The notes under the pieces are model-generated. The model searched no databases. It had not been told where the DNA came from and saw nothing but the letters and a program-made list of their open reading frames with translations. Of a stretch of DNA of 64,000 nt, positions 1 through 64,000 are shown in pieces (the stretch's first letter is position 1; the number at the start of each line of letters is the position of its first letter). The DNA comes from an uncultured Candidatus Saccharibacteria bacterium (lineage in GTDB: Bacteria; Patescibacteriota; Minisyncoccia; Phycocordibacterales; UBA6899). The DNA lies in NCBI GenBank assembly GCA_964386905.1, contig CAYLUP010000002.1, positions 64,522 through 128,521 of the forward strand, given 5' to 3'. The translations under genes were made by a program, and so were the position numbers.

Positions 1-1
1 T

Positions 2-3000
2 ACGTATCGGTATAAACCATCAGCACCACAGCAGGCAGAGACGGTGCGGTATTACGGAGTCCAGGGGACGGCTAACCCTGGCACTGCATCGACAACACCT
101 ACTGCAACAACAGTGTCAATCGCAAACACTGGTGCTGAGGTGAAGAATGCATGGTATCGCATACAGACACCAGCGTCTCGCACATCAAATATGAGTGTGT
201 TTGCTGATATTGGAGGCACAACGAGTGTCGGGCAAACATATCAGTTTACTGCACTCGCGACACCAGTTCGTGCGGGGAGAATGTCTACGATTGTCCACGA
301 TTTGTCGTCGCAATCAGCCGCGATCCAACCGGGCACGTCTATTAGTTTTTCTTATAAGTTTTCTGCGACGGGGAATGCGCCCTCCGCTTCAGAACTTTTT
401 GTTACATTTGTTTGGGATGGAGATATTGGAAGCGCAAAAACAAAAACTGCAGTGTATGCTGCATCACAACCCAACGTTGGTCTTGCAACTGCAAACCTCT
501 ATTACAACAGAACGGTAAAAATTACTTTTCCAGAACACGGAGCAAAAACACTCCATTCTTCTTATCTTTCTACTATTCTTCACCGCTCAGATACAACCGT
601 AAGTGCATCGGGGGCTATCTATATGAATGTAACATCGAATGTTGGGATTGCTATTAATGATACGAGTAATTCTGGCCGATCAATTACTTCATATCTTCTT
701 GCCCCAATCTCCGAGGAGGCGCTGCTTGGTTCTGTTGGGTTTGCATCTGAAAAGCACAGTATTAGTATTTCGCAGCGCATATCTGTTGCCGATCGCGCGT
801 TGTTCTCAAATGAAATCATTGTCACATATACTGCTATGTCCGAGGTTTTTGGAAAAAAACCTGAGCGACAAGTGCGTACTGTGGAGTATGTGTTTGGGGG
901 AGGAACTTCTGTCTCAACATATGCATCGAATATTTTTTCTTACGTTGGTTCTGGGTGGACCTCGACATCAAAGCCAAGTGGTGCAGGAACACGAAGGGTG
1001 GTAAAAATTCCTGGGACAAACGTACGTGTTGTTCATGCATACGTTGATGTTGAGTTTCAGACAACCTCATCGGTAAATATTACGGGGATAGACCTCCTTG
1101 GGGATGTAACATTGCCTGCAAGTGCACGTTCGCTCACAGATATCCGCCTCGACCAGGCGCAGCCGCAGGCTATTTCATATACGACTGGTGGGCAGACTGC
1201 GCTTCGAAGACAGATCAAAGTGACGCCATTGCTTTCCCAGGCATCTCCTGCAGATCTTGCTATTGGAGTAGAAATGCTTTTTGGGCTTAATGTCGTCGGC
1301 CCTACTCGCGCACTCTCCTCTATGAAGTTGGTCGTTACGTATGAAAGTGAGCTCGACTTCAACGCTATTGGAGGTGTTGAGGAGATAAAAACAGTACGAT
1401 TTCCACTAAACTCAACTACCGGTACGCGTGGGACACAGGGCGCGGTGTGTAACGCTGCTTCCTGCACCTTCACTTATACTCCAATCATGCCAGATTTGGC
1501 ACAAGTGGCTGATATTGAATCTGTTCATTTTGAGGTGGTGTCTACGTTAGCCGCAAATACAAACAGTAATCTTGCAATGCAAATTGCTGGAGGCACATTG
1601 TCATCCGCCTTTCCATGGGCTGAAGGAACAACGAACATCACTAACATGCGTTTTTTGTGGTCTCCGCCCGTTGGGGGCTCAGACTTCAATGTCGGGGTAC
1701 AACAGACGCTTGATATACGGAGGGCCGCCGGAGCATTATATGGTGTTGGTGGTGAGGTTGTTGTAACGTATCGCTATAATGGATACGCTCCCGTGCAAAC
1801 AGAAACCATTTCATATGCATTGGGCCAGACAACTGCTGCAGCCCAGGTTGGGTCATTTGGGACAACGAATGTGGTGATCGCAAACAAAGATGTTGCCGCT
1901 CAGAATGTTTGGATCAAAGCACAGCATGCTATCTATGCTCCAGGAACGATTACATTGAATGCAACAGTTGGCGCCGGGGCACAACGTTCACAGGCGTATG
2001 CATACAACTTCACCGACACAACTCGTGCGACTGGTGTCGCAACAACATACCTTGATCTCTCTGTCACGGATGCGGCAAATGTGAGCAGTTCAACGAACGT
2101 GACTGCAGGGTACTCCTATGCTGCGGCAACGAATCTCCCAAGCAGTATCAATGCAGAGCTCTATGTGACCTTTACGTGGTCTGGTGCAAAAGGAGGTCCG
2201 ATGACTCGCACGGCCTTGTATTCTGCCGCGCAGCCAGGAGTGCACGCAATTGCAAACAGGGAGCGATATGCACATACACCCATAACTATTCCAAAGTATG
2301 TTTCAAGTACATTTCATGATGCACGCATGATGATGTACACCCTACACAGCGGTGCGGCAAGTGGTGGTACGACAATTACTCATGGCACACTCACGGGAAA
2401 GCTCAAGGGGACTATTTTGTCCTTTACAACAAACGGAGATAGGGAGGCGCATAATAACACCATGCTGATAAAAGCGACCCCGGATGCACTTTTTGGCACA
2501 TCAACGCCAGAAAGCGGAGGATACGAAATGTCGTATCGGCAACTCGCAAGTGTCGCACAGCGCTTTGCGATATCTGGTGTGATTGGATTAACATATACAG
2601 AACAGCACGAATACCAGCAACCTACATTCGTGCAGAAAGGATTTCGTTTATATGTCAATAACAATGCATTGTTACCAGATGACCCGTGGTCTCTTGGCGC
2701 TCCTGATTTGGCAGAGAATGCAGAAATGACACTTCTTTCGCGACCAGTACGAAAAGGTGAGTTCATTCGATTGCGTATGAATATGCAGATTGGAACAACG
2801 ACATTGAATGCATCAACGTATCGCTTTCGACTCCAATACGGAGAGAAGGTCACGAGTTGTTCTGCCGTATCACAGTGGACGAATGTCGATGGCCCCGCTG
2901 GGGCGTCGATATGGAGAGGGAAGAATAGTCCACCAACTGCTGGCGCAGTGCTTAGTACAAACCCACCAGGTTTAGGTGAGCTCATCCTTTCTGCATCAAA

Positions 3001-4240
3001 TAGGGCAGGAACGTATGAGGAAGGAGGTGTTTCTGCACTGAATCCTTATGATGTTGCTGTTGGTGAATATGTGGAATACGATTGGAATATTGAACATAAT
3101 GGAGCGACGAAAGATACTGCATATTGTTTTCGTATGATTGAAGACAACGGAGATACATTCCTCTCGTATGCATATTACCCTGTGGTTATTGCTGCACCAT
3201 ATACTCCAGAAACAACAGACTGGCGGTGGTATGATGATTTTGGTACGACTCCTCTTGCACTCAAGAATACCGCACCATCGAGTGTTGAAAATGGAGAAAT
3301 TGTGAAATTGCGTATTGGCGTTAAGGATGTTGCCAATGAATCAGATGTTAACCTGCGCTTTGCGGTGCAATGGAGCGTTGATCCAACATTTGGCCGCGGA
3401 TCGACATTCGTGACACCACAGGGTGAATGTACGCCATACAGTACTTTTTGTTATGCAGATGGGGTTGGGGCAGATGACGCATCCCTCCCATCGTCATTGC
3501 TCTCTGGGTTGACACTTGGACGTTATAACGAAGCTACAAGTACTTCGACATTTAGCCCGGGCGCATTGAGCCATATCGAAATGGAGTATGCAATTAAACC
3601 TGTTCGTCAGAGAACAGGACAAGTATATTTCTTCCGTCTCTTTGATACAAAGCGAAATATTCCTGTTGTCTATAATAGCGGATATAGCTACCCATCATTT
3701 GTTGCTGAAGGGGCGACGCTCGGTGTATCAGTATCTGGAGTTAACGCAGGCGTCTCCATCGCTGGGTATACGACCTCAGCAACAACGACAGCGACAGAAC
3801 TTCCGTTTGGACTCTTGGAATTTGATACTTCTGGCATTTTGGCACACCAATTGAATATCCGTTCTAACGCTGCAGAGGGATTTCGCGTTGGTGTACGGTC
3901 GACAGATGACTTGAGAAACTCACTCGGAGAAACGATGTCTGCAATTACGCATCCGAATATAACCCCGGGCGTGTGGGAAAGTGGATGTTTGGCCTCCTTT
4001 GCAGGGTGTTTTGGGTACCATACAACAGATTCGACGTTATTTGGTGACTCAAGTCGCTTCGCTCCAAATCTTTGGGCGGGGATGTCTTCCACAACAGCAG
4101 AGGAAATCGCATTTAATGATATCCCAAACAACACTGTAGGTGAAAATATTGATGTACTCTATCGCATTGAGCCACATACACATGCGCTCGCGGGTGAATA
4201 TACGACTGATTTAATCTATATTGTGACACCAGTGTACTAA
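2..4240 (+). CDS. Large secreted/surface repeat protein, 5'-partial. The frame is open back to the window start, and the tool start at 44 is an internal GTG.
   Basis: No stop in this frame from nt 2 to 4240, so the gene starts upstream of the window. The product is Thr/Ser/Gly/Ala/Val-rich. It has internal duplicated segments, for example ELFVTFVWDGDIGSAKTKTAVYAASQPNVG and ELYVTFTWSGAKGGPMTRTALYSAAQPGVH. The C-terminal ~180 aa (SGVNAG ... EYTTDLIYIVTPVY) is homologous to the C-terminus of the 7064..8224 product. Confidence 0.6.
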   Translation, partial: TYRYKPSAPQQAETVRYYGVQGTANPGTASTTPTATTVSIANTGAEVKNAWYRIQTPASRTSNMSVFADIGGTTSVGQTYQFTALATPVRAGRMSTIVHDLSSQSAAIQPGTSISFSYKFSATGNAPSASELFVTFVWDGDIGSAKTKTAVYAASQPNVGLATANLYYNRTVKITFPEHGAKTLHSSYLSTILHRSDTTVSASGAIYMNVTSNVGIAINDTSNSGRSITSYLLAPISEEALLGSVGFASEKHSISISQRISVADRALFSNEIIVTYTAMSEVFGKKPERQVRTVEYVFGGGTSVSTYASNIFSYVGSGWTSTSKPSGAGTRRVVKIPGTNVRVVHAYVDVEFQTTSSVNITGIDLLGDVTLPASARSLTDIRLDQAQPQAISYTTGGQTALRRQIKVTPLLSQASPADLAIGVEMLFGLNVVGPTRALSSMKLVVTYESELDFNAIGGVEEIKTVRFPLNSTTGTRGTQGAVCNAASCTFTYTPIMPDLAQVADIESVHFEVVSTLAANTNSNLAMQIAGGTLSSAFPWAEGTTNITNMRFLWSPPVGGSDFNVGVQQTLDIRRAAGALYGVGGEVVVTYRYNGYAPVQTETISYALGQTTAAAQVGSFGTTNVVIANKDVAAQNVWIKAQHAIYAPGTITLNATVGAGAQRSQAYAYNFTDTTRATGVATTYLDLSVTDAANVSSSTNVTAGYSYAAATNLPSSINAELYVTFTWSGAKGGPMTRTALYSAAQPGVHAIANRERYAHTPITIPKYVSSTFHDARMMMYTLHSGAASGGTTITHGTLTGKLKGTILSFTTNGDREAHNNTMLIKATPDALFGTSTPESGGYEMSYRQLASVAQRFAISGVIGLTYTEQHEYQQPTFVQKGFRLYVNNNALLPDDPWSLGAPDLAENAEMTLLSRPVRKGEFIRLRMNMQIGTTTLNASTYRFRLQYGEKVTSCSAVSQWTNVDGPAGASIWRGKNSPPTAGAVLSTNPPGLGELILSASNRAGTYEEGGVSALNPYDVAVGEYVEYDWNIEHNGATKDTAYCFRMIEDNGDTFLSYAYYPVVIAAPYTPETTDWRWYDDFGTTPLALKNTAPSSVENGEIVKLRIGVKDVANESDVNLRFAVQWSVDPTFGRGSTFVTPQGECTPYSTFCYADGVGADDASLPSSLLSGLTLGRYNEATSTSTFSPGALSHIEMEYAIKPVRQRTGQVYFFRLFDTKRNIPVVYNSGYSYPSFVAEGATLGVSVSGVNAGVSIAGYTTSATTTATELPFGLLEFDTSGILAHQLNIRSNAAEGFRVGVRSTDDLRNSLGETMSAITHPNITPGVWESGCLASFAGCFGYHTTDSTLFGDSSRFAPNLWAGMSSTTAEEIAFNDIPNNTVGENIDVLYRIEPHTHALAGEYTTDLIYIVTPVY

Positions 4241-4245
4241 AAACT

Positions 4246-4267
4246 CTCCCAGAAGGGAGGGTTTTTA
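4246..4267 (+). terminator. Rho-independent terminator: ctccc-agaa-gggag followed by a T-run.
   Basis: Perfect 5-bp stem, 4-nt loop and ggttttt run 6 nt after the TAA of the upstream CDS. Confidence 0.55.
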
Positions 4268-4480
4268 GTTGGTGGGAGATGGGATAAGGGGTAGAGGGTA
4301 TGGGATAAGAAGAGGAGCGTATTTATATTTTGTTTAACACAGCGTGCTAATTGCGCCCATTGGAACGTTCTTTTTCACAGAGAACATTACCCATCAGCCA
4401 TACCCACTACCCCATACCCTGCACTCTCGTGAGGTCTGTGGAAAAGTGGCGAAGAATAAGCATTATTTGGTGTATACTGA

Positions 4481-5656
4481 ATGGAGGTGAAGTATCCAAA
4501 AACTCTCAACAAGTTGCCGATCACTTTCATGTCTCTGGGTGTATTCCTACTCCCATTTTTTGCATATGCGGCCCCATTTTCTCTTTCTCCGAAGGTCATA
4601 GATATTAAAGGTCGCGTTCGTGAGATTAGTCACCATGGTATTACCGTCAAAAATAACACTGAGGCATTGAGGAATATTTTTGTATGGGTTGTGGATGTTG
4701 ATCAAGCAAAAGGAGATTTATCCGATAAGGACATGAGTGGAGCAAATCAAAATGATGTTGTTACAAGCCCTGCCCGATGGATTGACATTCCTCGATCCAA
4801 TGAAGTGCTGCCAAAAGAAGAACAGACTATCCCTCTGCAGATTCAGATTCCCGGACAAGCAAAGCCAGGCATCTATCACGTCTCAGTGAAGTTTGCATCA
4901 GGTGAAACTCAATCTGCTGCGATGAAATGCAAGGAATGCACAGAAGAAGTTTCTCTGAATATTGAGGTCACTGAGGACATTCGTGAAAAACTTCAGTTGT
5001 ATGCATTCACGACTGCAAAAGATGTCTTCCTCAATCCAAAAGCAGATTTTACGTTTTCTGTTGAGAACACTGGAAATAAAGCCGTTGTGCCGAATGGAAA
5101 AATTCGTATTTTTAATAACATCGGAAAAGAAGTTGGTTTGATTGACGTGAATGGGGAAGGGAAACAAATTGACCCGAAGTCAAAAGAGCTTCTTGCTGCA
5201 ACATGGGCCGCGGGTGGAAAGTTTGGAAAGTATAAGGCTATGCTCGACGTGAGTTATGGACAACGGGGGACAATGCAGGATGTGGTCTACTTTTGGGTGA
5301 TTCCGTGGACGAAGCTGTTTGGCTTTATGTTCACATTGCTCTTAGGCGGAATTATCATCATGCTTTTCATTCGCACACGGACCCTGGCTCAGCCTGCATA
5401 TGCAAGGTCTTATAGTGAACCTACGCCGACAGAGAAAAATGACGAGCTTGTAATGACGCCTCGTCTGGAGAAAAAAACGGCATTTGAGAAAAAGCCTGTT
5501 CGTCTAGATGATGTCCTACTGCAATCAAAAACGCGTACACTAACGGAGGTGAATCTCCCTCCTCGAACACGAACTGTACCGCCCCAGGATTTCTCTGTAG
5601 CCCTAGAGACAAAAAAGGCAACGCCGACTGAATATCATATTGTGCGATTAAAATAG
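4481..5656 (+). CDS. Single-pass surface protein with the DUF916-like architecture: N-terminal signal/TM, beta-rich ectodomains, a C-terminal TM and a basic cytoplasmic tail.
   Basis: N-terminal hydrophobic segment LGVFLLPFFAYAAPFSLSP. A second hydrophobic helix FGFMFTLLLGGIIIMLFI lies near residue 290, followed by a K/R-rich tail. The domain pattern FS(L/V)xP ... W(I/V) ... IP ... G(I/D)Y is shared with the 5658..6788 and 22137..23207 products. Confidence 0.5.
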   Translation: MEVKYPKTLNKLPITFMSLGVFLLPFFAYAAPFSLSPKVIDIKGRVREISHHGITVKNNTEALRNIFVWVVDVDQAKGDLSDKDMSGANQNDVVTSPARWIDIPRSNEVLPKEEQTIPLQIQIPGQAKPGIYHVSVKFASGETQSAAMKCKECTEEVSLNIEVTEDIREKLQLYAFTTAKDVFLNPKADFTFSVENTGNKAVVPNGKIRIFNNIGKEVGLIDVNGEGKQIDPKSKELLAATWAAGGKFGKYKAMLDVSYGQRGTMQDVVYFWVIPWTKLFGFMFTLLLGGIIIMLFIRTRTLAQPAYARSYSEPTPTEKNDELVMTPRLEKKTAFEKKPVRLDDVLLQSKTRTLTEVNLPPRTRTVPPQDFSVALETKKATPTEYHIVRLK

Positions 5657-5657
5657 A

Positions 5658-6788
5658 ATGATGTATCGTCTTTCTCTTCAATACTCAATACTCTATACGA
5701 CCATAATGAGTCTCATTATGGTCGTTCTCCTATATCCCACCTTCGGGGAAGCATCTCTTGGTTCAGGTTTCTCTGTTGAGCCTGCGGTTATACACGTATC
5801 TGTTGCGGAAGATACACTTTTTTCTTCAGCGTTTACACTCAAGAACCTGGAAGCACAGCCCGTCTCAGTATCCATTCGTGTTGCAGATTTTGAGCCACTC
5901 GACTCTGGGGTAGGGGTTCGAGAGTTTGATCATCGTGTCGGGCCCGATGACCCTCTTTTTGCATCTTCTTGGGTTGCTTATCCAAAAGAGACGCTCACTC
6001 TTGCTCCAAAAAAGAAACTTTCCGTCCCATTTTCTATCCGCGTACCGAAAGACGCTGTTCCTGGTGGTAAATCAATTACATTTGTCGTAGAGACTATTGG
6101 GGGGAATGTGCATTCTCGTATGTATGTCCTATGCTTTTTGAATATTCCGGGGGATGCGCGCGAGCTCCTCACTATTGAAGATCTGTCATTTGGGTCACCA
6201 GTATACAATGCACCTCACGGACGCGTGTCTATCCAACTAAAAAATGATGGTGACACGCATATCCGTCCAGAGGGTGTTGTTGTTATTCGAAATATGTTTG
6301 GTGTTGAACGAGGGAGATACATGCTTTCCCATACCGATGCTGTTGGCACATTGGTTCCTGGGGCAAGGCGGACGATAGAGTATCTTTGGGTGGGAGATTC
6401 TGGCCTCTTTGACTTTGGACTATGGAATGCGCGGTTGACACTCACCTATGGAAATGGAAATACCCATGAAGTTTCTGCGCGAGCTTTCATGCTCTTGTTC
6501 CCCGTTCTACCCATGGCGCTCTTTGTGCTCACCATGGGTTCGTCACTTTTCATTGTCATGCGTTCTGTGCACACACTAAAACGAGAGCTTCGTCAATACA
6601 CGCATATCCCTTTTTCGGAACATGAGCATAGCATCATAGAACGACAGGCGAGTATGCGTCTTCTTGTCGTCCCGCTCCTCGCAGGCATCACATTGATTCT
6701 GATTATTGGTTTTACTCTCATTTCGTTTCTGGGAAATCAAGACGCAGGGAAGCTGGAGCGTGTACAAAAAATATACACGAGAGAATAA
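5658..6788 (+). CDS. Membrane-anchored two-domain surface protein, paralogous to 4481..5656 and 22137..23207, with DUF916+DUF3324-like architecture.
   Basis: Signal-like segment MSLIMVVLLYPTFGEA, so an alternative start at about 5706 is possible. Features: the GFSVEP motif, two beta-rich domains, C-terminal TM helices (LFPVLPMALFVLTMGSSLFIV, then LLVVPLLAGITLILIIGFTLISFL). It is only 1 nt downstream of the previous CDS, so they are likely co-transcribed. Confidence 0.5.
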   Translation: MMYRLSLQYSILYTTIMSLIMVVLLYPTFGEASLGSGFSVEPAVIHVSVAEDTLFSSAFTLKNLEAQPVSVSIRVADFEPLDSGVGVREFDHRVGPDDPLFASSWVAYPKETLTLAPKKKLSVPFSIRVPKDAVPGGKSITFVVETIGGNVHSRMYVLCFLNIPGDARELLTIEDLSFGSPVYNAPHGRVSIQLKNDGDTHIRPEGVVVIRNMFGVERGRYMLSHTDAVGTLVPGARRTIEYLWVGDSGLFDFGLWNARLTLTYGNGNTHEVSARAFMLLFPVLPMALFVLTMGSSLFIVMRSVHTLKRELRQYTHIPFSEHEHSIIERQASMRLLVVPLLAGITLILIIGFTLISFLGNQDAGKLERVQKIYTRE

Positions 6789-6790
6789 AA

Positions 6791-6812
6791 GACCCAGAGA
6801 GGTCTTTTTTGT
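6791..6812 (+). terminator. Rho-independent terminator: agacc-cagaga-ggtct followed by tttttt.
   Basis: Hairpin immediately after the TAA at 6786-6788, followed by a T6 run. Confidence 0.55.
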
Positions 6813-7063
6813 TGAGTTATACACAGAGAAGTGTTGGTTGTCCACAGGATATCCATGATGTTGTACACATATATAGTATAATAAACACAGGAGGAGTTCC
6901 TCCGTCGGGTGATTCGCGTCGTCCGAGGCAAATAAGTTTTGCGGGTTTTCCATTTTCCATAGCGCACTTGCGTTATGTCACAAGGCAACTTGTGCCCCCA
7001 CACTTATAGGCCGGGTGTCTCTCCCACAGAGCCACCCCAATTCTGCTTTGCAGAAAAGAAAAC

Positions 7064-8224
7064 ATGAATTATACAAAAGCATTTGCTTATTTGCGTGATC
7101 AAAAAGCATTTACTGCATTTTTGACTACTCTCGTTGTTATTGGTTCTTTTTCAGTTGTATTTGCAGCAAAGACTGCACGTGCAGACATCTTTGCATTCGA
7201 TAATGCAAGCGACAAGCTTTCAGATGCGAGCACAGGATCAACTGCAACTCACCTTGTGAGCTTCAGTCCTGGTGCAGAAAACGGTGGTATTCCTATGGGA
7301 AATGGCGGAAGTGCCCTTCCTATTGTTATGACGTTTACCGGCTTCACAGCACCAGTTGCAGTTGTTGATACAGATATTTCTATTACTGGCGCAACATACA
7401 TTAATACTGGTGCATGTGATGCTGGCGCAGCTGACCAAATTCGTTTCGTGGGCGCAACTAGTGGATTAAATCCTGCTGTGTCGCTCGAGCTCTGTGATGG
7501 TGATACTATTGCAACTACCGAAACAGTGGCAATCACTATCGGTAATGCAAAATTAGTAAACCCAGGAGCAATCGGTTCGTATAATGTAAACATTAGCGCA
7601 GTTGGTGCTACTGATACATTTGAATCAGACATCCTTGTTGCTATCGTTGATAAGGTTCGTGTTCGTGCAGCAGTTGATCCAATCTTTGCGTTTACTGTTT
7701 CTGGCGTGAATGCTGGAACAGCAATTCCATCTGTTGGAAATACTGGTGTAACAACAACTCCTTCAACAATTGACTTTGGTACACTTGCTTCAGGGACTCC
7801 AGTGCTTGCAGCACAAACACTCCAGGTGCGCACCAATGCAAACCAGGGATACAATGTTTATGCTCGCACAGACTCTGAATTCCAGTCAGCAAACGGTGCT
7901 ATTATTGATGGTTTTGCACTTGGAACACCAGCCCCATCTGCATGGGAAAGGCCAGCGGCTTTAATTGGTGATGATCGAACATGGGGACATTTTGGTCTTT
8001 CAAGCACAGACCTTTCTGCAACAGCATTTACTGTAGCAAACACCTGGGTAGGTAATTTTATTGATAACCCAGATGGCGTAAGCATCATGTCTGGCGCACG
8101 TCCTGTTGATGCTGCAAATCAGGGAACAGCTTCAGTTCTTTATCAGACTGAAATCACTGATCTCCAGGAAGCAGCAACTGACTATAAGACTGATATCATC
8201 TACGTAGCTACCCCTACGTTCTAA
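7064..8224 (+). CDS. Secreted surface protein, a small paralog of the C-terminal region of the 2..4240 product.
   Basis: N-terminal signal peptide FLTTLVVIGSFSVVFAAKTARA. The shared SGVNAG motif and the tail ATDYKTDIIYVATPTF are both present in 2..4240, which ends ...GEYTTDLIYIVTPVY. Confidence 0.55.
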   Translation: MNYTKAFAYLRDQKAFTAFLTTLVVIGSFSVVFAAKTARADIFAFDNASDKLSDASTGSTATHLVSFSPGAENGGIPMGNGGSALPIVMTFTGFTAPVAVVDTDISITGATYINTGACDAGAADQIRFVGATSGLNPAVSLELCDGDTIATTETVAITIGNAKLVNPGAIGSYNVNISAVGATDTFESDILVAIVDKVRVRAAVDPIFAFTVSGVNAGTAIPSVGNTGVTTTPSTIDFGTLASGTPVLAAQTLQVRTNANQGYNVYARTDSEFQSANGAIIDGFALGTPAPSAWERPAALIGDDRTWGHFGLSSTDLSATAFTVANTWVGNFIDNPDGVSIMSGARPVDAANQGTASVLYQTEITDLQEAATDYKTDIIYVATPTF

Positions 8225-8242
8225 GACAAAATAAGCAAGAAA

Positions 8243-8269
8243 ACCACCTCCGCGAAGGGGTGGTTTTTG
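8243..8269 (+). terminator. Rho-independent terminator: accacc...ggtggt followed by ttttt.
   Basis: 6-bp GC-rich stem and T-run 19 nt after the stop of 7064..8224. Confidence 0.55.
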
Positions 8270-8304
8270 CATGCAAAAAGTTTCATTTATGTTACTCTTG
8301 GTAT

Positions 8305-9321
8305 ATGCAAGAAGCAAGACAATTTGCGGAAAGATTTAGGCAGTGGAAACAGCAGGTGGCGGAAAAACTCCATGAGTCTATGTCAGAAAGGGGATTACCG
8401 TTTCAATTCGCCCCTCATTTTTCAGGTGTCGCCTCCTATGAACTTCTTCATGCCGACAAGAGCGTCGAAGTCTATACGTTGCAAGAAGTTTTAGGTACAG
8501 AAGGGGTGGGGGACGTATGTATGAATCTTCTTGAAAGCGCGTTTTTTCCAACCCCACGAAATGCATTTGAACAAGAATCACATCGTCAGCTTGGTTCAGG
8601 AATAATCGTGTATGTACAACCATCTCTCGATGAACAAGGGAATTTATTGGAACAACACCTGAAGCTGGAAACGCAACTTCCTGAAAAGAGTTCATCAGAT
8701 ATGTTTATTGTCATAGTGAAATCCGGAGCAAAATTTGCTTTGGAACATCAATATGCAGGGGGAACATTGCAATCACTTCTTTCGAGAACGTGTATCATCG
8801 TTCTTGAGGAAGGTGCGTATGTGCGATATATTGCGCGTGTTGAACCCCATGCTGGTTCAATCGTTGAACGTGAGGTGCACTGCGTTTCTCATACTTCACA
8901 CGAACTCGTTGGGCGCATTCTTTCACCCAGTGATACCTATGGGTTATGGAGTCTTGTTCACCTTCTCGGCGATGGAGCACATGGAACTGTTGAAACCGTA
9001 TGTCTTTCAAAGCCTGATACGCGTATTGATATAGGGCAGTATGTCCGCACGCTTGTCCCTGAAGCACACGAGTCGATACGAACATATATTGCAGGAAATG
9101 AGGGGGCGGACATTCATTACGCAAGTTCCATTGATGGTCATTCGGATAATAAAGATAGTACCGATGAATTGTGGATTGAAGAACAGAAGGGGAAAGTAGA
9201 ACGAGATGAGTCAAAAAGCCATATTCTTCGCCACGAAACACCTGTAGGCACGCATGCCCACGAGAACATTTCTGATGCATTCAGCCTTTCTGAAACACAA
9301 ACACGAATGCGAAAACAATAA
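8305..9321 (+). CDS. Hypothetical protein with no confident family assignment.
   Basis: The tool ORF starts at 8260 inside the upstream terminator, so the first ATG clear of the hairpin (8305, MQEARQ...) is the preferred start. The product has a protein-like composition. The acidic C-terminal half contains GNEGADIHYASSIDGH. Confidence 0.4.
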   Translation: MQEARQFAERFRQWKQQVAEKLHESMSERGLPFQFAPHFSGVASYELLHADKSVEVYTLQEVLGTEGVGDVCMNLLESAFFPTPRNAFEQESHRQLGSGIIVYVQPSLDEQGNLLEQHLKLETQLPEKSSSDMFIVIVKSGAKFALEHQYAGGTLQSLLSRTCIIVLEEGAYVRYIARVEPHAGSIVEREVHCVSHTSHELVGRILSPSDTYGLWSLVHLLGDGAHGTVETVCLSKPDTRIDIGQYVRTLVPEAHESIRTYIAGNEGADIHYASSIDGHSDNKDSTDELWIEEQKGKVERDESKSHILRHETPVGTHAHENISDAFSLSETQTRMRKQ

Positions 9322-9346
9322 AAAACACCTTTTGGTGTTTTTTTTA
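9322..9346. terminator. Bidirectional terminator: A-run, acacc-tttt-ggtgt, T-run.
   Basis: A symmetric hairpin flanked by an A-run and a T-run lies between the convergent genes 8305..9321 (+) and 9344..10126 (-). Confidence 0.55.
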
Positions 9347-10126
9347 TTGCTGTGACAATTGGGTGATTGCAGCACGAAATGCATCGATGGGCTGTGCACC
9401 GTTGACTGGGCGTTGACGTCCCGTCTTCACATTATAGAGAATATTGTGCGGTGTACCCTGAACGCCTGCCATGTCTCCATTTGCTTTGTCTGCTTGAATA
9501 CGCACAGCCATTTCTCCAGAGTCAAGACATGCGCCGAGTTTTTGCTTGTCGAGACCAACCATGTCAGCAATTCGGTCAAGGTCTTCGCGTTTGAGAGAGT
9601 TGTTTCCTTCTGTGATTTCAAACAACTTGTCTGTATACTTCCAGAACATTTCTTCACCCCCAATTTTTGCAGCACACTCAGTTGCTTCTGCCTCCTTTTC
9701 TGCATAGGTGTGGAATGGAAGTGCCCAGTGGCGGTAGACGATAGCAATCTTATCGCCGAATTCGCTTGCGATTTGCTTGATTGTTGTGTGATGTCGTTTA
9801 CAGAATGGACATTCGAGGTCAGACCATACAATCATTACAAGATCAGCATCAGGATTTCCTATGATGTGGTCCTCATCCCGAATTTGAAGATCTGGACTTA
9901 CTACTCCTGCAGTAGGGGATGCATTTTGTGTGCGTTTTGGGGTACCGTTGCTAGTACGACCAGTAAGGAGGATCGCTCCTGCAATAATGAGCCCCGCAAT
10001 AATTATGGAAACGGGAATCGCATATTGTTGTATATGTTTTGTTGTCATATTGTGTGTAAGTTTACCACTATGGTCGTAGTCGACGACAACGTCTTGTGTT
10101 TCAGTGCATGTGTCTTCGTGTTGCAT
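9344..10126 (-). CDS. Membrane-anchored DsbA-like thiol:disulfide oxidoreductase (thioredoxin fold, CPFC active site).
   Basis: CxxC motif LECPFCKRHH in a thioredoxin-like context. The N-terminal TM segment IPVSIIIAGLIIAGAILL lies after the M at 10126. The 5' extension in the tool ORF (start 10294) is Pro/Leu-rich low complexity, and the internal ATG at 10126 has a TGnTATAAT element 12 nt upstream. Confidence 0.55.
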   Translation of the reverse strand: MQHEDTCTETQDVVVDYDHSGKLTHNMTTKHIQQYAIPVSIIIAGLIIAGAILLTGRTSNGTPKRTQNASPTAGVVSPDLQIRDEDHIIGNPDADLVMIVWSDLECPFCKRHHTTIKQIASEFGDKIAIVYRHWALPFHTYAEKEAEATECAAKIGGEEMFWKYTDKLFEITEGNNSLKREDLDRIADMVGLDKQKLGACLDSGEMAVRIQADKANGDMAGVQGTPHNILYNVKTGRQRPVNGAQPIDAFRAAITQLSQQ

Positions 10127-10132
10127 AGTGAG

Positions 10133-10150
10133 AATATTATAGCATGAAAG
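10133..10150 (-). promoter_or_regulatory. Extended -10 promoter element (TGcTATAAT) for the DsbA-like gene.
   Basis: The reverse complement of 10127-10160 reads ...catgctataatattctcactATG. It contains a perfect TATAAT with an upstream TG, about 12 nt from the start codon, implying a short leader. Confidence 0.35.
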
Positions 10151-10169
10151 AGCGGTGGGTGGGGAGGAG

Positions 10170-10520
10170 TGATTAGGGAATACGGTGGTTAGTGGATAGT
10201 GGATGGTGGATAGGAAGAAAATGACTAAAGGGTGTGGGGTAAGGGAAAAGGGAGGGAGGAAGAAGTGAATAGTGGTACGTGAATAGAAAGTCATGAGTCA
10301 TGAGTCATCAGGTGTGAGAAGGAAGTATTTAGTATGCAGAATGAAGGACAATGTATTGTCATTGCGACGGCCCCGAGTCCGCGAGGGTCGGTGGCAATCC
10401 AGGACTGTGTTTGAGGATAGAGAATGGAGAAAGGTAAGAATGATTTATGATTTAAGAATTGTCATTGCGACAACCTTGAGTCTTCGAGAGTTGGTGGCAA
10501 TCCAGGATTGTATTTTGGGT
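10170..10520 (+). repeat. Composite intergenic repeat, upstream copy. It contains a purine-rich ggtggatRg microsatellite, a gagaatggagaaRggtaagaatgatttatgattta block, and two copies of a ~57-bp tgtcattgcgac...ggtggcaatccaggaYtgt element.
   Basis: The same blocks recur at 11262-11440 on the other side of engB. The 57-bp element is found at about 10352-10410, 10458-10512 and 11377-11434, and contains the imperfect inverted repeat attgcgac/gtggcaat. Confidence 0.6.
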
Positions 10521-10696
10521 ACAGGAGAAGGGGTATGGAGGATGGGGGCAGGAATCGAGTTCTATCCACAATCCACTTTCCACTATTCACCGCATCTCTT
10601 CTATGCTATTGTCATTTTATGCAGAAAAACTCTCAACAAAAATTGAATCGCATGGGCCCGTCTGGTTCTGTGAAAGCTGGTATTGGTCGCGCAGGC

Positions 10697-11260
10697 ATGA
10701 ATGTCAGATTCGTGAAAGGTATCCAAGGATCAGATTCTGTACTCCAGGTACCGTACCCACAAATTGCCTTTGTCGGAAAATCAAACGTTGGGAAGTCGTC
10801 AACTATTAATGCACTCCTTGGTGGGACATTTGCACGCGTTTCGGCTGTTCCAGGAAAGACACAAGAGATCAATTTCTATTCCGTAAATGACAAACTCTTT
10901 GTCGTTGATCTTCCGGGGTATGGATATGCCAAACTCCCAATCCCTGTTGCGGAAAAAATCCGCAAACATATTTTGTGGTATCTCGGAGAAGGTGAGGTGC
11001 GACCGGAGATGATTGTTCTTATTATTGACGCACGGCACGGTATGACTGATCAAGATAAGGAACTTCTTCATATTTGCGAGCAAGAGCATCATTCAATTCT
11101 TGTGGCTTTGAATAAATGGGATAAGTTGAATCAATCAGAACGCGTAAAAGCAGAACGTGCTCTTACTGCTGAATTTCCGCATGTTGAATGGATGGCAATT
11201 TCAGCGGAAAAGAAGTACCACATTGCGGAGCTGTATGAGAAGTTGCGGTTGGGAAGATAG
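10697..11260 (+). CDS. engB: Ribosome biogenesis GTPase EngB/YsxC.
   Basis: G1 motif FVGKSNVGKSSTINAL, the G2/G3 context GKTQEINFY...VVDLPGYGYAK, and NKWDKL (G4). The tool ORF (10508) starts inside the repeat, so the preferred start is MNVRF at 10697 (alternatively 10652). Confidence 0.8.
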   Translation: MNVRFVKGIQGSDSVLQVPYPQIAFVGKSNVGKSSTINALLGGTFARVSAVPGKTQEINFYSVNDKLFVVDLPGYGYAKLPIPVAEKIRKHILWYLGEGEVRPEMIVLIIDARHGMTDQDKELLHICEQEHHSILVALNKWDKLNQSERVKAERALTAEFPHVEWMAISAEKKYHIAELYEKLRLGR

Positions 11261-11261
11261 G

Positions 11262-11440
11262 AGTACGGTGGATGGTGGGTGGTGGATGGTGGATGGTAAG
11301 AGAATAGAGGATAGAGAATGGAGAATGGTAAGAATGATTTATGATTTATGAATGAAGATTTAAGAATGAATACTTTGTATTGTCATTGCGACAATCTCGA
11401 GTCTTCGAGAGTTGGTGGCAATCCAGGACTGTGTATGGTG
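11262..11440 (+). repeat. Composite intergenic repeat, downstream copy (same family as 10170..10520).
   Basis: It reads tacggtggatggtgggtggtggatggtggatggtaagagaatagaggatagagaatggagaatggtaagaatgatttatgattta...tgtattgtcattgcgacaatctcgagtcttcgagagttggtggcaatccaggactgtg. It is in direct orientation to the upstream copy. Confidence 0.6.
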
Positions 11441-11465
11441 GATGGTGGACAGAGAAAGAGTATAA

Positions 11466-11498
11466 AAAATAAAAAAATCCCCGAGAGGGGATTTTTTT
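11466..11498. terminator. Bidirectional terminator: A-run, tcccc-gaga-gggga, T-run.
   Basis: A perfect hairpin flanked by A7 and T7 lies between convergent engB (+) and the RRM gene (-). Confidence 0.6.
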
Positions 11499-11502
11499 GA
11501 GA

Positions 11503-11793
11503 TTACCACTGCTGGCGTGGGCGGAATTCGCGCTGTGGGCGATCCTCCTTTGGGCGAGCGATGTTCACCGTAAGGCGGCGTCCACCGAACTCCTTGTCAT
11601 GCCACATGTCGATAGCTGCATTTGCCATCTCTTCAGTCTCCATTTCAACGAAACCAAAACCACGTGAGCGGCGAGTTTCGCGATCTGTTACGATTGAAGC
11701 TGACACTACAGTACCTGCAGTTGCAAAAGCGTCCTTGAGCTCCGCATCTGTTGTTGAATATGGGAGACCACCGACGTAAAGCTTTGTTGTCAT
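11503..11793 (-). CDS. RNA-binding protein with a single RRM domain.
   Basis: RNP2 KLYVGGLPY and RNP1 RGFGFVEM motifs. The sequence reads MTTKLYVGGLPYSTTDAELKDAF...RSRGFGFVEMETEEMANAAI. The tool ORF's 5' extension lacks similarity, and the internal ATG at 11793 gives a typical ~96-aa RRM protein. Confidence 0.75.
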   Translation of the reverse strand: MTTKLYVGGLPYSTTDAELKDAFATAGTVVSASIVTDRETRRSRGFGFVEMETEEMANAAIDMWHDKEFGGRRLTVNIARPKEDRPQREFRPRQQW

Positions 11794-11948
11794 ACTACTC
11801 GGAAAAATTGAACGAATAATCGTGAACGACCTTCCCGAGTAACCTAGGCAGAACCCAAATGCACGAGAATAACACGAACAGCATAATGATACAGGAAATA
11901 GAAAATTATGCAACTGTTTCTTTTTTGGCCATCTGATACACTGCATAT

Positions 11949-12173
11949 GTGAATATTCGCGTGAAAGTACAACTGAACATGAAGCAAGAGTCAGTCTTTC
12001 CTTTATCAGATGGGCGTTTTCAGGTTGCTGTATCAGCAGATCGAAAACACGGGGAGGCGAACATACGCATTGCTAAACTCCTCGCCGAATATTTTGCTAT
12101 TCCTTCATCGTCTGTAGTCCTTGTTTCTGGACACACCCAGTCGACGAAAGTATTTCGGGTATATGGAGCGTAG
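11949..12173 (+). CDS. DUF167/YggU-family small protein.
   Basis: 74 aa. The pattern ...VKVQLNMKQESV...GEANIRIAKLLAEYFAIPSSSVVLVSGHTQSTKVFRV matches the YggU consensus (G.AN..L...LA..L......i.lv.G..s..K.v.i). Confidence 0.6.
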   Translation: MNIRVKVQLNMKQESVFPLSDGRFQVAVSADRKHGEANIRIAKLLAEYFAIPSSSVVLVSGHTQSTKVFRVYGA

Positions 12174-13466
12174 GTGGATAGAGAGTCGAGACCCACGACT
12201 CTCTCTCCATGCTATACTATGTTTATGTTGGACTTTCTTTCGGAGAAAACACGAACACCTCTTCTGCATGGAAGTATTTTAATCGCATGCTCTAGCTTTT
12301 TAGTTTTTCTCTTCTGGAATATCTTCTCTGTGGCGCCTGTGTCTTTTTTTCATTCGTCCTTTTCTTATTTTTGGTTTTTTTTGGCGCTTTTTTTTGGGTT
12401 ACTTTCACAAACATCTTCATCCGCATTTCCATATCTTTTTACTTTTCTCCCATCGACACGTGAACGAGATCGGTTTGTTCCAATGCGTGCAGTGACGTAT
12501 GCATTCACTGTGCTTATACTTGCACTTGGTGTTGGTATGTCGACCTCATATTTGGGCTTTCCTATTTTTACGGCTCTCACGATATTTCCCTCGAGAGAAG
12601 TAGTGTTTGCTTCACTATGCATTGTGTCACTTTTGGTTGCATATGGAATGGGGCTGTATTGGACTGGTCTTATGTCCCATTCTCCTTCGTCATCACAGGC
12701 ACTTCGAATTCCTTTCGTGTATCGCTACCACAAAGTATTGAGTGATATCGTCTACGCTGGTTTCTCCTTTATTCTCGACATTGTTCCATTTTTATGGCTG
12801 CCTCTGCTGGACATCCTACTTCGTGGCGACATGCTCTATGGGTTATACGTATTGCTTGCATTTGCAATCGGGAGAATCCTTCCCGTTATCGTAGTCTCCA
12901 TATACACAGGATTTCATATCGATCTTTCAGCATGGCTTCTTCAAAAACGTCAGAGTGTACAATATACGATTGCCGGGACGTATATTATTGTCTCCGTATT
13001 TCTCTTTTCTTTTTCCACACAGATGATTACGCAAATTCTCCCATATTTTCGTGATCGTGCGCAGCTTGTCTTTGTGTTCACTGATACGATGCTCCCGATT
13101 TTATTGATTCTTCCACTTTGGATATACTTTTTTGTGCGATTTCGAAAGGTATATAGTTCGCTTTCAGCGCAACTCGCAGATATACGCACACACCTCAATG
13201 CCCTGTTGCGGATCAGGGGACGATTATCGATTCATTGTGCGCTGCTTCCACATTCTCCCCAGCGCTGTCTTTCTTCCATTCAAAATTATATTCAAGATTT
13301 AGACCACGAAGCAGCGGTTCTTTCTTCTGCCGTTCGTCATCAACTTCACACTCCGCTGCGTGCACGTAATGTTCAGGAAAGAGAAGAGCGAAGATTATGG
13401 GTATTGCTTTTACATACTACTGTATGTTCTGTGGCTACGATTGTTCTCTATTATGTATTCTTATAA
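12174..13466 (+). CDS. Polytopic integral membrane protein of unknown function.
   Basis: At least 8 hydrophobic helices (F/L/I-rich). It starts 1 nt after the YggU-like gene, so it is probably co-transcribed. Confidence 0.45.
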   Translation: MDRESRPTTLSPCYTMFMLDFLSEKTRTPLLHGSILIACSSFLVFLFWNIFSVAPVSFFHSSFSYFWFFLALFFGLLSQTSSSAFPYLFTFLPSTRERDRFVPMRAVTYAFTVLILALGVGMSTSYLGFPIFTALTIFPSREVVFASLCIVSLLVAYGMGLYWTGLMSHSPSSSQALRIPFVYRYHKVLSDIVYAGFSFILDIVPFLWLPLLDILLRGDMLYGLYVLLAFAIGRILPVIVVSIYTGFHIDLSAWLLQKRQSVQYTIAGTYIIVSVFLFSFSTQMITQILPYFRDRAQLVFVFTDTMLPILLILPLWIYFFVRFRKVYSSLSAQLADIRTHLNALLRIRGRLSIHCALLPHSPQRCLSSIQNYIQDLDHEAAVLSSAVRHQLHTPLRARNVQEREERRLWVLLLHTTVCSVATIVLYYVFL

Positions 13467-13489
13467 ACATAGACCATCGTGGTGATGGT

Positions 13490-13861
13490 CTATTCTTCTT
13501 CCTCAACATACTCTGAAATAATTCTTCTTGCCTCATCTGCATCACACTGTGTGATGGCGATGAGATACGCTTCATATGTTTTTGGAGCTTGTTCTTTCAT
13601 GTTTTGTTCTAATTCATCCCGGAAAAGTGTGTACGCACGGAAGGCTTCCTCTTTGTGAGCACCCCCTGTCGAAATAAGCTCGCTCCAGTGTGCAATGCCC
13701 ATTGCCTTTAAGAAAAAATAAAAACACGCAGTGTTTTGTGCGTCATACATATTGAGTTCTTGCCCACTCAGCTGTCCACGTTCAGGGGATAGTAGTATGT
13801 GTAGGGCTTCGACAAGTGACTCGTTATTCCGTTGTCCTCGCTCGAGAGACATATGTTTCAA
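13490..13861 (-). CDS. Hypothetical acidic protein.
   Basis: ORF with protein-like composition that overlaps the NUDIX gene stop by ~38 nt, so its true start may be at an internal ATG. Confidence 0.35.
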   Translation of the reverse strand: MKHMSLERGQRNNESLVEALHILLSPERGQLSGQELNMYDAQNTACFYFFLKAMGIAHWSELISTGGAHKEEAFRAYTLFRDELEQNMKEQAPKTYEAYLIAITQCDADEARRIISEYVEEEE

Positions 13862-14264
13862 TATGAGGCTTGATGGATGTGAAGAATGCTTTGTCTCGAG
13901 GGTGTGTTAATCGGTCAACGACCTCTTCGACTGGCGTCCAGAGGGCACCGGTAATTTCACTGCTGTGTGGTGTGAGATTTTCATCTTGTGTTGTAAAAAG
14001 ATACATCGTGATTGTACGAAGCTCGTCACTATCTGTCGGGTGTTTCTTGATACGCATTCGCTCGTAGAACCCGAGTGGTGCAATAAAAGTGAGGTGACTT
14101 TCATTTAAGCCGGTTTCTTCCCAGATTTCTCTATATGCAGCTTCTTTCGGGCTTTCTTCGTTTTCAACATGACCTTTTGGAAAAGACCATGAATCATGGT
14201 TTTGATTGACAAGGGCGATGCCTTTTTCTTGATGATAAATCACTCCTCCTGCAACGTGTATCAT
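13824..14264 (-). CDS. NUDIX hydrolase.
   Basis: Nudix box GHVENEESPKEAAYREIWEETGL (Gx5Ex7REuxEExGu) preceded by FPKG. Confidence 0.75.
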   Translation of the reverse strand: MIHVAGGVIYHQEKGIALVNQNHDSWSFPKGHVENEESPKEAAYREIWEETGLNESHLTFIAPLGFYERMRIKKHPTDSDELRTITMYLFTTQDENLTPHSSEITGALWTPVEEVVDRLTHPRDKAFFTSIKPHIETYVSRARTTE

Positions 14265-14334
14265 TTTCGTATTCTAGCATGCGCGATTATTTTTTCCACT
14301 GCAGAACATTCATGGTCTGTGGTATACTATAAGC

Positions 14335-15816
14335 GTGAATCTGTTTTTTGAAAGAACAGTGATTCTGGTAACAGTCCTCGTTTCTGGGGCGTTTTTTGGT
14401 CTGCATGCTTTTGCTCAAGTTTCCGGAGATGGTGTCCCACCGAAGCTTTCAAACATTATTGTTTCTGACGTCACCGCAACAAGTGCTGTTGTGACGTGGG
14501 AGACAGATGAGGAGGCAGATTCGGAAGTGAATTATTGTTTGACAAAGGATTATGGTATTGCACGAAATCCTGTTGCCGACAAGAAACAGCACCGCATGTT
14601 TTTGGAAAATCTTGATCCATCCACACTCTACCACCTACGTGTCGGTTCGAAAGATACTGGAGGGAATCAGGCACTTTCTGGAGATTATACATTCTTTACA
14701 CAGGGAGTGATCCAAGTAAAAACATTGGAGCGGCTCGTTCCAGAGGAGCGCATTAACGTTGAAAAAGTTGTTCAAATTCTTCAGCGTGTTGAGTCCCAAG
14801 AAGCTCTCGAGATTATTCAGCAGGAAGTTACAAAAGCGATAAAAAAGAATACCGATCCGCCACTTATTATGGGTCCACCGAATATCAAAGAAATCGGCAT
14901 GGACTATGTGATTGTTGAGTGGGTGACCGATGAAGAATCTTCTTCTATTGTCGAGTATGCGCGAGAGCAGGAATATGATGCATCTGTCCCAGATCGCTAT
15001 TCTTCTCAGACAACAGATGCGGCGATGACAAAAGAGCACATTATTCGTGTTGTGGGCCTCAACCCTGGAACGATGTATCACCTTCGTGCGGGCTCAGAGA
15101 ATGGTGTTGGGTTGACTGGGTATTCGAGAGATGTGACATTCCAGACGAAGTCGCCAATGCCAACAATCCAGAGTTTTCGTGTGATTAAGGCAGAGGCAGA
15201 TAGCGCGACATTGGGCTGGAAAACGAGTGTACCTGCAGCAGGTATTGTTGAGTATACCGATATTAAAACAAAAGAAGTTCGCTCGGCCGGTTCTCCTATT
15301 TTTGCCTCAACGCAGGCAGTAAAAATTGCAGGCTTGAAACTGGGCGCGCGTTATAAAGCAGTAGTGAAAGCAGAGAATGCGGCAGGCGAAAAAACTGTGA
15401 GTGAGCCGCTCTACTTCTCGACAGTGAAAGATACGACACCTCCAATCATCAGTAAGGTCACAAATGAATCAACATTGTATCCAACTGCGGAGGCAAAAGT
15501 GCAGACTATCATTTCGTGGGCAACTGATGAGCCAGCATACTGTACGATGCATTATCGCGCTGGACTGAATCCGAGCATCGAACCCGTTCATCGCGAAGAA
15601 GAGAGAGAACCAAGAACAAATCATGTGGAAGTTGTTATTGAGTTTATGCCGTCAACGGTGTACCAATTCTGGATGACTTGCCGTGACTCTTCTCGTAATT
15701 CTGCAGAGTCAGAAAAGTTTGTACTCTTCACCCCAAATAAGGAAAAGAGCATTATTGATATCATCCTCGAAAACTTTGAAGGCGCATTTGGATGGGTAAA
15801 GAATATTGGAAAATAA
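14335..15816 (+). CDS. Secreted protein with four fibronectin type III-like repeats.
   Basis: N-terminal signal/TM VILVTVLVSGAFFGLHAFA. Four ~95-aa modules each contain a W...(E/D) core and a tyrosine corner, for example PPKLSNIIVSDVTATSAVVTWETDEEADSEVNY...YHLRVGSKDTGGN and ...EWVTDEESSSIVEYA...YHLRAGSENGVG. Confidence 0.6.
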   Translation: MNLFFERTVILVTVLVSGAFFGLHAFAQVSGDGVPPKLSNIIVSDVTATSAVVTWETDEEADSEVNYCLTKDYGIARNPVADKKQHRMFLENLDPSTLYHLRVGSKDTGGNQALSGDYTFFTQGVIQVKTLERLVPEERINVEKVVQILQRVESQEALEIIQQEVTKAIKKNTDPPLIMGPPNIKEIGMDYVIVEWVTDEESSSIVEYAREQEYDASVPDRYSSQTTDAAMTKEHIIRVVGLNPGTMYHLRAGSENGVGLTGYSRDVTFQTKSPMPTIQSFRVIKAEADSATLGWKTSVPAAGIVEYTDIKTKEVRSAGSPIFASTQAVKIAGLKLGARYKAVVKAENAAGEKTVSEPLYFSTVKDTTPPIISKVTNESTLYPTAEAKVQTIISWATDEPAYCTMHYRAGLNPSIEPVHREEEREPRTNHVEVVIEFMPSTVYQFWMTCRDSSRNSAESEKFVLFTPNKEKSIIDIILENFEGAFGWVKNIGK

Positions 15817-15817
15817 T

Positions 15818-15846
15818 AAAAAACTACACACTGTGTGGTTTTTTGT
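15818..15846 (+). terminator. Rho-independent terminator (aaactacac-act-gtgtggttt followed by a T-run).
   Basis: Hairpin with a 3-nt loop and T-run immediately after the TAA at 15814-15816. Confidence 0.5.
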
Positions 15847-15903
15847 TGTTGCGGCGGTGGTGTGCATATGGTAGGGTGTGCCCAGATTCTTTCGAGGTGT
15901 TAC

Positions 15904-16422
15904 ATGAAAATCGTTCTTACTGGTTTTGTCCTTCTGGCAGCACTTTTTGGATGTCGATCGCCGTATGCTCATCCACAGTCTGGTGTGACGGTCGTGAGCG
16001 TATATCCTCGACCTGGCGAAAAAAAAGTATCCAATTTTGCTGTTCTCAGTATTACATTTTCGAAGCCGCTTTCGTTGCATAAAGATGCCTTCCGTGTTTA
16101 TCTTTTAGGACAACGTACACAGAGTATCGTTCCGGGTTTTATTTACCCATCAAGAGATATGATGACGTATTCTTTTGTCCCAACATATCCATACAAGAAA
16201 GGGGAGCGATATTGCGCAGTTCTTCGCGGATATCCACCGCTGTATTTTTATGGAAACGATTCTCTCGTCTGGGACTTCCAGATTGAGCGTAAGGGCGTAT
16301 TTGAATGGTTTTCGTCACTGTGGGAAAAAGAAGAGCCTCCACCGCGTTTTTATTTTCACGGTGGACCTCTTCAGGAGGTTCCTGGGAATGTGGAGGGGCC
16401 ACACTCATTTCGTCCATATTAA
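15904..16422 (+). CDS. Lipoprotein with an Ig-like (SbsA/Big-type) domain.
   Basis: Lipobox LAALFG-C in MKIVLTGFVLLAALFGCRSP. The segment VTVVSVYPRPGEKKVSNFAVLSITFSKPLSLHKDAFRVYL resembles an SbsA-type Ig domain. The tool start (15835) lies inside the terminator, so the start is placed at 15904. Confidence 0.5.
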   Translation: MKIVLTGFVLLAALFGCRSPYAHPQSGVTVVSVYPRPGEKKVSNFAVLSITFSKPLSLHKDAFRVYLLGQRTQSIVPGFIYPSRDMMTYSFVPTYPYKKGERYCAVLRGYPPLYFYGNDSLVWDFQIERKGVFEWFSSLWEKEEPPPRFYFHGGPLQEVPGNVEGPHSFRPY

Positions 16423-16433
16423 TCTAAAGAGTA

Positions 16434-16460
16434 AAAAAGTCGCTCGTTGAGCGACTTTTA
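16434..16460. terminator. Bidirectional terminator: aaaagtcgctc-gttg-gagcgactttt.
   Basis: 10-bp stem flanked by A/T runs, between the convergent lipoprotein gene (+) and the histidine kinase gene (-). Confidence 0.6.
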
Positions 16461-17417
16461 TAATGGAACAATCATTGTAAATGCAGTCTGTTCTTCGGAT
16501 GATGAAATCGTGAGTTCAATGTTAAGAATATCTGCGAGGAGGTGTGCAGTGTGTGGACCGAGTGATGCAGATTCCATTTCGCCGGTGTGAGGATTTCTAA
16601 TGACACGGGAAAAGATGTCTTTTTGAACGTATTCTGGTGCTGGAGGTGCGTTGTCTGCAATGATAATTTTAACCCCGGAACCATTTTCGTGTTGAGTGCG
16701 AAATGCACGAATCGTGATTGTGTCTGTTGCACCACGTGTTCGCTCAAGACTGTAGGTATAAAGCGATTGGATAATATCTGCGAGAACAACATGGTCTGTG
16801 GTGGCGAGAAGGGTTTCAGGTGGAGGAATAAATGCAAGATGAGAACCATGTGCAAGTGTTCTCCGTGACATTATTGAAAGGACGTTCTCTATTGTCGCTG
16901 CAATATTTCCTTGTGTTTTTGTGATGACAACTTCTTTGCGGTCAATGCGTGAGAGGAGGACAAGGTTGCGGACAATATCTAGAATGTGATCATTACGGTC
17001 ACGAATATGGAGAAGGGTCTCCTGGTCTTGTTTTGAGAGAGATTCGAAGGAGGGTTCGAGCGTGCGAATACCCCATTTCATTGCGGTACTTGCTTCGGCA
17101 ATGTCGCGGGACGCAATGTGTGTGAATTCATTGCGAAGGGCTTCAATTTCTGATTGGTGTTGGAGGGCCTGCTCTTTCTTCTCGATATTGTTTTGTAAGC
17201 GATTGACAAGTAAAAAGAGGAGAAACATGAGTGCGGCAGCAACAGAAATTTCTGTAACGAGTGCTACCTCTGTTTCCAAGTAGAGGTCCGCATATTTTTG
17301 TGTCAGAACAATGATTGCAACACTAAAGGTTCCAAAAATAAGGCTCGCAAAAGCGGGACATTTGTAGAATGGAATGCCGAGTCGTTTGCATGCAGAACGT
17401 GATGAGGTACTTGCCAT
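16458..17417 (-). CDS. Membrane-anchored sensor histidine kinase with a divergent ATPase G-box.
   Basis: Two N-terminal TM helices. H-box-like segment ALRNEFTHIASRDIAEASTAMKWGI. HATPase-like C-terminus VKIIIADNAPPAPE...FSRV...GEMESASLGPHTAHLLADILNIELTI, in which SLGP replaces the usual GLGL. Confidence 0.5.
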   Translation of the reverse strand: MASTSSRSACKRLGIPFYKCPAFASLIFGTFSVAIIVLTQKYADLYLETEVALVTEISVAAALMFLLFLLVNRLQNNIEKKEQALQHQSEIEALRNEFTHIASRDIAEASTAMKWGIRTLEPSFESLSKQDQETLLHIRDRNDHILDIVRNLVLLSRIDRKEVVITKTQGNIAATIENVLSIMSRRTLAHGSHLAFIPPPETLLATTDHVVLADIIQSLYTYSLERTRGATDTITIRAFRTQHENGSGVKIIIADNAPPAPEYVQKDIFSRVIRNPHTGEMESASLGPHTAHLLADILNIELTISSSEEQTAFTMIVPL

Positions 17418-17509
17418 GTTTCTAGTATACCTTGATTTCGCTTCCTTCGTATTTGTTTATCCACTCTCCCAGTGTTCATATGGAAGAGTTTTTGATACAA
17501 TAGGAACGT

Positions 17510-18847
17510 ATGGCGAAGCCAATTGTGCACGTTGATCACGTTGAGATTACCTATAATATCGGACAGGAGAACGAATTCAAGGCAAATAAAGGAACAACGC
17601 TCGAGGTCTTTGAACAGGAATACATTATTTTATTTGGTCCTTCTGGGTGTGGAAAGTCAACTCTCCTCTACTCGATTTTTGGCGTCCTCGCTCCATCTGC
17701 AGGAAAGATTTTTGTAAATGGTGAATCGATTTATGATTATGCTCCAATGGAAATGGTGTATTTCCAGCGCAAGACAATGGGAATCATGTATCAGCAGTTT
17801 AACCTGATTCCATCAATTACTGTTTTGGACAATGTTGCACTTCCATTAATTTTTGATGGTGTAGGACCGCGCGAACGAGAACTTCGTGCAATGGAATTGT
17901 GTAAACGTTTCTCTGTGGATGCAGTTGTTCACAAGCTTCCAACACACTTATCTGGAGGTCAGCAACAGCGTGTGTCTGCGGCACGTTCACTTGTTAATGA
18001 TCCATTAATTTTGATTGCTGACGAGCCTGTCGGCAACTTGGACTCCGTTACTGCTGCTGCAGTCATGGCAACGCTCGATGAAATCAATCAGCGCGACAAA
18101 AAGACGATTTTTTTGGTTACGCACGACGCGAAACTGCTCCCTCGTGCGCACCGTGTTGTATATATGACAGATGGTCGTGTTGCGCGTATCGTCCCAAATC
18201 CAGAGAAAGAACAAATTATGCGCATGGAGGCTGGATCTACGATTGTCACTGAGATTGAGCAGGTTGCCCGTATCTATCCGTATGACTCTCCAAAAGAACT
18301 CCAAGCAAAGAGTCTTATTAATTATCTCATTGAAGAGCTTTCATTTGATCAGATTACCAGATTGCAAAAACTCACTGAGCAAGTTATCGATGGGCGCATG
18401 GATTATCCGCAGTACATGCAAATATTAATGCGCAGCGAGCTTGATGGGGGAATTGGTATTCCAGTCGCACGTGCAAGTGGAATGGTGGAAAAGCTGAAAC
18501 ACATTCTTGAGTTCTCTCGTGATGTCGCGAGGTATCGTCGAGCGTCGGGCGATGGGGAGATGGAGACGTACATTCGAAATTCGGAATATGTCAATCGTAT
18601 CGCAGAGTTTTTGAGCACACAATCTGGAATCACGCTCACCCCAAAAGCAAAAAGCTCCTTTGAGGATATCATTAAACAGCGCATTGGTGGATTTACTAGA
18701 AAAGAAGAATTTACAGCACAGCTTCAGTTCAAGTTGGAGGATGGCGGTGTTGGTTTGAATGCAAAACAAGCGTTTGATGTGACGCGACTTCTTGAAAAAT
18801 TGATTGCACTTGGTACACAACACTTAGCACATCACGGAAAACATTAG
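17510..18847 (+). CDS. ABC transporter ATP-binding protein (MacB/LolD/FtsE-like) with an atypical ~220-aa C-terminal extension.
   Basis: Walker A GPSGCGKST, signature LSGGQQQRVSAARSL, Walker B LIADEPVGNLD and H-loop VTHD. Residues ~225-445 have no recognisable family. Confidence 0.8.
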   Translation: MAKPIVHVDHVEITYNIGQENEFKANKGTTLEVFEQEYIILFGPSGCGKSTLLYSIFGVLAPSAGKIFVNGESIYDYAPMEMVYFQRKTMGIMYQQFNLIPSITVLDNVALPLIFDGVGPRERELRAMELCKRFSVDAVVHKLPTHLSGGQQQRVSAARSLVNDPLILIADEPVGNLDSVTAAAVMATLDEINQRDKKTIFLVTHDAKLLPRAHRVVYMTDGRVARIVPNPEKEQIMRMEAGSTIVTEIEQVARIYPYDSPKELQAKSLINYLIEELSFDQITRLQKLTEQVIDGRMDYPQYMQILMRSELDGGIGIPVARASGMVEKLKHILEFSRDVARYRRASGDGEMETYIRNSEYVNRIAEFLSTQSGITLTPKAKSSFEDIIKQRIGGFTRKEEFTAQLQFKLEDGGVGLNAKQAFDVTRLLEKLIALGTQHLAHHGKH

Positions 18848-18851
18848 GCAT

Positions 18852-20060
18852 ATGCGAATACAAGATATTGGAAAACTTTCTACTCGTATGTTCAAAACCA
18901 ACCCTGCACGTACATGGTTGACGATTTCTGGTATGGGCGTTGGTACGGGTGCTGTTGTGACACTTGTTGCATTGGGTTTTGGAATGCAAAATATTATTTT
19001 GGAACAGATTGTGTTCGGAGAAACCCTATTGTCATTATCTGTTTCTAATCCACTGACAAAAGCGGTGACAATTAATGACACGACGCTGGGAGAGTTTCGC
19101 GCAATGCCGAATGTGAAAGATGTTGCACCTATGGCTCAATACCCGACACTCATTACCATGAAAGGCCTCACAGGAAACGCTTTTGTTCAAGGGGTAGAAC
19201 CCGCATACTATCGATATATTGGCGCAGCTGCTGTTGCTGGGGAATTGCATACAGAAAAAAATAAAATGCAAACAACCGATGGTGTTATTTTGACAAAGGC
19301 GGTGTTGAAGTTATTCGAAATAAAAGAGCCCGCTGATGCTATTGGTCAAGAAATCTCTTTTCGTGTCCTTGTCCCTATGGAAGGAACGGACGATGTGCAG
19401 GAAGTTCCTATCGAGCGCACGTACCGAGTTATTGGCGTATCGAATGAAGAAGCCTTTATTTCCGCATTCATACAGCTCTCTGAGTTGAAGAATTACATTC
19501 AGATCAACGAATATGAAAAAGCACAAGTTCGTGTGACGAAAAGTGAATTTTTGAATGATGCGCAAAACCTTGTTGTTGCAAAAGGGTTTATTGTTACTGC
19601 ACTGAGCAAGACGGTTGATCAAGCAAATAAGATCTTTAAAGGTGTGCAGGCTGTACTTGCCGTGTTCGGAGGAATTGCCTTGACGGTGTCCGCAATTGGT
19701 ATGTTTAATACCATGACTGTGACGTTGCTCGAGCGTACGAAGGAGATTGGTATCATGCGTACACTTGGTGCATCTTCACAGGATATTAAGATCCTCTTTC
19801 TTTCTGAGTCTGTTATTGTCGGCTTTCTTGGGGGAGTGATGGGGATTGTCTTTGGTCTCATTATTGGCCTCTCCTTAAACGGATTAGTCAACCTTGCCGC
19901 TGCAAGTTTTGGGGGAAAATCGATGGCGCTCTTCTCGTTCCCGATTATATTCCTCCTCTTTATTGCCGCATTCTCCGCATTCGTTGGTTTTCTCACGGGA
20001 GTCTTTCCTGCGGTTCGTGCGTCAAAACTCTCTCCATTGGATGCAATGCGGTATGGATAA
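18852..20060 (+). CDS. ABC transporter permease, FtsX/MacB family: 4 TM helices plus a large extracytoplasmic domain.
   Basis: N-terminal TM, ~230-aa periplasmic domain, then three C-terminal TMs carrying the FtsX-type motif ...ERTKEIGIMRTLGASSQDI.... It is 4 nt downstream of the ATPase gene. Confidence 0.75.
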   Translation: MRIQDIGKLSTRMFKTNPARTWLTISGMGVGTGAVVTLVALGFGMQNIILEQIVFGETLLSLSVSNPLTKAVTINDTTLGEFRAMPNVKDVAPMAQYPTLITMKGLTGNAFVQGVEPAYYRYIGAAAVAGELHTEKNKMQTTDGVILTKAVLKLFEIKEPADAIGQEISFRVLVPMEGTDDVQEVPIERTYRVIGVSNEEAFISAFIQLSELKNYIQINEYEKAQVRVTKSEFLNDAQNLVVAKGFIVTALSKTVDQANKIFKGVQAVLAVFGGIALTVSAIGMFNTMTVTLLERTKEIGIMRTLGASSQDIKILFLSESVIVGFLGGVMGIVFGLIIGLSLNGLVNLAAASFGGKSMALFSFPIIFLLFIAAFSAFVGFLTGVFPAVRASKLSPLDAMRYG

Positions 20061-20084
20061 AAAACGCGAAAGCGTTTTTTATTT
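20059..20084 (+). terminator. Rho-independent terminator: aaacgc-gaaa-gcgttt followed by a T-run.
   Basis: Perfect stem-loop directly after the TAA of the permease gene. Confidence 0.6.
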
Positions 20085-20147
20085 TCTGTGGATAAAGAAA
20101 GCCATTTTTCTTGTTTGTAGGGTATAATAGAATAAACAGATACTATT

Positions 20148-22028
20148 ATGAAGTCCATATTACGAACGTTCTCAAAGGAAGCGCCTTTGTTCCCAATAAT
20201 TTTGGGTGTTTTCGCTTCACTTTTATTGATTTTTTTGTCAACTATCGGTGGTATGAGTACAACAGTTGATGCTGGAACGGCATCATCAACTGTCAGGGTA
20301 CTCAACACTCCTCCTGTATTTGAGACTGGAACGGATGCCTATGAAGTGATTGCATCTTCATCGACGAGTCCGACGCGATATGGCACGACTCTTACGTGGG
20401 GTGCTCAGGTAAAGGATAGTGGAAGTAATAGTGTCTATCTCCTTGTATGTCGTACGAATGCTGCGCCAACAGCATCATCAAGCACTGCACCGACCTGTAA
20501 TGGTGGCGCATCCAATTTGCTTGCCGTGTCAGATGCACCAGTATCGACTGCTTGGCCAGCAGCATCACTAGTATACGCAACATCATCTCCACTTTCTGAC
20601 CCATTTATCGGCTCAACAGTTGAAGAGATGAATTGGTATGCATTCTTGTGTGATACTGATTCTCACATGCCAAAATGTACGGCAAGTGCAAATACAGGTA
20701 CGGCAGGAAATGCAGATGCAAGTCCGTTTAATGTGAACCACCCTCACAATTTCACAGTTTTTGCACAAAACGGGCCAGTAAATCCAGGTCAGACAATTAC
20801 GTTTACCGCTACTGCCGCAGAAGCACATCAAGATGTTGTTGGTGGAACTGATGCTGCTCGTTTGTTTGTGTGTAAAGACGCAGATTTTACTGGTTCTGAT
20901 TGTGGTGCAGGTGGAGCATGGGCAACGACAACTGTTGCGGTTCAGACAAATCCTACAGCAAGCGTGACTTTTGCTATTCCATTCCAGGATAGCGCATTCC
21001 AGGCGTATGGATATGTCTTGGATAATCATAATTCTGTCGCTACCGGTGTTGCACAAGGTTCATCTGCTCCATTTTCTATTAATAATGTTGCGCCAACAGT
21101 TGTTGCGAGCTCCATCACGTACGCATCCTCATCGCTCGTACTCACGAATCCGCTTGCAGAGACAAATGGTTTTGTATTGAACTTCACTGCATCAGATAAT
21201 AACAGTTGTATCAGTACAAGTTCTGCACCTGAAGTTTCTGATGTCCGTGTTCAACTCTTTCGCAGTGATCTCTCTGGCACATGCCGTGCAGGTATTCCTG
21301 GCGACTATAATGCAAACAACTGTTATACCAGTGAGGTTGCGACGACAACATGGAATATTCTCTGTACTCCAAATGGAGCATCGTGTACTGGAAATACTGA
21401 TACGACAGTCGATTGGTCTTGCACATTCCCATTGTGGAGTAATGCTGATCCAACAGGAGCGGGGACACCGTGGTCTGCTCAGATGTGGGACGCACGCGTT
21501 ACTGCAATAGACGACAATGCCGCTTCTGGTCTTGCGCTTACGGATAGCCCCGCAAGGCGTGCTGAGGTTGAACCATTTACATACATGGATCTTGGTGCTG
21601 GAAGTATTGATTTCGGAGTCTTCGAACCAGGTTTTGGTAACACAAATCTTGGTGATGAACCAGGCTCAGTTCTCGGGGTACAATCTCAGGGAAACACTGC
21701 ACTCGATATTAATGTTCAGGTGAGTGATATGTGTCCGAACTACAGCAACGGGTGTGCTGGAAATGAATCATCAAACACAATCTTTGGTGACAGACAGCAT
21801 TATGCAACGTCTTCAGTTCCATATGCTGGCCCAGGAATGTTCGTAGGAAGCACATCATCATCACCGCTCCTTGATTTAAATGTGAAAAAACCAACAGCGA
21901 CTTCAACTCCAACATCGAAGGATACTTATTGGGGTATCTTTGTACCCGCAACACTAACAGTCTCTGGTGATTATAAGGGTGTGAATACGCTTACAATGGT
22001 CCTTGAAGCAAATACTTCAACGTGGTAG
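20148..22028 (+). CDS. Secreted Thr/Ser/Cys-rich surface protein.
   Basis: N-terminal TM/signal PLFPIILGVFASLLLIFLSTIGG. Numerous Cys residues (...CNGGAS..., ...CGAGGAW..., ...CPNYSNGCAGN...). C-terminal tail ...SGDYKGVNTLTMVLEANTSTW resembles the DY(K/T) tails of the 2..4240 and 7064..8224 products. A DUF916-like anchor gene lies immediately downstream. Confidence 0.5.
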   Translation: MKSILRTFSKEAPLFPIILGVFASLLLIFLSTIGGMSTTVDAGTASSTVRVLNTPPVFETGTDAYEVIASSSTSPTRYGTTLTWGAQVKDSGSNSVYLLVCRTNAAPTASSSTAPTCNGGASNLLAVSDAPVSTAWPAASLVYATSSPLSDPFIGSTVEEMNWYAFLCDTDSHMPKCTASANTGTAGNADASPFNVNHPHNFTVFAQNGPVNPGQTITFTATAAEAHQDVVGGTDAARLFVCKDADFTGSDCGAGGAWATTTVAVQTNPTASVTFAIPFQDSAFQAYGYVLDNHNSVATGVAQGSSAPFSINNVAPTVVASSITYASSSLVLTNPLAETNGFVLNFTASDNNSCISTSSAPEVSDVRVQLFRSDLSGTCRAGIPGDYNANNCYTSEVATTTWNILCTPNGASCTGNTDTTVDWSCTFPLWSNADPTGAGTPWSAQMWDARVTAIDDNAASGLALTDSPARRAEVEPFTYMDLGAGSIDFGVFEPGFGNTNLGDEPGSVLGVQSQGNTALDINVQVSDMCPNYSNGCAGNESSNTIFGDRQHYATSSVPYAGPGMFVGSTSSSPLLDLNVKKPTATSTPTSKDTYWGIFVPATLTVSGDYKGVNTLTMVLEANTSTW

Positions 22029-22030
22029 AA

Positions 22031-22056
22031 AATGCCGCCATTTGGCGGTTTTTTCT
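22031..22056 (+). terminator. Rho-independent terminator: gccgcc-attt-ggcggt followed by tttttt.
   Basis: GC-rich hairpin and T-run 3 nt after the TAG stop. Confidence 0.6.
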
Positions 22057-22136
22057 TTTCTTTCTATACCCATCTTATACACAGATATTCTATGGTCGAG
22101 GTTGCATAATAATGATAAAATAGATTCACGTTACGC

Positions 22137-23207
22137 ATGACTCATCGCGCAAGTTTTATTGTTGCAGGAATCGTGTTCTTTTGGCTAATGCAGGTGCATA
22201 CCGCTTTGGCTGGTTTTGGTATCACTCCTCCATACGTTCGAAATGAGACACTTCGCCCAGGCAGTGATTTTAGTCAGGAAATTATTATCGTTCGATCTGA
22301 GCCAGAAGAAGACCTGAAAGCAGAGCTTACGATAAATACTCCGGGTTTTGAATCTTGGATTACTTCTGATCGTGGAAATTCTTTTGTTCTTTCTCGTGGT
22401 GAAACACAAACAAAAATTCGATTCACGGTTCGAGTCCCGGAAAATGCGAAGCTTGGAGATTATAGAGGAACCATCCGTATTCGAACAACTGGGGTTGGAG
22501 AGCAGGCATCTGGAGTTTCACTCGCGCTGGGTGCACAGATTGATGTCTTCCTGCGTGTTCGAGATGAGATTTTTGATTTTGCGGTACGGCGAGTCGAACT
22601 CTTTGACGCTGAGGAAGGGAAGAGGGTCTTATGGCTTGATTACCCGGGAAAAATTACTTTTGCAATGCAATTAGAGAATACAGGAAACGTTCCTGCTGCT
22701 CCCTACAAAGTTCGTTTTGAAGTGTATGATATTTCTGGAAGACAACTTTTGGAAACTGCTGAAAGCACAAATAAGATTCGTGAGATTCTTCCTTTTGCAA
22801 CGAAACGCGTAGAAGCATATCTTCCTACCCATCTTCCACCAGGGTCGTACCGAGTGAAATACAATGTTATGAAAGAGAAAGATTCCTCGGCTCAGGTTGG
22901 AGAACTTACTCTTTCCATCTTCCCGAAAGGAACGATTTCTGGCTACGTGGGATATGGTTTTGAAGGTTTGTCATTCGCTGACAAGCTCACCCTGATTCTT
23001 CCTGTGGCGACAGTGAGCCTTGTAATCATTGCTCCAGTTCTTGGAAGAAAGAAGCGAAAACCACGACGACGTATTGATGATATTGATACTGATGAGCCAG
23101 TTGGTCCACGAAAAGTTCAGCGTTCTACTGCGCCAACAAGGACTCGTGCACAGGTTGTGACGAGACGGGCGACAACTTCTGATGTCGTCGATCTCAAAAG
23201 ACGGTAA
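22137..23207 (+). CDS. Membrane-anchored two-domain surface protein, the third paralog with DUF916+DUF3324-like architecture.
   Basis: Signal FIVAGIVFFWLMQVHTALA and the GFGITPP motif. Two beta-rich domains, including FTVRVPENAKLGDYRGTIRIR. C-terminal TM LTLILPVATVSLVIIAPVLG followed by GRKKRKPRRR. Confidence 0.5.
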   Translation: MTHRASFIVAGIVFFWLMQVHTALAGFGITPPYVRNETLRPGSDFSQEIIIVRSEPEEDLKAELTINTPGFESWITSDRGNSFVLSRGETQTKIRFTVRVPENAKLGDYRGTIRIRTTGVGEQASGVSLALGAQIDVFLRVRDEIFDFAVRRVELFDAEEGKRVLWLDYPGKITFAMQLENTGNVPAAPYKVRFEVYDISGRQLLETAESTNKIREILPFATKRVEAYLPTHLPPGSYRVKYNVMKEKDSSAQVGELTLSIFPKGTISGYVGYGFEGLSFADKLTLILPVATVSLVIIAPVLGRKKRKPRRRIDDIDTDEPVGPRKVQRSTAPTRTRAQVVTRRATTSDVVDLKRR

Positions 23208-23210
23208 TAT

Positions 23211-24431
23211 ATGAAGCACAAAAACATGCAACATGCTCCCTCCAGGAAGCACGCAAAGAATCTGGAGCGTGTTGCGTTTTTTTGCACAATTATTTTTTCA
23301 GTATGTGCGCTTCTTTTGTCCTCTGACGTTGAGGTTATTGGGGTGCATCGTGCTTCTGCGGAAACCGTGACGACGACTATCGCTGTTTCGATTTGTGGAA
23401 ACGCTATCGTTGATGTTGGAGAAGTGTGTGATGATGGTTTGGGAATGAATGATGGAACCTACTCGACATCAACTCTTGGAAGAAAGTGTTCCCCAAATTG
23501 TCGTTCGTATGGTCCTTATTGTGGAGATACAATTCTCCAGGCGTATTATCTCGAAGAGTGTGATGATGGAAATAATACAAATGGCGATCGGTGTTCACTT
23601 TCCTGTGAGCAGGAAGAGGACCCCATATCTTCTACAACACCTCCTGTTCCACCATCTACTCCGTCCGGGGATGGAGGAGGTTCGGGTGGAAATGTGCCAA
23701 TTCGTGCACAGACCCAAATTGTCTTTGAAGGGAAAGCCTACCCGAATGTAAGCGTGCAAATATTAAAAGACGGACAGTTGGTCGGTATCGCACAATCAGA
23801 CAGTGAAGCAAAGTTTTCCTACCTTGTCTCAAATGCAACACCAGGTCCGACTACGTTTGGATTCTGGGCAGAAGATGCAAAAAAGATTCGCTCTATTACG
23901 CAAACAACAACATTCCAGGTGACGCAGAATGCTGTGACAAATGTTGGAAACGTGTACCTCCCGCCGACTATCCGCGCACTTGTAAATAAGGTTCGCCCAG
24001 GTGCAGAAATAGCCATTGATGGGACAACAGTTCCAAGCGCTGTCGTAAACATTCTCCTAGATAAAAGCAAGATTCCTACGCATATGGCGACGTCATCATC
24101 TAACGGTGCATGGGACATGAAAATCCCGACGACCGGAATGACACCAGAGATCTTTCATACATTGATTCCATTCTTCGAAATACACCCTGGCGGATCTGCT
24201 GCAAAATTGAAAAGCACTAATGGATTGTCGCTGAACATTTTTGTTGGGAACAATGAGGTAACAAATCGTGCAGTACGGGCAGATATCAATAATGACGGAA
24301 AGGTGAACATGGTCGACTTTTCTATGCTGCTCTTTCACTGGGGTTCGACAAGTACTATCGCTGACTTAAACAGCGATGGGAAGGTGAATATCGCAGACTT
24401 TTCGGTCTTACTCTTTAATTGGACAGGATAA
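23211..24431 (+). CDS. Secreted protein with an N-terminal Myxococcus-type cysteine-rich repeat and a C-terminal type I dockerin domain.
   Basis: Cys-rich repeat CGNAIVDVGEVCDDGLGMNDGTYS...CSPNC...CGDTILQAYYLEECDDGNNTNGDRCSLSCEQE. C-terminal duplicated Ca-binding dockerin segments DINNDGKVNMVDFSMLLFHWG and DLNSDGKVNIADFSVLLFNW. Confidence 0.7.
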   Translation: MKHKNMQHAPSRKHAKNLERVAFFCTIIFSVCALLLSSDVEVIGVHRASAETVTTTIAVSICGNAIVDVGEVCDDGLGMNDGTYSTSTLGRKCSPNCRSYGPYCGDTILQAYYLEECDDGNNTNGDRCSLSCEQEEDPISSTTPPVPPSTPSGDGGGSGGNVPIRAQTQIVFEGKAYPNVSVQILKDGQLVGIAQSDSEAKFSYLVSNATPGPTTFGFWAEDAKKIRSITQTTTFQVTQNAVTNVGNVYLPPTIRALVNKVRPGAEIAIDGTTVPSAVVNILLDKSKIPTHMATSSSNGAWDMKIPTTGMTPEIFHTLIPFFEIHPGGSAAKLKSTNGLSLNIFVGNNEVTNRAVRADINNDGKVNMVDFSMLLFHWGSTSTIADLNSDGKVNIADFSVLLFNWTG

Positions 24432-24432
24432 T

Positions 24433-25428
24433 ATGAAATATTTTCTTTATGTTGTGCTTTTCTCTGTATTGCCGCTTGTGTCTTCAGCTGCAACACTTCG
24501 CCTTGACCCTGCGGAAAAGCACGTTGGTCCAGGAGATGTTTTTGTTGCGGACGTTCGCATCGATGTTCTCGCTGATGAATGTGTCAATGCCGCGACCGTG
24601 GTGGCGACATATGATCCAGAGGTGCTTCGCTTGAATGCGTTATCTCGGGGTGAATCGATATTTTCTTTGTGGATTGAGGAGGTCATTCATCATGATACTG
24701 GAGTAGCTCGTTTTACTGCTGGCATTCCTGCTGGGTATTGCGGACGTGCTCAAGGGGATCCGGGGCAAACAAATATTATCGGGAAGCTTGTGTTTCAATA
24801 TGTTGGCAATGAAACGAGTGGGGGTACTATCATTACGTTTTCTCCCGAAACAGAAGTTATCCTCAATGATGGTCTTGGTACAAAAACTCAGCTCGATATA
24901 CAGCAGCTATCGGTTTTGTTTGTTCCAAAAGCAGATGTTTCTAACGAGTGGCTTGCTGAGGTGCGTCAGGATACATTTTCACCAGAGTCATTCACACCTG
25001 AAATTATCCAGGATACATCATCTCCAGATCAGCCATACTATCTTATCTTCCACACAACAGATAAACAAAGCGGGGTAGAACATTACGAAGTTGTTGAAGA
25101 AGATCCAAGGAGCTTCGGGTTCCGTATTGGGAGTCGCGTCAAGGCGAAACTCTCTCGCGCAACGAGCCCGTATCTCTTAAGTGATCAAACACTGAGTAGC
25201 CGTATTGTTGTTCGTGCATATGATCATGCTGGAAATATGGAAGAGACGATTCTCCCACCTCGGAATATGCCACTGCTCTTTGATCCTGCGCAGCCTGATG
25301 ATTATATCCTTCCGCTTATAGTCATGTTGTGCTGTGGTGGTGTTGTGTCGTATTTCTTCTATCGGAAGAAAAAGATGCAGTTGCAGGATGAGCCGCATAA
25401 TCCGAGTGAAGATATGCATGTACAGTAA
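24433..25428 (+). CDS. Membrane-anchored cohesin-domain protein.
   Basis: After the signal peptide comes a cohesin-like beta-sandwich: TLRLDPAEKHVGPGDVFVADVRIDVLADECVNAATVVATYDPEVLRLNALSRGESIFSLW.... This is followed by an Ig-like module ending AYDHAGN, a C-terminal TM LPLIVMLCCGGVVSYFFY and a basic tail. It starts 1 nt after the dockerin gene. Confidence 0.6.
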   Translation: MKYFLYVVLFSVLPLVSSAATLRLDPAEKHVGPGDVFVADVRIDVLADECVNAATVVATYDPEVLRLNALSRGESIFSLWIEEVIHHDTGVARFTAGIPAGYCGRAQGDPGQTNIIGKLVFQYVGNETSGGTIITFSPETEVILNDGLGTKTQLDIQQLSVLFVPKADVSNEWLAEVRQDTFSPESFTPEIIQDTSSPDQPYYLIFHTTDKQSGVEHYEVVEEDPRSFGFRIGSRVKAKLSRATSPYLLSDQTLSSRIVVRAYDHAGNMEETILPPRNMPLLFDPAQPDDYILPLIVMLCCGGVVSYFFYRKKKMQLQDEPHNPSEDMHVQ

Positions 25429-25430
25429 AA

Positions 25431-25457
25431 ATAAACACGCACGTGTTTATTTTTTTG
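25431..25457 (+). terminator. Rho-independent terminator: aaacac-gcac-gtgttt followed by a T-run.
   Basis: Palindrome plus a T-rich tail immediately after the TAA. Confidence 0.5.
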
Positions 25458-25502
25458 TGCATAACTTCAAAGGCGAAAGAGATTGCATGGTATACTAAGA
25501 GT

Positions 25503-27125
25503 ATGAAGCTCTCGTGGTCTATGCAGGGGATTTTTGCGCTTATCTTAGGCGTATTTTTGCCTGTTTCCGCGTGGGCAGCCAGCAGCTTGCAATTTACCCC
25601 CGCATCGGGGAGTTACCTTGTGGATGAAGTAGTCCCAGTGCGCGTTAGTGTCGATTCACCTGAGAAATTATCTGCGATTGAAGCAACAATACAGTTCGAT
25701 CCTATAAATTTCGACGTGTCACTTTTGAGTACCTCCGCAGAGGTATCGTGGATTGCCGCTCCTGTCGTCGATACTGAAAAAGGGGAAATATATTATTCTG
25801 GAATGCTTTCGAAAACAGCAATTCTCCCGCTGGATGTATTAACCTTACGAGTTAAAGGGATTCGGCCAGGAAAGCATGAGTTACGGTTTGTTTCAGGTGC
25901 TTCAACCGTGGCAGCTGACGGAACTGGTGGAAATACACTAGGTAAAATCACGCATGCGCAATTTGATATATTAACAGAAGAAGGTTTTGTTTCTCCTGAT
26001 GGTGAGGTGCTCGGTCTCCAGGACGAACAATTTATTATTCGATCTTCGGAAATTGTAGATCCTGCAAAATGGTATGCATTCCATCAGGCAACCCTCGAAT
26101 GGACGCTTCCTGAGCGGGTGCAGAATGTTCTCCTTGGTTTAACGAAAAAGCATGATGATGTAGGATATAAGCCTGGCCCAAAAGGAACAACGACACGAAC
26201 TCTTACAGACCTCGAAGAGGGTGAATGGTACTTTCATCTCACACCAGAAGGAAAAGGGAAAGAAGAAAGTGTTCATTTTCGTATTGCAATTGATCGTGAA
26301 GCACCACTGATTGGCACAACCACAATAATGGAAAGAGCAGATGTTCGCGATCCAAACATTTCTGTGTTCATAGAAGCAGAAGATGTTCTTTCAGGTATTT
26401 CGCATTATGAATTTCTGATTAATGGAAATCATGTCGCGAAGTGGGAAGATGATGGAACTCACCAATATCGCTTTAAAAGCCCTGTTGTTGGTAACGCTGA
26501 TCTTACAATTTCAGCATTTGATCACGCGGGAAATCGAAGCGAAGTACACATTCCATTTCGCGTTGAACCACTACCTGTTCCAAGTATTGTACTTCAAAAA
26601 GACTCGTTTGGAGAATCGAGTCCAATTATTGCTGATGTCATAGGTCTCCCGAGTGCTGTTGTGAAAATAGTATTTGAAGGAGATCGCGTACGCCAAGAAA
26701 GTATCATAAACTTAGATCACAATGGGCGTGGGCGGTATGTTCTTCGAGAAACGCTTCTTCCTGGAGCATATCAATTACATGCATTGCAGACGCTCGATCA
26801 TGGGGGGTCTTCAGAGCAACCAATCATTACTGATGTTATAATCACTCCGTCTATTGCAGGCTACATAGGTAGAAATTTCGCTCTTTCTCTCGTTCTCATT
26901 CCCATTCTATTCGTTGCATTTCTATACGGTTTTTGGAGGTTCGGGGTTATTCATGTGCTTCTTTCTTTGCGTCGGAGAAAAAAGAGTATATTGCGAACAC
27001 CACCGGCTCTTCCAGTACCAACAAGTTCATCCCCCCGGACAAAAGTTGTTTCTTCGTCGCTCCAAGTAAAAAAGAGTATTCGAACACATGCTCATGCTGG
27101 TGTTGTTGATTTAAGAAAAAAATAA
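25503..27125 (+). CDS. Second membrane-anchored cohesin-domain protein.
   Basis: Signal MKLSWSMQGIFALILGVFLPVSAWA. Cohesin-like N-domain SSLQFTPASGSYLVDEVVPVRVSVDSPEKLSAIEATIQFDPINFDVSLLS.... Ig-like modules ending AFDHAGN. C-terminal TM LSLVLIPILFVAFLYGFW and basic tail RRRKKS.... Start placed at the in-frame ATG 25503, whereas the tool used GTG at 25443. Confidence 0.6.
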   Translation: MKLSWSMQGIFALILGVFLPVSAWAASSLQFTPASGSYLVDEVVPVRVSVDSPEKLSAIEATIQFDPINFDVSLLSTSAEVSWIAAPVVDTEKGEIYYSGMLSKTAILPLDVLTLRVKGIRPGKHELRFVSGASTVAADGTGGNTLGKITHAQFDILTEEGFVSPDGEVLGLQDEQFIIRSSEIVDPAKWYAFHQATLEWTLPERVQNVLLGLTKKHDDVGYKPGPKGTTTRTLTDLEEGEWYFHLTPEGKGKEESVHFRIAIDREAPLIGTTTIMERADVRDPNISVFIEAEDVLSGISHYEFLINGNHVAKWEDDGTHQYRFKSPVVGNADLTISAFDHAGNRSEVHIPFRVEPLPVPSIVLQKDSFGESSPIIADVIGLPSAVVKIVFEGDRVRQESIINLDHNGRGRYVLRETLLPGAYQLHALQTLDHGGSSEQPIITDVIITPSIAGYIGRNFALSLVLIPILFVAFLYGFWRFGVIHVLLSLRRRKKSILRTPPALPVPTSSSPRTKVVSSSLQVKKSIRTHAHAGVVDLRKK

Positions 27126-27148
27126 GGCTGAAGGCCTTATTTTTTTTA
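27123..27148. terminator. Bidirectional terminator: aaggc-tgaag-gcctt followed by tttttttt.
   Basis: Hairpin between convergent genes 25503..27125 (+) and 27146..28153 (-). Confidence 0.55.
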
Positions 27149-28153
27149 GATTTCCATTTGCTTGTTACTTTGTTCCGTACTCATTACTGCATGATGGTTT
27201 TTAAATACAGTCACAAATGTAATTAGTGTTGCCGGCGGAATAACGACTACTGCAATAAATGAGCCAATAATTGGAATGACAGATGAGATGATTGCGCTGA
27301 TGAGACCGAATACAATCGAGAAGACGGTCAACTTCCATAATATACTTTTCCAGTAGTGTGCGGTAAGATGGATGCTTTGTTGTATTGCTTTAAACCCCCG
27401 TGTGCCATGGATAAGATATGCAAAAATTGAAAATGTGGAGAAAAGACTGAAACAAAGTGATGGGAGAATGAGTATCGCTATTGCGGCATAGATATGACCC
27501 GTGTGGGGGAGTGCCAAACCGATGCTTTCAGGAGTTATTGGTGATCCGACTTTTTGGAAGAAGTTACGCACTAGGATGAAGATATATGTAATTCCAGGAA
27601 GAATGAGGAGGGTTTTAATAAGTAGCTTTTCAGTCATGATGAGAATATACCCAGGAAGAAGCGACCACGCTTTTCGTGAGGATTCCTCGATAGAAATATT
27701 TCCATCACGTGTCACTGTTTGTAGGAGGATAATGTTCCCAAGAGAACCAAAAAGTATAGTAAAGAGGACGCCGGCAGACAGATGTGAAATCAGGAATGGG
27801 AGAAGAGGGAGTGTTAGAAAATCTTTTGGCTGAAGTTCTAGCTGAATAAACGCATAATGCAATGGGAGTGAAAAGAGTGCAATAATAAGAAGCGGGAGTG
27901 CAATTGCAACCGCACCGGCAGACAGAAAGGAGAGTGGTTTGTTTTTATATGTTGCAATCGTTTGGTTAAATATTTCCTTGATCCCCTGAATATGATGGGA
28001 AGTATGCTGATTCTTGTCATACACTTCTGCTATGCCGACTTCAATCATGTCAATAGCCCAGCCTTTCTCTGAGAGAAGACTGTACACACGCTCACGAGGG
28101 ATTCCATCATGATACTGTTCTCGAATAAAGGCATTGAGTGCTTCTTTTGACAT
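27146..28153 (-). CDS. Polytopic membrane protein with an N-terminal cytoplasmic domain; function unknown.
   Basis: Soluble N-terminal ~60 aa (MSKEALNAFIREQYHDGIPRERVYSLLSEKGWAIDMIEVGIAEV), then at least 7 hydrophobic helices. Confidence 0.45.
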   Translation of the reverse strand: MSKEALNAFIREQYHDGIPRERVYSLLSEKGWAIDMIEVGIAEVYDKNQHTSHHIQGIKEIFNQTIATYKNKPLSFLSAGAVAIALPLLIIALFSLPLHYAFIQLELQPKDFLTLPLLPFLISHLSAGVLFTILFGSLGNIILLQTVTRDGNISIEESSRKAWSLLPGYILIMTEKLLIKTLLILPGITYIFILVRNFFQKVGSPITPESIGLALPHTGHIYAAIAILILPSLCFSLFSTFSIFAYLIHGTRGFKAIQQSIHLTAHYWKSILWKLTVFSIVFGLISAIISSVIPIIGSFIAVVVIPPATLITFVTVFKNHHAVMSTEQSNKQMEI

Positions 28154-28163
28154 AGTATTCTTA

Positions 28164-28847
28164 TTATTTTAAGTAATCGTAGTACTGAAGTGCAGTGTTC
28201 ACATCCCTGTAGTTTATAATCCCATCTCCGTTAATATCATGAGATTTTGCATATCCTCGACTAATCTGACGAATCACCCGCGTGATATCGTAAATGCTGA
28301 TCTTTCCATCGCCATCTATATCTGGTGTTGCGGTCCCGAGGGGTCTTGGGTATATGCGGACACCTGAAGTGTGTTCAAGAATATCTTTTGCAGTGCCGTT
28401 GGCAAGCAAAAGAGTGCCATTTGTAATGATGAGTGTAAGCGGAGTGGCTTGTTTTGCTTGGAACCATGCTCGAAGAATATGTGATTGTTGCACCCCTTGG
28501 TTGAGTTGTGGTTTGATGATTCCGCCGCTCCAGGTGAGCACGCCATTGCTGTTGCTTATTTCTGGATTACCGCCCCAAAGATTGATTGCGCTGGCGTCAG
28601 TATCTATTCGCAATCCTTCCAGCTGGGGGGTCGGAAAACTTAAGACTCCGTCGGTTGCATTAATGGGGTATTGTGATTTCAGGTAGATATCAACAAAAAA
28701 AATCTCTCCAATTGACGGTGTTCTTGTGGACGGTTTGAGAAAAATCCCATTTTGTGGGATAGGGGTTTGAGGGGAAAGCATGAGAAACATGAGCGGAACA
28801 GATACGAGCGCTTTTCTGTGATGTTTTGTGATGATCTTTCTAATCAT
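28164..28847 (-). CDS. Secreted protein combining a cohesin-like domain with a C-terminal type I dockerin, an adaptor-scaffoldin-like architecture.
   Basis: N-terminal signal LVSVPLMFLMLSP. Beta-sandwich IFLKPSTRTPSIGEIFFVDIYLKSQYPINATDGVLSF.... C-terminal dockerin repeats DIDGDGKISIYDITRVIRQI and DINGDGIINYRDVNTALQYY. Confidence 0.55.
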   Translation of the reverse strand: MIRKIITKHHRKALVSVPLMFLMLSPQTPIPQNGIFLKPSTRTPSIGEIFFVDIYLKSQYPINATDGVLSFPTPQLEGLRIDTDASAINLWGGNPEISNSNGVLTWSGGIIKPQLNQGVQQSHILRAWFQAKQATPLTLIITNGTLLLANGTAKDILEHTSGVRIYPRPLGTATPDIDGDGKISIYDITRVIRQISRGYAKSHDINGDGIINYRDVNTALQYYDYLK

Positions 28848-28853
28848 GAGATG

Positions 28854-29237
28854 TTATGACAAGTGCGTTTTGACTCGCGCAACAATATCTTCGAGCCCCC
28901 ATTCACTTTTTATCAGGAACTCTGTTTTCTGATAGCCAGAGATGGTTGCAACTGTAGTCGCGTCGACGGAGTTTGTAATCACCATGACAAAGACCGTTGC
29001 TCCCCATGCGTCCTCATTGCGAAGCTTGTGGAGCATTGAAATACCATCCATATTAGGCATAAAAATATCGAGCAAAATAATCGAAGGGTGGTGGAGGAGC
29101 GCTGTGCTTAATCCCTCTGCTCCGTCTTTAGCCGTTAAGACTCCAAAACCCTCCTCGCGAAGTCTATCTGAGAGTACTTGCCGAAGAGCGTGATCATCCT
29201 CGATGATGAGTACTTTTTTTGGAATAGCATTTGTCAT
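28854..29237 (-). CDS. Stand-alone response-regulator receiver (CheY-like) protein.
   Basis: VLIIEDDHALRQVL...ILLDIFMPNMDGISMLHKLR, with the conserved phospho-acceptor Asp (LLD) and the DD pair. There is no output domain. Confidence 0.7.
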   Translation of the reverse strand: MTNAIPKKVLIIEDDHALRQVLSDRLREEGFGVLTAKDGAEGLSTALLHHPSIILLDIFMPNMDGISMLHKLRNEDAWGATVFVMVITNSVDATTVATISGYQKTEFLIKSEWGLEDIVARVKTHLS

Positions 29238-29241
29238 GATG

Positions 29242-29646
29242 TTAGTGGGATACTTGAGAAAGTTGATTGTATAATTCCTCTGGTGAAAGTTCTTCCTTGC
29301 TATATATTTCGAGAATAGACAGATGTTTTATTTCTTGAAGAAGACTTTCTTTTGCTGCATGTGTATAGAGATAGCAGGGGACGTGTGCTCCGTAGCTTCC
29401 CAGGAGGCGAACTCTTTTAATAAACGCTATGCCGTCCATCGGGTACATGATGACATCGCTGAGAATCATCGCTGGCTTTTCGTTTTCTGCAATCGTTATT
29501 GCGTGTTCTCCTTGCTCTGCATCAAAAACCTCATACCCATGTGATTCGAATACCTTTTTCAGTTGTTCTCTGTATGTATTATCGTCTTCAAGAATAAGGA
29601 TATTTTTCCCTTTCATAGTATTTAGTATATCATGATTTTTTGGCAC
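29242..29646 (-). CDS. Second stand-alone response-regulator receiver protein.
   Basis: ILILEDDNTYREQL...MILSDVIMYPMDGIAFIKRVR. It is 134 aa with a receiver domain only, 4 nt downstream of the previous receiver gene. Confidence 0.65.
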   Translation of the reverse strand: MPKNHDILNTMKGKNILILEDDNTYREQLKKVFESHGYEVFDAEQGEHAITIAENEKPAMILSDVIMYPMDGIAFIKRVRLLGSYGAHVPCYLYTHAAKESLLQEIKHLSILEIYSKEELSPEELYNQLSQVSH

Positions 29647-29699
29647 AATGTGTGGATGTTTTCTCGCGATGGTTTTCTATCTGTGATATAGTATTTCGT

Positions 29700-30128
29700 A
29701 TGAAAGAACAGAAATTTGTCATTGGAATTGTCGTCGCGCTTCTTGCGGCAGCAGGTATTTTCTTTTTTATGTCACGAGAAAGGAACCCTGCGGATATTAT
29801 CGCGAGTGGGGAACGCACTCTTTTCGGACAACACCTTAAAGAACAGGGTGTCGTGTTTTATGGAGCATTTTGGTGCTCCCACTGTCAAGAACAAAAGAAA
29901 CTTATGGGTAAAGAAGTTTGGGAGCCAATTTATGTCGAGTGTTCGACTCCTGATGGCCGAGGCCAGCTGGATGTCTGTAAAGAGGCAGGAGTGGATTCAT
30001 ACCCCACAACCGTCTTTAAAGATGGCACAAGAAAGGTAGGAGTTATCGATATTGCCGAACTCGAACAACGCACTGGATATGTGAAGGCAACGACTACGGA
30101 GCCTCTCTTGGGCCAGATTCAAGAATAA
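29700..30128 (+). CDS. Membrane-anchored thioredoxin-like protein of the VKOR-associated type (CSHC).
   Basis: N-terminal [20 protein letters not shown]. The segment [54 protein letters not shown] matches the Trx-like domain normally fused to, or partnered with, bacterial VKOR (consensus YGA.WCPHC..QK..FG......YVEC........C...GI..YPTW). Confidence 0.6.
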
Positions 30129-30150
30129 CAGCACGGGCTGTTTTTCTTTT
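30129..30150 (+). terminator. Rho-independent terminator: cagc-acgg-gctg followed by ttttt.
   Basis: Hairpin plus T-run immediately after the TAA. Confidence 0.45.
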
Positions 30151-30210
30151 CAGATTTTGGTATACTACGGGAACTTATTCGTTGTCCACGTGGACGTAAG
30201 ACATCGTATT

Positions 30211-30840
30211 ATGGGGAATACACAAACCTACTGGATTATTGGTATCGGAGTACTCGTCGTTGCTTTTGCAGTCGGCCTATTCCTGTACGGAGAGCGTCCA
30301 GGAGCACCAAAAATACAACAAAACAATACACAGAATATGGAAACACAACAAGAATTCGCTACACAAAGAGCAGTGTTAAAAACAACGAAAGGCGACATTA
30401 CGCTCGAGTTGTATGGAAAAAGCGCACCAAAGACTGTAGAAAATTTTCTTACTCTTGCACAAAAAGGGTTTTATGACGGAACGCGTTTTCATCGTGTGAT
30501 TCGCGGTTTCATGATTCAGGGAGGTGATCCATTGTCAAAAGATGACACTGCAGGTGCACGGTGGGGAACAGGTGGCCCAGGATATCAATTTGAGGATGAG
30601 ATTAATTCTATTGCACTTGTTCGTGGCGTGCTTGCGATGGCAAATGCAGGGCCAAATACGAATGGAAGTCAGTTCTTCATCGTTACGGCAGAAAGTACGC
30701 CATGGCTTGATGGAAAGCACACTGCATTTGGTCGCGTCATAGCAGGCATGGAAGTGGTTGAGAGTATTGAATCCATTCAGACGCTTCCAGGAGATCGACC
30801 AAAAGAACCAATCACTATTCTCTCGATAGAGATGAAATAA
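30211..30840 (+). CDS. Cyclophilin-type peptidyl-prolyl cis-trans isomerase, membrane-anchored.
   Basis: [22 protein letters not shown] and [12 protein letters not shown] motifs. The N-terminal [21 protein letters not shown] lies after the internal ATG at 30211. Confidence 0.8.
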
Positions 30841-30865
30841 AAGACGCCTCGGCGTCTTTTTGTGC
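30841..30865 (+). terminator. Rho-independent terminator: agacgcc-tc-ggcgtct followed by a T-run.
   Basis: 7-bp stem directly after the TAA. Confidence 0.55.
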
Positions 30866-30879
30866 TATACTATACGTGT

Positions 30880-31110
30880 ATGAGAAAACTTTATCGTCAT
30901 ACACATGGAGAAAAACACATTCTTGGTGGTGTTTTTAGTGGGCTTGGCGAGTGGATGGAAGTGAGCCCAGGAATTCTTCGTGTGGGGTTTGCCGTATTTC
31001 TCTTTTTCGGAGGCATTATTCCGGCAGTCCTCCTCTATTTTGCTGCAATGTTTTTAATAAAAAAACACCCTCATGGTGATTCGCAGCCGGTAGATCACTT
31101 GGCACATTAA
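30880..31110 (+). CDS. PspC-domain membrane protein.
   Basis: KLYRHTHGEKHILGGVFSGLGEWMEVSPGILRVGFAVFLFFGGIIPAVLLYFAAMFLI matches the PspC domain consensus (L.R.....GVcgGlaeY...dp..vRl.fv...). Confidence 0.6.
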   Translation: MRKLYRHTHGEKHILGGVFSGLGEWMEVSPGILRVGFAVFLFFGGIIPAVLLYFAAMFLIKKHPHGDSQPVDHLAH

Positions 31111-31114
31111 AACA

Positions 31115-31148
31115 CTGATGCTGCGCCTTTCGGCGCAGCATTATTTTT
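31115..31148. terminator. Bidirectional terminator: atgctgcgcc-tttc-ggcgcagcat followed by a T-run.
   Basis: 10-bp perfect stem between the convergent genes 30880..31110 (+) and 31141..31530 (-). Confidence 0.6.
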
Positions 31149-31530
31149 TGAAAATAGTATGCGACAAGATTTTGTTGTCGCTGCTCCAGCAGCTTCGCTG
31201 AACAACAGCTCCATCCTTGTCGTAGGTCAGAACCACTCTTTCGCTGAAGCGGATGGTCTGACCGCCTTGCCAGGCGATCTTGATCCCATCTTTTCCGATA
31301 TACGTACCATCCTTCAATTCTTTCTCAAATTGAAGTTGGAAGTATACCTTGCGATCCCCGTTATCGAGATGCTCAGTATTCGTAACAGTGTGCCCGGTGA
31401 ATGTGCTTTTGTTGAGCACTTCGGACACCTTCACGAACTCCTGAACTTCTTTCGGGAGGGGGTTCCGCAATGTGATTGCGAAGAGGACGGCCGACGAAAG
31501 AACAAACAGTACAGTGAAAATTCGCTTCAT
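31141..31530 (-). CDS. Small secreted protein, hypothetical.
   Basis: Signal peptide MKRIFTVLFVLSSAVLFAITL, followed by a mixed-charge ~105-aa domain. Confidence 0.4.
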   Translation of the reverse strand: MKRIFTVLFVLSSAVLFAITLRNPLPKEVQEFVKVSEVLNKSTFTGHTVTNTEHLDNGDRKVYFQLQFEKELKDGTYIGKDGIKIAWQGGQTIRFSERVVLTYDKDGAVVQRSCWSSDNKILSHTIFKK

Positions 31531-31605
31531 GAGCGCTCCTTTGATGTATGTATATTATAACATAAAATAATATTTTGTCAATTAAACAAAAAGCCCGGAA
31601 AGGGG

Positions 31606-32190
31606 CTAGTGAGAAAGTTTTTGACCGATAAATTGGAGTACTGCTCCAATGCTTGCATTCATCAGTCTGTCGCTCATGTTCACAACAAGGTCAAAATATG
31701 AGGATGTACTGTGAGAGAGTTCTTCGGTGATTTCTTCCATGCTCGCGTTTGCGTCTTTTTGTGTGAGAGAGCGCTCATTGATTCGCTTTCGTATGCCTGG
31801 CATATCTGCAAGAACAAAGATGCCGTACACCTTATTTGTGTGAGATAGCGCCTCGGAGATTTCAATCGCGCCGCATGGGTTGACGATCATACATACTGGG
31901 CCTTGCTGACGAAGGTGTTCGACATTGATGCTCGATACACCGTAGGAGTATCCATGGACGGGACTTGTTTCAATAAAGGCCCCCGCTTTTTCTTGACGTG
32001 TGAATTCTTCTGGCGTCATGAAGAAATGGTCAACACCTTCCTGTTCTCCAGGGAGAGCCGGTCTATCTGTCGTCGTAACGATGTGCTGCACTGAAGGGTA
32101 TGTGCGAAGAACATGCTGAAGAAGCATACGTTTCCCTGCGCACGTGAGTCCACTGATGAGAAACAGCGGATGGTGCTTTCGTCGTGTCAT
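31606..32190 (-). CDS. Guanylate kinase-like protein with an atypical P-loop.
   Basis: LFLISGLTCAGKRML...VTTTDRPALPGEQEGVDHFFMTPEEFTRQEKAGAFIETSPVHGYSYGVS follows the Gmk pattern (SxTTRxxRxGExDGxDYxF...FxE...vxgxxYGT). However, the Walker A reads GLTCAGKR, not GxxGxGK[ST]. Confidence 0.55.
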   Translation of the reverse strand: MTRRKHHPLFLISGLTCAGKRMLLQHVLRTYPSVQHIVTTTDRPALPGEQEGVDHFFMTPEEFTRQEKAGAFIETSPVHGYSYGVSSINVEHLRQQGPVCMIVNPCGAIEISEALSHTNKVYGIFVLADMPGIRKRINERSLTQKDANASMEEITEELSHSTSSYFDLVVNMSDRLMNASIGAVLQFIGQKLSH

Positions 32191-32380
32191 GATGGCTCCA
32201 AAGAAAAGTCCTGTGTGATACTACCGTATTCAAACTCTATGTCAACAAAAAACCGCCCAAGAAGCGGTTTTTTGATTATTAGCGCATCCGTGTTGTACAT
32301 GATTTGCCTGCGCGATTTGCCTTCTTTCGCTGTGCGTGCTTTGTTTTCTTATTTGCCATGTTGATTAGTAGTCTAACAAA

Positions 32381-33682
32381 TTATCCTCTTTTTTTCAAGA
32401 CAAGCAGGGATTCGAGGTGTGGTGTATTGGGATAGAAATCAAAACCATGGATATGAGAAATATCGTACTTTTCTGAGAGCATCGCGTAGTCGCGCGCTTG
32501 TGTTTCTGGGTTACAAGAAAGATAAAGAAGGATTGGTGGTTGCGTTTCGAGAATTGCGGAAATCAATTTTGGGTGTAATCCTGCACGTGGAGGATCGAGA
32601 ACGAGACAGTCTGTTTGAGCAAGTCGCACTTTCGGGATATGTTCTGACGGAATTGCTTCTGCTGTGTAGTTCCGGATTGCGTTCTGTTGCGCATTTTTAT
32701 TCGCCATTGCGACGGAGTGTGGATGAATTTCTACCCCGTGAACTGATTTTGCGGAAGATGCAAGAAGGAGCCCTATTGTACCAACGCCGGAATAGAGTTC
32801 AAGGATATTCGCAGATGGTGGTACGTGCTCTCTCATAATGGCCACTGCATTAAGAAACAGGGGGATGTTGTTTTGGAAAAAACTATCCCAGGCATACGAA
32901 AGAGTGACCCCCTGGAGTGTTTCGGTCAGTTCTGCAGCACCTTCTGAAACAAGAAGCTCAGTCGGTACTGCTGCTGGGGATTTGTGAGTAGAATAATAGA
33001 TGTGCAGCCCTATGAGGTGGGGAATATTCTTCCATGAGATATGCGGTATCTTCCGTTCTTTCAAGTAGAGAATCGCGATACAATCTCCAGTGGTCTTGCT
33101 TTCCCGAATGGTGAGCGCTTTCGTATCGCGATAGGTGAATCCTTGTGATGCAAGTGAGGACGCAATCGCTATACCAACGGAATTCGTGTGATTGCTGGCA
33201 AGGATACACCCAGTATGATCGAGTTGAACACTGTGTTTTCCATTATTTCGCTCCCGAAAAGACAGAGAGAGGGGGATAGTATTTCCTGCCTGATCTTTGT
33301 CTGTAAAAGAGAATTCTATTTTTGTGCGATACCTCGAGATGTCGTCTGCAGGCGTGAACGATATAGGGGTAGGATGTGCGTATCTTCCATAGAGGTCGCT
33401 GAGGAGTTGTCGTTTGTGCGTGCATTGTGTGGGATAGTGCATCACTTGCCACGGGCTACAAGAAAGATAGTGTGCTTCATTTGGTTCTTTCCTTTCGCTT
33501 GACCGGACGATGAATTCTTCTACACTCCCAAAGAAAACTCTGTGTTTCTTCTCAACAGAAACAAGCGCCGTTTCTCCTGGAAGCATGCCGTGAATGTATA
33601 CTTTTTTACCCTCATGCTCGGCAAAAGCGGCACCATTGTGCGCTATGCCTGTTGCTGTGATTGTCAGTATGCGTTTAGTCAT
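32381..33682 (-). CDS. rlmD: 23S rRNA (uracil-C5)-methyltransferase RlmD/RumA family (TRAM + SAM-MTase).
   Basis: N-terminal TRAM domain ITATGIAHNGAAFAEHEGKKVYIHGMLPGETALVSVEKK. C-terminal MTase motifs LYSGVGTIGLLLA, LVLDPPRAGL and LYLSCNPETQARD. The start is placed at 33682 (MTKRIL), 5 nt downstream of the prmC stop; the tool's longer N-terminus has no similarity. Confidence 0.7.
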   Translation of the reverse strand: MTKRILTITATGIAHNGAAFAEHEGKKVYIHGMLPGETALVSVEKKHRVFFGSVEEFIVRSSERKEPNEAHYLSCSPWQVMHYPTQCTHKRQLLSDLYGRYAHPTPISFTPADDISRYRTKIEFSFTDKDQAGNTIPLSLSFRERNNGKHSVQLDHTGCILASNHTNSVGIAIASSLASQGFTYRDTKALTIRESKTTGDCIAILYLKERKIPHISWKNIPHLIGLHIYYSTHKSPAAVPTELLVSEGAAELTETLQGVTLSYAWDSFFQNNIPLFLNAVAIMREHVPPSANILELYSGVGTIGLLLASSAKSVHGVEIHPHSVAMANKNAQQNAIRNYTAEAIPSEHIPKVRLAQTDCLVLDPPRAGLHPKLISAILETQPPILLYLSCNPETQARDYAMLSEKYDISHIHGFDFYPNTPHLESLLVLKKRG

Positions 33683-34472
33683 GGTGTTTCGGGTATGCCT
33701 CGAACCAGCGAGTAATACCATATTGATCGTCGTGATAGGTGATGTCCCAGTGCGCCGCGTCTTCAAGCTGGCGTATCGCTTCATGTTGCCCCTGTGCAAA
33801 CTCGCAAAATAGGACGCCATCTTCTGTGAGGTGTTGTGCTGATTCTTGGAGGAGCCTTTTGATTTCACCGAGCCCTTCCTCATTTGCATAAAGTGCACGG
33901 TGTGGCTCCCAGGTGTAGACACTCTCGTCGACCGTTGATTGATCTGCGATGTATGGAGGGTTTGCAAAGATGGTATGGTATGGGCCAGTCATGAGTGTTG
34001 TCGCGTCCCCGTGAATGACTTTTGCTCGTTCTGCATGATAGACATTATTTTTAATGTTCTTTGCAGTCGAGGCACATTCATCAAAACCGATGTCAATGAA
34101 GGTGCACTGTGCTTTTGGGAAGCGCATCAGTGCAGAAATCCCGATACATCCGCTTCCAGCAAAGAGGTCTGCGAATCGAAATGGGAAGATGTGGGGAAAT
34201 CGTGCTTCAATAATACGAAATGCTTCACTTGCCCAGTATTCCGTCTCTGGGCGTGGGATAAGGGGGCGATCGTCGAGATTGATACGTGCACGCAAAAAAG
34301 GAATCCATCCGATGACATAGGCAATGGGCTCACCTCGCTCGAGGCGCTCAAGGTCTTTGTAGTATTGGGGAGGAGTTTCTCCTTGGTATTTCTCCATTTT
34401 GAGCCAATGTGCATCACGTGCGCGTACAGACATGGGGACAGTATATGAAATATCCGAGGGAAAATCAAACAA
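33675..34472 (-). CDS. prmC: HemK/PrmC-family N5-glutamine protein methyltransferase.
   Basis: DLFAGSGCIGISAL (motif I) and the catalytic motif IFANPPYI (NPPY). Confidence 0.7.
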   Translation of the reverse strand: MFDFPSDISYTVPMSVRARDAHWLKMEKYQGETPPQYYKDLERLERGEPIAYVIGWIPFLRARINLDDRPLIPRPETEYWASEAFRIIEARFPHIFPFRFADLFAGSGCIGISALMRFPKAQCTFIDIGFDECASTAKNIKNNVYHAERAKVIHGDATTLMTGPYHTIFANPPYIADQSTVDESVYTWEPHRALYANEEGLGEIKRLLQESAQHLTEDGVLFCEFAQGQHEAIRQLEDAAHWDITYHDDQYGITRWFEAYPKHHD

Positions 34473-34487
34473 AAAGTAGCCCGAAGG
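34466..34487 (-). terminator. Rho-independent terminator, minus strand: gtagcc-ttcg-ggctac followed by a T-run.
   Basis: The reverse complement shows a hairpin followed by tttttgttt, just downstream of the stop of 34488..35150. Confidence 0.45.
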
Positions 34488-35150
34488 CTACTTGGGTGGG
34501 ATGAGATGTTCAGGGAATGTTTTGGCGAAATCGCTCATAGATTCCATCATCTTTGCGATACTGTCATCAACTCCATTTAGGCGCGAATTCTTATAGAAAA
34601 GCGACGTTGGGGTAAAAGGCCCCAAAGTTTTCAGTTGGCGAAACTCATATGGGAGTCTAAGTGCTTTTGCATGCTTTATGAGTGTGCGCACGTCCTTGGC
34701 TTTTGCATCTCCAGAAATGATAAAGAGGGGTTGTGCGTTGTCCCAGTGGTTGGGGCAGTGCTGAGGGTGCGACATCGTAAGATGGAGCTGGGTCGCGAGC
34801 ATGTGAGCAATATTCCACGAGACACCGGTGAAAGCAAAGAGGGTGTGTTTGTCTCCTTGGAGTTCAACGCGCTTTTCTTCAGGTCTATAGCGCATCTCGA
34901 CGTGTGTGAAAAGAGAGAAAATATCTCTGAGACCAACTAGATGGAGTTCAAGTTGGACGGAAAGTACAAAATTGTCTCGCGTTGAAAACTGCGGCATATG
35001 TTCTCCTTCGTCTGATGGTAATCTATCAGGTAAAATATTCCTGTAAAGGAAAAGCGGCCGTCTCCTGAGGCCGCTTTTGCGAGCTAGTGCTTCCGATACA
35101 ACGCCTGAGCGCAGATGGAAGCGATGAGCATGGAAAGGAAGTAGAGCCAT
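34488..35150 (-). CDS. Hypothetical protein.
   Basis: ORF with protein-like composition and no confident motif. The tool's N-terminal ~50 aa are Arg/Leu-rich, so the true start may be the internal MPQFS near 34997. Confidence 0.35.
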   Translation of the reverse strand: MALLPFHAHRFHLRSGVVSEALARKSGLRRRPLFLYRNILPDRLPSDEGEHMPQFSTRDNFVLSVQLELHLVGLRDIFSLFTHVEMRYRPEEKRVELQGDKHTLFAFTGVSWNIAHMLATQLHLTMSHPQHCPNHWDNAQPLFIISGDAKAKDVRTLIKHAKALRLPYEFRQLKTLGPFTPTSLFYKNSRLNGVDDSIAKMMESMSDFAKTFPEHLIPPK

Positions 35151-35278
35151 TCTCCGACTCGCATCCTTGACCTCCTACATATGCATTATACCATAAATAG
35201 TCCATTTGTCAATATAATCTGTTTGGCTATATTGAGCCATTTTTAGTTTACTGGTATACTGCGAACAACTCCTCGTAG

Positions 35279-35350
35279 TTCAATGGATACGACGCCTCCC
35301 TCCGAAGGAGGAGATGCAGGTTCGATTCCTGCCGAGGGGAGAGAAGGAAA
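35279..35350 (+). tRNA. tRNA-Arg, anticodon CCG.
   Basis: Manual cloverleaf over 72 nt. Acceptor CTCCTCG/CGAGGGG (7 bp with one G-U pair). D-arm GTT...GAC. Anticodon stem CCTCC/GGAGG with loop CTCCGAA, giving anticodon CCG. Variable loop AGAT. T-arm GCAGG-TTCGATT-CCTGC. Discriminator A. CCA is not encoded. Confidence 0.7.
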
Positions 35351-35354
35351 AACG

Positions 35355-35378
35355 CGTTAGCGTTTTTTTCTTTCTCCC
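35355..35378 (+). terminator. Rho-independent terminator: aaacgc-gtta-gcgttt followed by tttttt.
   Basis: Perfect hairpin plus T7, 5 nt after the tRNA 3' end. Confidence 0.6.
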
Positions 35379-35385
35379 CTCGGTA

Positions 35386-35517
35386 GAATCGAACGGAAGG
35401 GGGTCGGGGAAACAGTCGTTTCCCCGTAGAGGAAGGCAGCGAGTGAGTCTTCGAATGAGCGTCGGAAAACCATGGGTTTCCGAGGAGTTCGACTCCTGCC
35501 GAGGGGAGAAAATGAAA
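35386..35517 (+). other. tRNA-like palindromic element that duplicates the tRNA-Arg acceptor/T-arm 3' half. It is not a canonical tRNA.
   Basis: It begins CCCCTCGG and ends GTTCGACTCCTGCCGAGGGGAG. The last 23 nt closely copy the tRNA-Arg 3' end (GTTCGATTCCTGCCGAGGGGAG), and the 8-bp termini could pair like an acceptor stem. The span is ~128 nt, no valid D-arm or anticodon arm can be drawn, and an 8-bp hairpin GGGGAAAC-AGTC-GTTTCCCC lies inside. A second terminator, gcgc-tcat-gcgc followed by ttttt, follows at about 35521-35545. Confidence 0.4.
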
Positions 35518-35542
35518 AAGCGCTCATGCGCTTTTTCTATTC

Positions 35543-35965
35543 TCACTGCTTCACTCCTACAAGAACAATGACATCACCATGCTTTGGGATAAATCTTCCG
35601 ATTGGCTGACCAGGTTGTGCATTGTTAATGAAGTATGTCCACTGGAATCCCTCTGTTGCATTGATAAAAGAAGTAAGGGTGCGGTCTTTTCCGTTTCCAT
35701 TCCAGGTGATAGGGAGTTGCTCAATTGATGCAATTTTGTCGATAAGATCCGCGACGGATTGTCCTTCTTCAAGTGTAACGTTATTCCAATTTCGAGTAGA
35801 AATTCCATCGCTGACAAGTACGTGTACTGTTCGTGTTGCAGTTTTTATGTTTGTCGCATCTCGCTGTCCAATCATATACCCTACGAGAATTCCAGAAAGC
35901 AGTGCTGCTCCAGTAATGAGATAGGTAAAAAGAGAAAAAGTTCGCTTAGTTTGTTGTTGATTCAT
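35543..35965 (-). CDS. Membrane-anchored protein with a C-terminal DUF4430-like small beta domain.
   Basis: TM FSLFTYLITGAALLSGILVGYMI. The C-terminal EGFQWTYFINNAQPGQPIGRFIPKHGDVIVLV resembles the W.Y.vNg....G....l.dGD.i motif. The tool's upstream extension (His/Gln-rich) overlaps the neighbouring gene, so the start was moved to the internal ATG. Confidence 0.35.
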   Translation of the reverse strand: MNQQQTKRTFSLFTYLITGAALLSGILVGYMIGQRDATNIKTATRTVHVLVSDGISTRNWNNVTLEEGQSVADLIDKIASIEQLPITWNGNGKDRTLTSFINATEGFQWTYFINNAQPGQPIGRFIPKHGDVIVLVGVKQ

Positions 35966-36209
35966 ATGGTGCTGTGGATGATGTTGTGTCTGATAATGAT
36001 GATGTTCCATTTTCTGAAGGAGAAGCATCAATGCGTATCGCTTGGTCAAGTTCCATGGCAGTGGTGTCTTGCTGTTGCTGTGGAGGAATTTCCTCAATGG
36101 TATACACAGGTGTCGAGATGGTTCGTTCTTGACCAAGAATTGAGAACACGATGGCGCCTGCTGCACACAGGCAGATAATTCCGACGAGCAGTATTCGTGA
36201 GCTTTTCAT
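35946..36209 (-). CDS. Small bitopic membrane protein with a Ser/Thr-rich tail.
   Basis: MKSSRILLVGIICLCAAGAIVFSILG, then QQQ/ST-rich low complexity. Start placed at the ATG (36209) that avoids overlap with uppP. Confidence 0.35.
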   Translation of the reverse strand: MKSSRILLVGIICLCAAGAIVFSILGQERTISTPVYTIEEIPPQQQQDTTAMELDQAIRIDASPSENGTSSLSDTTSSTAPYESTTN

Positions 36210-36270
36210 GACCCTATGATACATGATGATGATGGAAGATGGAAGAAGATGTGCATGATATACTGTTCTC

Positions 36271-37038
36271 ATGGATTATCTTTCCGCAATTATTCTTGGC
36301 GTTGTAGAGGGGGCAACAGAGTTTCTTCCTATTTCATCGACGGCACATCTTTTAATTTCAGAGCATTTCCTTGGTTTATCGCAGACAGATCTTCTTTCCT
36401 TGTTTAATATTATTGTGCAATGTGGTGCGATTCTTGCGGTGCTCGTGTATGCGCCACGCAGGCTTTTGGTTGAGCGAAAAACTCAATGGGCTATCGTTTG
36501 GGCGTTTATTCCAACAGCCATCCTTGGGCTTCTACTGAAAGACGCTGTTGGTTTTCTCCATGGGTATCTTCTTGTCTCTATCGCAGCTTTGTTTCTCGGT
36601 GGTGTTTTTATGCTTTTCTTCGAATCAAGAATTGCACGCATTTCTCGTGGGTATCCGATAGAAGCTCTCTCCAAAAAGTCGCTTGTCGCCATTGGCGCAC
36701 TTCAGACTATTGCTTTTATCCCCGGCATCTCGCGTTCTGCTGCGACCATCTATGCAGGATTGTCGCAGGGGCTGAGTAAAAAGGAAGCTGTTGCATTCTC
36801 ATTCTTTTTAGGGATTCCTACTATGGCATCTGCTGGTATCTTGTCTCTGTTTCAATATAACGGAGACGTAACATGGGACGGCTTGAGTCTTATTCTCTGT
36901 GGAACGATCGTTTCATTTATTGTTGCGTATTCTGTGATCCACGCATTAATGGCATATATTGAGAAAAGAGGTTTTACGTTTTTTGCGTGGTATCGTATCG
37001 TTTTCTCAATACTCCTTGCTGGAATATTTTTACTGTAA
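36271..37038 (+). CDS. uppP: Undecaprenyl-diphosphatase (BacA/UppP).
   Basis: MDYLSAIILGVVEGATEFLPISSTAHLLI (conserved EGxTEFLPISS motif), 8 TM helices, and ...PGISRSAATI.... Confidence 0.85.
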   Translation: MDYLSAIILGVVEGATEFLPISSTAHLLISEHFLGLSQTDLLSLFNIIVQCGAILAVLVYAPRRLLVERKTQWAIVWAFIPTAILGLLLKDAVGFLHGYLLVSIAALFLGGVFMLFFESRIARISRGYPIEALSKKSLVAIGALQTIAFIPGISRSAATIYAGLSQGLSKKEAVAFSFFLGIPTMASAGILSLFQYNGDVTWDGLSLILCGTIVSFIVAYSVIHALMAYIEKRGFTFFAWYRIVFSILLAGIFLL

Positions 37039-37101
37039 TTGTGTATCTTTTTTTAAAAAAAATTGATATACTAAAGACATAATAGCTAATAACAACAACA
37101 T

Positions 37102-37464
37102 ATGAGATTAACACTCAAAGCAACGGGTATCGATCACACAAATGCACTTGATGCATATGTCGCAATGCGGTTGCGTGAACTCGAAAAAGTTCTGGATCCA
37201 AAAGAAAAGAGTTGTATCGCTCGTGTGGAGATTAGCAAAGAAACAAAACACCACAAGACGGGTGCACAGGTATTTAAGGCGGAATTGACGATGCGAGCAG
37301 GAAAGAAAGATTTTCGTGTAGAAAAATTTGATGCATCAGATTTGTATGCCGCAATTGATGCAATGAAAGACGAGGCTGTACAAGATGTCAAAGAGCATTA
37401 TAAGCGCGCTCGTGTGCTTGAAAAGAAGGGTGAGCGAAAGGTGAAAGAAGCATTACGAAAATAA
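37102..37464 (+). CDS. hpf: Ribosome hibernation promoting factor / RaiA (YfiA-HPF family, short form).
   Basis: MRLTLKATGIDHTNALDAYVAMRLRELEKVLD...SDLYAAIDAMKDEA matches the HPF fold consensus (i.i.g......al..yv..kl..l.k........DmYaAID.l...l). Confidence 0.75.
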   Translation: MRLTLKATGIDHTNALDAYVAMRLRELEKVLDPKEKSCIARVEISKETKHHKTGAQVFKAELTMRAGKKDFRVEKFDASDLYAAIDAMKDEAVQDVKEHYKRARVLEKKGERKVKEALRK

Positions 37465-37492
37465 AAAAAACGCGAAAGCGTTTTTTTTAATG
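37465..37492. terminator. Bidirectional terminator: A-run, aacgc-gaaa-gcgtt, T-run.
   Basis: Symmetric hairpin flanked by A8 and T8, between hpf (+) and fmt (-). Confidence 0.6.
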
Positions 37493-38356
37493 GAGGCCAC
37501 GAAGAAAGTCGGCATAAAACATCTCCTTTTTTCCTTCAGGGATAACTTTTTCGATAATAAGAGTATGATGTTCTACACGTGCTTGGGTGATTTTTATTCG
37601 AATATCTTTTTCATTATGTTTCAGGAAGAAGAACGCTCCAGGCCAGAGGTGGTATGCACGAATTTTTCGTATTGCAATAATTGGGTCACCATGAATATCG
37701 ACGAGTCCATCTTCTTTCTCAATTTTTTTGCAATAGGTTGCTTGTGTGTGAGCTTGCTCCTGTTTGTGCTTTATGTGCTCTTCAATGCCTGGAAGAGCAC
37801 CAATAAGTATTTTCCCTGCAATGGAAGCAAGTGCATGCTCAATTTCGGCGCTTGTAGGGGGGTTTGAGGGATCCCATGATTGATTGAGGGATTCTTGAAG
37901 GATAACAGGGCCGTGATCCATTTCGGTATCAAGTTCCATGAGGGTGACCCCTGTTGTCGTGTCGCCCGCAATGATCGTGCTTTCAATAGGAGAAGGACCT
38001 CGAAACTTTGGAAGAAGTGATGGGTGAATGTTGAGTGTTGCAATTCGAGGCATGCGAAGCATGTGTTCAGGAATCATTTTTCCATATGCAACCACAAGGA
38101 ATATGTCAGCACGTTCTCGTTCGAGGACTTCTGTTATTTCTTGTGTTCTGAGTGTTGCGGGAGTGCACACGGGTATGTGGTTTTGTATTGCCCATTCGTG
38201 CATTGGGGTCTTTGTGAGGAGCAATTTTCGACCAACTGGTTTTTCTGGGGTGGTCACGACAAGAGAGGGGACTATGCCGTTCGCGCGAAGCATCTCTGCG
38301 ATTGCAACAGCAAACACGGGTGTTCCAAAATAAACAAAGCGAAGTGGTGCCGTCAT
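37487..38356 (-). CDS. fmt: Methionyl-tRNA formyltransferase.
   Basis: LRFVYFGTPVFAV...VVTTPEKPVGRK; the SLLPKFRGPSPIE segment (Fmt consensus HxSLLPxxRGxxPI); GVTLMELDTEMDHGPVI. Confidence 0.85.
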   Translation of the reverse strand: MTAPLRFVYFGTPVFAVAIAEMLRANGIVPSLVVTTPEKPVGRKLLLTKTPMHEWAIQNHIPVCTPATLRTQEITEVLERERADIFLVVAYGKMIPEHMLRMPRIATLNIHPSLLPKFRGPSPIESTIIAGDTTTGVTLMELDTEMDHGPVILQESLNQSWDPSNPPTSAEIEHALASIAGKILIGALPGIEEHIKHKQEQAHTQATYCKKIEKEDGLVDIHGDPIIAIRKIRAYHLWPGAFFFLKHNEKDIRIKITQARVEHHTLIIEKVIPEGKKEMFYADFLRGLH

Positions 38357-38361
38357 AGATA

Positions 38362-38952
38362 TTACGTTAGTGTGCGAATGTGTTCAGCAGCCTTTTTGAC
38401 TTCACGAATTTCCTTGTCGCTCATTTCTGCAAGTGCGCTCGCATGATCGCAAAAGAGTACTCCATTAAGATGCTCAATCTCGTGCTGGAAGATTTGTGCC
38501 ATAAGTCCCGACGCACCACGTGAGTGGATTTTTCCGATTTCATCTTGGTATTCGATTGTTGCTTTTACATATCTTTCTGTTGTGCCAAAAAGCCAACGAA
38601 CAGACAAGCATCCTTCAGGAACACGTTGTTTTTGCTGAGATACTTTAATGATCTTGGGATTGATGACAATAAGATGCTGTTTTGGGAGTTTTTCTTCAGG
38701 GAAACCATCATCATCTACTGGTGCGAATGCTCTGCGGTGAACAACAAAAATTCTCCAGTTCTCTCCTATTTGAGGACAGGCAATCGCAACGCCATCTGGT
38801 TCAGCCTCGAGTGCGGTTATCATGCGTGAGATAATGTCTCGCAGTGTATCTGACCCAAACATTTCTGGGGGGACTTCTGGTGAAATCTTTCGTAACGCAG
38901 GATGATCTTTTTGAACGATATGCGTTTCGTAATTATGTGAAATGGTATACAT
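38362..38952 (-). CDS. def: Peptide deformylase.
   Basis: Motifs GVAIACPQIG (motif I), EGCLSV (motif II) and QHEIEHLNG (motif III, HExxH). Confidence 0.9.
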   Translation of the reverse strand: MYTISHNYETHIVQKDHPALRKISPEVPPEMFGSDTLRDIISRMITALEAEPDGVAIACPQIGENWRIFVVHRRAFAPVDDDGFPEEKLPKQHLIVINPKIIKVSQQKQRVPEGCLSVRWLFGTTERYVKATIEYQDEIGKIHSRGASGLMAQIFQHEIEHLNGVLFCDHASALAEMSDKEIREVKKAAEHIRTLT

Positions 38953-38963
38953 TGGTGATGGTA

Positions 38964-40994
38964 TTATTCTGGTAGAACACTTCGTGGTTCCACTTTAACA
39001 GTAACTTCTTGAGGAAGAGAGGCGAGGAAAGCACGAAAATCTTCATGTGGCCACAAATCTCTTTTGAGTACGAAGAGTACGTGAGTTGCATACATATTTC
39101 CTTTTTTTCCAAGTGTGTGTGGAAAGATGGGGGTGACGTTGGGAAAGCGCTGTGCGTGCTCTTTCATGTAAGAAAGGAACGCATCGACAGCATCCTTCTG
39201 GCCTTCAAAGTGCGTCTTTACAAATATTGTGTATGGAGGAAAACGAAGTTCTTCACGAAGCGCAAGTTCCTGCTCCATAAACTCACTAATATTTCCGCGC
39301 GTTGCAAGATCGAAGAGATCATGTTTCTCGCGGAATTGCACAGCAAAATGGTCGCGAGCTTTTTCTCTTAAAACAAGGAGGAGTCGGAAAACATGTTCGT
39401 TCATGCGATACTCGGGAACAGTAAGAAGGGAGTTTACTGAGAGGATGCCAACAAGGCCAACTGGGTCGGTGATATAGGGTATGGCCATTTCTGTCCCAAG
39501 AAGAATGGACCCTGGTGTACTGAGGAATGCCTGTGCACGTTCTTTTGCTTCTTTGTGAGAATGGACAGCGTCTGCGTCAATGCGAAAAATTGAGTGATCT
39601 CCATATTTTTGCTTCAAGATATGCTCTGCCTGCTCGATGCCGAGTCCAAGTGAGGTAAATCTCCAGCCGTGACAATGATTGCAGTTGCGATGTGGTTCAG
39701 CCTTTGTTCCGCATCGGTGGCAGAGAAAAATATTTTGGGTGGTTTCGTTGTGTTCTGAAAGGCCAACGCCATCATGCACTGTTTCTGCAAGTGCCGCTTC
39801 TTCTTCTGCGGTTACATTGTGAGGAATGTTTTGCTGTTGTTTGTGTGCTGGTTGTTGCGTGTGTTTCTGTGCATGTAATACGAGGGGTGCACCACAATGT
39901 GTGCAGTCGACAACTGTCCCACAATCTCCACACACGGTGACTGGCGCAATCCCCTTGCGGATACAGAGAATAAATGAAGATGATCCACGTTTCTTTGCGT
40001 CACTCAAGAGTGCTACAAGTTCCTTAGAAAAGAATGCCACTTTCCCAGCTGATGGTTGTTCCCCTGAAGAACGCATGTCAATAAGGTGACTTTTTGAGGT
40101 GGAAGAATAGCGGGCTTTTGGGCGCATAAGTGCGTCATATGCACCGTTTTGGTATGCGAGAAGGGTCTCGCTTCGCAAGAAAAGATCGCCAAGAATACAA
40201 GTTAGTTTTTGCTCTTGTGCATATGCTTCGACATAATATCGGGTGTCAATAAATGGGCGATGAGTGAGTGTGTATGCGTGTGCACTTTCTCTTTCAAGAA
40301 TAATACTTTGCACATTTGGACATGGAGTGCTTACAAACTGTGGAGTTGCGATTACTAAAACAGAGTGATCACTTGTTGCAATTTCTCTAATGCGGTCGTC
40401 GAGTTGTTTTTGTGTAAGATTACTATGGAGTACATATGTGTACGTGCTTATACCTTTTCCGATCGCAGCATCTATACGTTCGATGTCCTGTATGGTTGGA
40501 AGAATAAAAAATACAGACCCTCCTCGTGCAAATACCTCACGGATATGACTTTTGTATGTGGCGATGCGTTCTGTTTCCTCAGCTTGAAGAATGAAGGGGT
40601 GAAGAATTGTGCCTTCTGTGTGTTTTGGTATTAGTTCTTGAAAAAGCTCTGGGTGTCGCAAGAGTGATGCTGGAAGAAGTGCATCAAGTGCAGCACCAAA
40701 CGGAGAAACATGCCATTCTGCGGTTTTTTGCACTGCTCGAATGATGCTTTCTGGAAGGCGTCCATACACTGTAACGTGTTTTAATTGCGTAAGAGAGAAT
40801 CGAGATTGCTTGATGTCGCTTTTTGATTCTGCTGCGGGCGAGACATGTACGACAAGCGCTTGAGTGTGTTTTTTTCGGATGGGCACCGAAATGAGCGATC
40901 CAAGAGGAATCGCAGAAGAAGAAAGATACGAGAGTTCAGCAAGTGGTATACCTCGTGATATTGGTGCGACGGTAATGAGATACATCAAGGTCAC
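38964..40994 (-). CDS. priA: Primosomal protein N' (PriA replication-restart helicase).
   Basis: DEAD/DEAH-like helicase motifs, a Cys-rich zinc-binding insertion CGDCGTVVDCTHCGAPLVLH...CHRCGTKAEPHRNCNHC, and ILLGTEMA. The gene order priA-def-fmt is conserved. Confidence 0.8.
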   Translation of the reverse strand: MTLMYLITVAPISRGIPLAELSYLSSSAIPLGSLISVPIRKKHTQALVVHVSPAAESKSDIKQSRFSLTQLKHVTVYGRLPESIIRAVQKTAEWHVSPFGAALDALLPASLLRHPELFQELIPKHTEGTILHPFILQAEETERIATYKSHIREVFARGGSVFFILPTIQDIERIDAAIGKGISTYTYVLHSNLTQKQLDDRIREIATSDHSVLVIATPQFVSTPCPNVQSIILERESAHAYTLTHRPFIDTRYYVEAYAQEQKLTCILGDLFLRSETLLAYQNGAYDALMRPKARYSSTSKSHLIDMRSSGEQPSAGKVAFFSKELVALLSDAKKRGSSSFILCIRKGIAPVTVCGDCGTVVDCTHCGAPLVLHAQKHTQQPAHKQQQNIPHNVTAEEEAALAETVHDGVGLSEHNETTQNIFLCHRCGTKAEPHRNCNHCHGWRFTSLGLGIEQAEHILKQKYGDHSIFRIDADAVHSHKEAKERAQAFLSTPGSILLGTEMAIPYITDPVGLVGILSVNSLLTVPEYRMNEHVFRLLLVLREKARDHFAVQFREKHDLFDLATRGNISEFMEQELALREELRFPPYTIFVKTHFEGQKDAVDAFLSYMKEHAQRFPNVTPIFPHTLGKKGNMYATHVLFVLKRDLWPHEDFRAFLASLPQEVTVKVEPRSVLPE

Positions 40995-41096
40995 AATAGC
41001 ATTATTTCCTTTAAAAATCTAGCAAGGAACACATTCCAACAAGAACGTTCTGGTGTGATATACACAGAGAAAACAGAGAATCCTGTGATACAATAA

Positions 41097-44000
41097 ATGA
41101 GAATTATGACAACGCCAGAGCTGTTGGAGTTTATTCGTATCGAGCATGCACTTGGTATGAGTCTTGCAGAGATCACTCGTCTATTGGTTACTGAGGGGGA
41201 GTGGGATCGAGAAGACGTTGCCGAAGCATTTCGTGCGCTTGGACTTCCGGAGGAACAAGCTGAAGAAGGATATGACCAGAAGAATGTTGCACCGCCACAA
41301 TCTTCTGATTTTGCGTCCCCCGTAGCACCGGTAACGAATGGCGCTCAGCTTGAACTCACCCAAAGTAGCGCTCCTTTTGAGGCTCAAGAGCCTGTCGTAA
41401 GACACGCTCCTGCTCCGGTTTCAGCACCTGGTCCAAAAGACATGGAATACCCACGGCATGCTGCTCCAATGCAGTATGTGGAGAAACCCGAAGAGAAACC
41501 GAAGCCAACACTTGCACGTCCAGCGTCGCTTAAGCCACAAGCATTTCGTCCGATGGTTCGCTCGACGCAAAATGGCATGGAAGTTTCCGCTGCACAAAAA
41601 CATGCGCACTCACAACATGGACCAACTATTCACGTGTCAAAATTACAGCATTTAGGTGCTGACACAAAGCACGGTCCAGCACCAGTTCCCCAAATACATA
41701 AATCAAAAGAATCAATTGAGACTAAAGTTGTTTTTGGGCTCGATGTGCCAGATGATGAGCCAACCCCAAAGAAGGTTGTATCACCTCTAGCGACAGAGAT
41801 TTTAGAGCCGCATGCAGAAATTGCGCTTTCTGTTCAGAACACACAAGAAAAAGAAAAAATATCATCGGATCTTTCTGTTCAGAAGACGGGGCCGACGAGT
41901 GCGGTCGCTATAGAGAAAGTTCAGGTTTCAGAATCTCACGGTACAGAAAGAAAAGCAGAAGATTCTTCTCAGGCCGATGAGGTGTTGCCAAAGTTTGATC
42001 TTGCTTCCGCCTTGTTGAAACAAGACGGTCATGCTGATACACAAGATGATACTTCTCGTGCCATAGAACATCCTGTTGCTGACACGGTTTCTGACTCAGT
42101 AGTGATCGAGGAGAAGGGCGTTGCGCGTACTGAATTACCAATTTCTCCAATCGATGCGAATCGGCAGTCTCAGAGTCTCACGACTCCTTCTGTTGACACA
42201 CAAACGCCGATATTGAATGAGAAGCCTCACGATACACAAGAGAAGAGCGCTTCAATAGAAACAACTCTCCACACAGAAACATCTCCAACGCATACGGAAG
42301 CACCAAGTAGTGTTGAGATTCATCATAAAGAAGAAGGGGCTGTGGAAAAACAGGTACATCAGCAAGGAGACGTCTCGATTGGGATTCCGCGGCACGATAC
42401 CGCTCCCCAATCTCCTCTACCTGCAGGTACTGTTGTGCCACAACAGCAACCACCAGTGGTTCCCGTTGCTGCCCAACCACCACCGCCTCCAGTTGCACCA
42501 CAGCCACAAATAATCGTTGTGCCAGCAAATATGTTTGGTGCCCCTCAGGGATTTCAGTTCCCTGAGATGCCGATGCAGATGGCTGGGATGCAGCCACGCA
42601 TGGCTCCTGCTTCGCCGCCTACGCAATACGCACCTGGCTCTCGCGTTGCTGAAATGAACGGAGTTTCTCCTGATGTTGAGGAGCAAGCATATCTCGCTCA
42701 ATTTGGGCAAGCACCAATGCAACAGGGTATAGAAAGGCCTCCACAGGCAACAATTGTGTCTCCGACTATTATTCATGCGCCGCAAGTCAATGCTCCAGCG
42801 ATGAGCACTCAACAGCCAGTCGCCCATGAAAGCATTTTGCCGCCAAAGCCAGAGCCTGTTCGTTTTGATATTGGCAAAGTACGAAGCACACAAAAGGGCG
42901 AATCCCCAAAATCTGCATTGCGCGATTCTGTTGAAAGTGCTCTTGCTTCAAACGGAGATCTTTCCGATTCTCACCCTGTTGTTTCGCCGATTATTAAACC
43001 GGATGAAGAACAAATTGCAGCCGCCGCAGCGCATTCACTGAAAGTTCCTCAAAAAAGAACAATGCATGCGGACTTGTTACGTATTGGGGAGGGGGTTATT
43101 CCTGAGCAAGTTGTTGCACTTGGCGATAAAACAGATGCGGTTGCTGGTGTTGCTCTTTCAGATACAGAGGCGTTTGAACAAGATTCTGTTCCGCCACCAC
43201 CACAAAAAAAAGTGAGTGCATCAATTTTTTTCCTAGCAATGAGTATCCTTCTTGTCTTGGGTTTGATTTTTGGTATTGGATATTATATTGTCGTCCTCAA
43301 AAAACCAAGTGCACAATCTGCTCTCTCGGGGGCGCTTCGTGGGTTATTCCAGGATGGGGCATTTTCTTATAATGCCGTGCTACAGATTCACGCCTCTTCA
43401 ACAGATGCACTGTTGGAATCACTCACTGTGCAAGCAAATGTCATGGGTACTGTTGTTGGACGTGCAAATATGTTTGAAAAAAGTATTCACGAGGGAGAAT
43501 TCATCATGACACAGCGAGGTGTGCCAGAGCCAATACATATCGAGTTTCAGGGTTCAATCATTGGGCAGGAAAAAGAAGTGTTTCTGTCTCAGCAAAAACC
43601 TACATTGAACACACCTATCGAACACCTTCTCCCTGTCTCAGAGTGGCTACGTGTTCCATACGCGCAACTTGGTGAAATGCTCGGTTTTTCAGGTGCCACA
43701 GAGTCTTATGATGCTGTGATATCAGAAACACAATTGTTCCAGGGCTTTATGGAACATTTCCCTATTGTTGCTCGTGGTCCAGTAACTGAAATTTCCGAAG
43801 GTGATCGGGTCTTATATCGCATCCCCGTATCTCTTGATGGGGGGAAAATGATTACACTTAGTGATCTTGTCTCTCGAATGCTTCGTGGTTCAACTGTGGT
43901 GGGTACTGATTCTGCGCGTCGTGACGTTCTTCTTGGGCGCTACGATATGATTTCTGGAGAATTAGTTGTCGACAAACTTAAACTGCATCCAATACGCCTC

Positions 44001-44561
44001 ACACTTCAGTCAGCGTTTGATCCAAGTAAAATTCCATTTCAGGGAAATGTGCTTGTGGATATCGCGTTCCAATATCCTAAGGAGTTGCCAGTTTTCGACC
44101 GCAATACAAAAACGATAGATGAATATAAGATTTTGCATGCTGATGCATCAGAAGCGGGTATTGTTATCGCAAAAGATTCGCCAGTGCTGCTTGCGGTTCC
44201 AACAATTGTTACCGCACTAAAACAATTTAGTGAGAAGGAAGGTTATTATCCTCTCCGTATCGATCAACTCTTTACGCTGAAATACGTGAATAGTGATGCG
44301 ATCCCTCAAGAGATTCGTTCGCGAATTCTTTATGCTCCATATGCAAGGCAACCAAAAGAGGGAGAGTCATTTGCTGCATGTGTGGCAAAGAAGGGAATGT
44401 GCAGTTTTTACCACCTTGGAACGACACTTGAGCATATGCGCGCACAAGAGCTTCAGGCAGATGTAGATTTGGTTTCTTCAAAAATTCAAGGAGGGGATAC
44501 TTCAGGTTGTGCTGGTGAACAAAGTCGTGCTTGCTATGATGTTGTAGGCATTCTCGAATAG
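41097..44561 (+). CDS. Giant bitopic membrane protein (1154 aa). It has a small N-terminal helical domain, a ~650-aa Pro/Gln/Ala-rich disordered linker, one TM helix and a ~440-aa C-terminal extracytoplasmic domain. It sits immediately upstream of mreB.
   Basis: N-terminus MTTPELLEFIRIEHALGMSLAEITRLLVTEGEWDREDVAEAFRALGLP. Low-complexity PQ-rich region including VPQQQPPVVPVAAQPPPPPVAPQPQ. TM VSASIFFLAMSILLVLGLIFGIGYYIVVL. The C-terminal domain is globular. Confidence 0.55.
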   Translation: MRIMTTPELLEFIRIEHALGMSLAEITRLLVTEGEWDREDVAEAFRALGLPEEQAEEGYDQKNVAPPQSSDFASPVAPVTNGAQLELTQSSAPFEAQEPVVRHAPAPVSAPGPKDMEYPRHAAPMQYVEKPEEKPKPTLARPASLKPQAFRPMVRSTQNGMEVSAAQKHAHSQHGPTIHVSKLQHLGADTKHGPAPVPQIHKSKESIETKVVFGLDVPDDEPTPKKVVSPLATEILEPHAEIALSVQNTQEKEKISSDLSVQKTGPTSAVAIEKVQVSESHGTERKAEDSSQADEVLPKFDLASALLKQDGHADTQDDTSRAIEHPVADTVSDSVVIEEKGVARTELPISPIDANRQSQSLTTPSVDTQTPILNEKPHDTQEKSASIETTLHTETSPTHTEAPSSVEIHHKEEGAVEKQVHQQGDVSIGIPRHDTAPQSPLPAGTVVPQQQPPVVPVAAQPPPPPVAPQPQIIVVPANMFGAPQGFQFPEMPMQMAGMQPRMAPASPPTQYAPGSRVAEMNGVSPDVEEQAYLAQFGQAPMQQGIERPPQATIVSPTIIHAPQVNAPAMSTQQPVAHESILPPKPEPVRFDIGKVRSTQKGESPKSALRDSVESALASNGDLSDSHPVVSPIIKPDEEQIAAAAAHSLKVPQKRTMHADLLRIGEGVIPEQVVALGDKTDAVAGVALSDTEAFEQDSVPPPPQKKVSASIFFLAMSILLVLGLIFGIGYYIVVLKKPSAQSALSGALRGLFQDGAFSYNAVLQIHASSTDALLESLTVQANVMGTVVGRANMFEKSIHEGEFIMTQRGVPEPIHIEFQGSIIGQEKEVFLSQQKPTLNTPIEHLLPVSEWLRVPYAQLGEMLGFSGATESYDAVISETQLFQGFMEHFPIVARGPVTEISEGDRVLYRIPVSLDGGKMITLSDLVSRMLRGSTVVGTDSARRDVLLGRYDMISGELVVDKLKLHPIRLTLQSAFDPSKIPFQGNVLVDIAFQYPKELPVFDRNTKTIDEYKILHADASEAGIVIAKDSPVLLAVPTIVTALKQFSEKEGYYPLRIDQLFTLKYVNSDAIPQEIRSRILYAPYARQPKEGESFAACVAKKGMCSFYHLGTTLEHMRAQELQADVDLVSSKIQGGDTSGCAGEQSRACYDVVGILE

Positions 44562-44651
44562 CCTATTGACAAATAAGCTGTTAATGTGCAAAAAATCGTA
44601 CTGTTTGTACGATTTTTTGCTATTTCTTTCTCCTATGCTAGAGTTCAGTGC

Positions 44652-45665
44652 ATGAGTATATTTGGTGGAAAGCTTGGCATTGATTTGGGCACCGCAAACA
44701 CGCTCGTATACGTTCCCGGGAAAGGAATTGTTTTAAACGAGCCATCTGTTGTTGCAGTTTCAGAGCGAGATAATAAAATTCTTGCAGTTGGTGTTGAGGC
44801 AAAAGAAATGATTGGACGAACACCAGATGATATTATCGCATATCGCCCAATGAGAGATGGTGTTATTGCTGATTATCGTGTGACCGAAGCGATGTTGCGT
44901 TACTTTATTTCCAAAGCGATGGGAACATGGTCGCTCTTGAAGCCCGAAGTCATGGTTTCTGTTCCTGCTGGAGTAACATCGACAGAGCGCAGGGCGGTCA
45001 TCGAAGCTGCACTTCGGGCTGGCGCCAAAAATGCATATGTTGTAAAGGAACCAATTCTTGCCGCCATTGGAGCAGGTATTCCGATCTATGAAGCTCGAGG
45101 ACATATGATTGTGGATATTGGGGGAGGAACGACAGATGTTGCAGTTATTTCTTTAGGTGGAATTGTTGCATCGACTTCAGTAAAGTGTGCAGGTAATCGT
45201 ATTGATGCGGCAATCGCTGATTACATTAAAAAAACATTTAATCTTGCCATCGGTGACAAAACCGCAGAAGATATCAAAACGCAAATTGGTTCTGCTGTTC
45301 CATTAGAGCAAGAACTATCGATGACAATAAAAGGACGTGATTTCATTGCTGGACTTCCACGATCAGTGACAATATCAACAAATGAGATTGTGCGTGCCAT
45401 TGACCGAGAACTTCGAGAAATGATTAAGGCAATTAAGGATGTTCTTCAGGAGACACCACCAGAACTATCGGCGGACATTATTGATCGCGGAATTATTATG
45501 ACTGGCGGTTCGTCACAGCTTCGAAATTTACCAGAACTGGTGTATCGAAGAACTGGTGTGAAGGCAAGCATCGCAGATGATTCGTTGTATTGTGTTGCAA
45601 AAGGAACTGGAGTTGCCCTTGAACACTTAGACACATACAAAAAGACGATTATTACAAAACGATAA
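44652..45665 (+). CDS. mreB: Rod shape-determining actin homolog MreB.
   Basis: FGGKLGIDLGTANTLVYVPGKGIVLNEPSVVAV (phosphate-1 motif), DIGGGTTDVAVISLGG, and IMTGGSSQLRNLPELV. Start placed at ATG 44652 (MSIFGG...). Confidence 0.9.
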   Translation: MSIFGGKLGIDLGTANTLVYVPGKGIVLNEPSVVAVSERDNKILAVGVEAKEMIGRTPDDIIAYRPMRDGVIADYRVTEAMLRYFISKAMGTWSLLKPEVMVSVPAGVTSTERRAVIEAALRAGAKNAYVVKEPILAAIGAGIPIYEARGHMIVDIGGGTTDVAVISLGGIVASTSVKCAGNRIDAAIADYIKKTFNLAIGDKTAEDIKTQIGSAVPLEQELSMTIKGRDFIAGLPRSVTISTNEIVRAIDRELREMIKAIKDVLQETPPELSADIIDRGIIMTGGSSQLRNLPELVYRRTGVKASIADDSLYCVAKGTGVALEHLDTYKKTIITKR

Positions 45666-45704
45666 TACCGCCACAAAGTGGTGGTATTTTGTTATACTGT
45701 ATCT

Positions 45705-46424
45705 ATGGAACAATTGAATGACCTTACTCTTGCAAAGATTGGGCAATCTTGCATTTTGGAAATCCCTGGTGATGCGCATCTTGCGGTAGCATCGTATGTT
45801 CGAAAACATCTTTTAGGAGGACACGACATGCTCTCGGAACTGCACGCAACAACATTTCTCATTGAGCATGCACGACAGTTGAAAGAGATTGATTCACGCA
45901 TAAATAAAGGAGAGCATATTATCCTTGTATCGTTTGATAAAATCGTTGAAGCCGCTCAGCATGCATTACTGAAAACAATAGAAGAACCAAAAGAAAAGAC
46001 ACACATTCTTTTTGTAGTAAGAAACAAGGATGTCTTTTTGCCGACAATACTATCTCGCGCACCTGCATATCATCTGCTTTCTGTGTCGCCTCGGCTTCTT
46101 TCCCTTGATCCTGAAACATATCTTTCAGCATCATTTTCTGAGCGCCTCGAGTATCTTTCGCCACTCCTAGACACTGCTCGCGGCGACGAAGGTGAAGAGC
46201 GAGATTCTGCTCGGAGAGAACTTCTAGCGTTTTTAGAGAGTCTCCTTGAGTGCTTGGCGTCCCGTGGATTCCAGCGCGAAGAAAGTTGGCAACAGGTGAT
46301 GCGGCTACTTTTTGAAGCAGAGCGAGACATGCAAGACATCTCTCCATCTTTAAAGATGATTTTTGAGCATCTTTCACTTCGACTCCCACAAGTGTCTCCT
46401 GCTGGAAAGTCGCAGAAAATTTGA
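45705..46424 (+). CDS. holB: DNA polymerase III delta-prime-like clamp-loader subunit.
   Basis: The signature HALLKTIEEPKEKTHILFVVRNKDVFLPTILSRA follows the delta-prime/tau pattern (LLKTLEEPP ... TI.SRC). There is no Walker A, as is typical of delta prime. Confidence 0.5.
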   Translation: MEQLNDLTLAKIGQSCILEIPGDAHLAVASYVRKHLLGGHDMLSELHATTFLIEHARQLKEIDSRINKGEHIILVSFDKIVEAAQHALLKTIEEPKEKTHILFVVRNKDVFLPTILSRAPAYHLLSVSPRLLSLDPETYLSASFSERLEYLSPLLDTARGDEGEERDSARRELLAFLESLLECLASRGFQREESWQQVMRLLFEAERDMQDISPSLKMIFEHLSLRLPQVSPAGKSQKI

Positions 46425-46993
46425 TATACTTTCTCTATATGGCATACGATTTCACAATATTTCAGAATGCAGTATCAGAAGCAGAAGATTGGCTTAAAAA
46501 AGAGCTCTCCTTACTTCGGACGGGGCGCGCAACCACTGCTGTGCTTGATTCTATCCATGTTGAGTCTTATGGGTCAATGAGTCCAATTGCACACGTTGCA
46601 ACAATTACAATGGAAGATTCGCGAACTATTCGCGTCTCTCCGTGGGATAAGTCTCAGGTAAAAAATATCGATCAGGCAATCCAGAAAGCAAATCTTGGAC
46701 TATCTGTCAGTGCTGATGATGCTGGTCTCCGAGTAATCTTTCCAGAACTCACAGGGGAAAGAAGGCAGCAAGTCATTAAGCTATTGCGCGAGCGACTTGA
46801 AGATGCAAAAATTACCATGCGCAAAGCGCGGGAGCAGATTATTGCTGATATGAAGACAAAAGAGAAGGATGGAGAAATATCTGAAGATGAGCATTTCAAG
46901 GCAAAAGAAGACCTCCAAAAGCTCGTTGATGCTGCAAATGCTGCCTTTGAAGCCATGGCCGAGAAGAAGGAAAAAGATATTCTCACACAATAA
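46421..46993 (+). CDS. frr: Ribosome recycling factor.
   Basis: ...VESYGSMSPIAHVATITMEDSRTIRVSPWDKSQVKNIDQAIQKANLGLSVSADDAGLRVIFPELTGERRQQVIKLLRERLEDAKITMRKARE. Its start overlaps the holB-like stop in an ATGA arrangement. Confidence 0.85.
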   Translation: MIYFLYMAYDFTIFQNAVSEAEDWLKKELSLLRTGRATTAVLDSIHVESYGSMSPIAHVATITMEDSRTIRVSPWDKSQVKNIDQAIQKANLGLSVSADDAGLRVIFPELTGERRQQVIKLLRERLEDAKITMRKAREQIIADMKTKEKDGEISEDEHFKAKEDLQKLVDAANAAFEAMAEKKEKDILTQ

Positions 46994-47034
46994 TTTATTC
47001 GAAGTGCCTCAGGTGCGAGGTACTTTTTATCATC

Positions 47035-48135
47035 ATGTTTATGTCAATTCTTATTTTCATTGTTATACTCCTCGTTCTTGTTCTTGCTCATGAGTTTGGA
47101 CATTTCATTATTGCAAAGAAGTCTGGGGCACGCGTTGATGAATTTGCTTTCGGCTTTCCACCAAAAATATTTTCAAAAAAGTATGGGGAAACGACATACG
47201 TTCTAAACGCTTTACCGATAGGTGGATATGTAAAGATCCATGGTGAAGATGCATCAGAAAAAGAATTAGATGAACAAAGAAGTCTCACTCATAAGCCTCG
47301 ATATGTACAAGCGGCAGTCATTCTTGGAGGTATCATTGCAAATATCCTGGTTGCGTGGATCCTCTTTTCGATCATTTTGATGATGGGTATGCAAACAAGT
47401 GTTGGAGCTCATCGTTTTGGAGAACTTCGTGATCCAAAAATTATCGTCACAGATGTCATACCAGAAAGTCCTGCTGCACAAGCAGGAATACTTCCAGGCG
47501 ATCGCCTTATTTCCGTTAGGTCCCTTCTTGATTCTCGCGCATCATCCCCATTGAACGATGTCTCAGATTTATCTGCATACATTTCCGAACAAGGTGGTGT
47601 CCCCGTGGTTCTTACGTCAGAGAGGCAAGGTGTTGTTATGAATAGTGAAATTACTCCACGCATTCTTGACACAACAGAGAGATTTTTGATCGGTGTTGCT
47701 ATGGACAAGGCAGGTGAGTTGAAGTTGCCTGTGCATCTGGCGATTGTGGAAGGCGCAATAAAAACGACAGATTATTTTATCGCAACAGCAGTCGGTATTT
47801 ATCATTTTATTGCTTCTGCAATAGTCGGTGAGGGGAGTATGAGTGAAGTGAGTGGGCCAGTTGGTATTGTACAGGCGGTTGGTAGTGCAGCATCGCTTGG
47901 TTTTACACATATTCTCTTATTTACCGCACTGATTTCTTTGAACCTCGCAGTTATCAACCTTGTTCCATTTCCGGCGCTTGACGGCGGGAGGTTTCTCTTT
48001 ATTTTGATTGAAAGTGTTACCCGAAAGAAGCTTCCTGCTTCAGTGACGACTTGGGCAAACTTTATCGGTTTCGCCTTACTGATGCTTCTGATGGTTGTTG
48101 TGACCTACCATGATGTCTTGAAGATGTTGAAATAA
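47035..48135 (+). CDS. rseP: RIP zinc metalloprotease RseP (site-2 protease, M50 family).
   Basis: HEFGHFIIAKKSG (HExxH), a PDZ domain (VIPESPAAQAGILPGDRLISV), and NLAVINLVPFPALDGGR (LDG motif). Confidence 0.85.
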   Translation: MFMSILIFIVILLVLVLAHEFGHFIIAKKSGARVDEFAFGFPPKIFSKKYGETTYVLNALPIGGYVKIHGEDASEKELDEQRSLTHKPRYVQAAVILGGIIANILVAWILFSIILMMGMQTSVGAHRFGELRDPKIIVTDVIPESPAAQAGILPGDRLISVRSLLDSRASSPLNDVSDLSAYISEQGGVPVVLTSERQGVVMNSEITPRILDTTERFLIGVAMDKAGELKLPVHLAIVEGAIKTTDYFIATAVGIYHFIASAIVGEGSMSEVSGPVGIVQAVGSAASLGFTHILLFTALISLNLAVINLVPFPALDGGRFLFILIESVTRKKLPASVTTWANFIGFALLMLLMVVVTYHDVLKMLK

Positions 48136-48165
48136 CCCCATGTTTTTGGGGTTATTTTTTTTAGA
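48136..48165 (+). terminator. Rho-independent terminator: aacccc-atgttttt-ggggtt followed by tttttttt.
   Basis: Hairpin and T8 run directly after the rseP TAA. Confidence 0.55.
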
Positions 48166-48313
48166 GAGAGAGTCACTTGTACAAAGAATTTTTACTGCTT
48201 CTGTGGATAGTATGGGAATATTCAGTATAATGGCTTTGTTGAGCTGTATAATTGGTACTCTTTCTGTGTAAAAATACACACAATTTTAGGAAAATGATGG
48301 TAAAATAGTTCTA

Positions 48314-51300
48314 ATGACCAAAACCTCGTGGAGGAACTGGTTTTCACGTTGCGTACGCAGGGTATTTTTCTCTTTGCGTGGCTTTTTCGTTGGGGCTCAG
48401 AATCATTCTGTCGTGCGTTTTGGTAGGAGGATTTGGGCACTTTTTCAGCAGTCGTTCCGAATGATTTCGACACAGAAGCGCTCAAAAATGGTGTGGATGT
48501 CTACTGCTGCTTTTGTGATTTTTCTTTCTGCAACAATGACCGTTTTTGCTTTGCGAGCGAAGGCGGAAAAAGAAGTTCACGCCTATATCAGTCCTTCGTA
48601 CGTGACCGGTGAGGGTTTTGAAAGAGTAGAAGCTGCACTTGTTCAGGATTTTTCTGTTGATGCGCGATTTTCTGATTTCACACCAGAATATGTTGCACGT
48701 GTCGCATTTGGCTCCTTTGCACAAACCGTAGAGGAGAGTGTTCAGGAGGAATTGCTTTCAAGCACAACAACGCCATCCGCAACGACGACAGAAAGCACGA
48801 GCGGTGCACCTGCAGATACTGGTGTTGTTCCTGCTGAAACAACGAGTGTTTCTGAGTCTTCGACCGTCCCAGCTTCAGAAGAAAGTTCTTCTGCGCCTTC
48901 TTTGGAAAATCCCATTGAAACAAATGGTGCTCAATCTGCACCAGAAGCACCGTCAACCGAACCGCTTTCATTTTTGCGTAGTATTGTTTCTCCAAAGACT
49001 ATCTTGGCTCAAGAGACACCAGAGAGTGCTCCTGTCTCTGTTGCCGAAGATACTCCTGAATCAACTCTCGTTGTCGAAGGAGTTGAAGCGGTGACTGCGC
49101 CTGTTCAAGATGACAACACTTTTTCGGTGGATGCGACTTCATCAGCAACAATTGTTTCTGATACGGTAAAAGAAGAAAAAGAAAATCGTGATCCATATGC
49201 GATTGCCTCGTGCTCTGTATTTTCTAAACCATGCCACATGGCTGTGTTTGAGGGCTTTGGAGTTGGCACGGAACTTTCTCAGTATCCTGTGAGAAATGCT
49301 GAGGTTGTATTTTCTGTTGCCGCAAAATCACTTCCAACAGAACAACACGATCGCCTTCTTGTCCGCGCGTATAAAAATGGTCGTTGGGTATTTTTGGGTG
49401 AGCATGTCGTTCGTGGTGAGACAGATAACGCATTTCGAGGAGGATATTTACGATTCCCACTTGAATTATCTTCATGGTCAGACTTGTCGGACATGATCGT
49501 AGTTGCTGAATATGTCCGTGAAGGCGAATCTGATTCAACTCTGTTGCTTGATGCTGCATGGGTGGACGTTGGTTTTGAGGCGGCAGAATCACCGGATGAT
49601 CTTGCATTGTTCTCTCCAAATGTAAAAAGCGCGTTGCTTTCTCGCGACGCAGAGCGTCGTGCAAAGGAGCGAGATACGCTTGATGTCGGTGCAGGTGCTG
49701 TTGTGCATTTTGAGAACACTATTTCTGATCTTCCGAGTGCAAAACTCCGCGTGGCAACAACGAAGGAAAAACATGCAGTTTTGGGAACAGGAGAAGAGTA
49801 TGTCGCGGTGACCAATTTTAGTAATGCAACCGAACAGGTGCGTTTGTCCTTTTTCTTCCCAGACGGAAATGGTCGAGTGACCTCACTTTCGAAATATGTT
49901 CATAATGCGCCGGTAAAAAATGTTGAGACAGAGGTGACTCCTATTGCATATGTGTGTGAGTCACCTTGGGTAATAGCATCTTCATCCCTCGACGTATCTT
50001 CAAATGAAGATGTTGGGATTTCTGAGTACACATGTCTGCAGACAGAAGAGAAGCGCTCATGTGCATCGCTTTCGGATGATGCAACAAACTGTTACTCAGA
50101 AGTGACGACAATGACTGACGCAAATGCGACCGTTTTCAGACGCGGGTTTTATGTCGATGCGATCACCGGGGGTCCGTTCTCTGATGAACAGAGCATATTT
50201 GGAAAGGCACTCAGTGCTTTGCTTCTTGATATGCCAGAAGGAATTATTCCATCATCATCTGCTGAGGTGTCTCATAGCCAGACGTACGATATCGAACCCG
50301 GAGCAACAAAGTATTTTAAATTCGCATACAATGTCCCATTAAATGCACGGAGCGATGTGTACATTCAAGCAGTCTCTTCTGGCGGTGCATATGGACTCTC
50401 AAAAATTGTTGCAGATGGATCATGGAACTGGAGGGTCCCTGTGGATGTCGGACTTCCATACGCAACGTTTGGAGAGGAGGCTGTTGTGCCGATTTCTTTG
50501 GATCGTATGCCTCAAGAGTTTTGGACAACGGTACATGAAGATGGCTTAGATATTCGTGTATCTGATGAGCGTGGCGTTGTTGAGCTCCCATCATGGGTAT
50601 CGGAGTTCAATTTTGCGCAACGGAAAGGGCTTGTATGGGTGCGATTGCCACATGGTTCTGGGGTCATGCCTCGCGTCTATCTCTATGCAGGGAACTCTGA
50701 AGCAGCCTCGAAGATGGCTCCAGAAAAACCTTTTCTTTCATCCAGTCTCATTGAGAGGGCCGTTGTGATGTCAGAAGACGAAGAGGTGTCTTCGGTGAAG
50801 ATCACTGCGCTTGCTGATGATACGCGTGTCCGCGTCGGAGATGCTGCGGAAAAGAATCTTGTGTACGGTGAGACTGTTCTTTATGAACATGTTCCTCACG
50901 GTGCACTCGTCTATGCAAATGGTCCAGTTGCTGTCCATGCGCTATCGTTGTCGTCTCGTGCCATTGCATTACCTTTTGGTGTGGCAGGGAACGAGTTCGG
51001 TATTGCGGAGAAGTATGGTGAGTTTTATGTTGCATCGACACGTCCAGAGGAATCAGCGCTTTCTCTTGATCAGAACGAAGAGGTACTTGTCCCATACGGT
51101 CTGACACATTTCTCAGAACACGAAAGTTCTGCTTTTTCGGTACGTCTTCCTTCTGTTGCCGCGTTGTTTGATGAACAAGAAATTCTCCCTCTTCTCTCGA
51201 GGACATCTGACGAGAGGTTGCGTTTTTCTGCTTCTGCTCTGCTCGATCAAAAGGCTGATGCTGTTCGTGCTGTTTGTCCGAATGGGTATGCATACGGCGT

Positions 51301-54300
51301 ATTTGACGTCTCTGGCGCATCTCTTGCAACGACAACTTGTGGAAATATCCTCAATGGTCCATTTGAACACGGCATGCTCCTTCGTGTTCTTCCGACTGTA
51401 GGAAAAACGTCTCCTGGTGCTCTGTTCTCCTACGTACTCCGAGGGAATGAGTATCCTATGCTTCAGTCTGCTGCGCTTTCGCGTGGGACTGCAGGGTTTG
51501 ATCCAGAGGTTGCTTTTGGAGCACCAGAGTTTGTGGTCCCAGGAGAGCATCGCATATTTGATATTGAAGGAGAGAAAGAGCGTGCGCATGTGAGTCGTTT
51601 TCTGAGTAAACAGCGAGAATTTGCTGCTGAAGAAAATCCAACATTCCGTTTTCAATATGTTCCTCAGTCAGGAGGGTTTTTCCGTACTCTCCGCTCTTTG
51701 GTTGGTGCAGCTCCTTTTGCAATTACGAATGTCTCGGTAGAGCAAGCGGGCGCAGTGCTCCCAATCACCCCTGTTGTTTCTTATGGGTCATCTCTTGAGT
51801 GGACGGTGACTATTGACAAGAAAGAAGCAACAAAGATTGTTCCTGGGAAATTACTTCTACGGATGACGATTAAAGAAGGCGGTCAGACCTACGAAGATGT
51901 GTATGATTTTTATTGGGGACTTCTTGCGGTGAATTTCAATAAAGCAACATACGAGCAAGGAGAGATAGCAGACATCTGGTTGGGGGCATTGTCAGAAACA
52001 GGAAACACTGTCTGTGATGCAAAACTCAAAATCTTCATCACTGATACTGCGAGTTCGACTGTTGAAGTTCCCGTAGTGCAGTCGGGAAAGTGTGATGGTA
52101 ATTCCGTTGTTGATGTTCCGGATTATTCCGCGTCATATCCCGTAGTTGATGTTGGCGTCCATTCTGTGCGCGTATTGCGTCTTGATGAACAAGATAATGT
52201 TATTGCAGAAGTGCGAAGTCACTTTAATGCCGTGTCCCGTTCTCCTTTTGTCATTGAGAGAAAGGGCCCAACGCGTATTAATCCGACCGCTCCCTACAGC
52301 ATGACGCTTCGCGTATTTGCACGTGAAGCTTATGAGGGGCAAATTGTTGAGCAGATTCCTGCTGATTTTGAGGTACTTGAAAGAGGTGGATCGACGTTGC
52401 GCTGGAAGGACGATTCTCAACAAATTAAAGAAGCGGTATGGTCTGTCAAGATGAAAGCTGGGGAAATCTATCAGTTTACCTATACGTTTGATGCTGCTGA
52501 CAAATCGCCGTACATCTATTTCCTCGGCCCTGCTCGTATTGGTGATACAGATTCGTTGTATATTGAGCCTCGTGAGTGGCAAATTGCATCTGACGTCGCA
52601 GGAAACATGCTCATCTACTGGGATGGTGGAACGACTCCACCAGGGTGGACATGTGTATCGTGTCTCGGCACTGATCCGTTCTATCAACGGTACCCAATGG
52701 GATCATCAACTCCGAGCATTAATGGTGGCGCAACAACACATACCCATACGTTTACGACATCGGTCAGTTCTGCGATTTACTCAACGTCAATTTTGGTGAA
52801 TACGGGAATTCCAGCAACATTGGTGTATAAGGACCACACACATGCGTTTACTCCGACATTTGCCACAGGCTCAAATCTTCCACCATCCATGTCTTTGCGC
52901 ATCTTGCGAGCGAACGCAGTGGGTGATGTTCCTATTCCGCAAAATGCAATTGTGATGTTTGAATCTACTCCTCCGTCTGGATGGACAACATATAGTACGT
53001 TGGATGGAAATTTCCCATATGGTGATTCTGGTATTTTCAATACGCAAGGAAGTGCGACTCATAGCCATGCACTTTCTGGCACACTTGGTACATATAGTGG
53101 AGGTTCGCTCTATCGCAGTACAACTTTTGGAATATACCCGAAGGTTGCGAATACTACTCACGGACATGCAGTCACAGCAACATCAACGAACACAATTTCA
53201 AATGACCCTCCATACGTGACATACATGCTCGGAAAAGCAAGCGCTGCAGGGGCACTTCCAAATGGAGCGATTACGATGTGGGATAACGACCCTGCTTCTG
53301 GATGGGTGCATTTGTCTGTCGATGGTGCGGTAATGAGTAATCGTTTTGTGAAGGCGATGAGTTCTGCAGGTGCAACGGGAGGGTTATCACATCACGAGCA
53401 TACAGATACGACCAATATCCCAACTGGAGCATCGAATTCAAATACAAGTTCTGCATCACTTTCTGGATCTTTTGGATCAAATCCAAATCATACACATACT
53501 GTTGACTATACCCTCTTTTCTGATGCAGTTACCCTTCCTCCATATCGTACGGTTGTCTTTGCAAAAAGAAGTGTTGGCGTGCCAGAATTTACACAAACAG
53601 CTTTCCGGTTTTACGATAATGTAAATGACCCACTTCCAGTTGATCCATGGCCAGCTGGTGCTGTAGATGTTGCAGAAGGGATGTCTATTGAAGATGTTGC
53701 TTATCGCATTAAGCCTGGTTCGACATTCAGACTTCGCGTCTCTGCACAAATCTCTAATGCAACAGCAACTGCAAGCACAACACCACTCAAACTTCAGTAT
53801 TCTACTGATGGGGCATGTTCTACTGCGCTCAACTGGAATGATGTTGGTACTCCTGGCGGCTCAGCTCCGCTTCGTGGATACGATAATACTCTTGTGTCAC
53901 AAGGCACTCAGTTGGCTAGTGTTGTATTGGCTTCAAGCACTTTGTCATCGGTGCAGTTCTATAGTGAATCTTCGTCAGCACAAGCATTCACACAGGATGC
54001 AGGAATTGGGACATATGCTGAGTTCGATTGGGTCTTGCAGGCAGGAACAAGTCTTGCATCATCTTCTCGATATTGTTTGCGTATGGTTGAGGGGAGTGGA
54101 AAAGTTTTCGGTCAATACAGCGCATTTCCAAGTTTTCTCTCAAATAGCGCGCCAATTGCTCCCGTGCTTCAGACACAATTTAATCATGCGAAGATCCTGA
54201 CGTTAACTCCGACGTTGACATTTGCAGCCTCGGATGAGGAGGGGAACCCAATGCACTATGCGATTGAAATTGACGATGATCCAAATTTTGGATCACCAGT

Positions 54301-57300
54301 CGTCTCGCATTCGACAACAAATAACTCAGCATATTTCAGCAACCTGACAACGCTAAGTAACAAAGCACCATATAACAACGCAGATACAATTCAGTACACT
54401 GTGCAGAATGGTGCGCTTGCGAATAATACAACGTATTGGTGGAGGGTTCGTGCGATGGATCCTACAGGCAGTACACAGTATGGGTTGTGGTCTAGCGCAC
54501 GTGCTTTTACAACGGACACTTCTCTCGCGACGTCGGCATGGTTCCAGACAACAGATGCACAGTTTGTACAAAATACGCTCGAGAATATTACTATTTCAGG
54601 AAATGCTGCACGGCTGACAGGGGGTCAAACCTCTGGCACGATGTATTCTCCTTCGATCGTCTTTAATGCGGGTCCAATGGGAACCGTATGGGGGAGTTTG
54701 CTCTTTACCGATGATGGGGGAGCTGGAATTACATACCAAGTTGAATACCAGGATGAGCAGCAGAACTGGGTTCTTATTCCAGACACTGCGTTATCTGGAA
54801 ATTCGACTGGGTTCGGAAGTTCCCCTGTGTCTCTTACAAGTGTTGACCCACAGTTTTATCCAGCAATTCGCCTGCGTGCAAATTTCACAAATAGTGGAAC
54901 GCCAGTACTTTCTGATTGGGGCGTGAATTGGGCATACAAAACACTTGCTCCAATCCTTTCATCACCATTCAATCATGCAAAGGTGAGTACAACTACACCA
55001 GCATTACTCTTTGCATCGACAGATCCATTGAATCGTCCAGTAACATACGAGGTACAGTACTCAACAGACCCGACATTTACCACTTCAACGACCTGTAATA
55101 GCGACTCTTCGTGTACTGCAGGTTTTAAGAATATTGATACCCCAGCAGACACTTCTCCGTTTACATCTGCAGAACGCGTCGAGTTTACCTTCCAAACTCC
55201 ACTAACAAATGGAACGACGTATTTTTACCGTGTTCGTGGATACGGCTTTGGAAGCGGGGCTTGGTCATTCTGGTCTGAAGTACGTGCATTCACTGTAGAT
55301 ACGGCAGCGACGACATACCCAACGTGGTTCCAAACGATGAAGGGACAATGGGATGCTGATACACTTTCTGGAACGTATGCAAACCCTTCTCATAGCGTCG
55401 CTGTTGCAACGACAAGTGATCGCGTGCTGGTGGTATATGGGGACGGCTCCAATAGTAGGCCGAAGTACCGATTTTACGAAAATGGTGTACTCGGCACGGC
55501 AAAGGAGATGCTTTCCATTAACTCGACTGTGCTTTGGGCGGTAGCACGACCCTCACTTGTTAATGACCAGTTTGTGGTTGGAACAATGGGGGCTGACCGT
55601 GATGTGCGATTTCAGGTGTTTGAAAATGGCATTTGGTCACGACTCTTTACTCTGACCGATACATCACCTTCCGACAAGAGGCGAAGTTTTGATGTTGCGT
55701 ATGAATCGCAAAGTGGTCGTGCAGTGGCTGTTGCTTGCAGTGGCACAGATGCAGTCTATGCAATATTTGACGGTTCTACCTGGGGAAGTGTACAGAATCT
55801 CGATTTACCTTTTACAACAAACTGCGAACTGGTAAAGATGGCTTCAAGCCCAACACAGAATCAGATTATTGCGCTCTTCCGCAACACTGGTTCAACATTT
55901 CGTGCAGAGGTATGGAATGGAACTCAGTGGGATAATGGTTCCGCAATGAGTTTCAGCGCTTCCGCACAGATTCAAGAGCCAGCGCACGATGGTATGGCGA
56001 TTGAGTATGAACGAACGAGTGGGAAGGCAGTTGCGGTTGTATCAAATAACACGACGAGAGGATTTCGATATCGTGTATGGAGTGGAAACAACTGGGGTAC
56101 AGAGACCGCGTATGCGCTTCTCGGGGGAAACGATGGAAATAGAACAAATGCGCAATTCGAATGGGGAAATTTGAGACGCAGTCCAACAAGTAATGATTTG
56201 ATGCTTTGTGGCATCTCACAGTATTCTCCGACAGATGATGGTGCATATACGGAATTTGTTCGATGGAATGCAGTAACACCAGCATGGGAGCCAACAACGG
56301 CTTCAAAACTTGGTGAATACTGGCCATATTCTCGCCATGCGCAATCAAATGATTGTGTTTATGAAACGAAATCAGGACGTGCAAACAAACTCGTATATGT
56401 TGCTGATGAATCATGGCAGGTTGCTGACGGAAGTGCCTCATACAATAGAACTATATTTGACGTACTTTCTAATACGACAAATATGGCAAGCGCTTGGCAA
56501 TCTGGAGCATCATATACTACTCGAATTTGGTCTACGTATGCTGCATATCGATGGTATGCGGGAGAGACATGGACATCACGTCTTGAACGAGCATCGTACT
56601 CTGGAGATATTTTAGGGATTTCCTTAATGCGAAATTCTTTGAGCTATATTTTCCGTATGTGGAATGGTTCTGCCTGGTCTTCCGCAATTACGATGGGTGC
56701 ATCTTCTGTAACGACAAAGCCGTATGGTCAGCCGTATGACATGTCTGCGCAGCAAGGACTAACCCAAGGAAAAGTATTTTCATCTCCAATCGTTTTTGCA
56801 GATGGAAATGGTCCTTCATGGAGACAGGCCCGCTTTACCACGACACGACCTGTTGGGACAACGGCATTGATTTCTGTTGAATATGAATCGTCTCCTGGGA
56901 ATTGGGAACGAGTTCCAGATGCGGTTATTCCTGGAAACTCAACAGGAACATCAACAAGCCCGATTGATTTATCTGGCTTGAACTCTTCCGTCTACAGTGT
57001 GATTCGCCTCCGTGCGGATTTAACCTGTAATGGTTTTGCTACATGTCCAACTCTTGATGACTGGACAGTGGAGTGGGCGGCGGGTCTTAATATTTCTGGT
57101 ATTGCACGAGACAATGATCGTACGACTGCACTTACGAGTGGTACGGTAAAGGTCGCCGTAAACGGTGTTGAGCAGGTTGGAAAAACAGGGGCAATTTCTG
57201 GAACAGGAACATGGACAATTTCTGGCGTGAACTACAAGAATGGAGAGACTGTTACTGTGTGGATCGACAATCCAGGAGTAGCAAATCGCGCTGTTTCTGT

Positions 57301-60300
57301 TGTAAAGTATGCTGGTGCCGGAAATCTCTCAAATGTGGAGTTGTCACGACGCTGGCTCACGATTGGTGATTCGGGACAGGCTGGACAAACAATCACAAAT
57401 GCAGATCTGAAGCTGTTTGATAATTATAATGAATCATTAGCCCAAACACGTGCGGACATCTTCTTTAATGTCGACGGTTCAGACAATCTTACTGCATGTG
57501 CAAGTGCACCGTGTAGTGATGCGTCTATCGTCGTGGCAACAGGAACAACCTGGAGGCCGAAAGCATCAGGAACAAGTGTAAGTACACTTTCTTCTCTTGT
57601 ATTAAATGGAGAGGTGACAGCTGATGCAAATACGATAAAGATTGGAGGTGATTGGAGGAATACAGGAACATTTACCCCTGGAACATCTGTTGTGATTTTT
57701 ACTGCAACCTCAAGTACACGAATACTCAATAATACAGGTGCTGCACAATACAAATTTTACTCAGTGACATTCGGAGAGGGTTCGTCTTCAGCGACATGGC
57801 AATTGCAATCACCGCTGTACACGAATGGAGATCTTGTGGTGAATTATGGTACGCTTTCTCCGCTTTCACAGCCTATTTCGATTGAGAAGAGTTTATCTCT
57901 TGGTTCGAACGGGGTATTCCTAAAGGGGACAGCAACAACAACATTCCTTGGAACTGCTGTTGCGACATGGTCTGACTTGACTGCTCTGCAGCAAGACATG
58001 GGAAATGTGCTTGTTGATGGTTCGCCAAAGACACTTACCCTAAGTACCCCCGCAAAAGCAACCTCACTCACCATTGCAGATGGAGATACGTTTGCATTTG
58101 GAGTGAACACGTTAACACTTTCTTCGCACTTCACAAATAATGGATATATTAATTCCGGTTCGGGGCGCCTCTCTATTGCCGCATCTGGAACAGCTAATGT
58201 GAAGCAGGGCGGACAGACGTTGAATAATGTGACACTTGCAAGCGGGACAGTGACTTGGATTGATGCACATGCAACAACCACGGGTGATCTCTTGATCTCG
58301 GGTGGGGCAGTAAACCTGCCGGCACAATCACTCGCGGTGGGAGGAAGCTTCTTGCACACGGCTGGATCTTTCGCAGCTCCGCTGACAACGCGCATGACAT
58401 CGAATGTATCAGGAAAGCAGCTTTCTCTTCTGTCGTCACTTCAGACTCTTGAGTTTGTTGGCACTGGAGCCTGGTCATTTATCTCATCAGCAACCACAAC
58501 TGGGACAACGAGTATCCAGTCTGGGTCTGTGACACTCCCTTCTGGCATACTCGCCGTTGGAGGAAATCTCGTCGTGTCTCCAACTGCGACATTGCAATCA
58601 AATACTGGGACAGTCAGAATGTATGGAGCATCTGCGACCATACAGCTCAACGGAAAACAGCTCTCATCTCTTGTTGTGGCATCTGGGTCTTCGGCGGCAC
58701 TACAAGATGCGACGGCGACATTCCTCGGGTCTCTTACTGTTGATGCTTCTGGCGTGTTTACTCCCGCATCAAGCAGCACCTTGACCATTGGCGGTTCGTT
58801 AATAAATAATGGATCATTTATTGCAAATGCATCTCATGTCATTATGAATCGTGCAGCAGGTCCTGCGACTCTGAGTATTGGTTCATCCATGTTGAGCAAG
58901 TTGACTATCTCTGGTGCGGGAAGTTTCAGTATTATAGGAAATACTCGCGTGACATCCGATTTCGCATTAGGAAATGTAGGAGCCTTTAGTATGGAGAGCG
59001 GACGCGAGTTACGAGTTGATGGGTTTTATACAACAACTGCACAACAGGCAAATACAACATGGACGGGGTCTACGCTGCGTTTGACTTCTGGCGCAACCAT
59101 GAGTGCAAACACAAAAACAACAGGTGGGGATAGTTACGGAAGTATCATTCTGGATGAAAATACTCAATTACGTTTATGGAACTCTGATGCAGTATCAATA
59201 ACAACGAATGCGGGAAGTAGCGTGTATGCGCAAAACTGGGCAAACGTATCGGGAGCGCTTCGCATTTATGGAACCTATACTCAGCAATCAGGTACTGCAT
59301 GGTGGAGTTATGCAACTGATTTTGATGGCACAGCACTTCCATCTGGAAGTGAGCGAACTGCTACTGTCGCCATTGCGCCAGGATCATCTGTCGCTTTTGC
59401 AACATCATCCGCTCTTGCTGTGATTGGAGATGCTGGCGCGTCAACCACAGTGGCAACGATTGGTGTAGGAAATTATGCTATGAGTTTTGCTTCGTCTACA
59501 CTCTCTGCCCAATTTGCAACATTCAGTGGTATGAATACCTCTGGACTCTCGTTGTCTGGTGCAACAAATATTGCAGTATTGAGCGATGTGTCGTTTACAA
59601 CTGATATTAATGCGGGAAATATCATGACGTTTACAGCGGATGTTGTAAACGCGAATGCAGGAGAACAGTATTATCGCGTCGGCTTTGACAGATCTTCTCT
59701 TTCTGCGACAAACATCCGTGTTTTGTCAGCAACAACGCAATCTCTTCGTTTTAAACAGCATTATGGAAATATTGACGGGGAATCATTTGACAATGATCCA
59801 ACGGGGAATCCAGGAGAAATTCGATGGGATGATTCAAATTATCTCATCACGATTTCAGGTACCGTTTATAGTGACGCAGGTGTCACGCCAATGGATGCTT
59901 CTGTTTGCGATGGAGCAACCCCAGCAGTAACGATAAAAGTTTCTGGTGGTGGATCTTTCACTGGTCCATGTGATGTTGGTGGGACATTTAGTATCCCTAA
60001 TGTCTCCTTTACTGGAGAAACAACGATGTCTATCTTCCTGGATGACACTGGTGCGCAGGCAGTAACGGTAACACGAGGCGCGTCTGTTGATTTGTCGGGA
60101 ATCCGGCTCTATCAAAATCGTGTCATTCTTCGTCATGAAGACGTGACCCCAATGACTATCGCAGCATTGTCTGATTTTGACGTGGATGATGATAGCGACA
60201 TGATCTTTACTGCAAATGGAGGTACTCTGTCTGTTCCAGGTACGGCTGAGCTTTGGGTTTGGAGTGGAAAAACATTCACTCCTGGGGGAAACGTGACAAC

Positions 60301-63300
60301 GGCAGCTGGTGGAACTATTGGATATGGTGGTGCGTTTCACTTAGACAATAGTGCCACTTATACCGCATCTTCTGGTGAAATTATCACCATAGGTGGACGA
60401 TTCCAAATGGATTCAAGCGCAATACTGAATGCTGCATCATCAACTTTTGTCTTTAATCCATCAGATACACGAACATTGACTGCAACCGCCCCAATTGTGT
60501 TCCATAATCTAGAGAAGACTGGCGTTGGAACACTAACCGTGAGTTCGACAATGGCAATCGGTGGTACATTCACGATTACAATGGGAACATTGTCTGGTGT
60601 TGGGAGTATTACTGCACAACAAGGGATAGTGGGAGATGGAACTGTATCTCTTACAGGGGGGACAGTGACGCTTCCCAATGGTGGATTCTTTGGTGGAAAT
60701 ACTGCCTGGACAGTCAATAATTTGGTTCTTGGAGATACGGGTACTTCTACAACCATAAAGACTGGAGCCGGGACAACGACAGTACGAGCATTACTCACAG
60801 TGAGGAGTCAACACAGTCTTGATCTCAATGCAACGCCCTTGGTGTTTACTGGATCAAATACTGTCCTGTCTGTTCTGGGATCTATTGATACTACCGGTGC
60901 AACCATTACTTATGCGCCAACAGGAACAGTGAGTGTTGCAAATATTCCGTATACCAATCTTTCTTTCATGGGAACAGGAACAAGCACCTTGCCTGCTATG
61001 CAGTTGCAGGTTGCTGGAAATATGACTATTGGAGGCGGAGCATCAACCCCAAAAGTGACAGCTCTGGTCAATGACCCAACAATTACCGTTGGCGGAAACA
61101 TTTCCATTGCCTCTGGCGCTCGATTTACTGCATCTGATGTTGGAACACTATTTGTTTCCGGGAGCTGGACAAATGCAGGAGTCTTTACACACTCACTTGG
61201 CTCTGTTCAGTTCACTGGGGGTGGAGTTAAGACAGTGAATCCAGGGTCCTCTCCGTTCGGGAATATTTCCTTCGCAGACGATCTTGGCTCATGGACTATT
61301 TTGGAAAATGCTACTGCTACAAATATGGTTATTGCGTCAACCTCTGCATTTACCATGGCAAGCGGGAGAACTTTGGAAATTACAGGAAGTTTCAGTAACG
61401 CTGTTGGTGGCACTGCGACAACATGGACTGGTGCAACGCTGTTTGTGAATAGTGGAACACGTTCGGAAATAAATACAAAGACTGCAGGTGCTGATACGTA
61501 TGATATTGTTCGTGTTGGGGCTAATACACAGACAGTGTTCTGGAACTCATCATCAACGCAGTTTGTTGCACAGCCTACTGGTGGTGCACTTTCTCTGAAT
61601 CACGCAGGAATCGCTGGTGATGCCTATGTGTTTGGTGATTACACTCGAAGCACGGGCACAGAGTATTGGAGTTATTACAAGGATTTTGATGGAGCAGTCT
61701 TAAATGCGGGTGACTTACGAGCTCCACGGATTCGATTCGCACCATCTTCTACAGCATCATTTGTTGGTACAAGTGCGATTGAACTTGTTGGTGTTGCTTC
61801 TGCAACAACAACTGTTGAGGCGCTCTCAGGGTCCTACGGATTGAATTTTGGTGGGGCAACATCAACACTTCAGTTTGTAGATTTCTCTGGCATGAATGCA
61901 ACAGGCATTCAGTTTACTGGTTCTGGAAAAGTGACACAGTTTGATGATATTGTGCTTCGAAACCCTTCTGGGGTTGGGACAATGGTGTCTCTTGCAGCCT
62001 CTGTCATTACGGCAAATCCACTTCGTACAACGTATCGCAATGCATTCATTGCACCAGGCGGAACAAATATTTCTGTGACTGGAACAACAACATCCGCTTG
62101 GCGTATTCGCAACCACTACGGTGGGAGAGATGGTGAAGCGTTTGATGGTGATCCTGCAGGAGATCCGGGATATGTTATTTGGGATGATTCTGCTGCACAG
62201 ATTTATATTTCTGGAAAAGTACTCCAAAGTGATGGTGTAACAGTGTCGTCTGCGTGTAATGGTGTTTCTCAGTATGTTGCATTAAAAGTGCAAGGGTCTG
62301 GAACATTGACGTCTGCATGTAGTGCTGTTGATGGGAGTTACTCAATCGGTCCGATTGTATATGCTCCGTATGACACTCTTGCTGTATACACTACAGCTGC
62401 AAGCGGGGTTCAGGCGGTTTCATATGCATACCGTCCGATGACGAATATTGGTGATTATGATTTGTACGAACGTACGATTATCCTTCGAAATGAACAAGAT
62501 GCGATTACCAATGCCGGCATAAACTCCTATGATAAAGATAATGACGCAAATATCCCGGTACGGGTGACGGGGAGTGCGCTCGTTACAGATACAAATTCGA
62601 AAGTCATCGTCTGGGATGGAAAGAAATACCAGCCACAAGGATCAGTCACTGTAGGAAGCAACATGAATGCTTCCTCTATCGACGGAGACGTTGAACTGCG
62701 TACGCAGGCATCTTGGATAACTGGTGCTGGGGAACAATACACCATTGGAGGAGACCTTGTTGTTCTTTCACAAGGCCAGGTTCTTGGTATGTCGGGAGAA
62801 TTCATCTTTACTTCGGCTGTTGCCGGGAAATCAGTGTCAGCGCTTTCTTCTACAACGTTGCCGTCACTTCGCTTTAATGGTACGGGGAGCTGGTCTCTGT
62901 CTGGTTTCGCATCAACCACTGGGACACTTCTCGTTTCTCAGGGAACCGTAGCGCTCCCGGCAAGCACCTTCGGTATTGGTGGGAGTTTCACTAATCAGGG
63001 TACTGTACAATCAAATAACGGAACACTATTCTTTGAGGCAACAACAACAGGGAATCAGATTCGCACAAATGGGAGCACATTTGGAACGCTTCTATTTACG
63101 GGAGTGGGCTCATGGGAGTTTATGGATTCCGCAACCACGACTGGGGCATTCACTGTTGCGTCTGGTACCGTGAAGCTTCCGGCAGGATCGTTATCTGTTG
63201 GTCTCGACTTCGAGAATACTGGAGGTTCGTTTATCGCAAACGGTGGTACGGTCATTGTGCGTGGAGCTGGCACACGGAAGGTCGCTCCGGGCGGGTCAGC

Positions 63301-64000
63301 TTTCCACACACTTCGAGTTGAAAATGGGGATTATGTACTTGGTGTACAGCATGCAACATCGACTGGCGATGTGACTGTTGCTTCGGGTTCACTTGAATTA
63401 CCAACGGAGCGATTCGCTGTTGGGGGTTCATTCAGAAATTCGGGAACCTTTATTGCAGGCGCTTCGTCGACTGTAATCATGAATGCGACATCAACAGGGA
63501 AGATTATAAACCCAGGAACATCATCATTTACCCATGTCATTGTTCAGGGTCCTGGGGGTGGATTCACGTTGGAGTCTAGTGCGACAAGTACGGGGGCATT
63601 TGAAATAAAAACAGCAAATGCATTCGTTGTCTCGCCATCGGTTCGATTGGTGGTTCGTGAGCAGTTCTTGAATGCTGTTGGTGGTACGTGGACCGGGTCT
63701 ACGCTCAGATTAGAGAAGGTGGGAACATCAACCATAAACCTGAAGACAGACCCGGGTGCGGCATATAATACTGTTGAGCTTGGTCCTGGTGCACAGGTTC
63801 GCTCGTGGAAGTCATCTTATGGAACCGTAAACTTCGCATCGTCTTCTGCAATCTATTCACAGAATGACAATAACGTAAATGGCGCACTTCGTATCTATGG
63901 AGAGTATCGCAATACTGCGACAACAGACCACTGGTCCGCAACAACTGACTTTGATGGCTCCGCAGTCGCATCTCGTGCAGCCTCTGTCCGATTTGCATCT
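48314..64000 (+). CDS. Giant cell-surface protein gene, 3'-partial. It has at least 5229 codons in the window and is absent from the ORF track because it has no in-window stop.
   Basis: Frame open from TAG at 48287-48289 to the window end; the ATG-to-stop track lists no frame-2 ORF anywhere in 48.3-64 kb. I checked about 12 kb of lines by hand at 48314-53580, 56641, 58981, 60301, 62221 and 62461-62580. Start is uncertain: the first ATG is at 48314, and candidates 48461 or 48488 precede the signal/TM MVWMSTAAFVIFLSATMTVFAL. The product has an acidic S/T/P-rich linker, Cys-containing domains, three phage-tail-collar-like HxH modules, Fn3-like pairs (FNHAK...YWWRVRA), W-rich propeller-like repeats, prealbumin-like domains (ISGTVYSDAGV...), beta-helix-like T/G/S-rich repeats and ~2.3-kb super-repeats. 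The small ORFs listed on both strands here are overlap shadows of this frame. Confidence 0.75.
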   Translation, partial: MTKTSWRNWFSRCVRRVFFSLRGFFVGAQNHSVVRFGRRIWALFQQSFRMISTQKRSKMVWMSTAAFVIFLSATMTVFALRAKAEKEVHAYISPSYVTGEGFERVEAALVQDFSVDARFSDFTPEYVARVAFGSFAQTVEESVQEELLSSTTTPSATTTESTSGAPADTGVVPAETTSVSESSTVPASEESSSAPSLENPIETNGAQSAPEAPSTEPLSFLRSIVSPKTILAQETPESAPVSVAEDTPESTLVVEGVEAVTAPVQDDNTFSVDATSSATIVSDTVKEEKENRDPYAIASCSVFSKPCHMAVFEGFGVGTELSQYPVRNAEVVFSVAAKSLPTEQHDRLLVRAYKNGRWVFLGEHVVRGETDNAFRGGYLRFPLELSSWSDLSDMIVVAEYVREGESDSTLLLDAAWVDVGFEAAESPDDLALFSPNVKSALLSRDAERRAKERDTLDVGAGAVVHFENTISDLPSAKLRVATTKEKHAVLGTGEEYVAVTNFSNATEQVRLSFFFPDGNGRVTSLSKYVHNAPVKNVETEVTPIAYVCESPWVIASSSLDVSSNEDVGISEYTCLQTEEKRSCASLSDDATNCYSEVTTMTDANATVFRRGFYVDAITGGPFSDEQSIFGKALSALLLDMPEGIIPSSSAEVSHSQTYDIEPGATKYFKFAYNVPLNARSDVYIQAVSSGGAYGLSKIVADGSWNWRVPVDVGLPYATFGEEAVVPISLDRMPQEFWTTVHEDGLDIRVSDERGVVELPSWVSEFNFAQRKGLVWVRLPHGSGVMPRVYLYAGNSEAASKMAPEKPFLSSSLIERAVVMSEDEEVSSVKITALADDTRVRVGDAAEKNLVYGETVLYEHVPHGALVYANGPVAVHALSLSSRAIALPFGVAGNEFGIAEKYGEFYVASTRPEESALSLDQNEEVLVPYGLTHFSEHESSAFSVRLPSVAALFDEQEILPLLSRTSDERLRFSASALLDQKADAVRAVCPNGYAYGVFDVSGASLATTTCGNILNGPFEHGMLLRVLPTVGKTSPGALFSYVLRGNEYPMLQSAALSRGTAGFDPEVAFGAPEFVVPGEHRIFDIEGEKERAHVSRFLSKQREFAAEENPTFRFQYVPQSGGFFRTLRSLVGAAPFAITNVSVEQAGAVLPITPVVSYGSSLEWTVTIDKKEATKIVPGKLLLRMTIKEGGQTYEDVYDFYWGLLAVNFNKATYEQGEIADIWLGALSETGNTVCDAKLKIFITDTASSTVEVPVVQSGKCDGNSVVDVPDYSASYPVVDVGVHSVRVLRLDEQDNVIAEVRSHFNAVSRSPFVIERKGPTRINPTAPYSMTLRVFAREAYEGQIVEQIPADFEVLERGGSTLRWKDDSQQIKEAVWSVKMKAGEIYQFTYTFDAADKSPYIYFLGPARIGDTDSLYIEPREWQIASDVAGNMLIYWDGGTTPPGWTCVSCLGTDPFYQRYPMGSSTPSINGGATTHTHTFTTSVSSAIYSTSILVNTGIPATLVYKDHTHAFTPTFATGSNLPPSMSLRILRANAVGDVPIPQNAIVMFESTPPSGWTTYSTLDGNFPYGDSGIFNTQGSATHSHALSGTLGTYSGGSLYRSTTFGIYPKVANTTHGHAVTATSTNTISNDPPYVTYMLGKASAAGALPNGAITMWDNDPASGWVHLSVDGAVMSNRFVKAMSSAGATGGLSHHEHTDTTNIPTGASNSNTSSASLSGSFGSNPNHTHTVDYTLFSDAVTLPPYRTVVFAKRSVGVPEFTQTAFRFYDNVNDPLPVDPWPAGAVDVAEGMSIEDVAYRIKPGSTFRLRVSAQISNATATASTTPLKLQYSTDGACSTALNWNDVGTPGGSAPLRGYDNTLVSQGTQLASVVLASSTLSSVQFYSESSSAQAFTQDAGIGTYAEFDWVLQAGTSLASSSRYCLRMVEGSGKVFGQYSAFPSFLSNSAPIAPVLQTQFNHAKILTLTPTLTFAASDEEGNPMHYAIEIDDDPNFGSPVVSHSTTNNSAYFSNLTTLSNKAPYNNADTIQYTVQNGALANNTTYWWRVRAMDPTGSTQYGLWSSARAFTTDTSLATSAWFQTTDAQFVQNTLENITISGNAARLTGGQTSGTMYSPSIVFNAGPMGTVWGSLLFTDDGGAGITYQVEYQDEQQNWVLIPDTALSGNSTGFGSSPVSLTSVDPQFYPAIRLRANFTNSGTPVLSDWGVNWAYKTLAPILSSPFNHAKVSTTTPALLFASTDPLNRPVTYEVQYSTDPTFTTSTTCNSDSSCTAGFKNIDTPADTSPFTSAERVEFTFQTPLTNGTTYFYRVRGYGFGSGAWSFWSEVRAFTVDTAATTYPTWFQTMKGQWDADTLSGTYANPSHSVAVATTSDRVLVVYGDGSNSRPKYRFYENGVLGTAKEMLSINSTVLWAVARPSLVNDQFVVGTMGADRDVRFQVFENGIWSRLFTLTDTSPSDKRRSFDVAYESQSGRAVAVACSGTDAVYAIFDGSTWGSVQNLDLPFTTNCELVKMASSPTQNQIIALFRNTGSTFRAEVWNGTQWDNGSAMSFSASAQIQEPAHDGMAIEYERTSGKAVAVVSNNTTRGFRYRVWSGNNWGTETAYALLGGNDGNRTNAQFEWGNLRRSPTSNDLMLCGISQYSPTDDGAYTEFVRWNAVTPAWEPTTASKLGEYWPYSRHAQSNDCVYETKSGRANKLVYVADESWQVADGSASYNRTIFDVLSNTTNMASAWQSGASYTTRIWSTYAAYRWYAGETWTSRLERASYSGDILGISLMRNSLSYIFRMWNGSAWSSAITMGASSVTTKPYGQPYDMSAQQGLTQGKVFSSPIVFADGNGPSWRQARFTTTRPVGTTALISVEYESSPGNWERVPDAVIPGNSTGTSTSPIDLSGLNSSVYSVIRLRADLTCNGFATCPTLDDWTVEWAAGLNISGIARDNDRTTALTSGTVKVAVNGVEQVGKTGAISGTGTWTISGVNYKNGETVTVWIDNPGVANRAVSVVKYAGAGNLSNVELSRRWLTIGDSGQAGQTITNADLKLFDNYNESLAQTRADIFFNVDGSDNLTACASAPCSDASIVVATGTTWRPKASGTSVSTLSSLVLNGEVTADANTIKIGGDWRNTGTFTPGTSVVIFTATSSTRILNNTGAAQYKFYSVTFGEGSSSATWQLQSPLYTNGDLVVNYGTLSPLSQPISIEKSLSLGSNGVFLKGTATTTFLGTAVATWSDLTALQQDMGNVLVDGSPKTLTLSTPAKATSLTIADGDTFAFGVNTLTLSSHFTNNGYINSGSGRLSIAASGTANVKQGGQTLNNVTLASGTVTWIDAHATTTGDLLISGGAVNLPAQSLAVGGSFLHTAGSFAAPLTTRMTSNVSGKQLSLLSSLQTLEFVGTGAWSFISSATTTGTTSIQSGSVTLPSGILAVGGNLVVSPTATLQSNTGTVRMYGASATIQLNGKQLSSLVVASGSSAALQDATATFLGSLTVDASGVFTPASSSTLTIGGSLINNGSFIANASHVIMNRAAGPATLSIGSSMLSKLTISGAGSFSIIGNTRVTSDFALGNVGAFSMESGRELRVDGFYTTTAQQANTTWTGSTLRLTSGATMSANTKTTGGDSYGSIILDENTQLRLWNSDAVSITTNAGSSVYAQNWANVSGALRIYGTYTQQSGTAWWSYATDFDGTALPSGSERTATVAIAPGSSVAFATSSALAVIGDAGASTTVATIGVGNYAMSFASSTLSAQFATFSGMNTSGLSLSGATNIAVLSDVSFTTDINAGNIMTFTADVVNANAGEQYYRVGFDRSSLSATNIRVLSATTQSLRFKQHYGNIDGESFDNDPTGNPGEIRWDDSNYLITISGTVYSDAGVTPMDASVCDGATPAVTIKVSGGGSFTGPCDVGGTFSIPNVSFTGETTMSIFLDDTGAQAVTVTRGASVDLSGIRLYQNRVILRHEDVTPMTIAALSDFDVDDDSDMIFTANGGTLSVPGTAELWVWSGKTFTPGGNVTTAAGGTIGYGGAFHLDNSATYTASSGEIITIGGRFQMDSSAILNAASSTFVFNPSDTRTLTATAPIVFHNLEKTGVGTLTVSSTMAIGGTFTITMGTLSGVGSITAQQGIVGDGTVSLTGGTVTLPNGGFFGGNTAWTVNNLVLGDTGTSTTIKTGAGTTTVRALLTVRSQHSLDLNATPLVFTGSNTVLSVLGSIDTTGATITYAPTGTVSVANIPYTNLSFMGTGTSTLPAMQLQVAGNMTIGGGASTPKVTALVNDPTITVGGNISIASGARFTASDVGTLFVSGSWTNAGVFTHSLGSVQFTGGGVKTVNPGSSPFGNISFADDLGSWTILENATATNMVIASTSAFTMASGRTLEITGSFSNAVGGTATTWTGATLFVNSGTRSEINTKTAGADTYDIVRVGANTQTVFWNSSSTQFVAQPTGGALSLNHAGIAGDAYVFGDYTRSTGTEYWSYYKDFDGAVLNAGDLRAPRIRFAPSSTASFVGTSAIELVGVASATTTVEALSGSYGLNFGGATSTLQFVDFSGMNATGIQFTGSGKVTQFDDIVLRNPSGVGTMVSLAASVITANPLRTTYRNAFIAPGGTNISVTGTTTSAWRIRNHYGGRDGEAFDGDPAGDPGYVIWDDSAAQIYISGKVLQSDGVTVSSACNGVSQYVALKVQGSGTLTSACSAVDGSYSIGPIVYAPYDTLAVYTTAASGVQAVSYAYRPMTNIGDYDLYERTIILRNEQDAITNAGINSYDKDNDANIPVRVTGSALVTDTNSKVIVWDGKKYQPQGSVTVGSNMNASSIDGDVELRTQASWITGAGEQYTIGGDLVVLSQGQVLGMSGEFIFTSAVAGKSVSALSSTTLPSLRFNGTGSWSLSGFASTTGTLLVSQGTVALPASTFGIGGSFTNQGTVQSNNGTLFFEATTTGNQIRTNGSTFGTLLFTGVGSWEFMDSATTTGAFTVASGTVKLPAGSLSVGLDFENTGGSFIANGGTVIVRGAGTRKVAPGGSAFHTLRVENGDYVLGVQHATSTGDVTVASGSLELPTERFAVGGSFRNSGTFIAGASSTVIMNATSTGKIINPGTSSFTHVIVQGPGGGFTLESSATSTGAFEIKTANAFVVSPSVRLVVREQFLNAVGGTWTGSTLRLEKVGTSTINLKTDPGAAYNTVELGPGAQVRSWKSSYGTVNFASSSAIYSQNDNNVNGALRIYGEYRNTATTDHWSATTDFDGSAVASRAASVRFAS
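52600..53580 (+). other. Triple phage tail-collar-like (MdpB-type) module inside the giant CDS.
   Basis: Three consecutive ~95-aa units: IYWDGGTTPPGWTCVSCLGTDPFYQRYPMGSSTPSINGGATTHTHTF; IVMFESTPPSGWTTYSTLDGNFPYGDSGIFNTQGSATHSHAL; ITMWDNDPASGWVHLSVDGAVMSNRFVKAMSSAGATGGLSHHEHTD. A trailing NPNHTHTVDY follows. The pattern (hydrophobic-x-W/F ... PxGW ... G ... G ... HxH) is that of phage tail collar domains. Confidence 0.5.
59050..61420 (+). repeat. Super-repeat copy A (~2.37 kb, ~790 aa) within the giant CDS.
   Basis: Ordered markers TWTGSTLRLTSGATMSANTKTTGGDSYG ... DFDGTALPSGSERTATVAIAPGSS ... SAQFATFSGMNTSGLSLSGATN ... HYGNIDGESFDNDPTGNPGEIRWDDSNYLITISGTVYSDAGV recur in the same order in copy B. 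Confidence 0.6.
61420..63690 (+). repeat. Super-repeat copy B (~2.27 kb) within the giant CDS.
   Basis: TWTGATLFVNSGTRSEINTKTAGADTYD ... DFDGAVLNAGDLRAPRIRFAPSST ... TLQFVDFSGMNATGIQFTGSGK ... HYGGRDGEAFDGDPAGDPGYVIWDDSAAQIYISGKVLQSDGV. Each marker is collinear with copy A at a ~2.3-2.4-kb offset. The DNA has diverged while the protein shows moderate identity. Confidence 0.6.
63690..64000 (+). repeat. Super-repeat copy C (start only; continues beyond the window).
   Basis: TWTGSTLRLEKVGTSTINLKTDPGAAYN ... YGEYRNTATTDHWSATTDFDGSAVASRAASVRFAS repeats the opening markers of copies A and B. Confidence 0.5.

Follow-up and report, generated by a model that had tools for sequence, protein, structure and literature searches.

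The window, by which we mean the whole 64,000-nucleotide stretch of DNA that was analysed, encodes a giant protein that carries three tandem units of about 108 aa each (triplet span 52589-53581, + strand), which we find to be supported as remote homologues of phage tail-fibre collar, or MdpB-type, domains. The explanation that we favour, with a probability of roughly 0.6, is that the collar/HxH tip of phage fibres is represented here by an ancient pseudo-trimer in a single chain, serving as a metal-stabilised, rigid binding knob on the cell surface; we infer the packing, the metal and the adhesive role. The features on which this reading draws are as follows.

48314-64000, + strand: giant open reading frame with the module, >5,230 aa, still open at the end of the window
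48497-48562, + strand: N-terminal hydrophobic segment MSTAAFVIFLSATMTVFAL, aa ~70-91, read from the translation
50540-50713, + strand: DUF2341 (PF10102) domain, Pfam E 5.9e-7, 30.3 bits against a cut-off of 23.4
52586-53587, + strand: whole three-unit module, aa 1433-1766, modelled with AF2
52589-52921, + strand: unit 1, 69.2 bits with the 479-unit HMM; PPGW at 52637-52648, HxH at 52739-52747 and 52835-52843
52931-53248, + strand: unit 2, 82.1 bits with the 479-unit HMM; PPSGW at 52970-52984, HxH at 53060-53068 and 53159-53167
53252-53581, + strand: unit 3, 79.1 bits with the 479-unit HMM; PASGW at 53291-53305, HxH at 53393-53401 and 53489-53497

Position 52601 falls in a frame with no stop codon between 48290 and the end of the window, a length of more than 5,237 codons; its first ATG, at 48314, is also the start in an independent gene call. 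The segment MSTAAFVIFLSATMTVFAL is a putative signal-anchor or signal peptide. An earlier note on this DNA had described a tandem collar-like triplet inside a membrane-anchored giant protein, a description borne out by the three units and by a reading frame of this size with an N-terminal hydrophobic segment. A single MAG orthologue (SKS1.bin43) was recovered using the window module alone as query; the two giant proteins are collinear, with 55% identity across 3,551 aa. In many of the smaller family members DUF2341 immediately precedes the triplet; the two co-occur in members P0003-P0006, P0023 and P0029.

When the six-frame translation of the whole window was searched with the family HMM, exactly three units were returned (E 1e-22 to 1e-26), with no further units beyond them. 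Each has the same order of elements: a beta-strand, PxGW, GG-HxH, a variable loop, a second HxH and a PPY strand. The strings that had first drawn attention to the region (PPGW...GGATTHTHTF, PPSGW...SATHSHAL and PASGW...GGLSHHEHTD) are all found in the translation, and beyond them each unit contains a second HxH (HTHAF, HGHAV and HTHTV) and a closing PPY/PPS beta-strand. The opening strand and PxGW read IYWD..PPGW, IVMFE..PPSGW and ITMWD..PASGW, the W of this motif being conserved in 97% and the P in 85% of the 479 units, and PxGW is separated from (R)FPxG by some 10-17 residues. The closing strands (LPPSMSLRILR, DPPYVTYMLGK and LPPYRTVVFAK; first P conserved at 99%, Y at 89%) are predicted as strands E101-109, E210-218 and E320-328 in the model, and HHalign aligns them with IPPFCSVFFIIK of the fibre family. 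The ~330-residue module, the sequence of which is rich in S, T and G, contains 14 of the 58 His of the protein and every one of its six HxH motifs. Because the three units share only 29-31% identity with one another, pairwise BLAST fails to link them; the family profile does connect them.

The homology to tail fibres is clearest in profile-profile comparison. HHalign matched the 479 units to the family of Pa223/PaP4 gp60 (PDB 9nxk) with a probability of 98.1%, an E of 1.4e-13 over 92 columns and a score of 79; controls of identical composition, whether reversed, shuffled or block-shuffled, scored 8-24. The region matched is the C-terminal domain of the Pa223/PaP4 tail fibre, and the gp60 family includes members annotated as 'microcystin-dependent protein' (MdpB) as well as PF07484-positive members. 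Unit and fibre motifs are collinear, from beta1 through PxGW, FPxG, GG and the two HxH to the PPY strand, with the PxGW of the unit aligning to GMVIMW..IPAGW in the fibre family and to GAIMMW..LPSDAW in gp12. Only the second HxH of the unit pairs with a fibre HxH in this alignment, and the first is 4 residues after the GG, versus 17 in the fibre family. Structural comparison of the module against BFVD by Foldseek likewise returned the phiAsp2 tail-module proteins Pas29 and Pas28 (E 2.8e-15 and 1.6e-14, TMq 0.56, ~430 columns); together with a 'Phage tail collar domain containing protein' and an Aeromonas phage tail fibre, these were the only matches with E<=1e-3. The unit HMM also matches Pas28 and Pas29, the latter annotated as a possible receptor-recognising protein with HxH motifs.

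A direct HMM match to tail-collar or tail-fibre profiles, which had been set as the test of this assignment, was not obtained: Pfam, PHROGs and NCBIfam are blank. PF07484 (Collar; gathering score 24 bits) gave no match at E<=1 on the region or on single units and none at E<=10 across 27 family modules, and the PHROGs and NCBIfam scans of the region and of single units returned nothing relevant. The bridging fibre PaP4 gp60 itself scores just 20.3 bits against PF07484. The helix and 'LPDLRGR' loop that form the core of the 57-residue PF07484 model are a gap in the units, while the fibre and gp12 have this segment. In the PDB, the sole sequence match to the unit profile is 9nxk_A (E 2.5), fold searches with the single-chain model gave nothing significant, and T4 gp12 as a single sequence aligns to the unit profile over the first strand and PxGW only (21 columns, Prob 25%). 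The proposed collar/MdpB identity stands as remote homology, through HHalign and the BFVD matches, and not as membership of a curated profile. Among all Pfam matches to the 27 modules at E<=10, the lone notable one was a single match to YmaF (PF12788).

Several known systems resemble the module in part. The Bruynoghevirus gp60 (Pseudomonas phage Pa223/PaP4) shares the IxMW strand, PxGW, FPxG, GG, HxH, second HxH and PP(F/Y) strand, but this virion-borne fibre has one unit per chain and is a homotrimer (bioRxiv 10.1101/2025.06.11.659172), whereas the window protein is located at the cell surface and has three units in one chain. The fibre also has ~45 extra residues, consisting of the PxGW-FPxG segment and the 17 residues, compared with 3 in the units, between GG and HxH. 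T4 gp12 (PF07484; 1H6W/1OCY) shares the first strand with PxxW, the GG...HxH element and the closing hydrophobic strand; it is likewise a homotrimer and differs in having the helix and LPDMRG loop covered by the Pfam model, one HxH instead of two and, ahead of the last strand, the insertion of a large head domain. Through its HxH, gp12 takes part in a His6 metal site on the three-fold axis (PMC6116203). In the T4 gp37 tip, the R-pyocin fibre shaft and the P2 gpV spike, repeated HxH motifs give octahedral His6-Fe sites stacked on the three-fold axis (PMC6116203), the role that we propose for the two HxH layers of the module; these proteins are homotrimeric triple beta-helices or needles, and the likeness considered here is that of the HxH motif. 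Pas28 and Pas29 of phiAsp2 are the only phage proteins with similarity to the whole module and apparently have several units per chain. Their match to the unit HMM includes PSGWTR..LDG.FPRG..TGGATTHSHT, but their units are longer (130-170 aa) with additional HxH, and identity to the module is ~22%; both are encoded in a phage tail operon, and Pfam is blank for both. Finally, the giant DUF2341/FhaB proteins of the Patescibacteria resemble the window carrier in size (>5,000 aa), N-terminal anchor and DUF2341. The report on those proteins (PMC11809585) has no description of the triplet HxH module, and DUF2341 is a separate domain.

The triplet forms a large family, as yet uncatalogued, among the surface proteins of bacteria and archaea. 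The unit is carried by at least 2,793 protein clusters, and the members that could be named (4 of the 20 proteins looked up) come from Paceibacterota, Woesearchaeota and Actinomycetota MAGs. Across the family the units apparently always occur in threes: among 156 proteins, 119 have three units and 21 have six, and the six apparent '2+2' (and 8-unit) members that were inspected proved to be triplets in which unit 2 is split by an insertion of 120-380 aa in the inter-HxH loop. Unit position is kept between proteins, with unit 1 best matching a unit 1 in 144 of 149 cases, unit 2 a unit 2 in 139 and unit 3 a unit 3 in 145. The window conforms to this pattern, the best cross-protein matches being unit 1 of P0077, unit 2 of P0078 (a Paceibacterota DUF2341 protein) and unit 3 of P0037. 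The four His positions of the unit are each conserved at 94-98%, giving twelve near-invariant His per module. All six HxH are present in 87 of 149 modules and five in 46; since ~40% of modules are without one or two HxH, the full His6 pair is not obligatory.

The AF2 model of the triplet is all-beta, with a pLDDT of 84.4 (>90 in the HxH regions), a pTM of 0.79 and no predicted helices of 4 residues or more. A lone unit was modelled with a pLDDT of 62 and a pTM of 0.40 and with just the collar strands predicted, a contrast that is not a clean control because the alignment of the lone unit was shallower and mixed (16 sequences versus 27 for the triplet). In its fold, the triplet probably imitates the phage trimer within one chain.

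According to the pseudo-trimer explanation, the region would be one extracellular domain of ~330 aa made of three ancient tandem copies of a trimmed 'collar + HxH' unit. In the phage, each of three identical chains contributes one unit; here all three would be fused in one chain and would pack round a pseudo-three-fold axis. The occurrence of the units in threes, the pTM of 0.79 for the triplet and the poor modelling of the HxH region in a lone unit speak indirectly for this arrangement. The two HxH of each unit would then contribute to two His6 metal sites (Fe2+ or Zn2+), stacked one on the other and clamping the fold, comparable to the octahedral Fe/Zn sites formed from HxH x3 in T4 gp37, T4 gp12, P2 gpV and R-pyocin fibres (PMC6116203), and the variable Ser/Thr/Gly-rich loops between the HxH motifs would be the exposed face. 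Mounted on a membrane-anchored giant protein of a probable CPR (Paceibacterota-like) bacterium, the module would most likely serve as a knob that binds a glycan or protein on the surface of another cell. It is consistent with this scheme that Pa223 gp60 is a homotrimer with a C-terminus resembling the gp37 tip (bioRxiv 10.1101/2025.06.11.659172) and that the giant DUF2341/FhaB proteins of Patescibacteria have been proposed as adhesins or in host interaction (PMC11809585). Our literature searches found no paper tying tail-collar domains to CPR or DPANN giant proteins. A fuller version of the proposal, to which we give slightly less than even odds, makes the single-chain pseudo-trimer, with its two stacked His6 sites, obligatory for the triplet and sees in it an uncatalogued domain with which ultrasmall episymbionts (CPR bacteria and DPANN archaea) and other uncultured prokaryotes recognise partner cells, the counterpart of the receptor-binding tip in phages.

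The module could instead be no more than a structural spacer: a rigid joint, clamped by metal, that would make the giant protein stiffer or longer while binding nothing specifically itself. The buried HxH metals of phage fibres are regarded as elements of folding and stiffness, not as receptor contacts (PMC6116203), and the triplet sits mid-protein (aa 1433-1766 of >5,230) and not at a tip. However, the inter-HxH loops of the family are hypervariable in length and sequence and host inserted domains, the pattern expected of a specificity surface, and after DUF2341 many small members consist mainly or solely of the triplet. We therefore consider a purely structural role unlikely.

Lytic domains are frequent in the giant proteins of predatory or episymbiotic bacteria, and the twelve near-invariant His of each module could be read as a catalytic metal centre, for instance of a hydrolase or oxidase acting on cell-wall polymers. 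Searches of Pfam, NCBIfam and the PDB nevertheless revealed no likeness of the module to an enzyme family, and its His are not accompanied by conserved acidic or nucleophilic residues. Its detectable relatives are all fibre proteins, the HxH sites of which are saturated with six His and buried (PMC6116203). On these points we reject an enzymatic role, to which we attach very little probability.

Equally improbable is a recent phage or tailocin legacy, in which a host surface gene acquired the receptor-binding cassette of a tail fibre from a prophage or tailocin. The homology of the units to tail-fibre domains would fit such a capture, as would the whole-module relatives in the tail genes of one cultured phage, the Actinoplanes phage phiAsp2. 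Yet phiAsp2 was the only match when 50,697 phage records were searched by tblastn; a second, more consensus-like module found no match in phages, and a scan of IMG/VR with the conserved unit-3 pattern found no relatives. The number of clusters and the conserved unit order argue against recent arrival, and in the SKS1.bin43 orthologue the module has diverged as much as its carrier (56% identity, against 55% for the rest of the protein). GC content, 0.46 in the module and ~0.45 in the flanks, does not deviate. Upstream of the giant frame, mreB, a holB-like gene, frr and rseP were confirmed as neighbours. No tail, baseplate, sheath or prophage genes are among the neighbours, and the other window ORFs scanned contain no phage-related Pfam families. 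A recent phage or tailocin insertion is thereby largely refuted, and we reject it. The suggestion in the earlier note of a phage-derived recruit or tailocin legacy gives way to an ancient, position-conserved module with named members in bacteria and archaea. The same note had considered a housekeeping neighbourhood unexpected. Both P0001 and P0004 are in cellular gene contexts, and because P0004, among cysS, recR, dnaX and rseP, is also in housekeeping surroundings, which are usual for the family, that argument carries no weight.

That a Ser/Thr/Gly/His-rich low-complexity repeat merely mimics a collar domain by chance is scarcely credible: blank curated HMM libraries, non-significant PDB fold searches and the richness in S, T and G would agree with it, but it is refuted by the shuffled and reversed HHalign controls, and the BFVD matches and collinear motifs also speak against it.

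If the triplet is indeed a single-chain pseudo-trimer, specificity would lie with the inter-HxH loops and any domains inserted in them, and cells and phages would share, and perhaps exchange, one architecture for receptor recognition, with gene fusion in place of trimerisation. The family illustrates how triplication may turn a homotrimeric viral fold into a monomeric domain free to occupy any position in a multidomain protein. Once fused in one chain, the three faces would be able to diverge, which agrees with the conserved order of the units. A profile from the 479 units would annotate at least 2,793 protein clusters in a region where Pfam 2025 is blank. Little is known of how CPR and DPANN episymbionts recognise host cells and attach to them, and most giant surface proteins of these organisms lack annotation; the module offers a testable handle, being a conserved domain of ~320 aa with clear motifs, a confident structure prediction and known phage analogues that serve in receptor recognition.

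Position 52601 (+ strand) lies in a reading frame without a stop between 48290 and the window end (more than 5,237 codons); its first ATG, at 48314, is also where an independent gene call on a public contig begins. The genes upstream are mreB, a holB-like gene, frr, and rseP, and the GC content is unremarkable (0.46 versus ~0.45). The product continues beyond its FN3-like or Ig-like domains into long repetitive beta-rich stretches.

Features of the giant protein
aa ~70-91: single hydrophobic segment in the N-terminal part
aa ~751-808: DUF2341 domain (Pfam)
aa 1437-1764, window 52589-53581 (+): three tandem units, ~108 aa each
beyond aa 1960: FN3-like or Ig-like domains (Pfam)

Each unit presents, in order, a beta-strand I-x-M-W/F, P-x-G-W, and (R)F-P-x-G; G-G, an HxH motif three residues on, and a Ser/Thr/Gly-rich variable loop; and a second HxH, followed by a P-P-Y motif running into the final hydrophobic strand. 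The protein's six HxH motifs all lie inside the triplet. The earlier note had correctly recognized three HxH units, with coordinates right to ~10 bases, while overlooking the second HxH and closing strand of each.

Two FN3/purple-acid-phosphatase-N-like domains downstream of the triplet (window 54170-55300, aa ~1960-2340), both starting '...FNHAK..T.TP.L.F...', are borderline Pfam matches to Ig_Rha78A_N and Pur_ac_phosph_N; P0029, another carrier, likewise has an Ig_Rha78A_N domain downstream of its triplet. The C-terminal half (window 57590-64000, aa ~3100-5237) consists of very long super-repeats of ~780 aa each (for example 'IRWDDSNYLITISGTVYSDAGV' near aa 3845, again as 'VIWDDSAAQIYISGKVLQSDGV' near aa 4620), with beta-helix-like Gly/Thr/Ser-rich repeats between them, and a Pfam scan of this region found no match. 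Large window ORFs (350-1,400 aa) at 44-4240, 4481-9321, 12174-13466, 20148-22028, 25443-27125, 38964-40994 (-), and 41097-44561 likewise gave no Pfam match at E<=1e-5 or lower, which is typical of poorly characterized lineages such as CPR; some may encode further surface proteins. ORF 14335-15816 encodes FN3 and PAP_N-like domains.

A word-indexed search returned only six relatives of the triplet; HMMER, run exhaustively over 1.84 billion representative proteins, returned 2,793 at E<=1e-3, of which 1,210 reach E<=1e-10 and 378 reach E<=1e-30. Units were counted on the best 150 HMMER proteins and the first six relatives, among which 119 proteins have exactly three and 21 have six, as two triplets or six consecutive units. 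The six apparent '2+2' (and 8-unit) members inspected (P0046, P0050, P0083, P0011, P0105, and P0020) are triplets with unit 2 interrupted by a domain of 120-380 aa, Gly-rich where inspected. The units therefore come in threes. Because the break in all six falls at the variable loop between the two HxH motifs of unit 2, this loop is marked as a hot spot for insertions and for specificity. The best cross-protein match follows position (unit 1 to unit 1 in 144/149, unit 2 to unit 2 in 139/149, unit 3 to unit 3 in 145/149), and units of one module share only ~36% identity; given this fixed order and divergence in units that come in threes, the triplication is old and the module has been passed on as a single entity. 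The four His positions are conserved at 94-98%, the Trp at 97%, and the PPY proline at 99%.

Carriers, named by NCBI only as 'DUF2341 domain-containing' or 'hypothetical', are 325 to 6,510 aa long, and in many of them DUF2341 stands immediately upstream of the triplet. The members with an organism name trace to a Paceibacterota (CPR) MAG, a Woesearchaeota (DPANN) archaeon, and an Actinomycetota MAG. The closest small homolog is P0001, at 507 aa and 40% identity. It carries a signal peptide of the SipW type (AFFSDAETS), and its gene (contigs L001 and L002) directly follows a Peptidase_M73/TasA-like gene and precedes a 176-aa ORF, which suggests that some triplet proteins are part of TasA-like fiber operons. 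The MAG SKS1.bin43 encodes an orthologous, collinear giant protein (55% identity over 3,551 aa), with the module at the equivalent place and 56% identical; the C-terminal region of this ortholog aligns to several of the super-repeats. Another member, P0004, is encoded amid cysS, recR, dnaX, and rseP, so the housekeeping neighborhood, previously considered unexpected, is normal for the family.

The profile check proposed in the earlier note, against tail-collar and tail-fiber families, was negative: Pfam (including Collar, PF07484), PHROGs, and NCBIfam gave nothing relevant for the whole region or single units, and none of 27 related modules matched PF07484 even at E<=10. The unit lies outside this family as now defined because it lacks the segment forming the core of the model. 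These libraries (Pfam in its 2025 copy) do not cover the module, and literature searches turned up no account of it. In the carrier P0027, the HxH-containing aa 77-126 score above the Pfam threshold for uncharacterized YmaF (PF12788; 30.7 bits versus 27), and the HxH fiber-tip fold may have additional relatives among YmaF proteins.

The proposed kinship to tail-collar/MdpB-type domains was nevertheless recovered as remote homology. HHalign of 479 units against the family of the Bruynoghevirus tail fiber gp60 (Pseudomonas phage Pa223; PDB 9nxk) gave a probability of 98.1% (E 1.4e-13, score 79, 92 columns), covering the entire unit and the entire C-terminal domain of the fiber; composition does not explain this match, since reversed, column-shuffled, and block-shuffled control templates score 8-24. 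The identical PaP4 phage fiber matches Collar below the threshold (20.3 bits versus 24), and its homologs include 'microcystin-dependent protein'-annotated and PF07484-bearing proteins. A fold search of BFVD, a set of predicted viral structures, gave only four matches at E<=1e-3.

BFVD matches
phiAsp2 Pas29: E 2.8e-15, TMq 0.56
phiAsp2 Pas28: E 1.6e-14
'Phage tail collar domain containing protein': E 4.4e-4
Aeromonas phage tail fiber: E 6.2e-4

The unit is thus a trimmed, remote member of the tail-collar/MdpB-type fiber-domain superfamily. The unit HMM aligns to both Pas28 (3847-7722 in the Actinoplanes phage phiAsp2 record) and the adjacent Pas29 (7755-10565), which are encoded in the phage tail operon, apparently carry several collar/HxH units per chain, and gave nothing in a Pfam scan; Pas29 is annotated as a possible receptor-recognizing protein with HxH motifs. 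The pair may be a phage counterpart of a single-chain pseudo-trimer. T4 gp12, compared as a single sequence, matches the unit profile only in the first strand and PxxW. Its elements occur in the same order, and it has two parts absent from the units, a helix/loop segment and a large head domain. Judging from the unaligned gp12 sequence, this head apparently follows the HxH region and precedes the closing strand, a place corresponding to the variable inter-HxH loops that hold inserted domains in family members.

AlphaFold2 on 27 aligned modules produced an all-beta model (mean pLDDT 84.4, pTM 0.79) with pLDDT <50 only in the three inter-HxH loops. The high pTM for a 334-residue chain implies that, in the model, the units are held in a fixed mutual arrangement rather than as independent beads. 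A lone unit (pLDDT 62, pTM 0.40), run on a shallower alignment and so no clean control, was predicted with only its three collar strands and an unstructured HxH region. Phage fibers and spikes have an octahedral His6 site on the three-fold axis, built from three HxH motifs related by symmetry. It binds Fe2+ in T4 gp37, P2 gpV, and R-pyocins and Zn2+ in T4 gp12, and such sites are considered to nucleate or stiffen the trimer (PMC6116203). In its C-terminal part, the homotrimeric Pa223 gp60 resembles the tip of gp37 (bioRxiv 10.1101/2025.06.11.659172). By analogy, the simplest reading is that the three fused units stand in for the three separate chains of the phage fiber and would pack likewise. 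The two HxH layers would then form two His6 sites with putative metals, and the variable loops would form an exposed, specificity-determining face for a putative ligand.

A role in adhesion or host interaction has been proposed for the giant DUF2341/FhaB-type proteins of Patescibacteria (PMC11809585). A knob resembling a phage receptor-binding protein fits this role, and adhesion or recognition is rated the most likely function of the module. The main rival is a purely structural, metal-clamped joint; a catalytic role is unlikely. A recent phage or tailocin origin (the earlier note proposed a phage-derived adhesion module or tailocin legacy) is not supported: the family is large, ancient, and overwhelmingly found in cellular MAG contexts, a relative was detectable in just one phage across 50,697 records, an IMG/VR pattern scan returned none, and nothing phage-like flanks the gene.

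Homology to the tail collar, as first guessed, is unsurprising in kind. The triplet is a new, single-chain, triplicated form of the tail-fiber collar/HxH domain, and what is new beyond homology is an obligate rule of three in a large unannotated family. The rule, the family size, and the occurrence of the triplet in giant proteins of uncultured bacteria and archaea, CPR and DPANN among them, make it a useful, testable lead.

Follow-up and report, generated by a model that had tools for sequence, protein, structure and literature searches.

The window (the whole stretch of DNA that was analysed, 64,000 nt) ends within a giant gene. From nt 48290 to the end of the window, frame +2 stays open (5,237 codons); its first ATG is at nt 48314, and the amino acids of the giant protein are numbered here from nt 48290. 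Since the frame is free of stops up to nt 64000, the gene continues off the window, as the initial annotation had stated. Judged by sequence, the protein is an orthologue of proteins of 5,200 to 7,700 aa encoded in metagenome-assembled genomes (MAGs) of Paceibacteria/Parcubacteria, and it is collinear with full-length orthologues from aa 250 to aa 5237. The bacterium itself is assigned to the Paceibacteria/Parcubacteria within the Patescibacteria (CPR). The full-length protein is predicted to have about 6,150 aa, with a stop near nt 66.8 kb. A Kyte-Doolittle scan found only one strongly hydrophobic segment (Table 1), and a single N-terminal segment of this kind was present in 4 of the 5 orthologues checked in the same way. 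The segment is predicted to be an N-terminal signal anchor; the remainder of the protein would therefore be extracellular. Ser and Thr make up 23% of the protein, and its cysteines come in close pairs. Minus-strand ORFs within the repeat region (e.g., 59855-60340) were without support and were attributed to frame shadowing by the giant ORF. A search of Rfam gave one tRNA only, distant from the repeat region.

Table 1. Features of the giant gene within the window, in order along the sequence
Feature	Position (nt)	Strand	Evidence
Giant ORF	48314..64000	+	>5,229 codons; stop-free up to window end
Sole strongly hydrophobic segment (MVWMSTAAFVIFLSATMTVFALRA)	48488..48559	+	Kyte-Doolittle scan of window protein
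N-proximal DUF2341 domain	50540..50713	+	Pfam PF10102, 29.9 bits vs cut-off 23.4
Degenerate first transthyretin-like domain (TTR-0), array start in natural phase	57137..57436	+	TTR profile 29 bits, iE 2e-8
Beta-helix shaft, repeat 1	57515..59026	+	helixN hits 57515-57781, 57743-58291, 58274-59026 (218 bits)
Core module 1 (TWTGSTL ... WSYATDFDG ... HYGNIDGESFDNDPTGNPGEIRWDDS)	59036..59851	+	core profile 306 bits
Transthyretin-like domain 1 (ISGTVYSD...), Cys pair aa 3873/3894	59852..60217	+	TTR profile 128 bits
Beta-helix shaft, repeat 2	60218..61393	+	helixC 60218-60487 (92 bits), helixN 60692-61393 (139 bits)
Core module 2	61397..62203	+	core profile 302 bits
Transthyretin-like domain 2, Cys pair aa 4656/4677	62207..62563	+	TTR profile 110 bits
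Beta-helix shaft, repeat 3	62570..63667	+	helixC 62570-62836 (72 bits), helixN 62915-63667 (227 bits)
Core module 3	63671..64000	+	core profile 111 bits, hmm positions 2-117

Three collinear copies of a long unit (U1, U2, and U3; about 755 to 790 aa each) lie in this one open frame. Self-BLASTP of the protein, done piecewise with pieces of about 300 aa, aligned U1 with U2 at an offset of +788 aa (E down to 1e-59; 32 to 38% identity), U2 with U3 at +757 aa, and U1 with U3 at about +1545 aa. The protein identity between the units was 33 to 37%. The Smith-Waterman score of U1 against U2 was 886, versus a mean of 98 (sd 13) for shuffled sequences (z = 60); the scores for U1/U3 and U2/U3 were 501 (z = 36) and 297 (z = 17), respectively. 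The proposed threefold occurrence of a very long, divergent unit is therefore real. Two details of the initial annotation need correction: the repeat periods are 2,364 and 2,265 to 2,271 nt, and the array begins near 57.1 kb and not at nt 59050. U1 as delimited by BLAST starts at nt 58241, while nt 57137 to 59026 hold a beta-helix preceded by a first, degenerate domain of transthyretin-like (TTR-like) type. The peptides used as markers of the unit recur at the positions reported, with TWTG[SA]TL at nt 59057, 61421, and 63686, DFDG at nt 59318, 61682, and 63947, NTKT.. at nt 59108 and 61472, and F..FSGMN at nt 59513 and 61874. The HYG...WDDS and ISG.V..DGV motifs, for which the consensus strings had been written slightly incorrectly, were found in U1 and U2, and their third copies would fall past the end of the window.

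The phase and the boundaries of the unit were set against 52 orthologues that retain the C-terminal stop. In its natural order, the unit opens with a transthyretin-like sandwich (about 120 aa), continues with a three-stranded beta-helix (about 17 to 18 coils, some 390 aa in all), and closes with a beta module of about 270 aa that is conserved, has the pattern TWTG...DFDG...GE..D.DP.G.PG.IRWDDS, and is here called the core module. The third core module is cut by the end of the window, with 110 of about 271 residues present. The TTR profile was built from 97 orthologous units and used in hmmsearch; an equally weak first copy of the domain was found in all orthologues. Among the 97 units, the Cys columns of the TTR-like domain were 99 to 100% conserved. 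Charged residues were also highly conserved, namely, DFDG, R372, and GE..D.D, together with RHE/D..D.D after the TTR-like domain. These residues could form a catalytic or a Ca2+-binding site rather than plain scaffolding.

We then examined the predicted structure of the unit. The AF2 model of U1 (pLDDT 91, pTM 0.76) shows an all-beta fold, and according to DSSP, it has three short strands per coil of 21 to 22 residues at residues 1 to 265 and 657 to 787, with sandwich domains between. The core module modeled together with the TTR-like domain gave a pLDDT of 85.5. In Foldseek, the domain of about 100 aa matched the DUF3823 structure 4yok with a probability of 1.00 (rmsd of 3.8 Å over 102 columns), followed by 4fxt (0.97), 3mn8 (0.77), and 3qva (0.72); the E-values were weak (0.05 to 0.4), and the assignment is at the fold level only. 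The ISG.VY..G domain (about 120 aa) is thus modeled with a transthyretin/prealbumin-like fold, like that of DUF3823 (4yok and 4fxt), the carboxypeptidase D regulatory domain (3mn8), and HIUase (3qva). Membership of these CarboxypepD_reg-like families was not seen at the sequence level, Pfam giving nothing at E<=5 apart from a sub-threshold Enas match. The same held for the repeat unit and its single modules, which had no match in Pfam or NCBIfam even at E<=5, barring sub-threshold Enas. A sequence profile search of the PDB with the unit returned only a chance antibody match (E of 0.07). Foldseek matches of the unit to beta-helix proteins were weak (TM-scores of 0.1 to 0.26), the best whole-unit match in the PDB being Ag43 (7koh; E of 4.5e-3, probability of 0.77, TM-score of 0.20 to 0.26, 12% identity). 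Seven matches were found in BFVD at E<=1e-3; for phage tailspike and tail-fibre proteins, the TM-scores were 0.1 to 0.2, with an rmsd of about 20 Å or more. The composition of the unit that had been read from the letters, beta-helix-like coils plus a prealbumin-like domain, is supported by the U1 model and the 4yok match.

The best match to U1 in the initial protein-database search was 39% identical. A scan of genome contigs with U3 gave no relative, which places the source genome outside the GTDB representatives. Of the 1.84 billion representatives covered by a protein search, 341 matched at E<=1e-3. Patescibacteria MAGs contained 75 related loci, with ORFs of 5.4 to 6.5k aa to which the window protein is collinear. 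At 52% identity, P0022 (6,106 aa) is the closest relative and has the same architecture. Because the 3' end of the window gene lies outside the window, its copy number and its C-terminal tail are deduced from the orthologues. Exactly three core modules and three TTR-like modules were present in all 23 fully closed orthologous ORFs and in 51 of the 52 ORFs with a C-terminal stop; in the sole exception, a module was split or partly deleted. In all orthologues, the third unit ends at profile positions 534 to 541, just past the third WDDS motif, and a non-repeat tail of 749 to 767 aa follows, so that the earlier placement of the repeats as the C-terminal part of the protein is not supported. This tail opens with a second DUF2341 domain (51 and 65 bits). 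Its strong conservation across divergent lineages is unlike what is expected for a host-specific adhesin and fits a structural or mechanical role at least equally.

When each of 150 units was compared with those of other proteins, its nearest neighbor occupied the same position in 148 cases, and a neighbor-joining tree grouped the units by position (41 of 50 first, 50 of 50 second, and 39 of 50 third units). Identity between the units is 60 to 74% in a few lineages. Since the units cluster by position across genomes, the triplication is ancient; the copy number is fixed at three across the orthologues. The mean pairwise identity among orthologues was 51% in the tail and 48 to 51% between units at the same position, and it dropped to 26% over the N-terminal 600 aa. 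Going by these alignments, the protein is least conserved next to the membrane and most conserved in its three units and, as the orthologues indicate, in a head of about 760 aa.

In 51 of 55 relatives, the gene is directly followed by genes for an fn3 protein, a MacB-like ABC ATPase, and an FtsX permease, with the fn3 gene starting at about +107 nt; a cohesin-domain protein often precedes it. Both the window gene and that of the closest relative are uncoupled from this cluster. The context in the window is one of chromosomal housekeeping genes (MreB, RRF, and RseP), and the upstream genes (MreB, HolB-like, RRF, and RseP) had no matches in the orthologue loci, this neighborhood not being conserved. 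No small immunity-like gene downstream was conserved in the relatives.

We consider it fairly probable that the giant protein is an N-terminally anchored, extracellular, all-beta protein whose ancient, fixed threefold repeat forms a rigid shaft projecting a head for contact. We infer its extracellular location, its role as a spacer, and its function in contact from the features described above. The single N-terminal hydrophobic segment would hold the protein in the membrane, and the three units, stacked on one another, would give a rigid shaft with a defined length, to which the regular beta-helix would contribute about 8 to 9 nm per unit, with the core modules additional. The shaft would carry the C-terminal head led by DUF2341 away from the cell surface, so that it may reach another cell or surface. 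The extended fibre of the initial annotation is kept as the most reasonable reading.

Alternatively, the protein could be a structural part of the envelope of the cell that makes it and not bind other cells at all; it would then resemble an S-layer or serve, in concert with the MacB-type ABC system, as a scaffold or fixed spacer. The very strict conservation of the architecture and the tail length across divergent lineages is consistent with such a role, as is the cohesin/fn3/MacB/FtsX neighborhood of most relatives. However, the family is small, the gene is uncoupled from the MacB cluster in the window and in the closest relative, and Pfam detected no SLH or other wall-binding domain in the giant protein. 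We regard this role as unlikely. The units could also be enzymatic beta-helix modules, such as a polysaccharide lyase or a tailspike-like depolymerase, that degrade the envelope of a host or prey, a proposal that we find distinctly improbable. The Foldseek lists do include tailspikes (Sf6, HK620, and CBA120), a PL3 pectate lyase, and a rhamnogalacturonan lyase, and acidic, His, and Arg residues are near-invariant in the core module and after the TTR-like domain. Yet the beta-helix matches have low probabilities (mostly <0.25; 0.77 for Ag43 7koh_D) and TM-scores of 0.1 to 0.25, the match to the rhamnogalacturonan lyase is confined to about 100 columns, those of its transthyretin-like accessory domain, and no lyase or hydrolase family was matched in Pfam or NCBIfam at E<=5, nor any such sequence in the PDB.

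The initial annotation had further suggested that units can be gained or lost, which would make the stalk variable in length, and that the true copy number may have been underestimated through assembly collapse. Long-period repeats of surface proteins often gain or lose units, and the more similar units of a few lineages would suit this view; moreover, three related MAGs have a contig break within the repeats, so that each carries the gene on two contigs (L022/L049, L023/L073, and L062/L077). In the window, however, the codon-aligned nucleotide identity between units was 42 to 47%, the longest exact word common to them was 11 to 13 nt, and blastn between them gave essentially no match, so neither assembly collapse nor unit gain and loss is supported. 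The constant count of three, shared by the closest relative, and the orthology of the units by position likewise contradict a variable stalk, which we judge very improbable. The protein differs in the same respects from variable-copy adhesins such as those of the Bap/Esp/SiiE/LapA type, in having no near-identical DNA repeats and a constant copy number. Hardly any credence can be given to a FhaB/CdiA-like filament delivering a polymorphic C-terminal toxin: the protein is giant and beta-helical, and FhaB domains have been reported in other giant Patescibacteria proteins (PMC11809585), but neither the window protein nor an orthologue (L006) matched a two-partner-secretion, FhaB, or haemagglutinin family in Pfam (nor FhaB or haemagglutinin in NCBIfam), the tail is conserved in length and sequence, and a conserved fn3 gene lies downstream in place of an immunity-like gene.

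The giant protein can be compared with several known systems. A literature search found no description of this specific family and only general reports of giant Patescibacteria proteins. Giant proteins (>4,000 aa) of Patescibacteria with DUF2341 and/or FhaB have been proposed to be extracellular and to act in adhesion or host interaction (PMC11809585), and the present protein belongs to this class by its phylum, its length of >4,000 aa, and at least one Pfam DUF2341 domain. In the study of Patescibacterium danicum, the giant proteins were without full-length homologues, and rapid domain reshuffling was suggested (PMC11809585); in contrast, the orthologues found here that are collinear over the full length number in the dozens and keep one fixed architecture. 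By description, the protein also resembles Giant1-5 of Apilactobacillus kunkeei, very large extracellular proteins (PMC12863079) of 3,000 to 8,000 aa at the surface of a bacterium with a small genome, which belongs to a different phylum. As modeled, the three-stranded beta-helical rod would be an extended surface structure like the adhesins Ag43 (7koh) and SRRP (5ny0). Unlike in Ag43-type autotransporters, the predicted anchor is N-terminal, and no C-terminal barrel was found in the orthologues, the Pfam domains being DUF2341 and Ig-like in L006 and only DUF2341 in the tail of P0022. In general descriptions of the phylum, an outer membrane is said to be absent. The modeled combination of an elongated beta-helix with small beta-sandwich domains is also seen in phage tailspike and tail-fibre proteins, from which the protein differs in its chromosomal context of housekeeping genes.

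It is conceivable, if rather doubtful, that the shaft and the head, together in most relatives with the cohesin, fn3, MacB, and FtsX proteins, form an undescribed surface apparatus of Paceibacteria whose defined length sets the distance to the host envelope or engages it mechanically; the 790-aa unit would then be a new structural domain family, with conserved acidic motifs that bind Ca2+ or a host glycan. Most large surface proteins of Patescibacteria are unannotated, and the host attachment of these ultrasmall bacteria is poorly understood. What was an anonymous repeat is now a defined, conserved architecture, with boundaries set by profiles, a structure modeled with confidence, and neighboring genes that are conserved as well; it is represented by about 340 protein clusters and by 75 or more genome loci. 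A false lead has also been removed, the repeats being no hotspot of length variation or assembly error. The unit is a candidate new domain family for databases, and work by cryo-ET, proteomics, or binding assays now has a concrete target in the giant protein.

An open frame on the plus strand (frame +2) ran from nt 48290 to the window end, comprising 5,237 codons with the first ATG at nt 48314; amino acids of this giant protein were counted from nt 48290. Since a whole-protein self-BLAST culls contained hits, query pieces of 300 aa were used. Collinear similarity was found at an offset of +788 aa between the first and second units (U1 and U2; aa 3468-4135 versus 4257-4906, E down to 1e-59), +757 aa between U2 and the third unit, U3 (aa 4269-4484 versus 5026-5236), and +1545 aa between U1 and U3. 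The three-way alignment was collinear from end to end, and unit-unit Smith-Waterman scores were 17 to 60 standard deviations above those of 100 shuffles. The marker TWTG[SA]TL occurred at nt 59057, 61421, and 63686, and DFDG at nt 59318, 61682, and 63947. The initial annotation was therefore correct in placing three long collinear units and their markers here, and protein self-alignment gave the repeat periods as 2,364 and about 2,268 nt. A weak additional transthyretin-like (TTR) domain and a beta-helix stretch lay ahead of the first core (the 270-aa TWTG...WDDS module), as they did before unit 1 in every orthologous protein. The natural phase is thus TTR-like domain, beta-helix, and core, repeated three times; the three-fold array stood, with its start moved about 2 kb upstream of the proposed nt 59050, to near nt 57.1 kb. 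Upstream of the array, further internal duplications of the giant ORF spanned nt 54155-57079 (aa 1956-2097 versus 2219-2359, 38% identity, fn3/Ig-like by weak Pfam matches; aa 2112-2215 versus 2823-2930, 40% identity); aa 1439-1649 and 1552-1759 were also duplicated, with 28% identity.

Repeat units, partner cluster, and other features in the window
Feature	Position (nt)	Strand	Remark
Extra TTR-like domain	57137-57436		weak
Beta-helix stretch before first core	57515-59026		
U1, working limits	58241-60601	+	aa 3318-4104
U2, working limits	60602-62875	+	aa 4105-4862
U3, working limits	62876-64000	+	aa 4863-5237; cut by window end
fn3 protein	14335-15816		
MacB-like ABC ATPase	17510-18847		
FtsX/MacB_PCD permease	18852-20060		
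626-aa protein	20148-22028		last ~250 aa resemble extreme C terminus of the giant's orthologues
356-aa protein			within cluster, between 626-aa and dockerin proteins
Dockerin protein	23211-24431		
Further piece listed with cluster	25443-27125		weak cohesin-protein homologue, about 27% identity, no Pfam match
Further piece listed with cluster	28164-28847		
1,398-aa ORF	44-4240	+	no Pfam match
430-aa ORF	12174-13466		no Pfam match
tRNA-Arg (CCG)	35269-35340	+	

The repeat unit had no Pfam or NCBIfam match. The whole protein gave one DUF2341 match near the N terminus (29.9 bits) and otherwise only sub-threshold Ig/fn3-like matches. A word-indexed search with U1 against 5.8 billion proteins returned just 21 relatives (33-42% identity), including fragments with Kaiserbacteria and Minisyncoccia labels. 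When GTDB representative genomes were scanned with a pattern from a small alignment, 111 matches in 75 loci were confirmed, nearly all named as Patescibacteria (Paceibacteria/Parcubacteria, Kaiser-, Adler-, Lloyd-, and Nomurabacteria, and automatic "Saccharibacteria" labels). When 1.84 billion cluster representatives were searched exhaustively by HMMER with a core-plus-TTR profile, 341 proteins matched at E<=1e-3, 142 of them at E<=1e-30, and full-length members had 5,300-7,700 aa. Judged from these searches, this is a small, specific family. The genes upstream of the giant encode MreB, a DNA polymerase III delta'-like protein, ribosome recycling factor, and an RseP-type M50 protease, indicating a bacterial chromosome. 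A domain of about 190 aa (31-39% identity) was common to the 1,398-aa ORF (aa 860-1055), the giant (aa 1765-1958), and all orthologues; this ORF may encode a second, smaller surface protein of the same system.

The giant protein was collinear, from about aa 250 up to the window end, with complete ORFs of 5,400-6,500 aa in the related loci (30-47% identity). Sub-module profiles (the core, the TTR domain, and two beta-helix parts, helixN and helixC) were built from 150 aligned units. According to the profile counts, exactly three cores and three TTR domains were present in each of the 23 ORFs with both ends closed and in 51 of 52 ORFs with a C-terminal stop; where ORFs departed from this count, a module was split by an insertion or partly deleted. 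In 49/49 proteins with three clean unit matches, the third unit ended right after WDDS, at profile position 534-541, and was followed by a tail of 749-767 aa (median, 756), opened by DUF2341 (51.4 bits in the protein of locus L006; 65.3 bits in P0022). P0022, the closest relative (6,106 aa), was 52% identical to the window protein; all 1,919 residues compared were collinear, as was its N terminus, and it had the same layout, with a 767-aa tail. By alignment to P0022, the window gene would run for about 924 more codons to a stop near nt 66.8 kb, giving a protein of about 6,150 aa.

Unit identities were computed over profile positions 160-530. Between proteins, mean identity was 48-51% for units at matching positions and 42-43% for units at different positions; between the units of one protein it was 44-46%. 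Of the 150 units, 148 had as their nearest neighbour in another protein a unit from the same position. A neighbour-joining tree placed all 50 second units within one clade of 51, 39 of 50 third units in one pure clade, and 41 of 50 first units inside one 43-member split. Because units group by position across proteins, the triplication is older than the split of these lineages. Two units of the same protein paired in the tree at loci L018 (second and third) and L020 (first and third), and units were 60-74% identical in several lineages, which suggests occasional gene conversion or slower divergence. Within-protein identities of 57-74% at L018, L020, L013, L063, L034, and L046, together with the two pairings, hint that gene conversion has acted between the units of some lineages. 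The window units were the most divergent of the 50 proteins (33-37% identity).

At the DNA level, the window units had a codon-aligned identity of 42-47% and a longest common exact word of 11-13 nt, and blastn (word size 7) found one 32-nt match only. Such units would not be seen as repeats by assemblers or the recombination machinery, and the collapse suspected earlier was not supported for this gene. The giant gene was broken over two contigs inside the repeat region in three related MAGs (L022/L049, L023/L073, and L062/L077), where units may be more similar or coverage low. Assembly does fail within the repeat region in some genomes, although the window's units are too divergent for that. 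A stalk whose length varies by unit gain or loss is likewise disfavoured for this gene, given the lack of DNA-level repetition and the three copies in nearly all ORFs with a stop.

An AlphaFold2 model of U1 from a 20-sequence alignment was all-beta (pLDDT, 91; pTM, 0.76). In residues 1-265 and 657-787 of the model there were three short strands per 21-22 residues, as expected of a three-sided beta-helix, making about 12 plus 5.5 coils; from general beta-helix geometry (0.48 nm per coil), the regular shaft is estimated at about 8-9 nm per unit. Residues 266-656 formed beta domains with longer strands. Foldseek found nothing in the PDB for this model at E<=1e-3; the best whole-unit match was the Ag43 beta-helix (E, 4.5e-3; TM, 0.20-0.26), and phage tailspikes and fibres were among the matches, with low probability. 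A separate model of core plus TTR (pLDDT, 85.5) matched transthyretin-like accessory domains over about 100 residues. The top match was DUF3823 (4yok; probability, 1.00; rmsd, 3.8 A), and others were 4fxt, the carboxypeptidase D regulatory domain, a rhamnogalacturonan lyase domain, and HIUase; the core matched beta-helix proteins only, with low probability. The beta-helix-like repeats and prealbumin-like domain initially assigned to each unit thus found support at the fold level, while the modules belonged to no sequence family in Pfam, NCBIfam, or PDB sequences. Across 150 units, 72 positions were >=90% conserved, including W..T.L, N.K, Y, W.S, YS, G.L...G, W.Y..DFDG, R, G...GE..D.D.....G.....DS, a Cys pair in the TTR domain, and Y......RHE......I......D...D.D after it.

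Strong hydrophobicity was confined to one segment of the window protein, aa 67-90, and a single N-terminal hydrophobic segment was also found in four of five complete orthologues checked. Cysteines occurred in close pairs, Ser plus Thr made up 23% of residues, and no C-terminal anchor or sorting motif was visible in orthologue tails. Based on these features, the giant is probably an N-terminally anchored extracellular protein. Mean identity among orthologues rose from 26% in the first 600 residues to 40% between aa 600 and 1600, reaching about 50% in the units and 51% in the tail; conservation thus goes up with distance from the anchor.

In the 55 relatives whose downstream DNA was long enough, the giant's stop was followed after about 107 nt by the start of an fn3-rich protein gene (51/55) and next by a MacB-like ABC ATPase (48/55); then came an FtsX/MacB permease, a 626-aa protein, a 356-aa protein, and a dockerin protein. 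An upstream gene often encoded a cohesin-domain membrane protein (PF00963, 30.9 bits); in 18 loci (e.g., L007:1237-2763), the preceding gene encoded a cohesin protein of about 508 aa with a C-terminal membrane segment. In the window, the partner cluster kept this gene order (nt 14335-24431), with two dockerin-bearing proteins close to the weak cohesin-protein homologue. The cohesin and dockerin proteins suggest a cohesin-dockerin-type surface assembly. The giant's start was 24-34 kb downstream of this cluster, and a tRNA and housekeeping genes separated the two; on the P0022 contig, the gene downstream of the giant was Y-family-polymerase-like and on the opposite strand. The giant gene is evidently uncoupled from its usual partners in the sub-lineage of the window and P0022. 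No RNA gene other than the tRNA-Arg was detected in the window. AT skew was strongly negative (-0.25) over nt 12001-14000, which holds the 430-aa ORF, and GC skew was unusually high (0.23) in the adjoining 10-12 kb.

Taken together, the results give good support to a three-fold super-repeat that is ancient and fixed; within a conserved giant surface protein, it builds a long beta-solenoid segment in which sandwich domains are regularly spaced. Surface proteins that are giant, repetitive, and beta-rich are a known kind, in which internal repeats are expected; what is new is a 790-aa unit that lacks a database family, has a confident predicted fold, and is strictly conserved in three copies across many lineages. 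No description of this unit family was found in the searchable literature. For other giant DUF2341/FhaB proteins of Patescibacteria, adhesion or host interaction has been proposed, with stress on the absence of full-length homologues and possible domain shuffling (PMC11809585); the present giant is the opposite, having collinear full-length orthologues and a fixed architecture. An enzymatic role for the conserved core is possible, as is a purely structural envelope role for the giant, and a CDI-like toxin filament is disfavoured. Given the fixed copy number, positional orthology, all-beta fibre-like fold, N-terminal anchor, and conservation gradient, the best-fitting reading is that the three-fold repeat would act as a rigid spacer of set length, presenting a conserved, DUF2341-led head.
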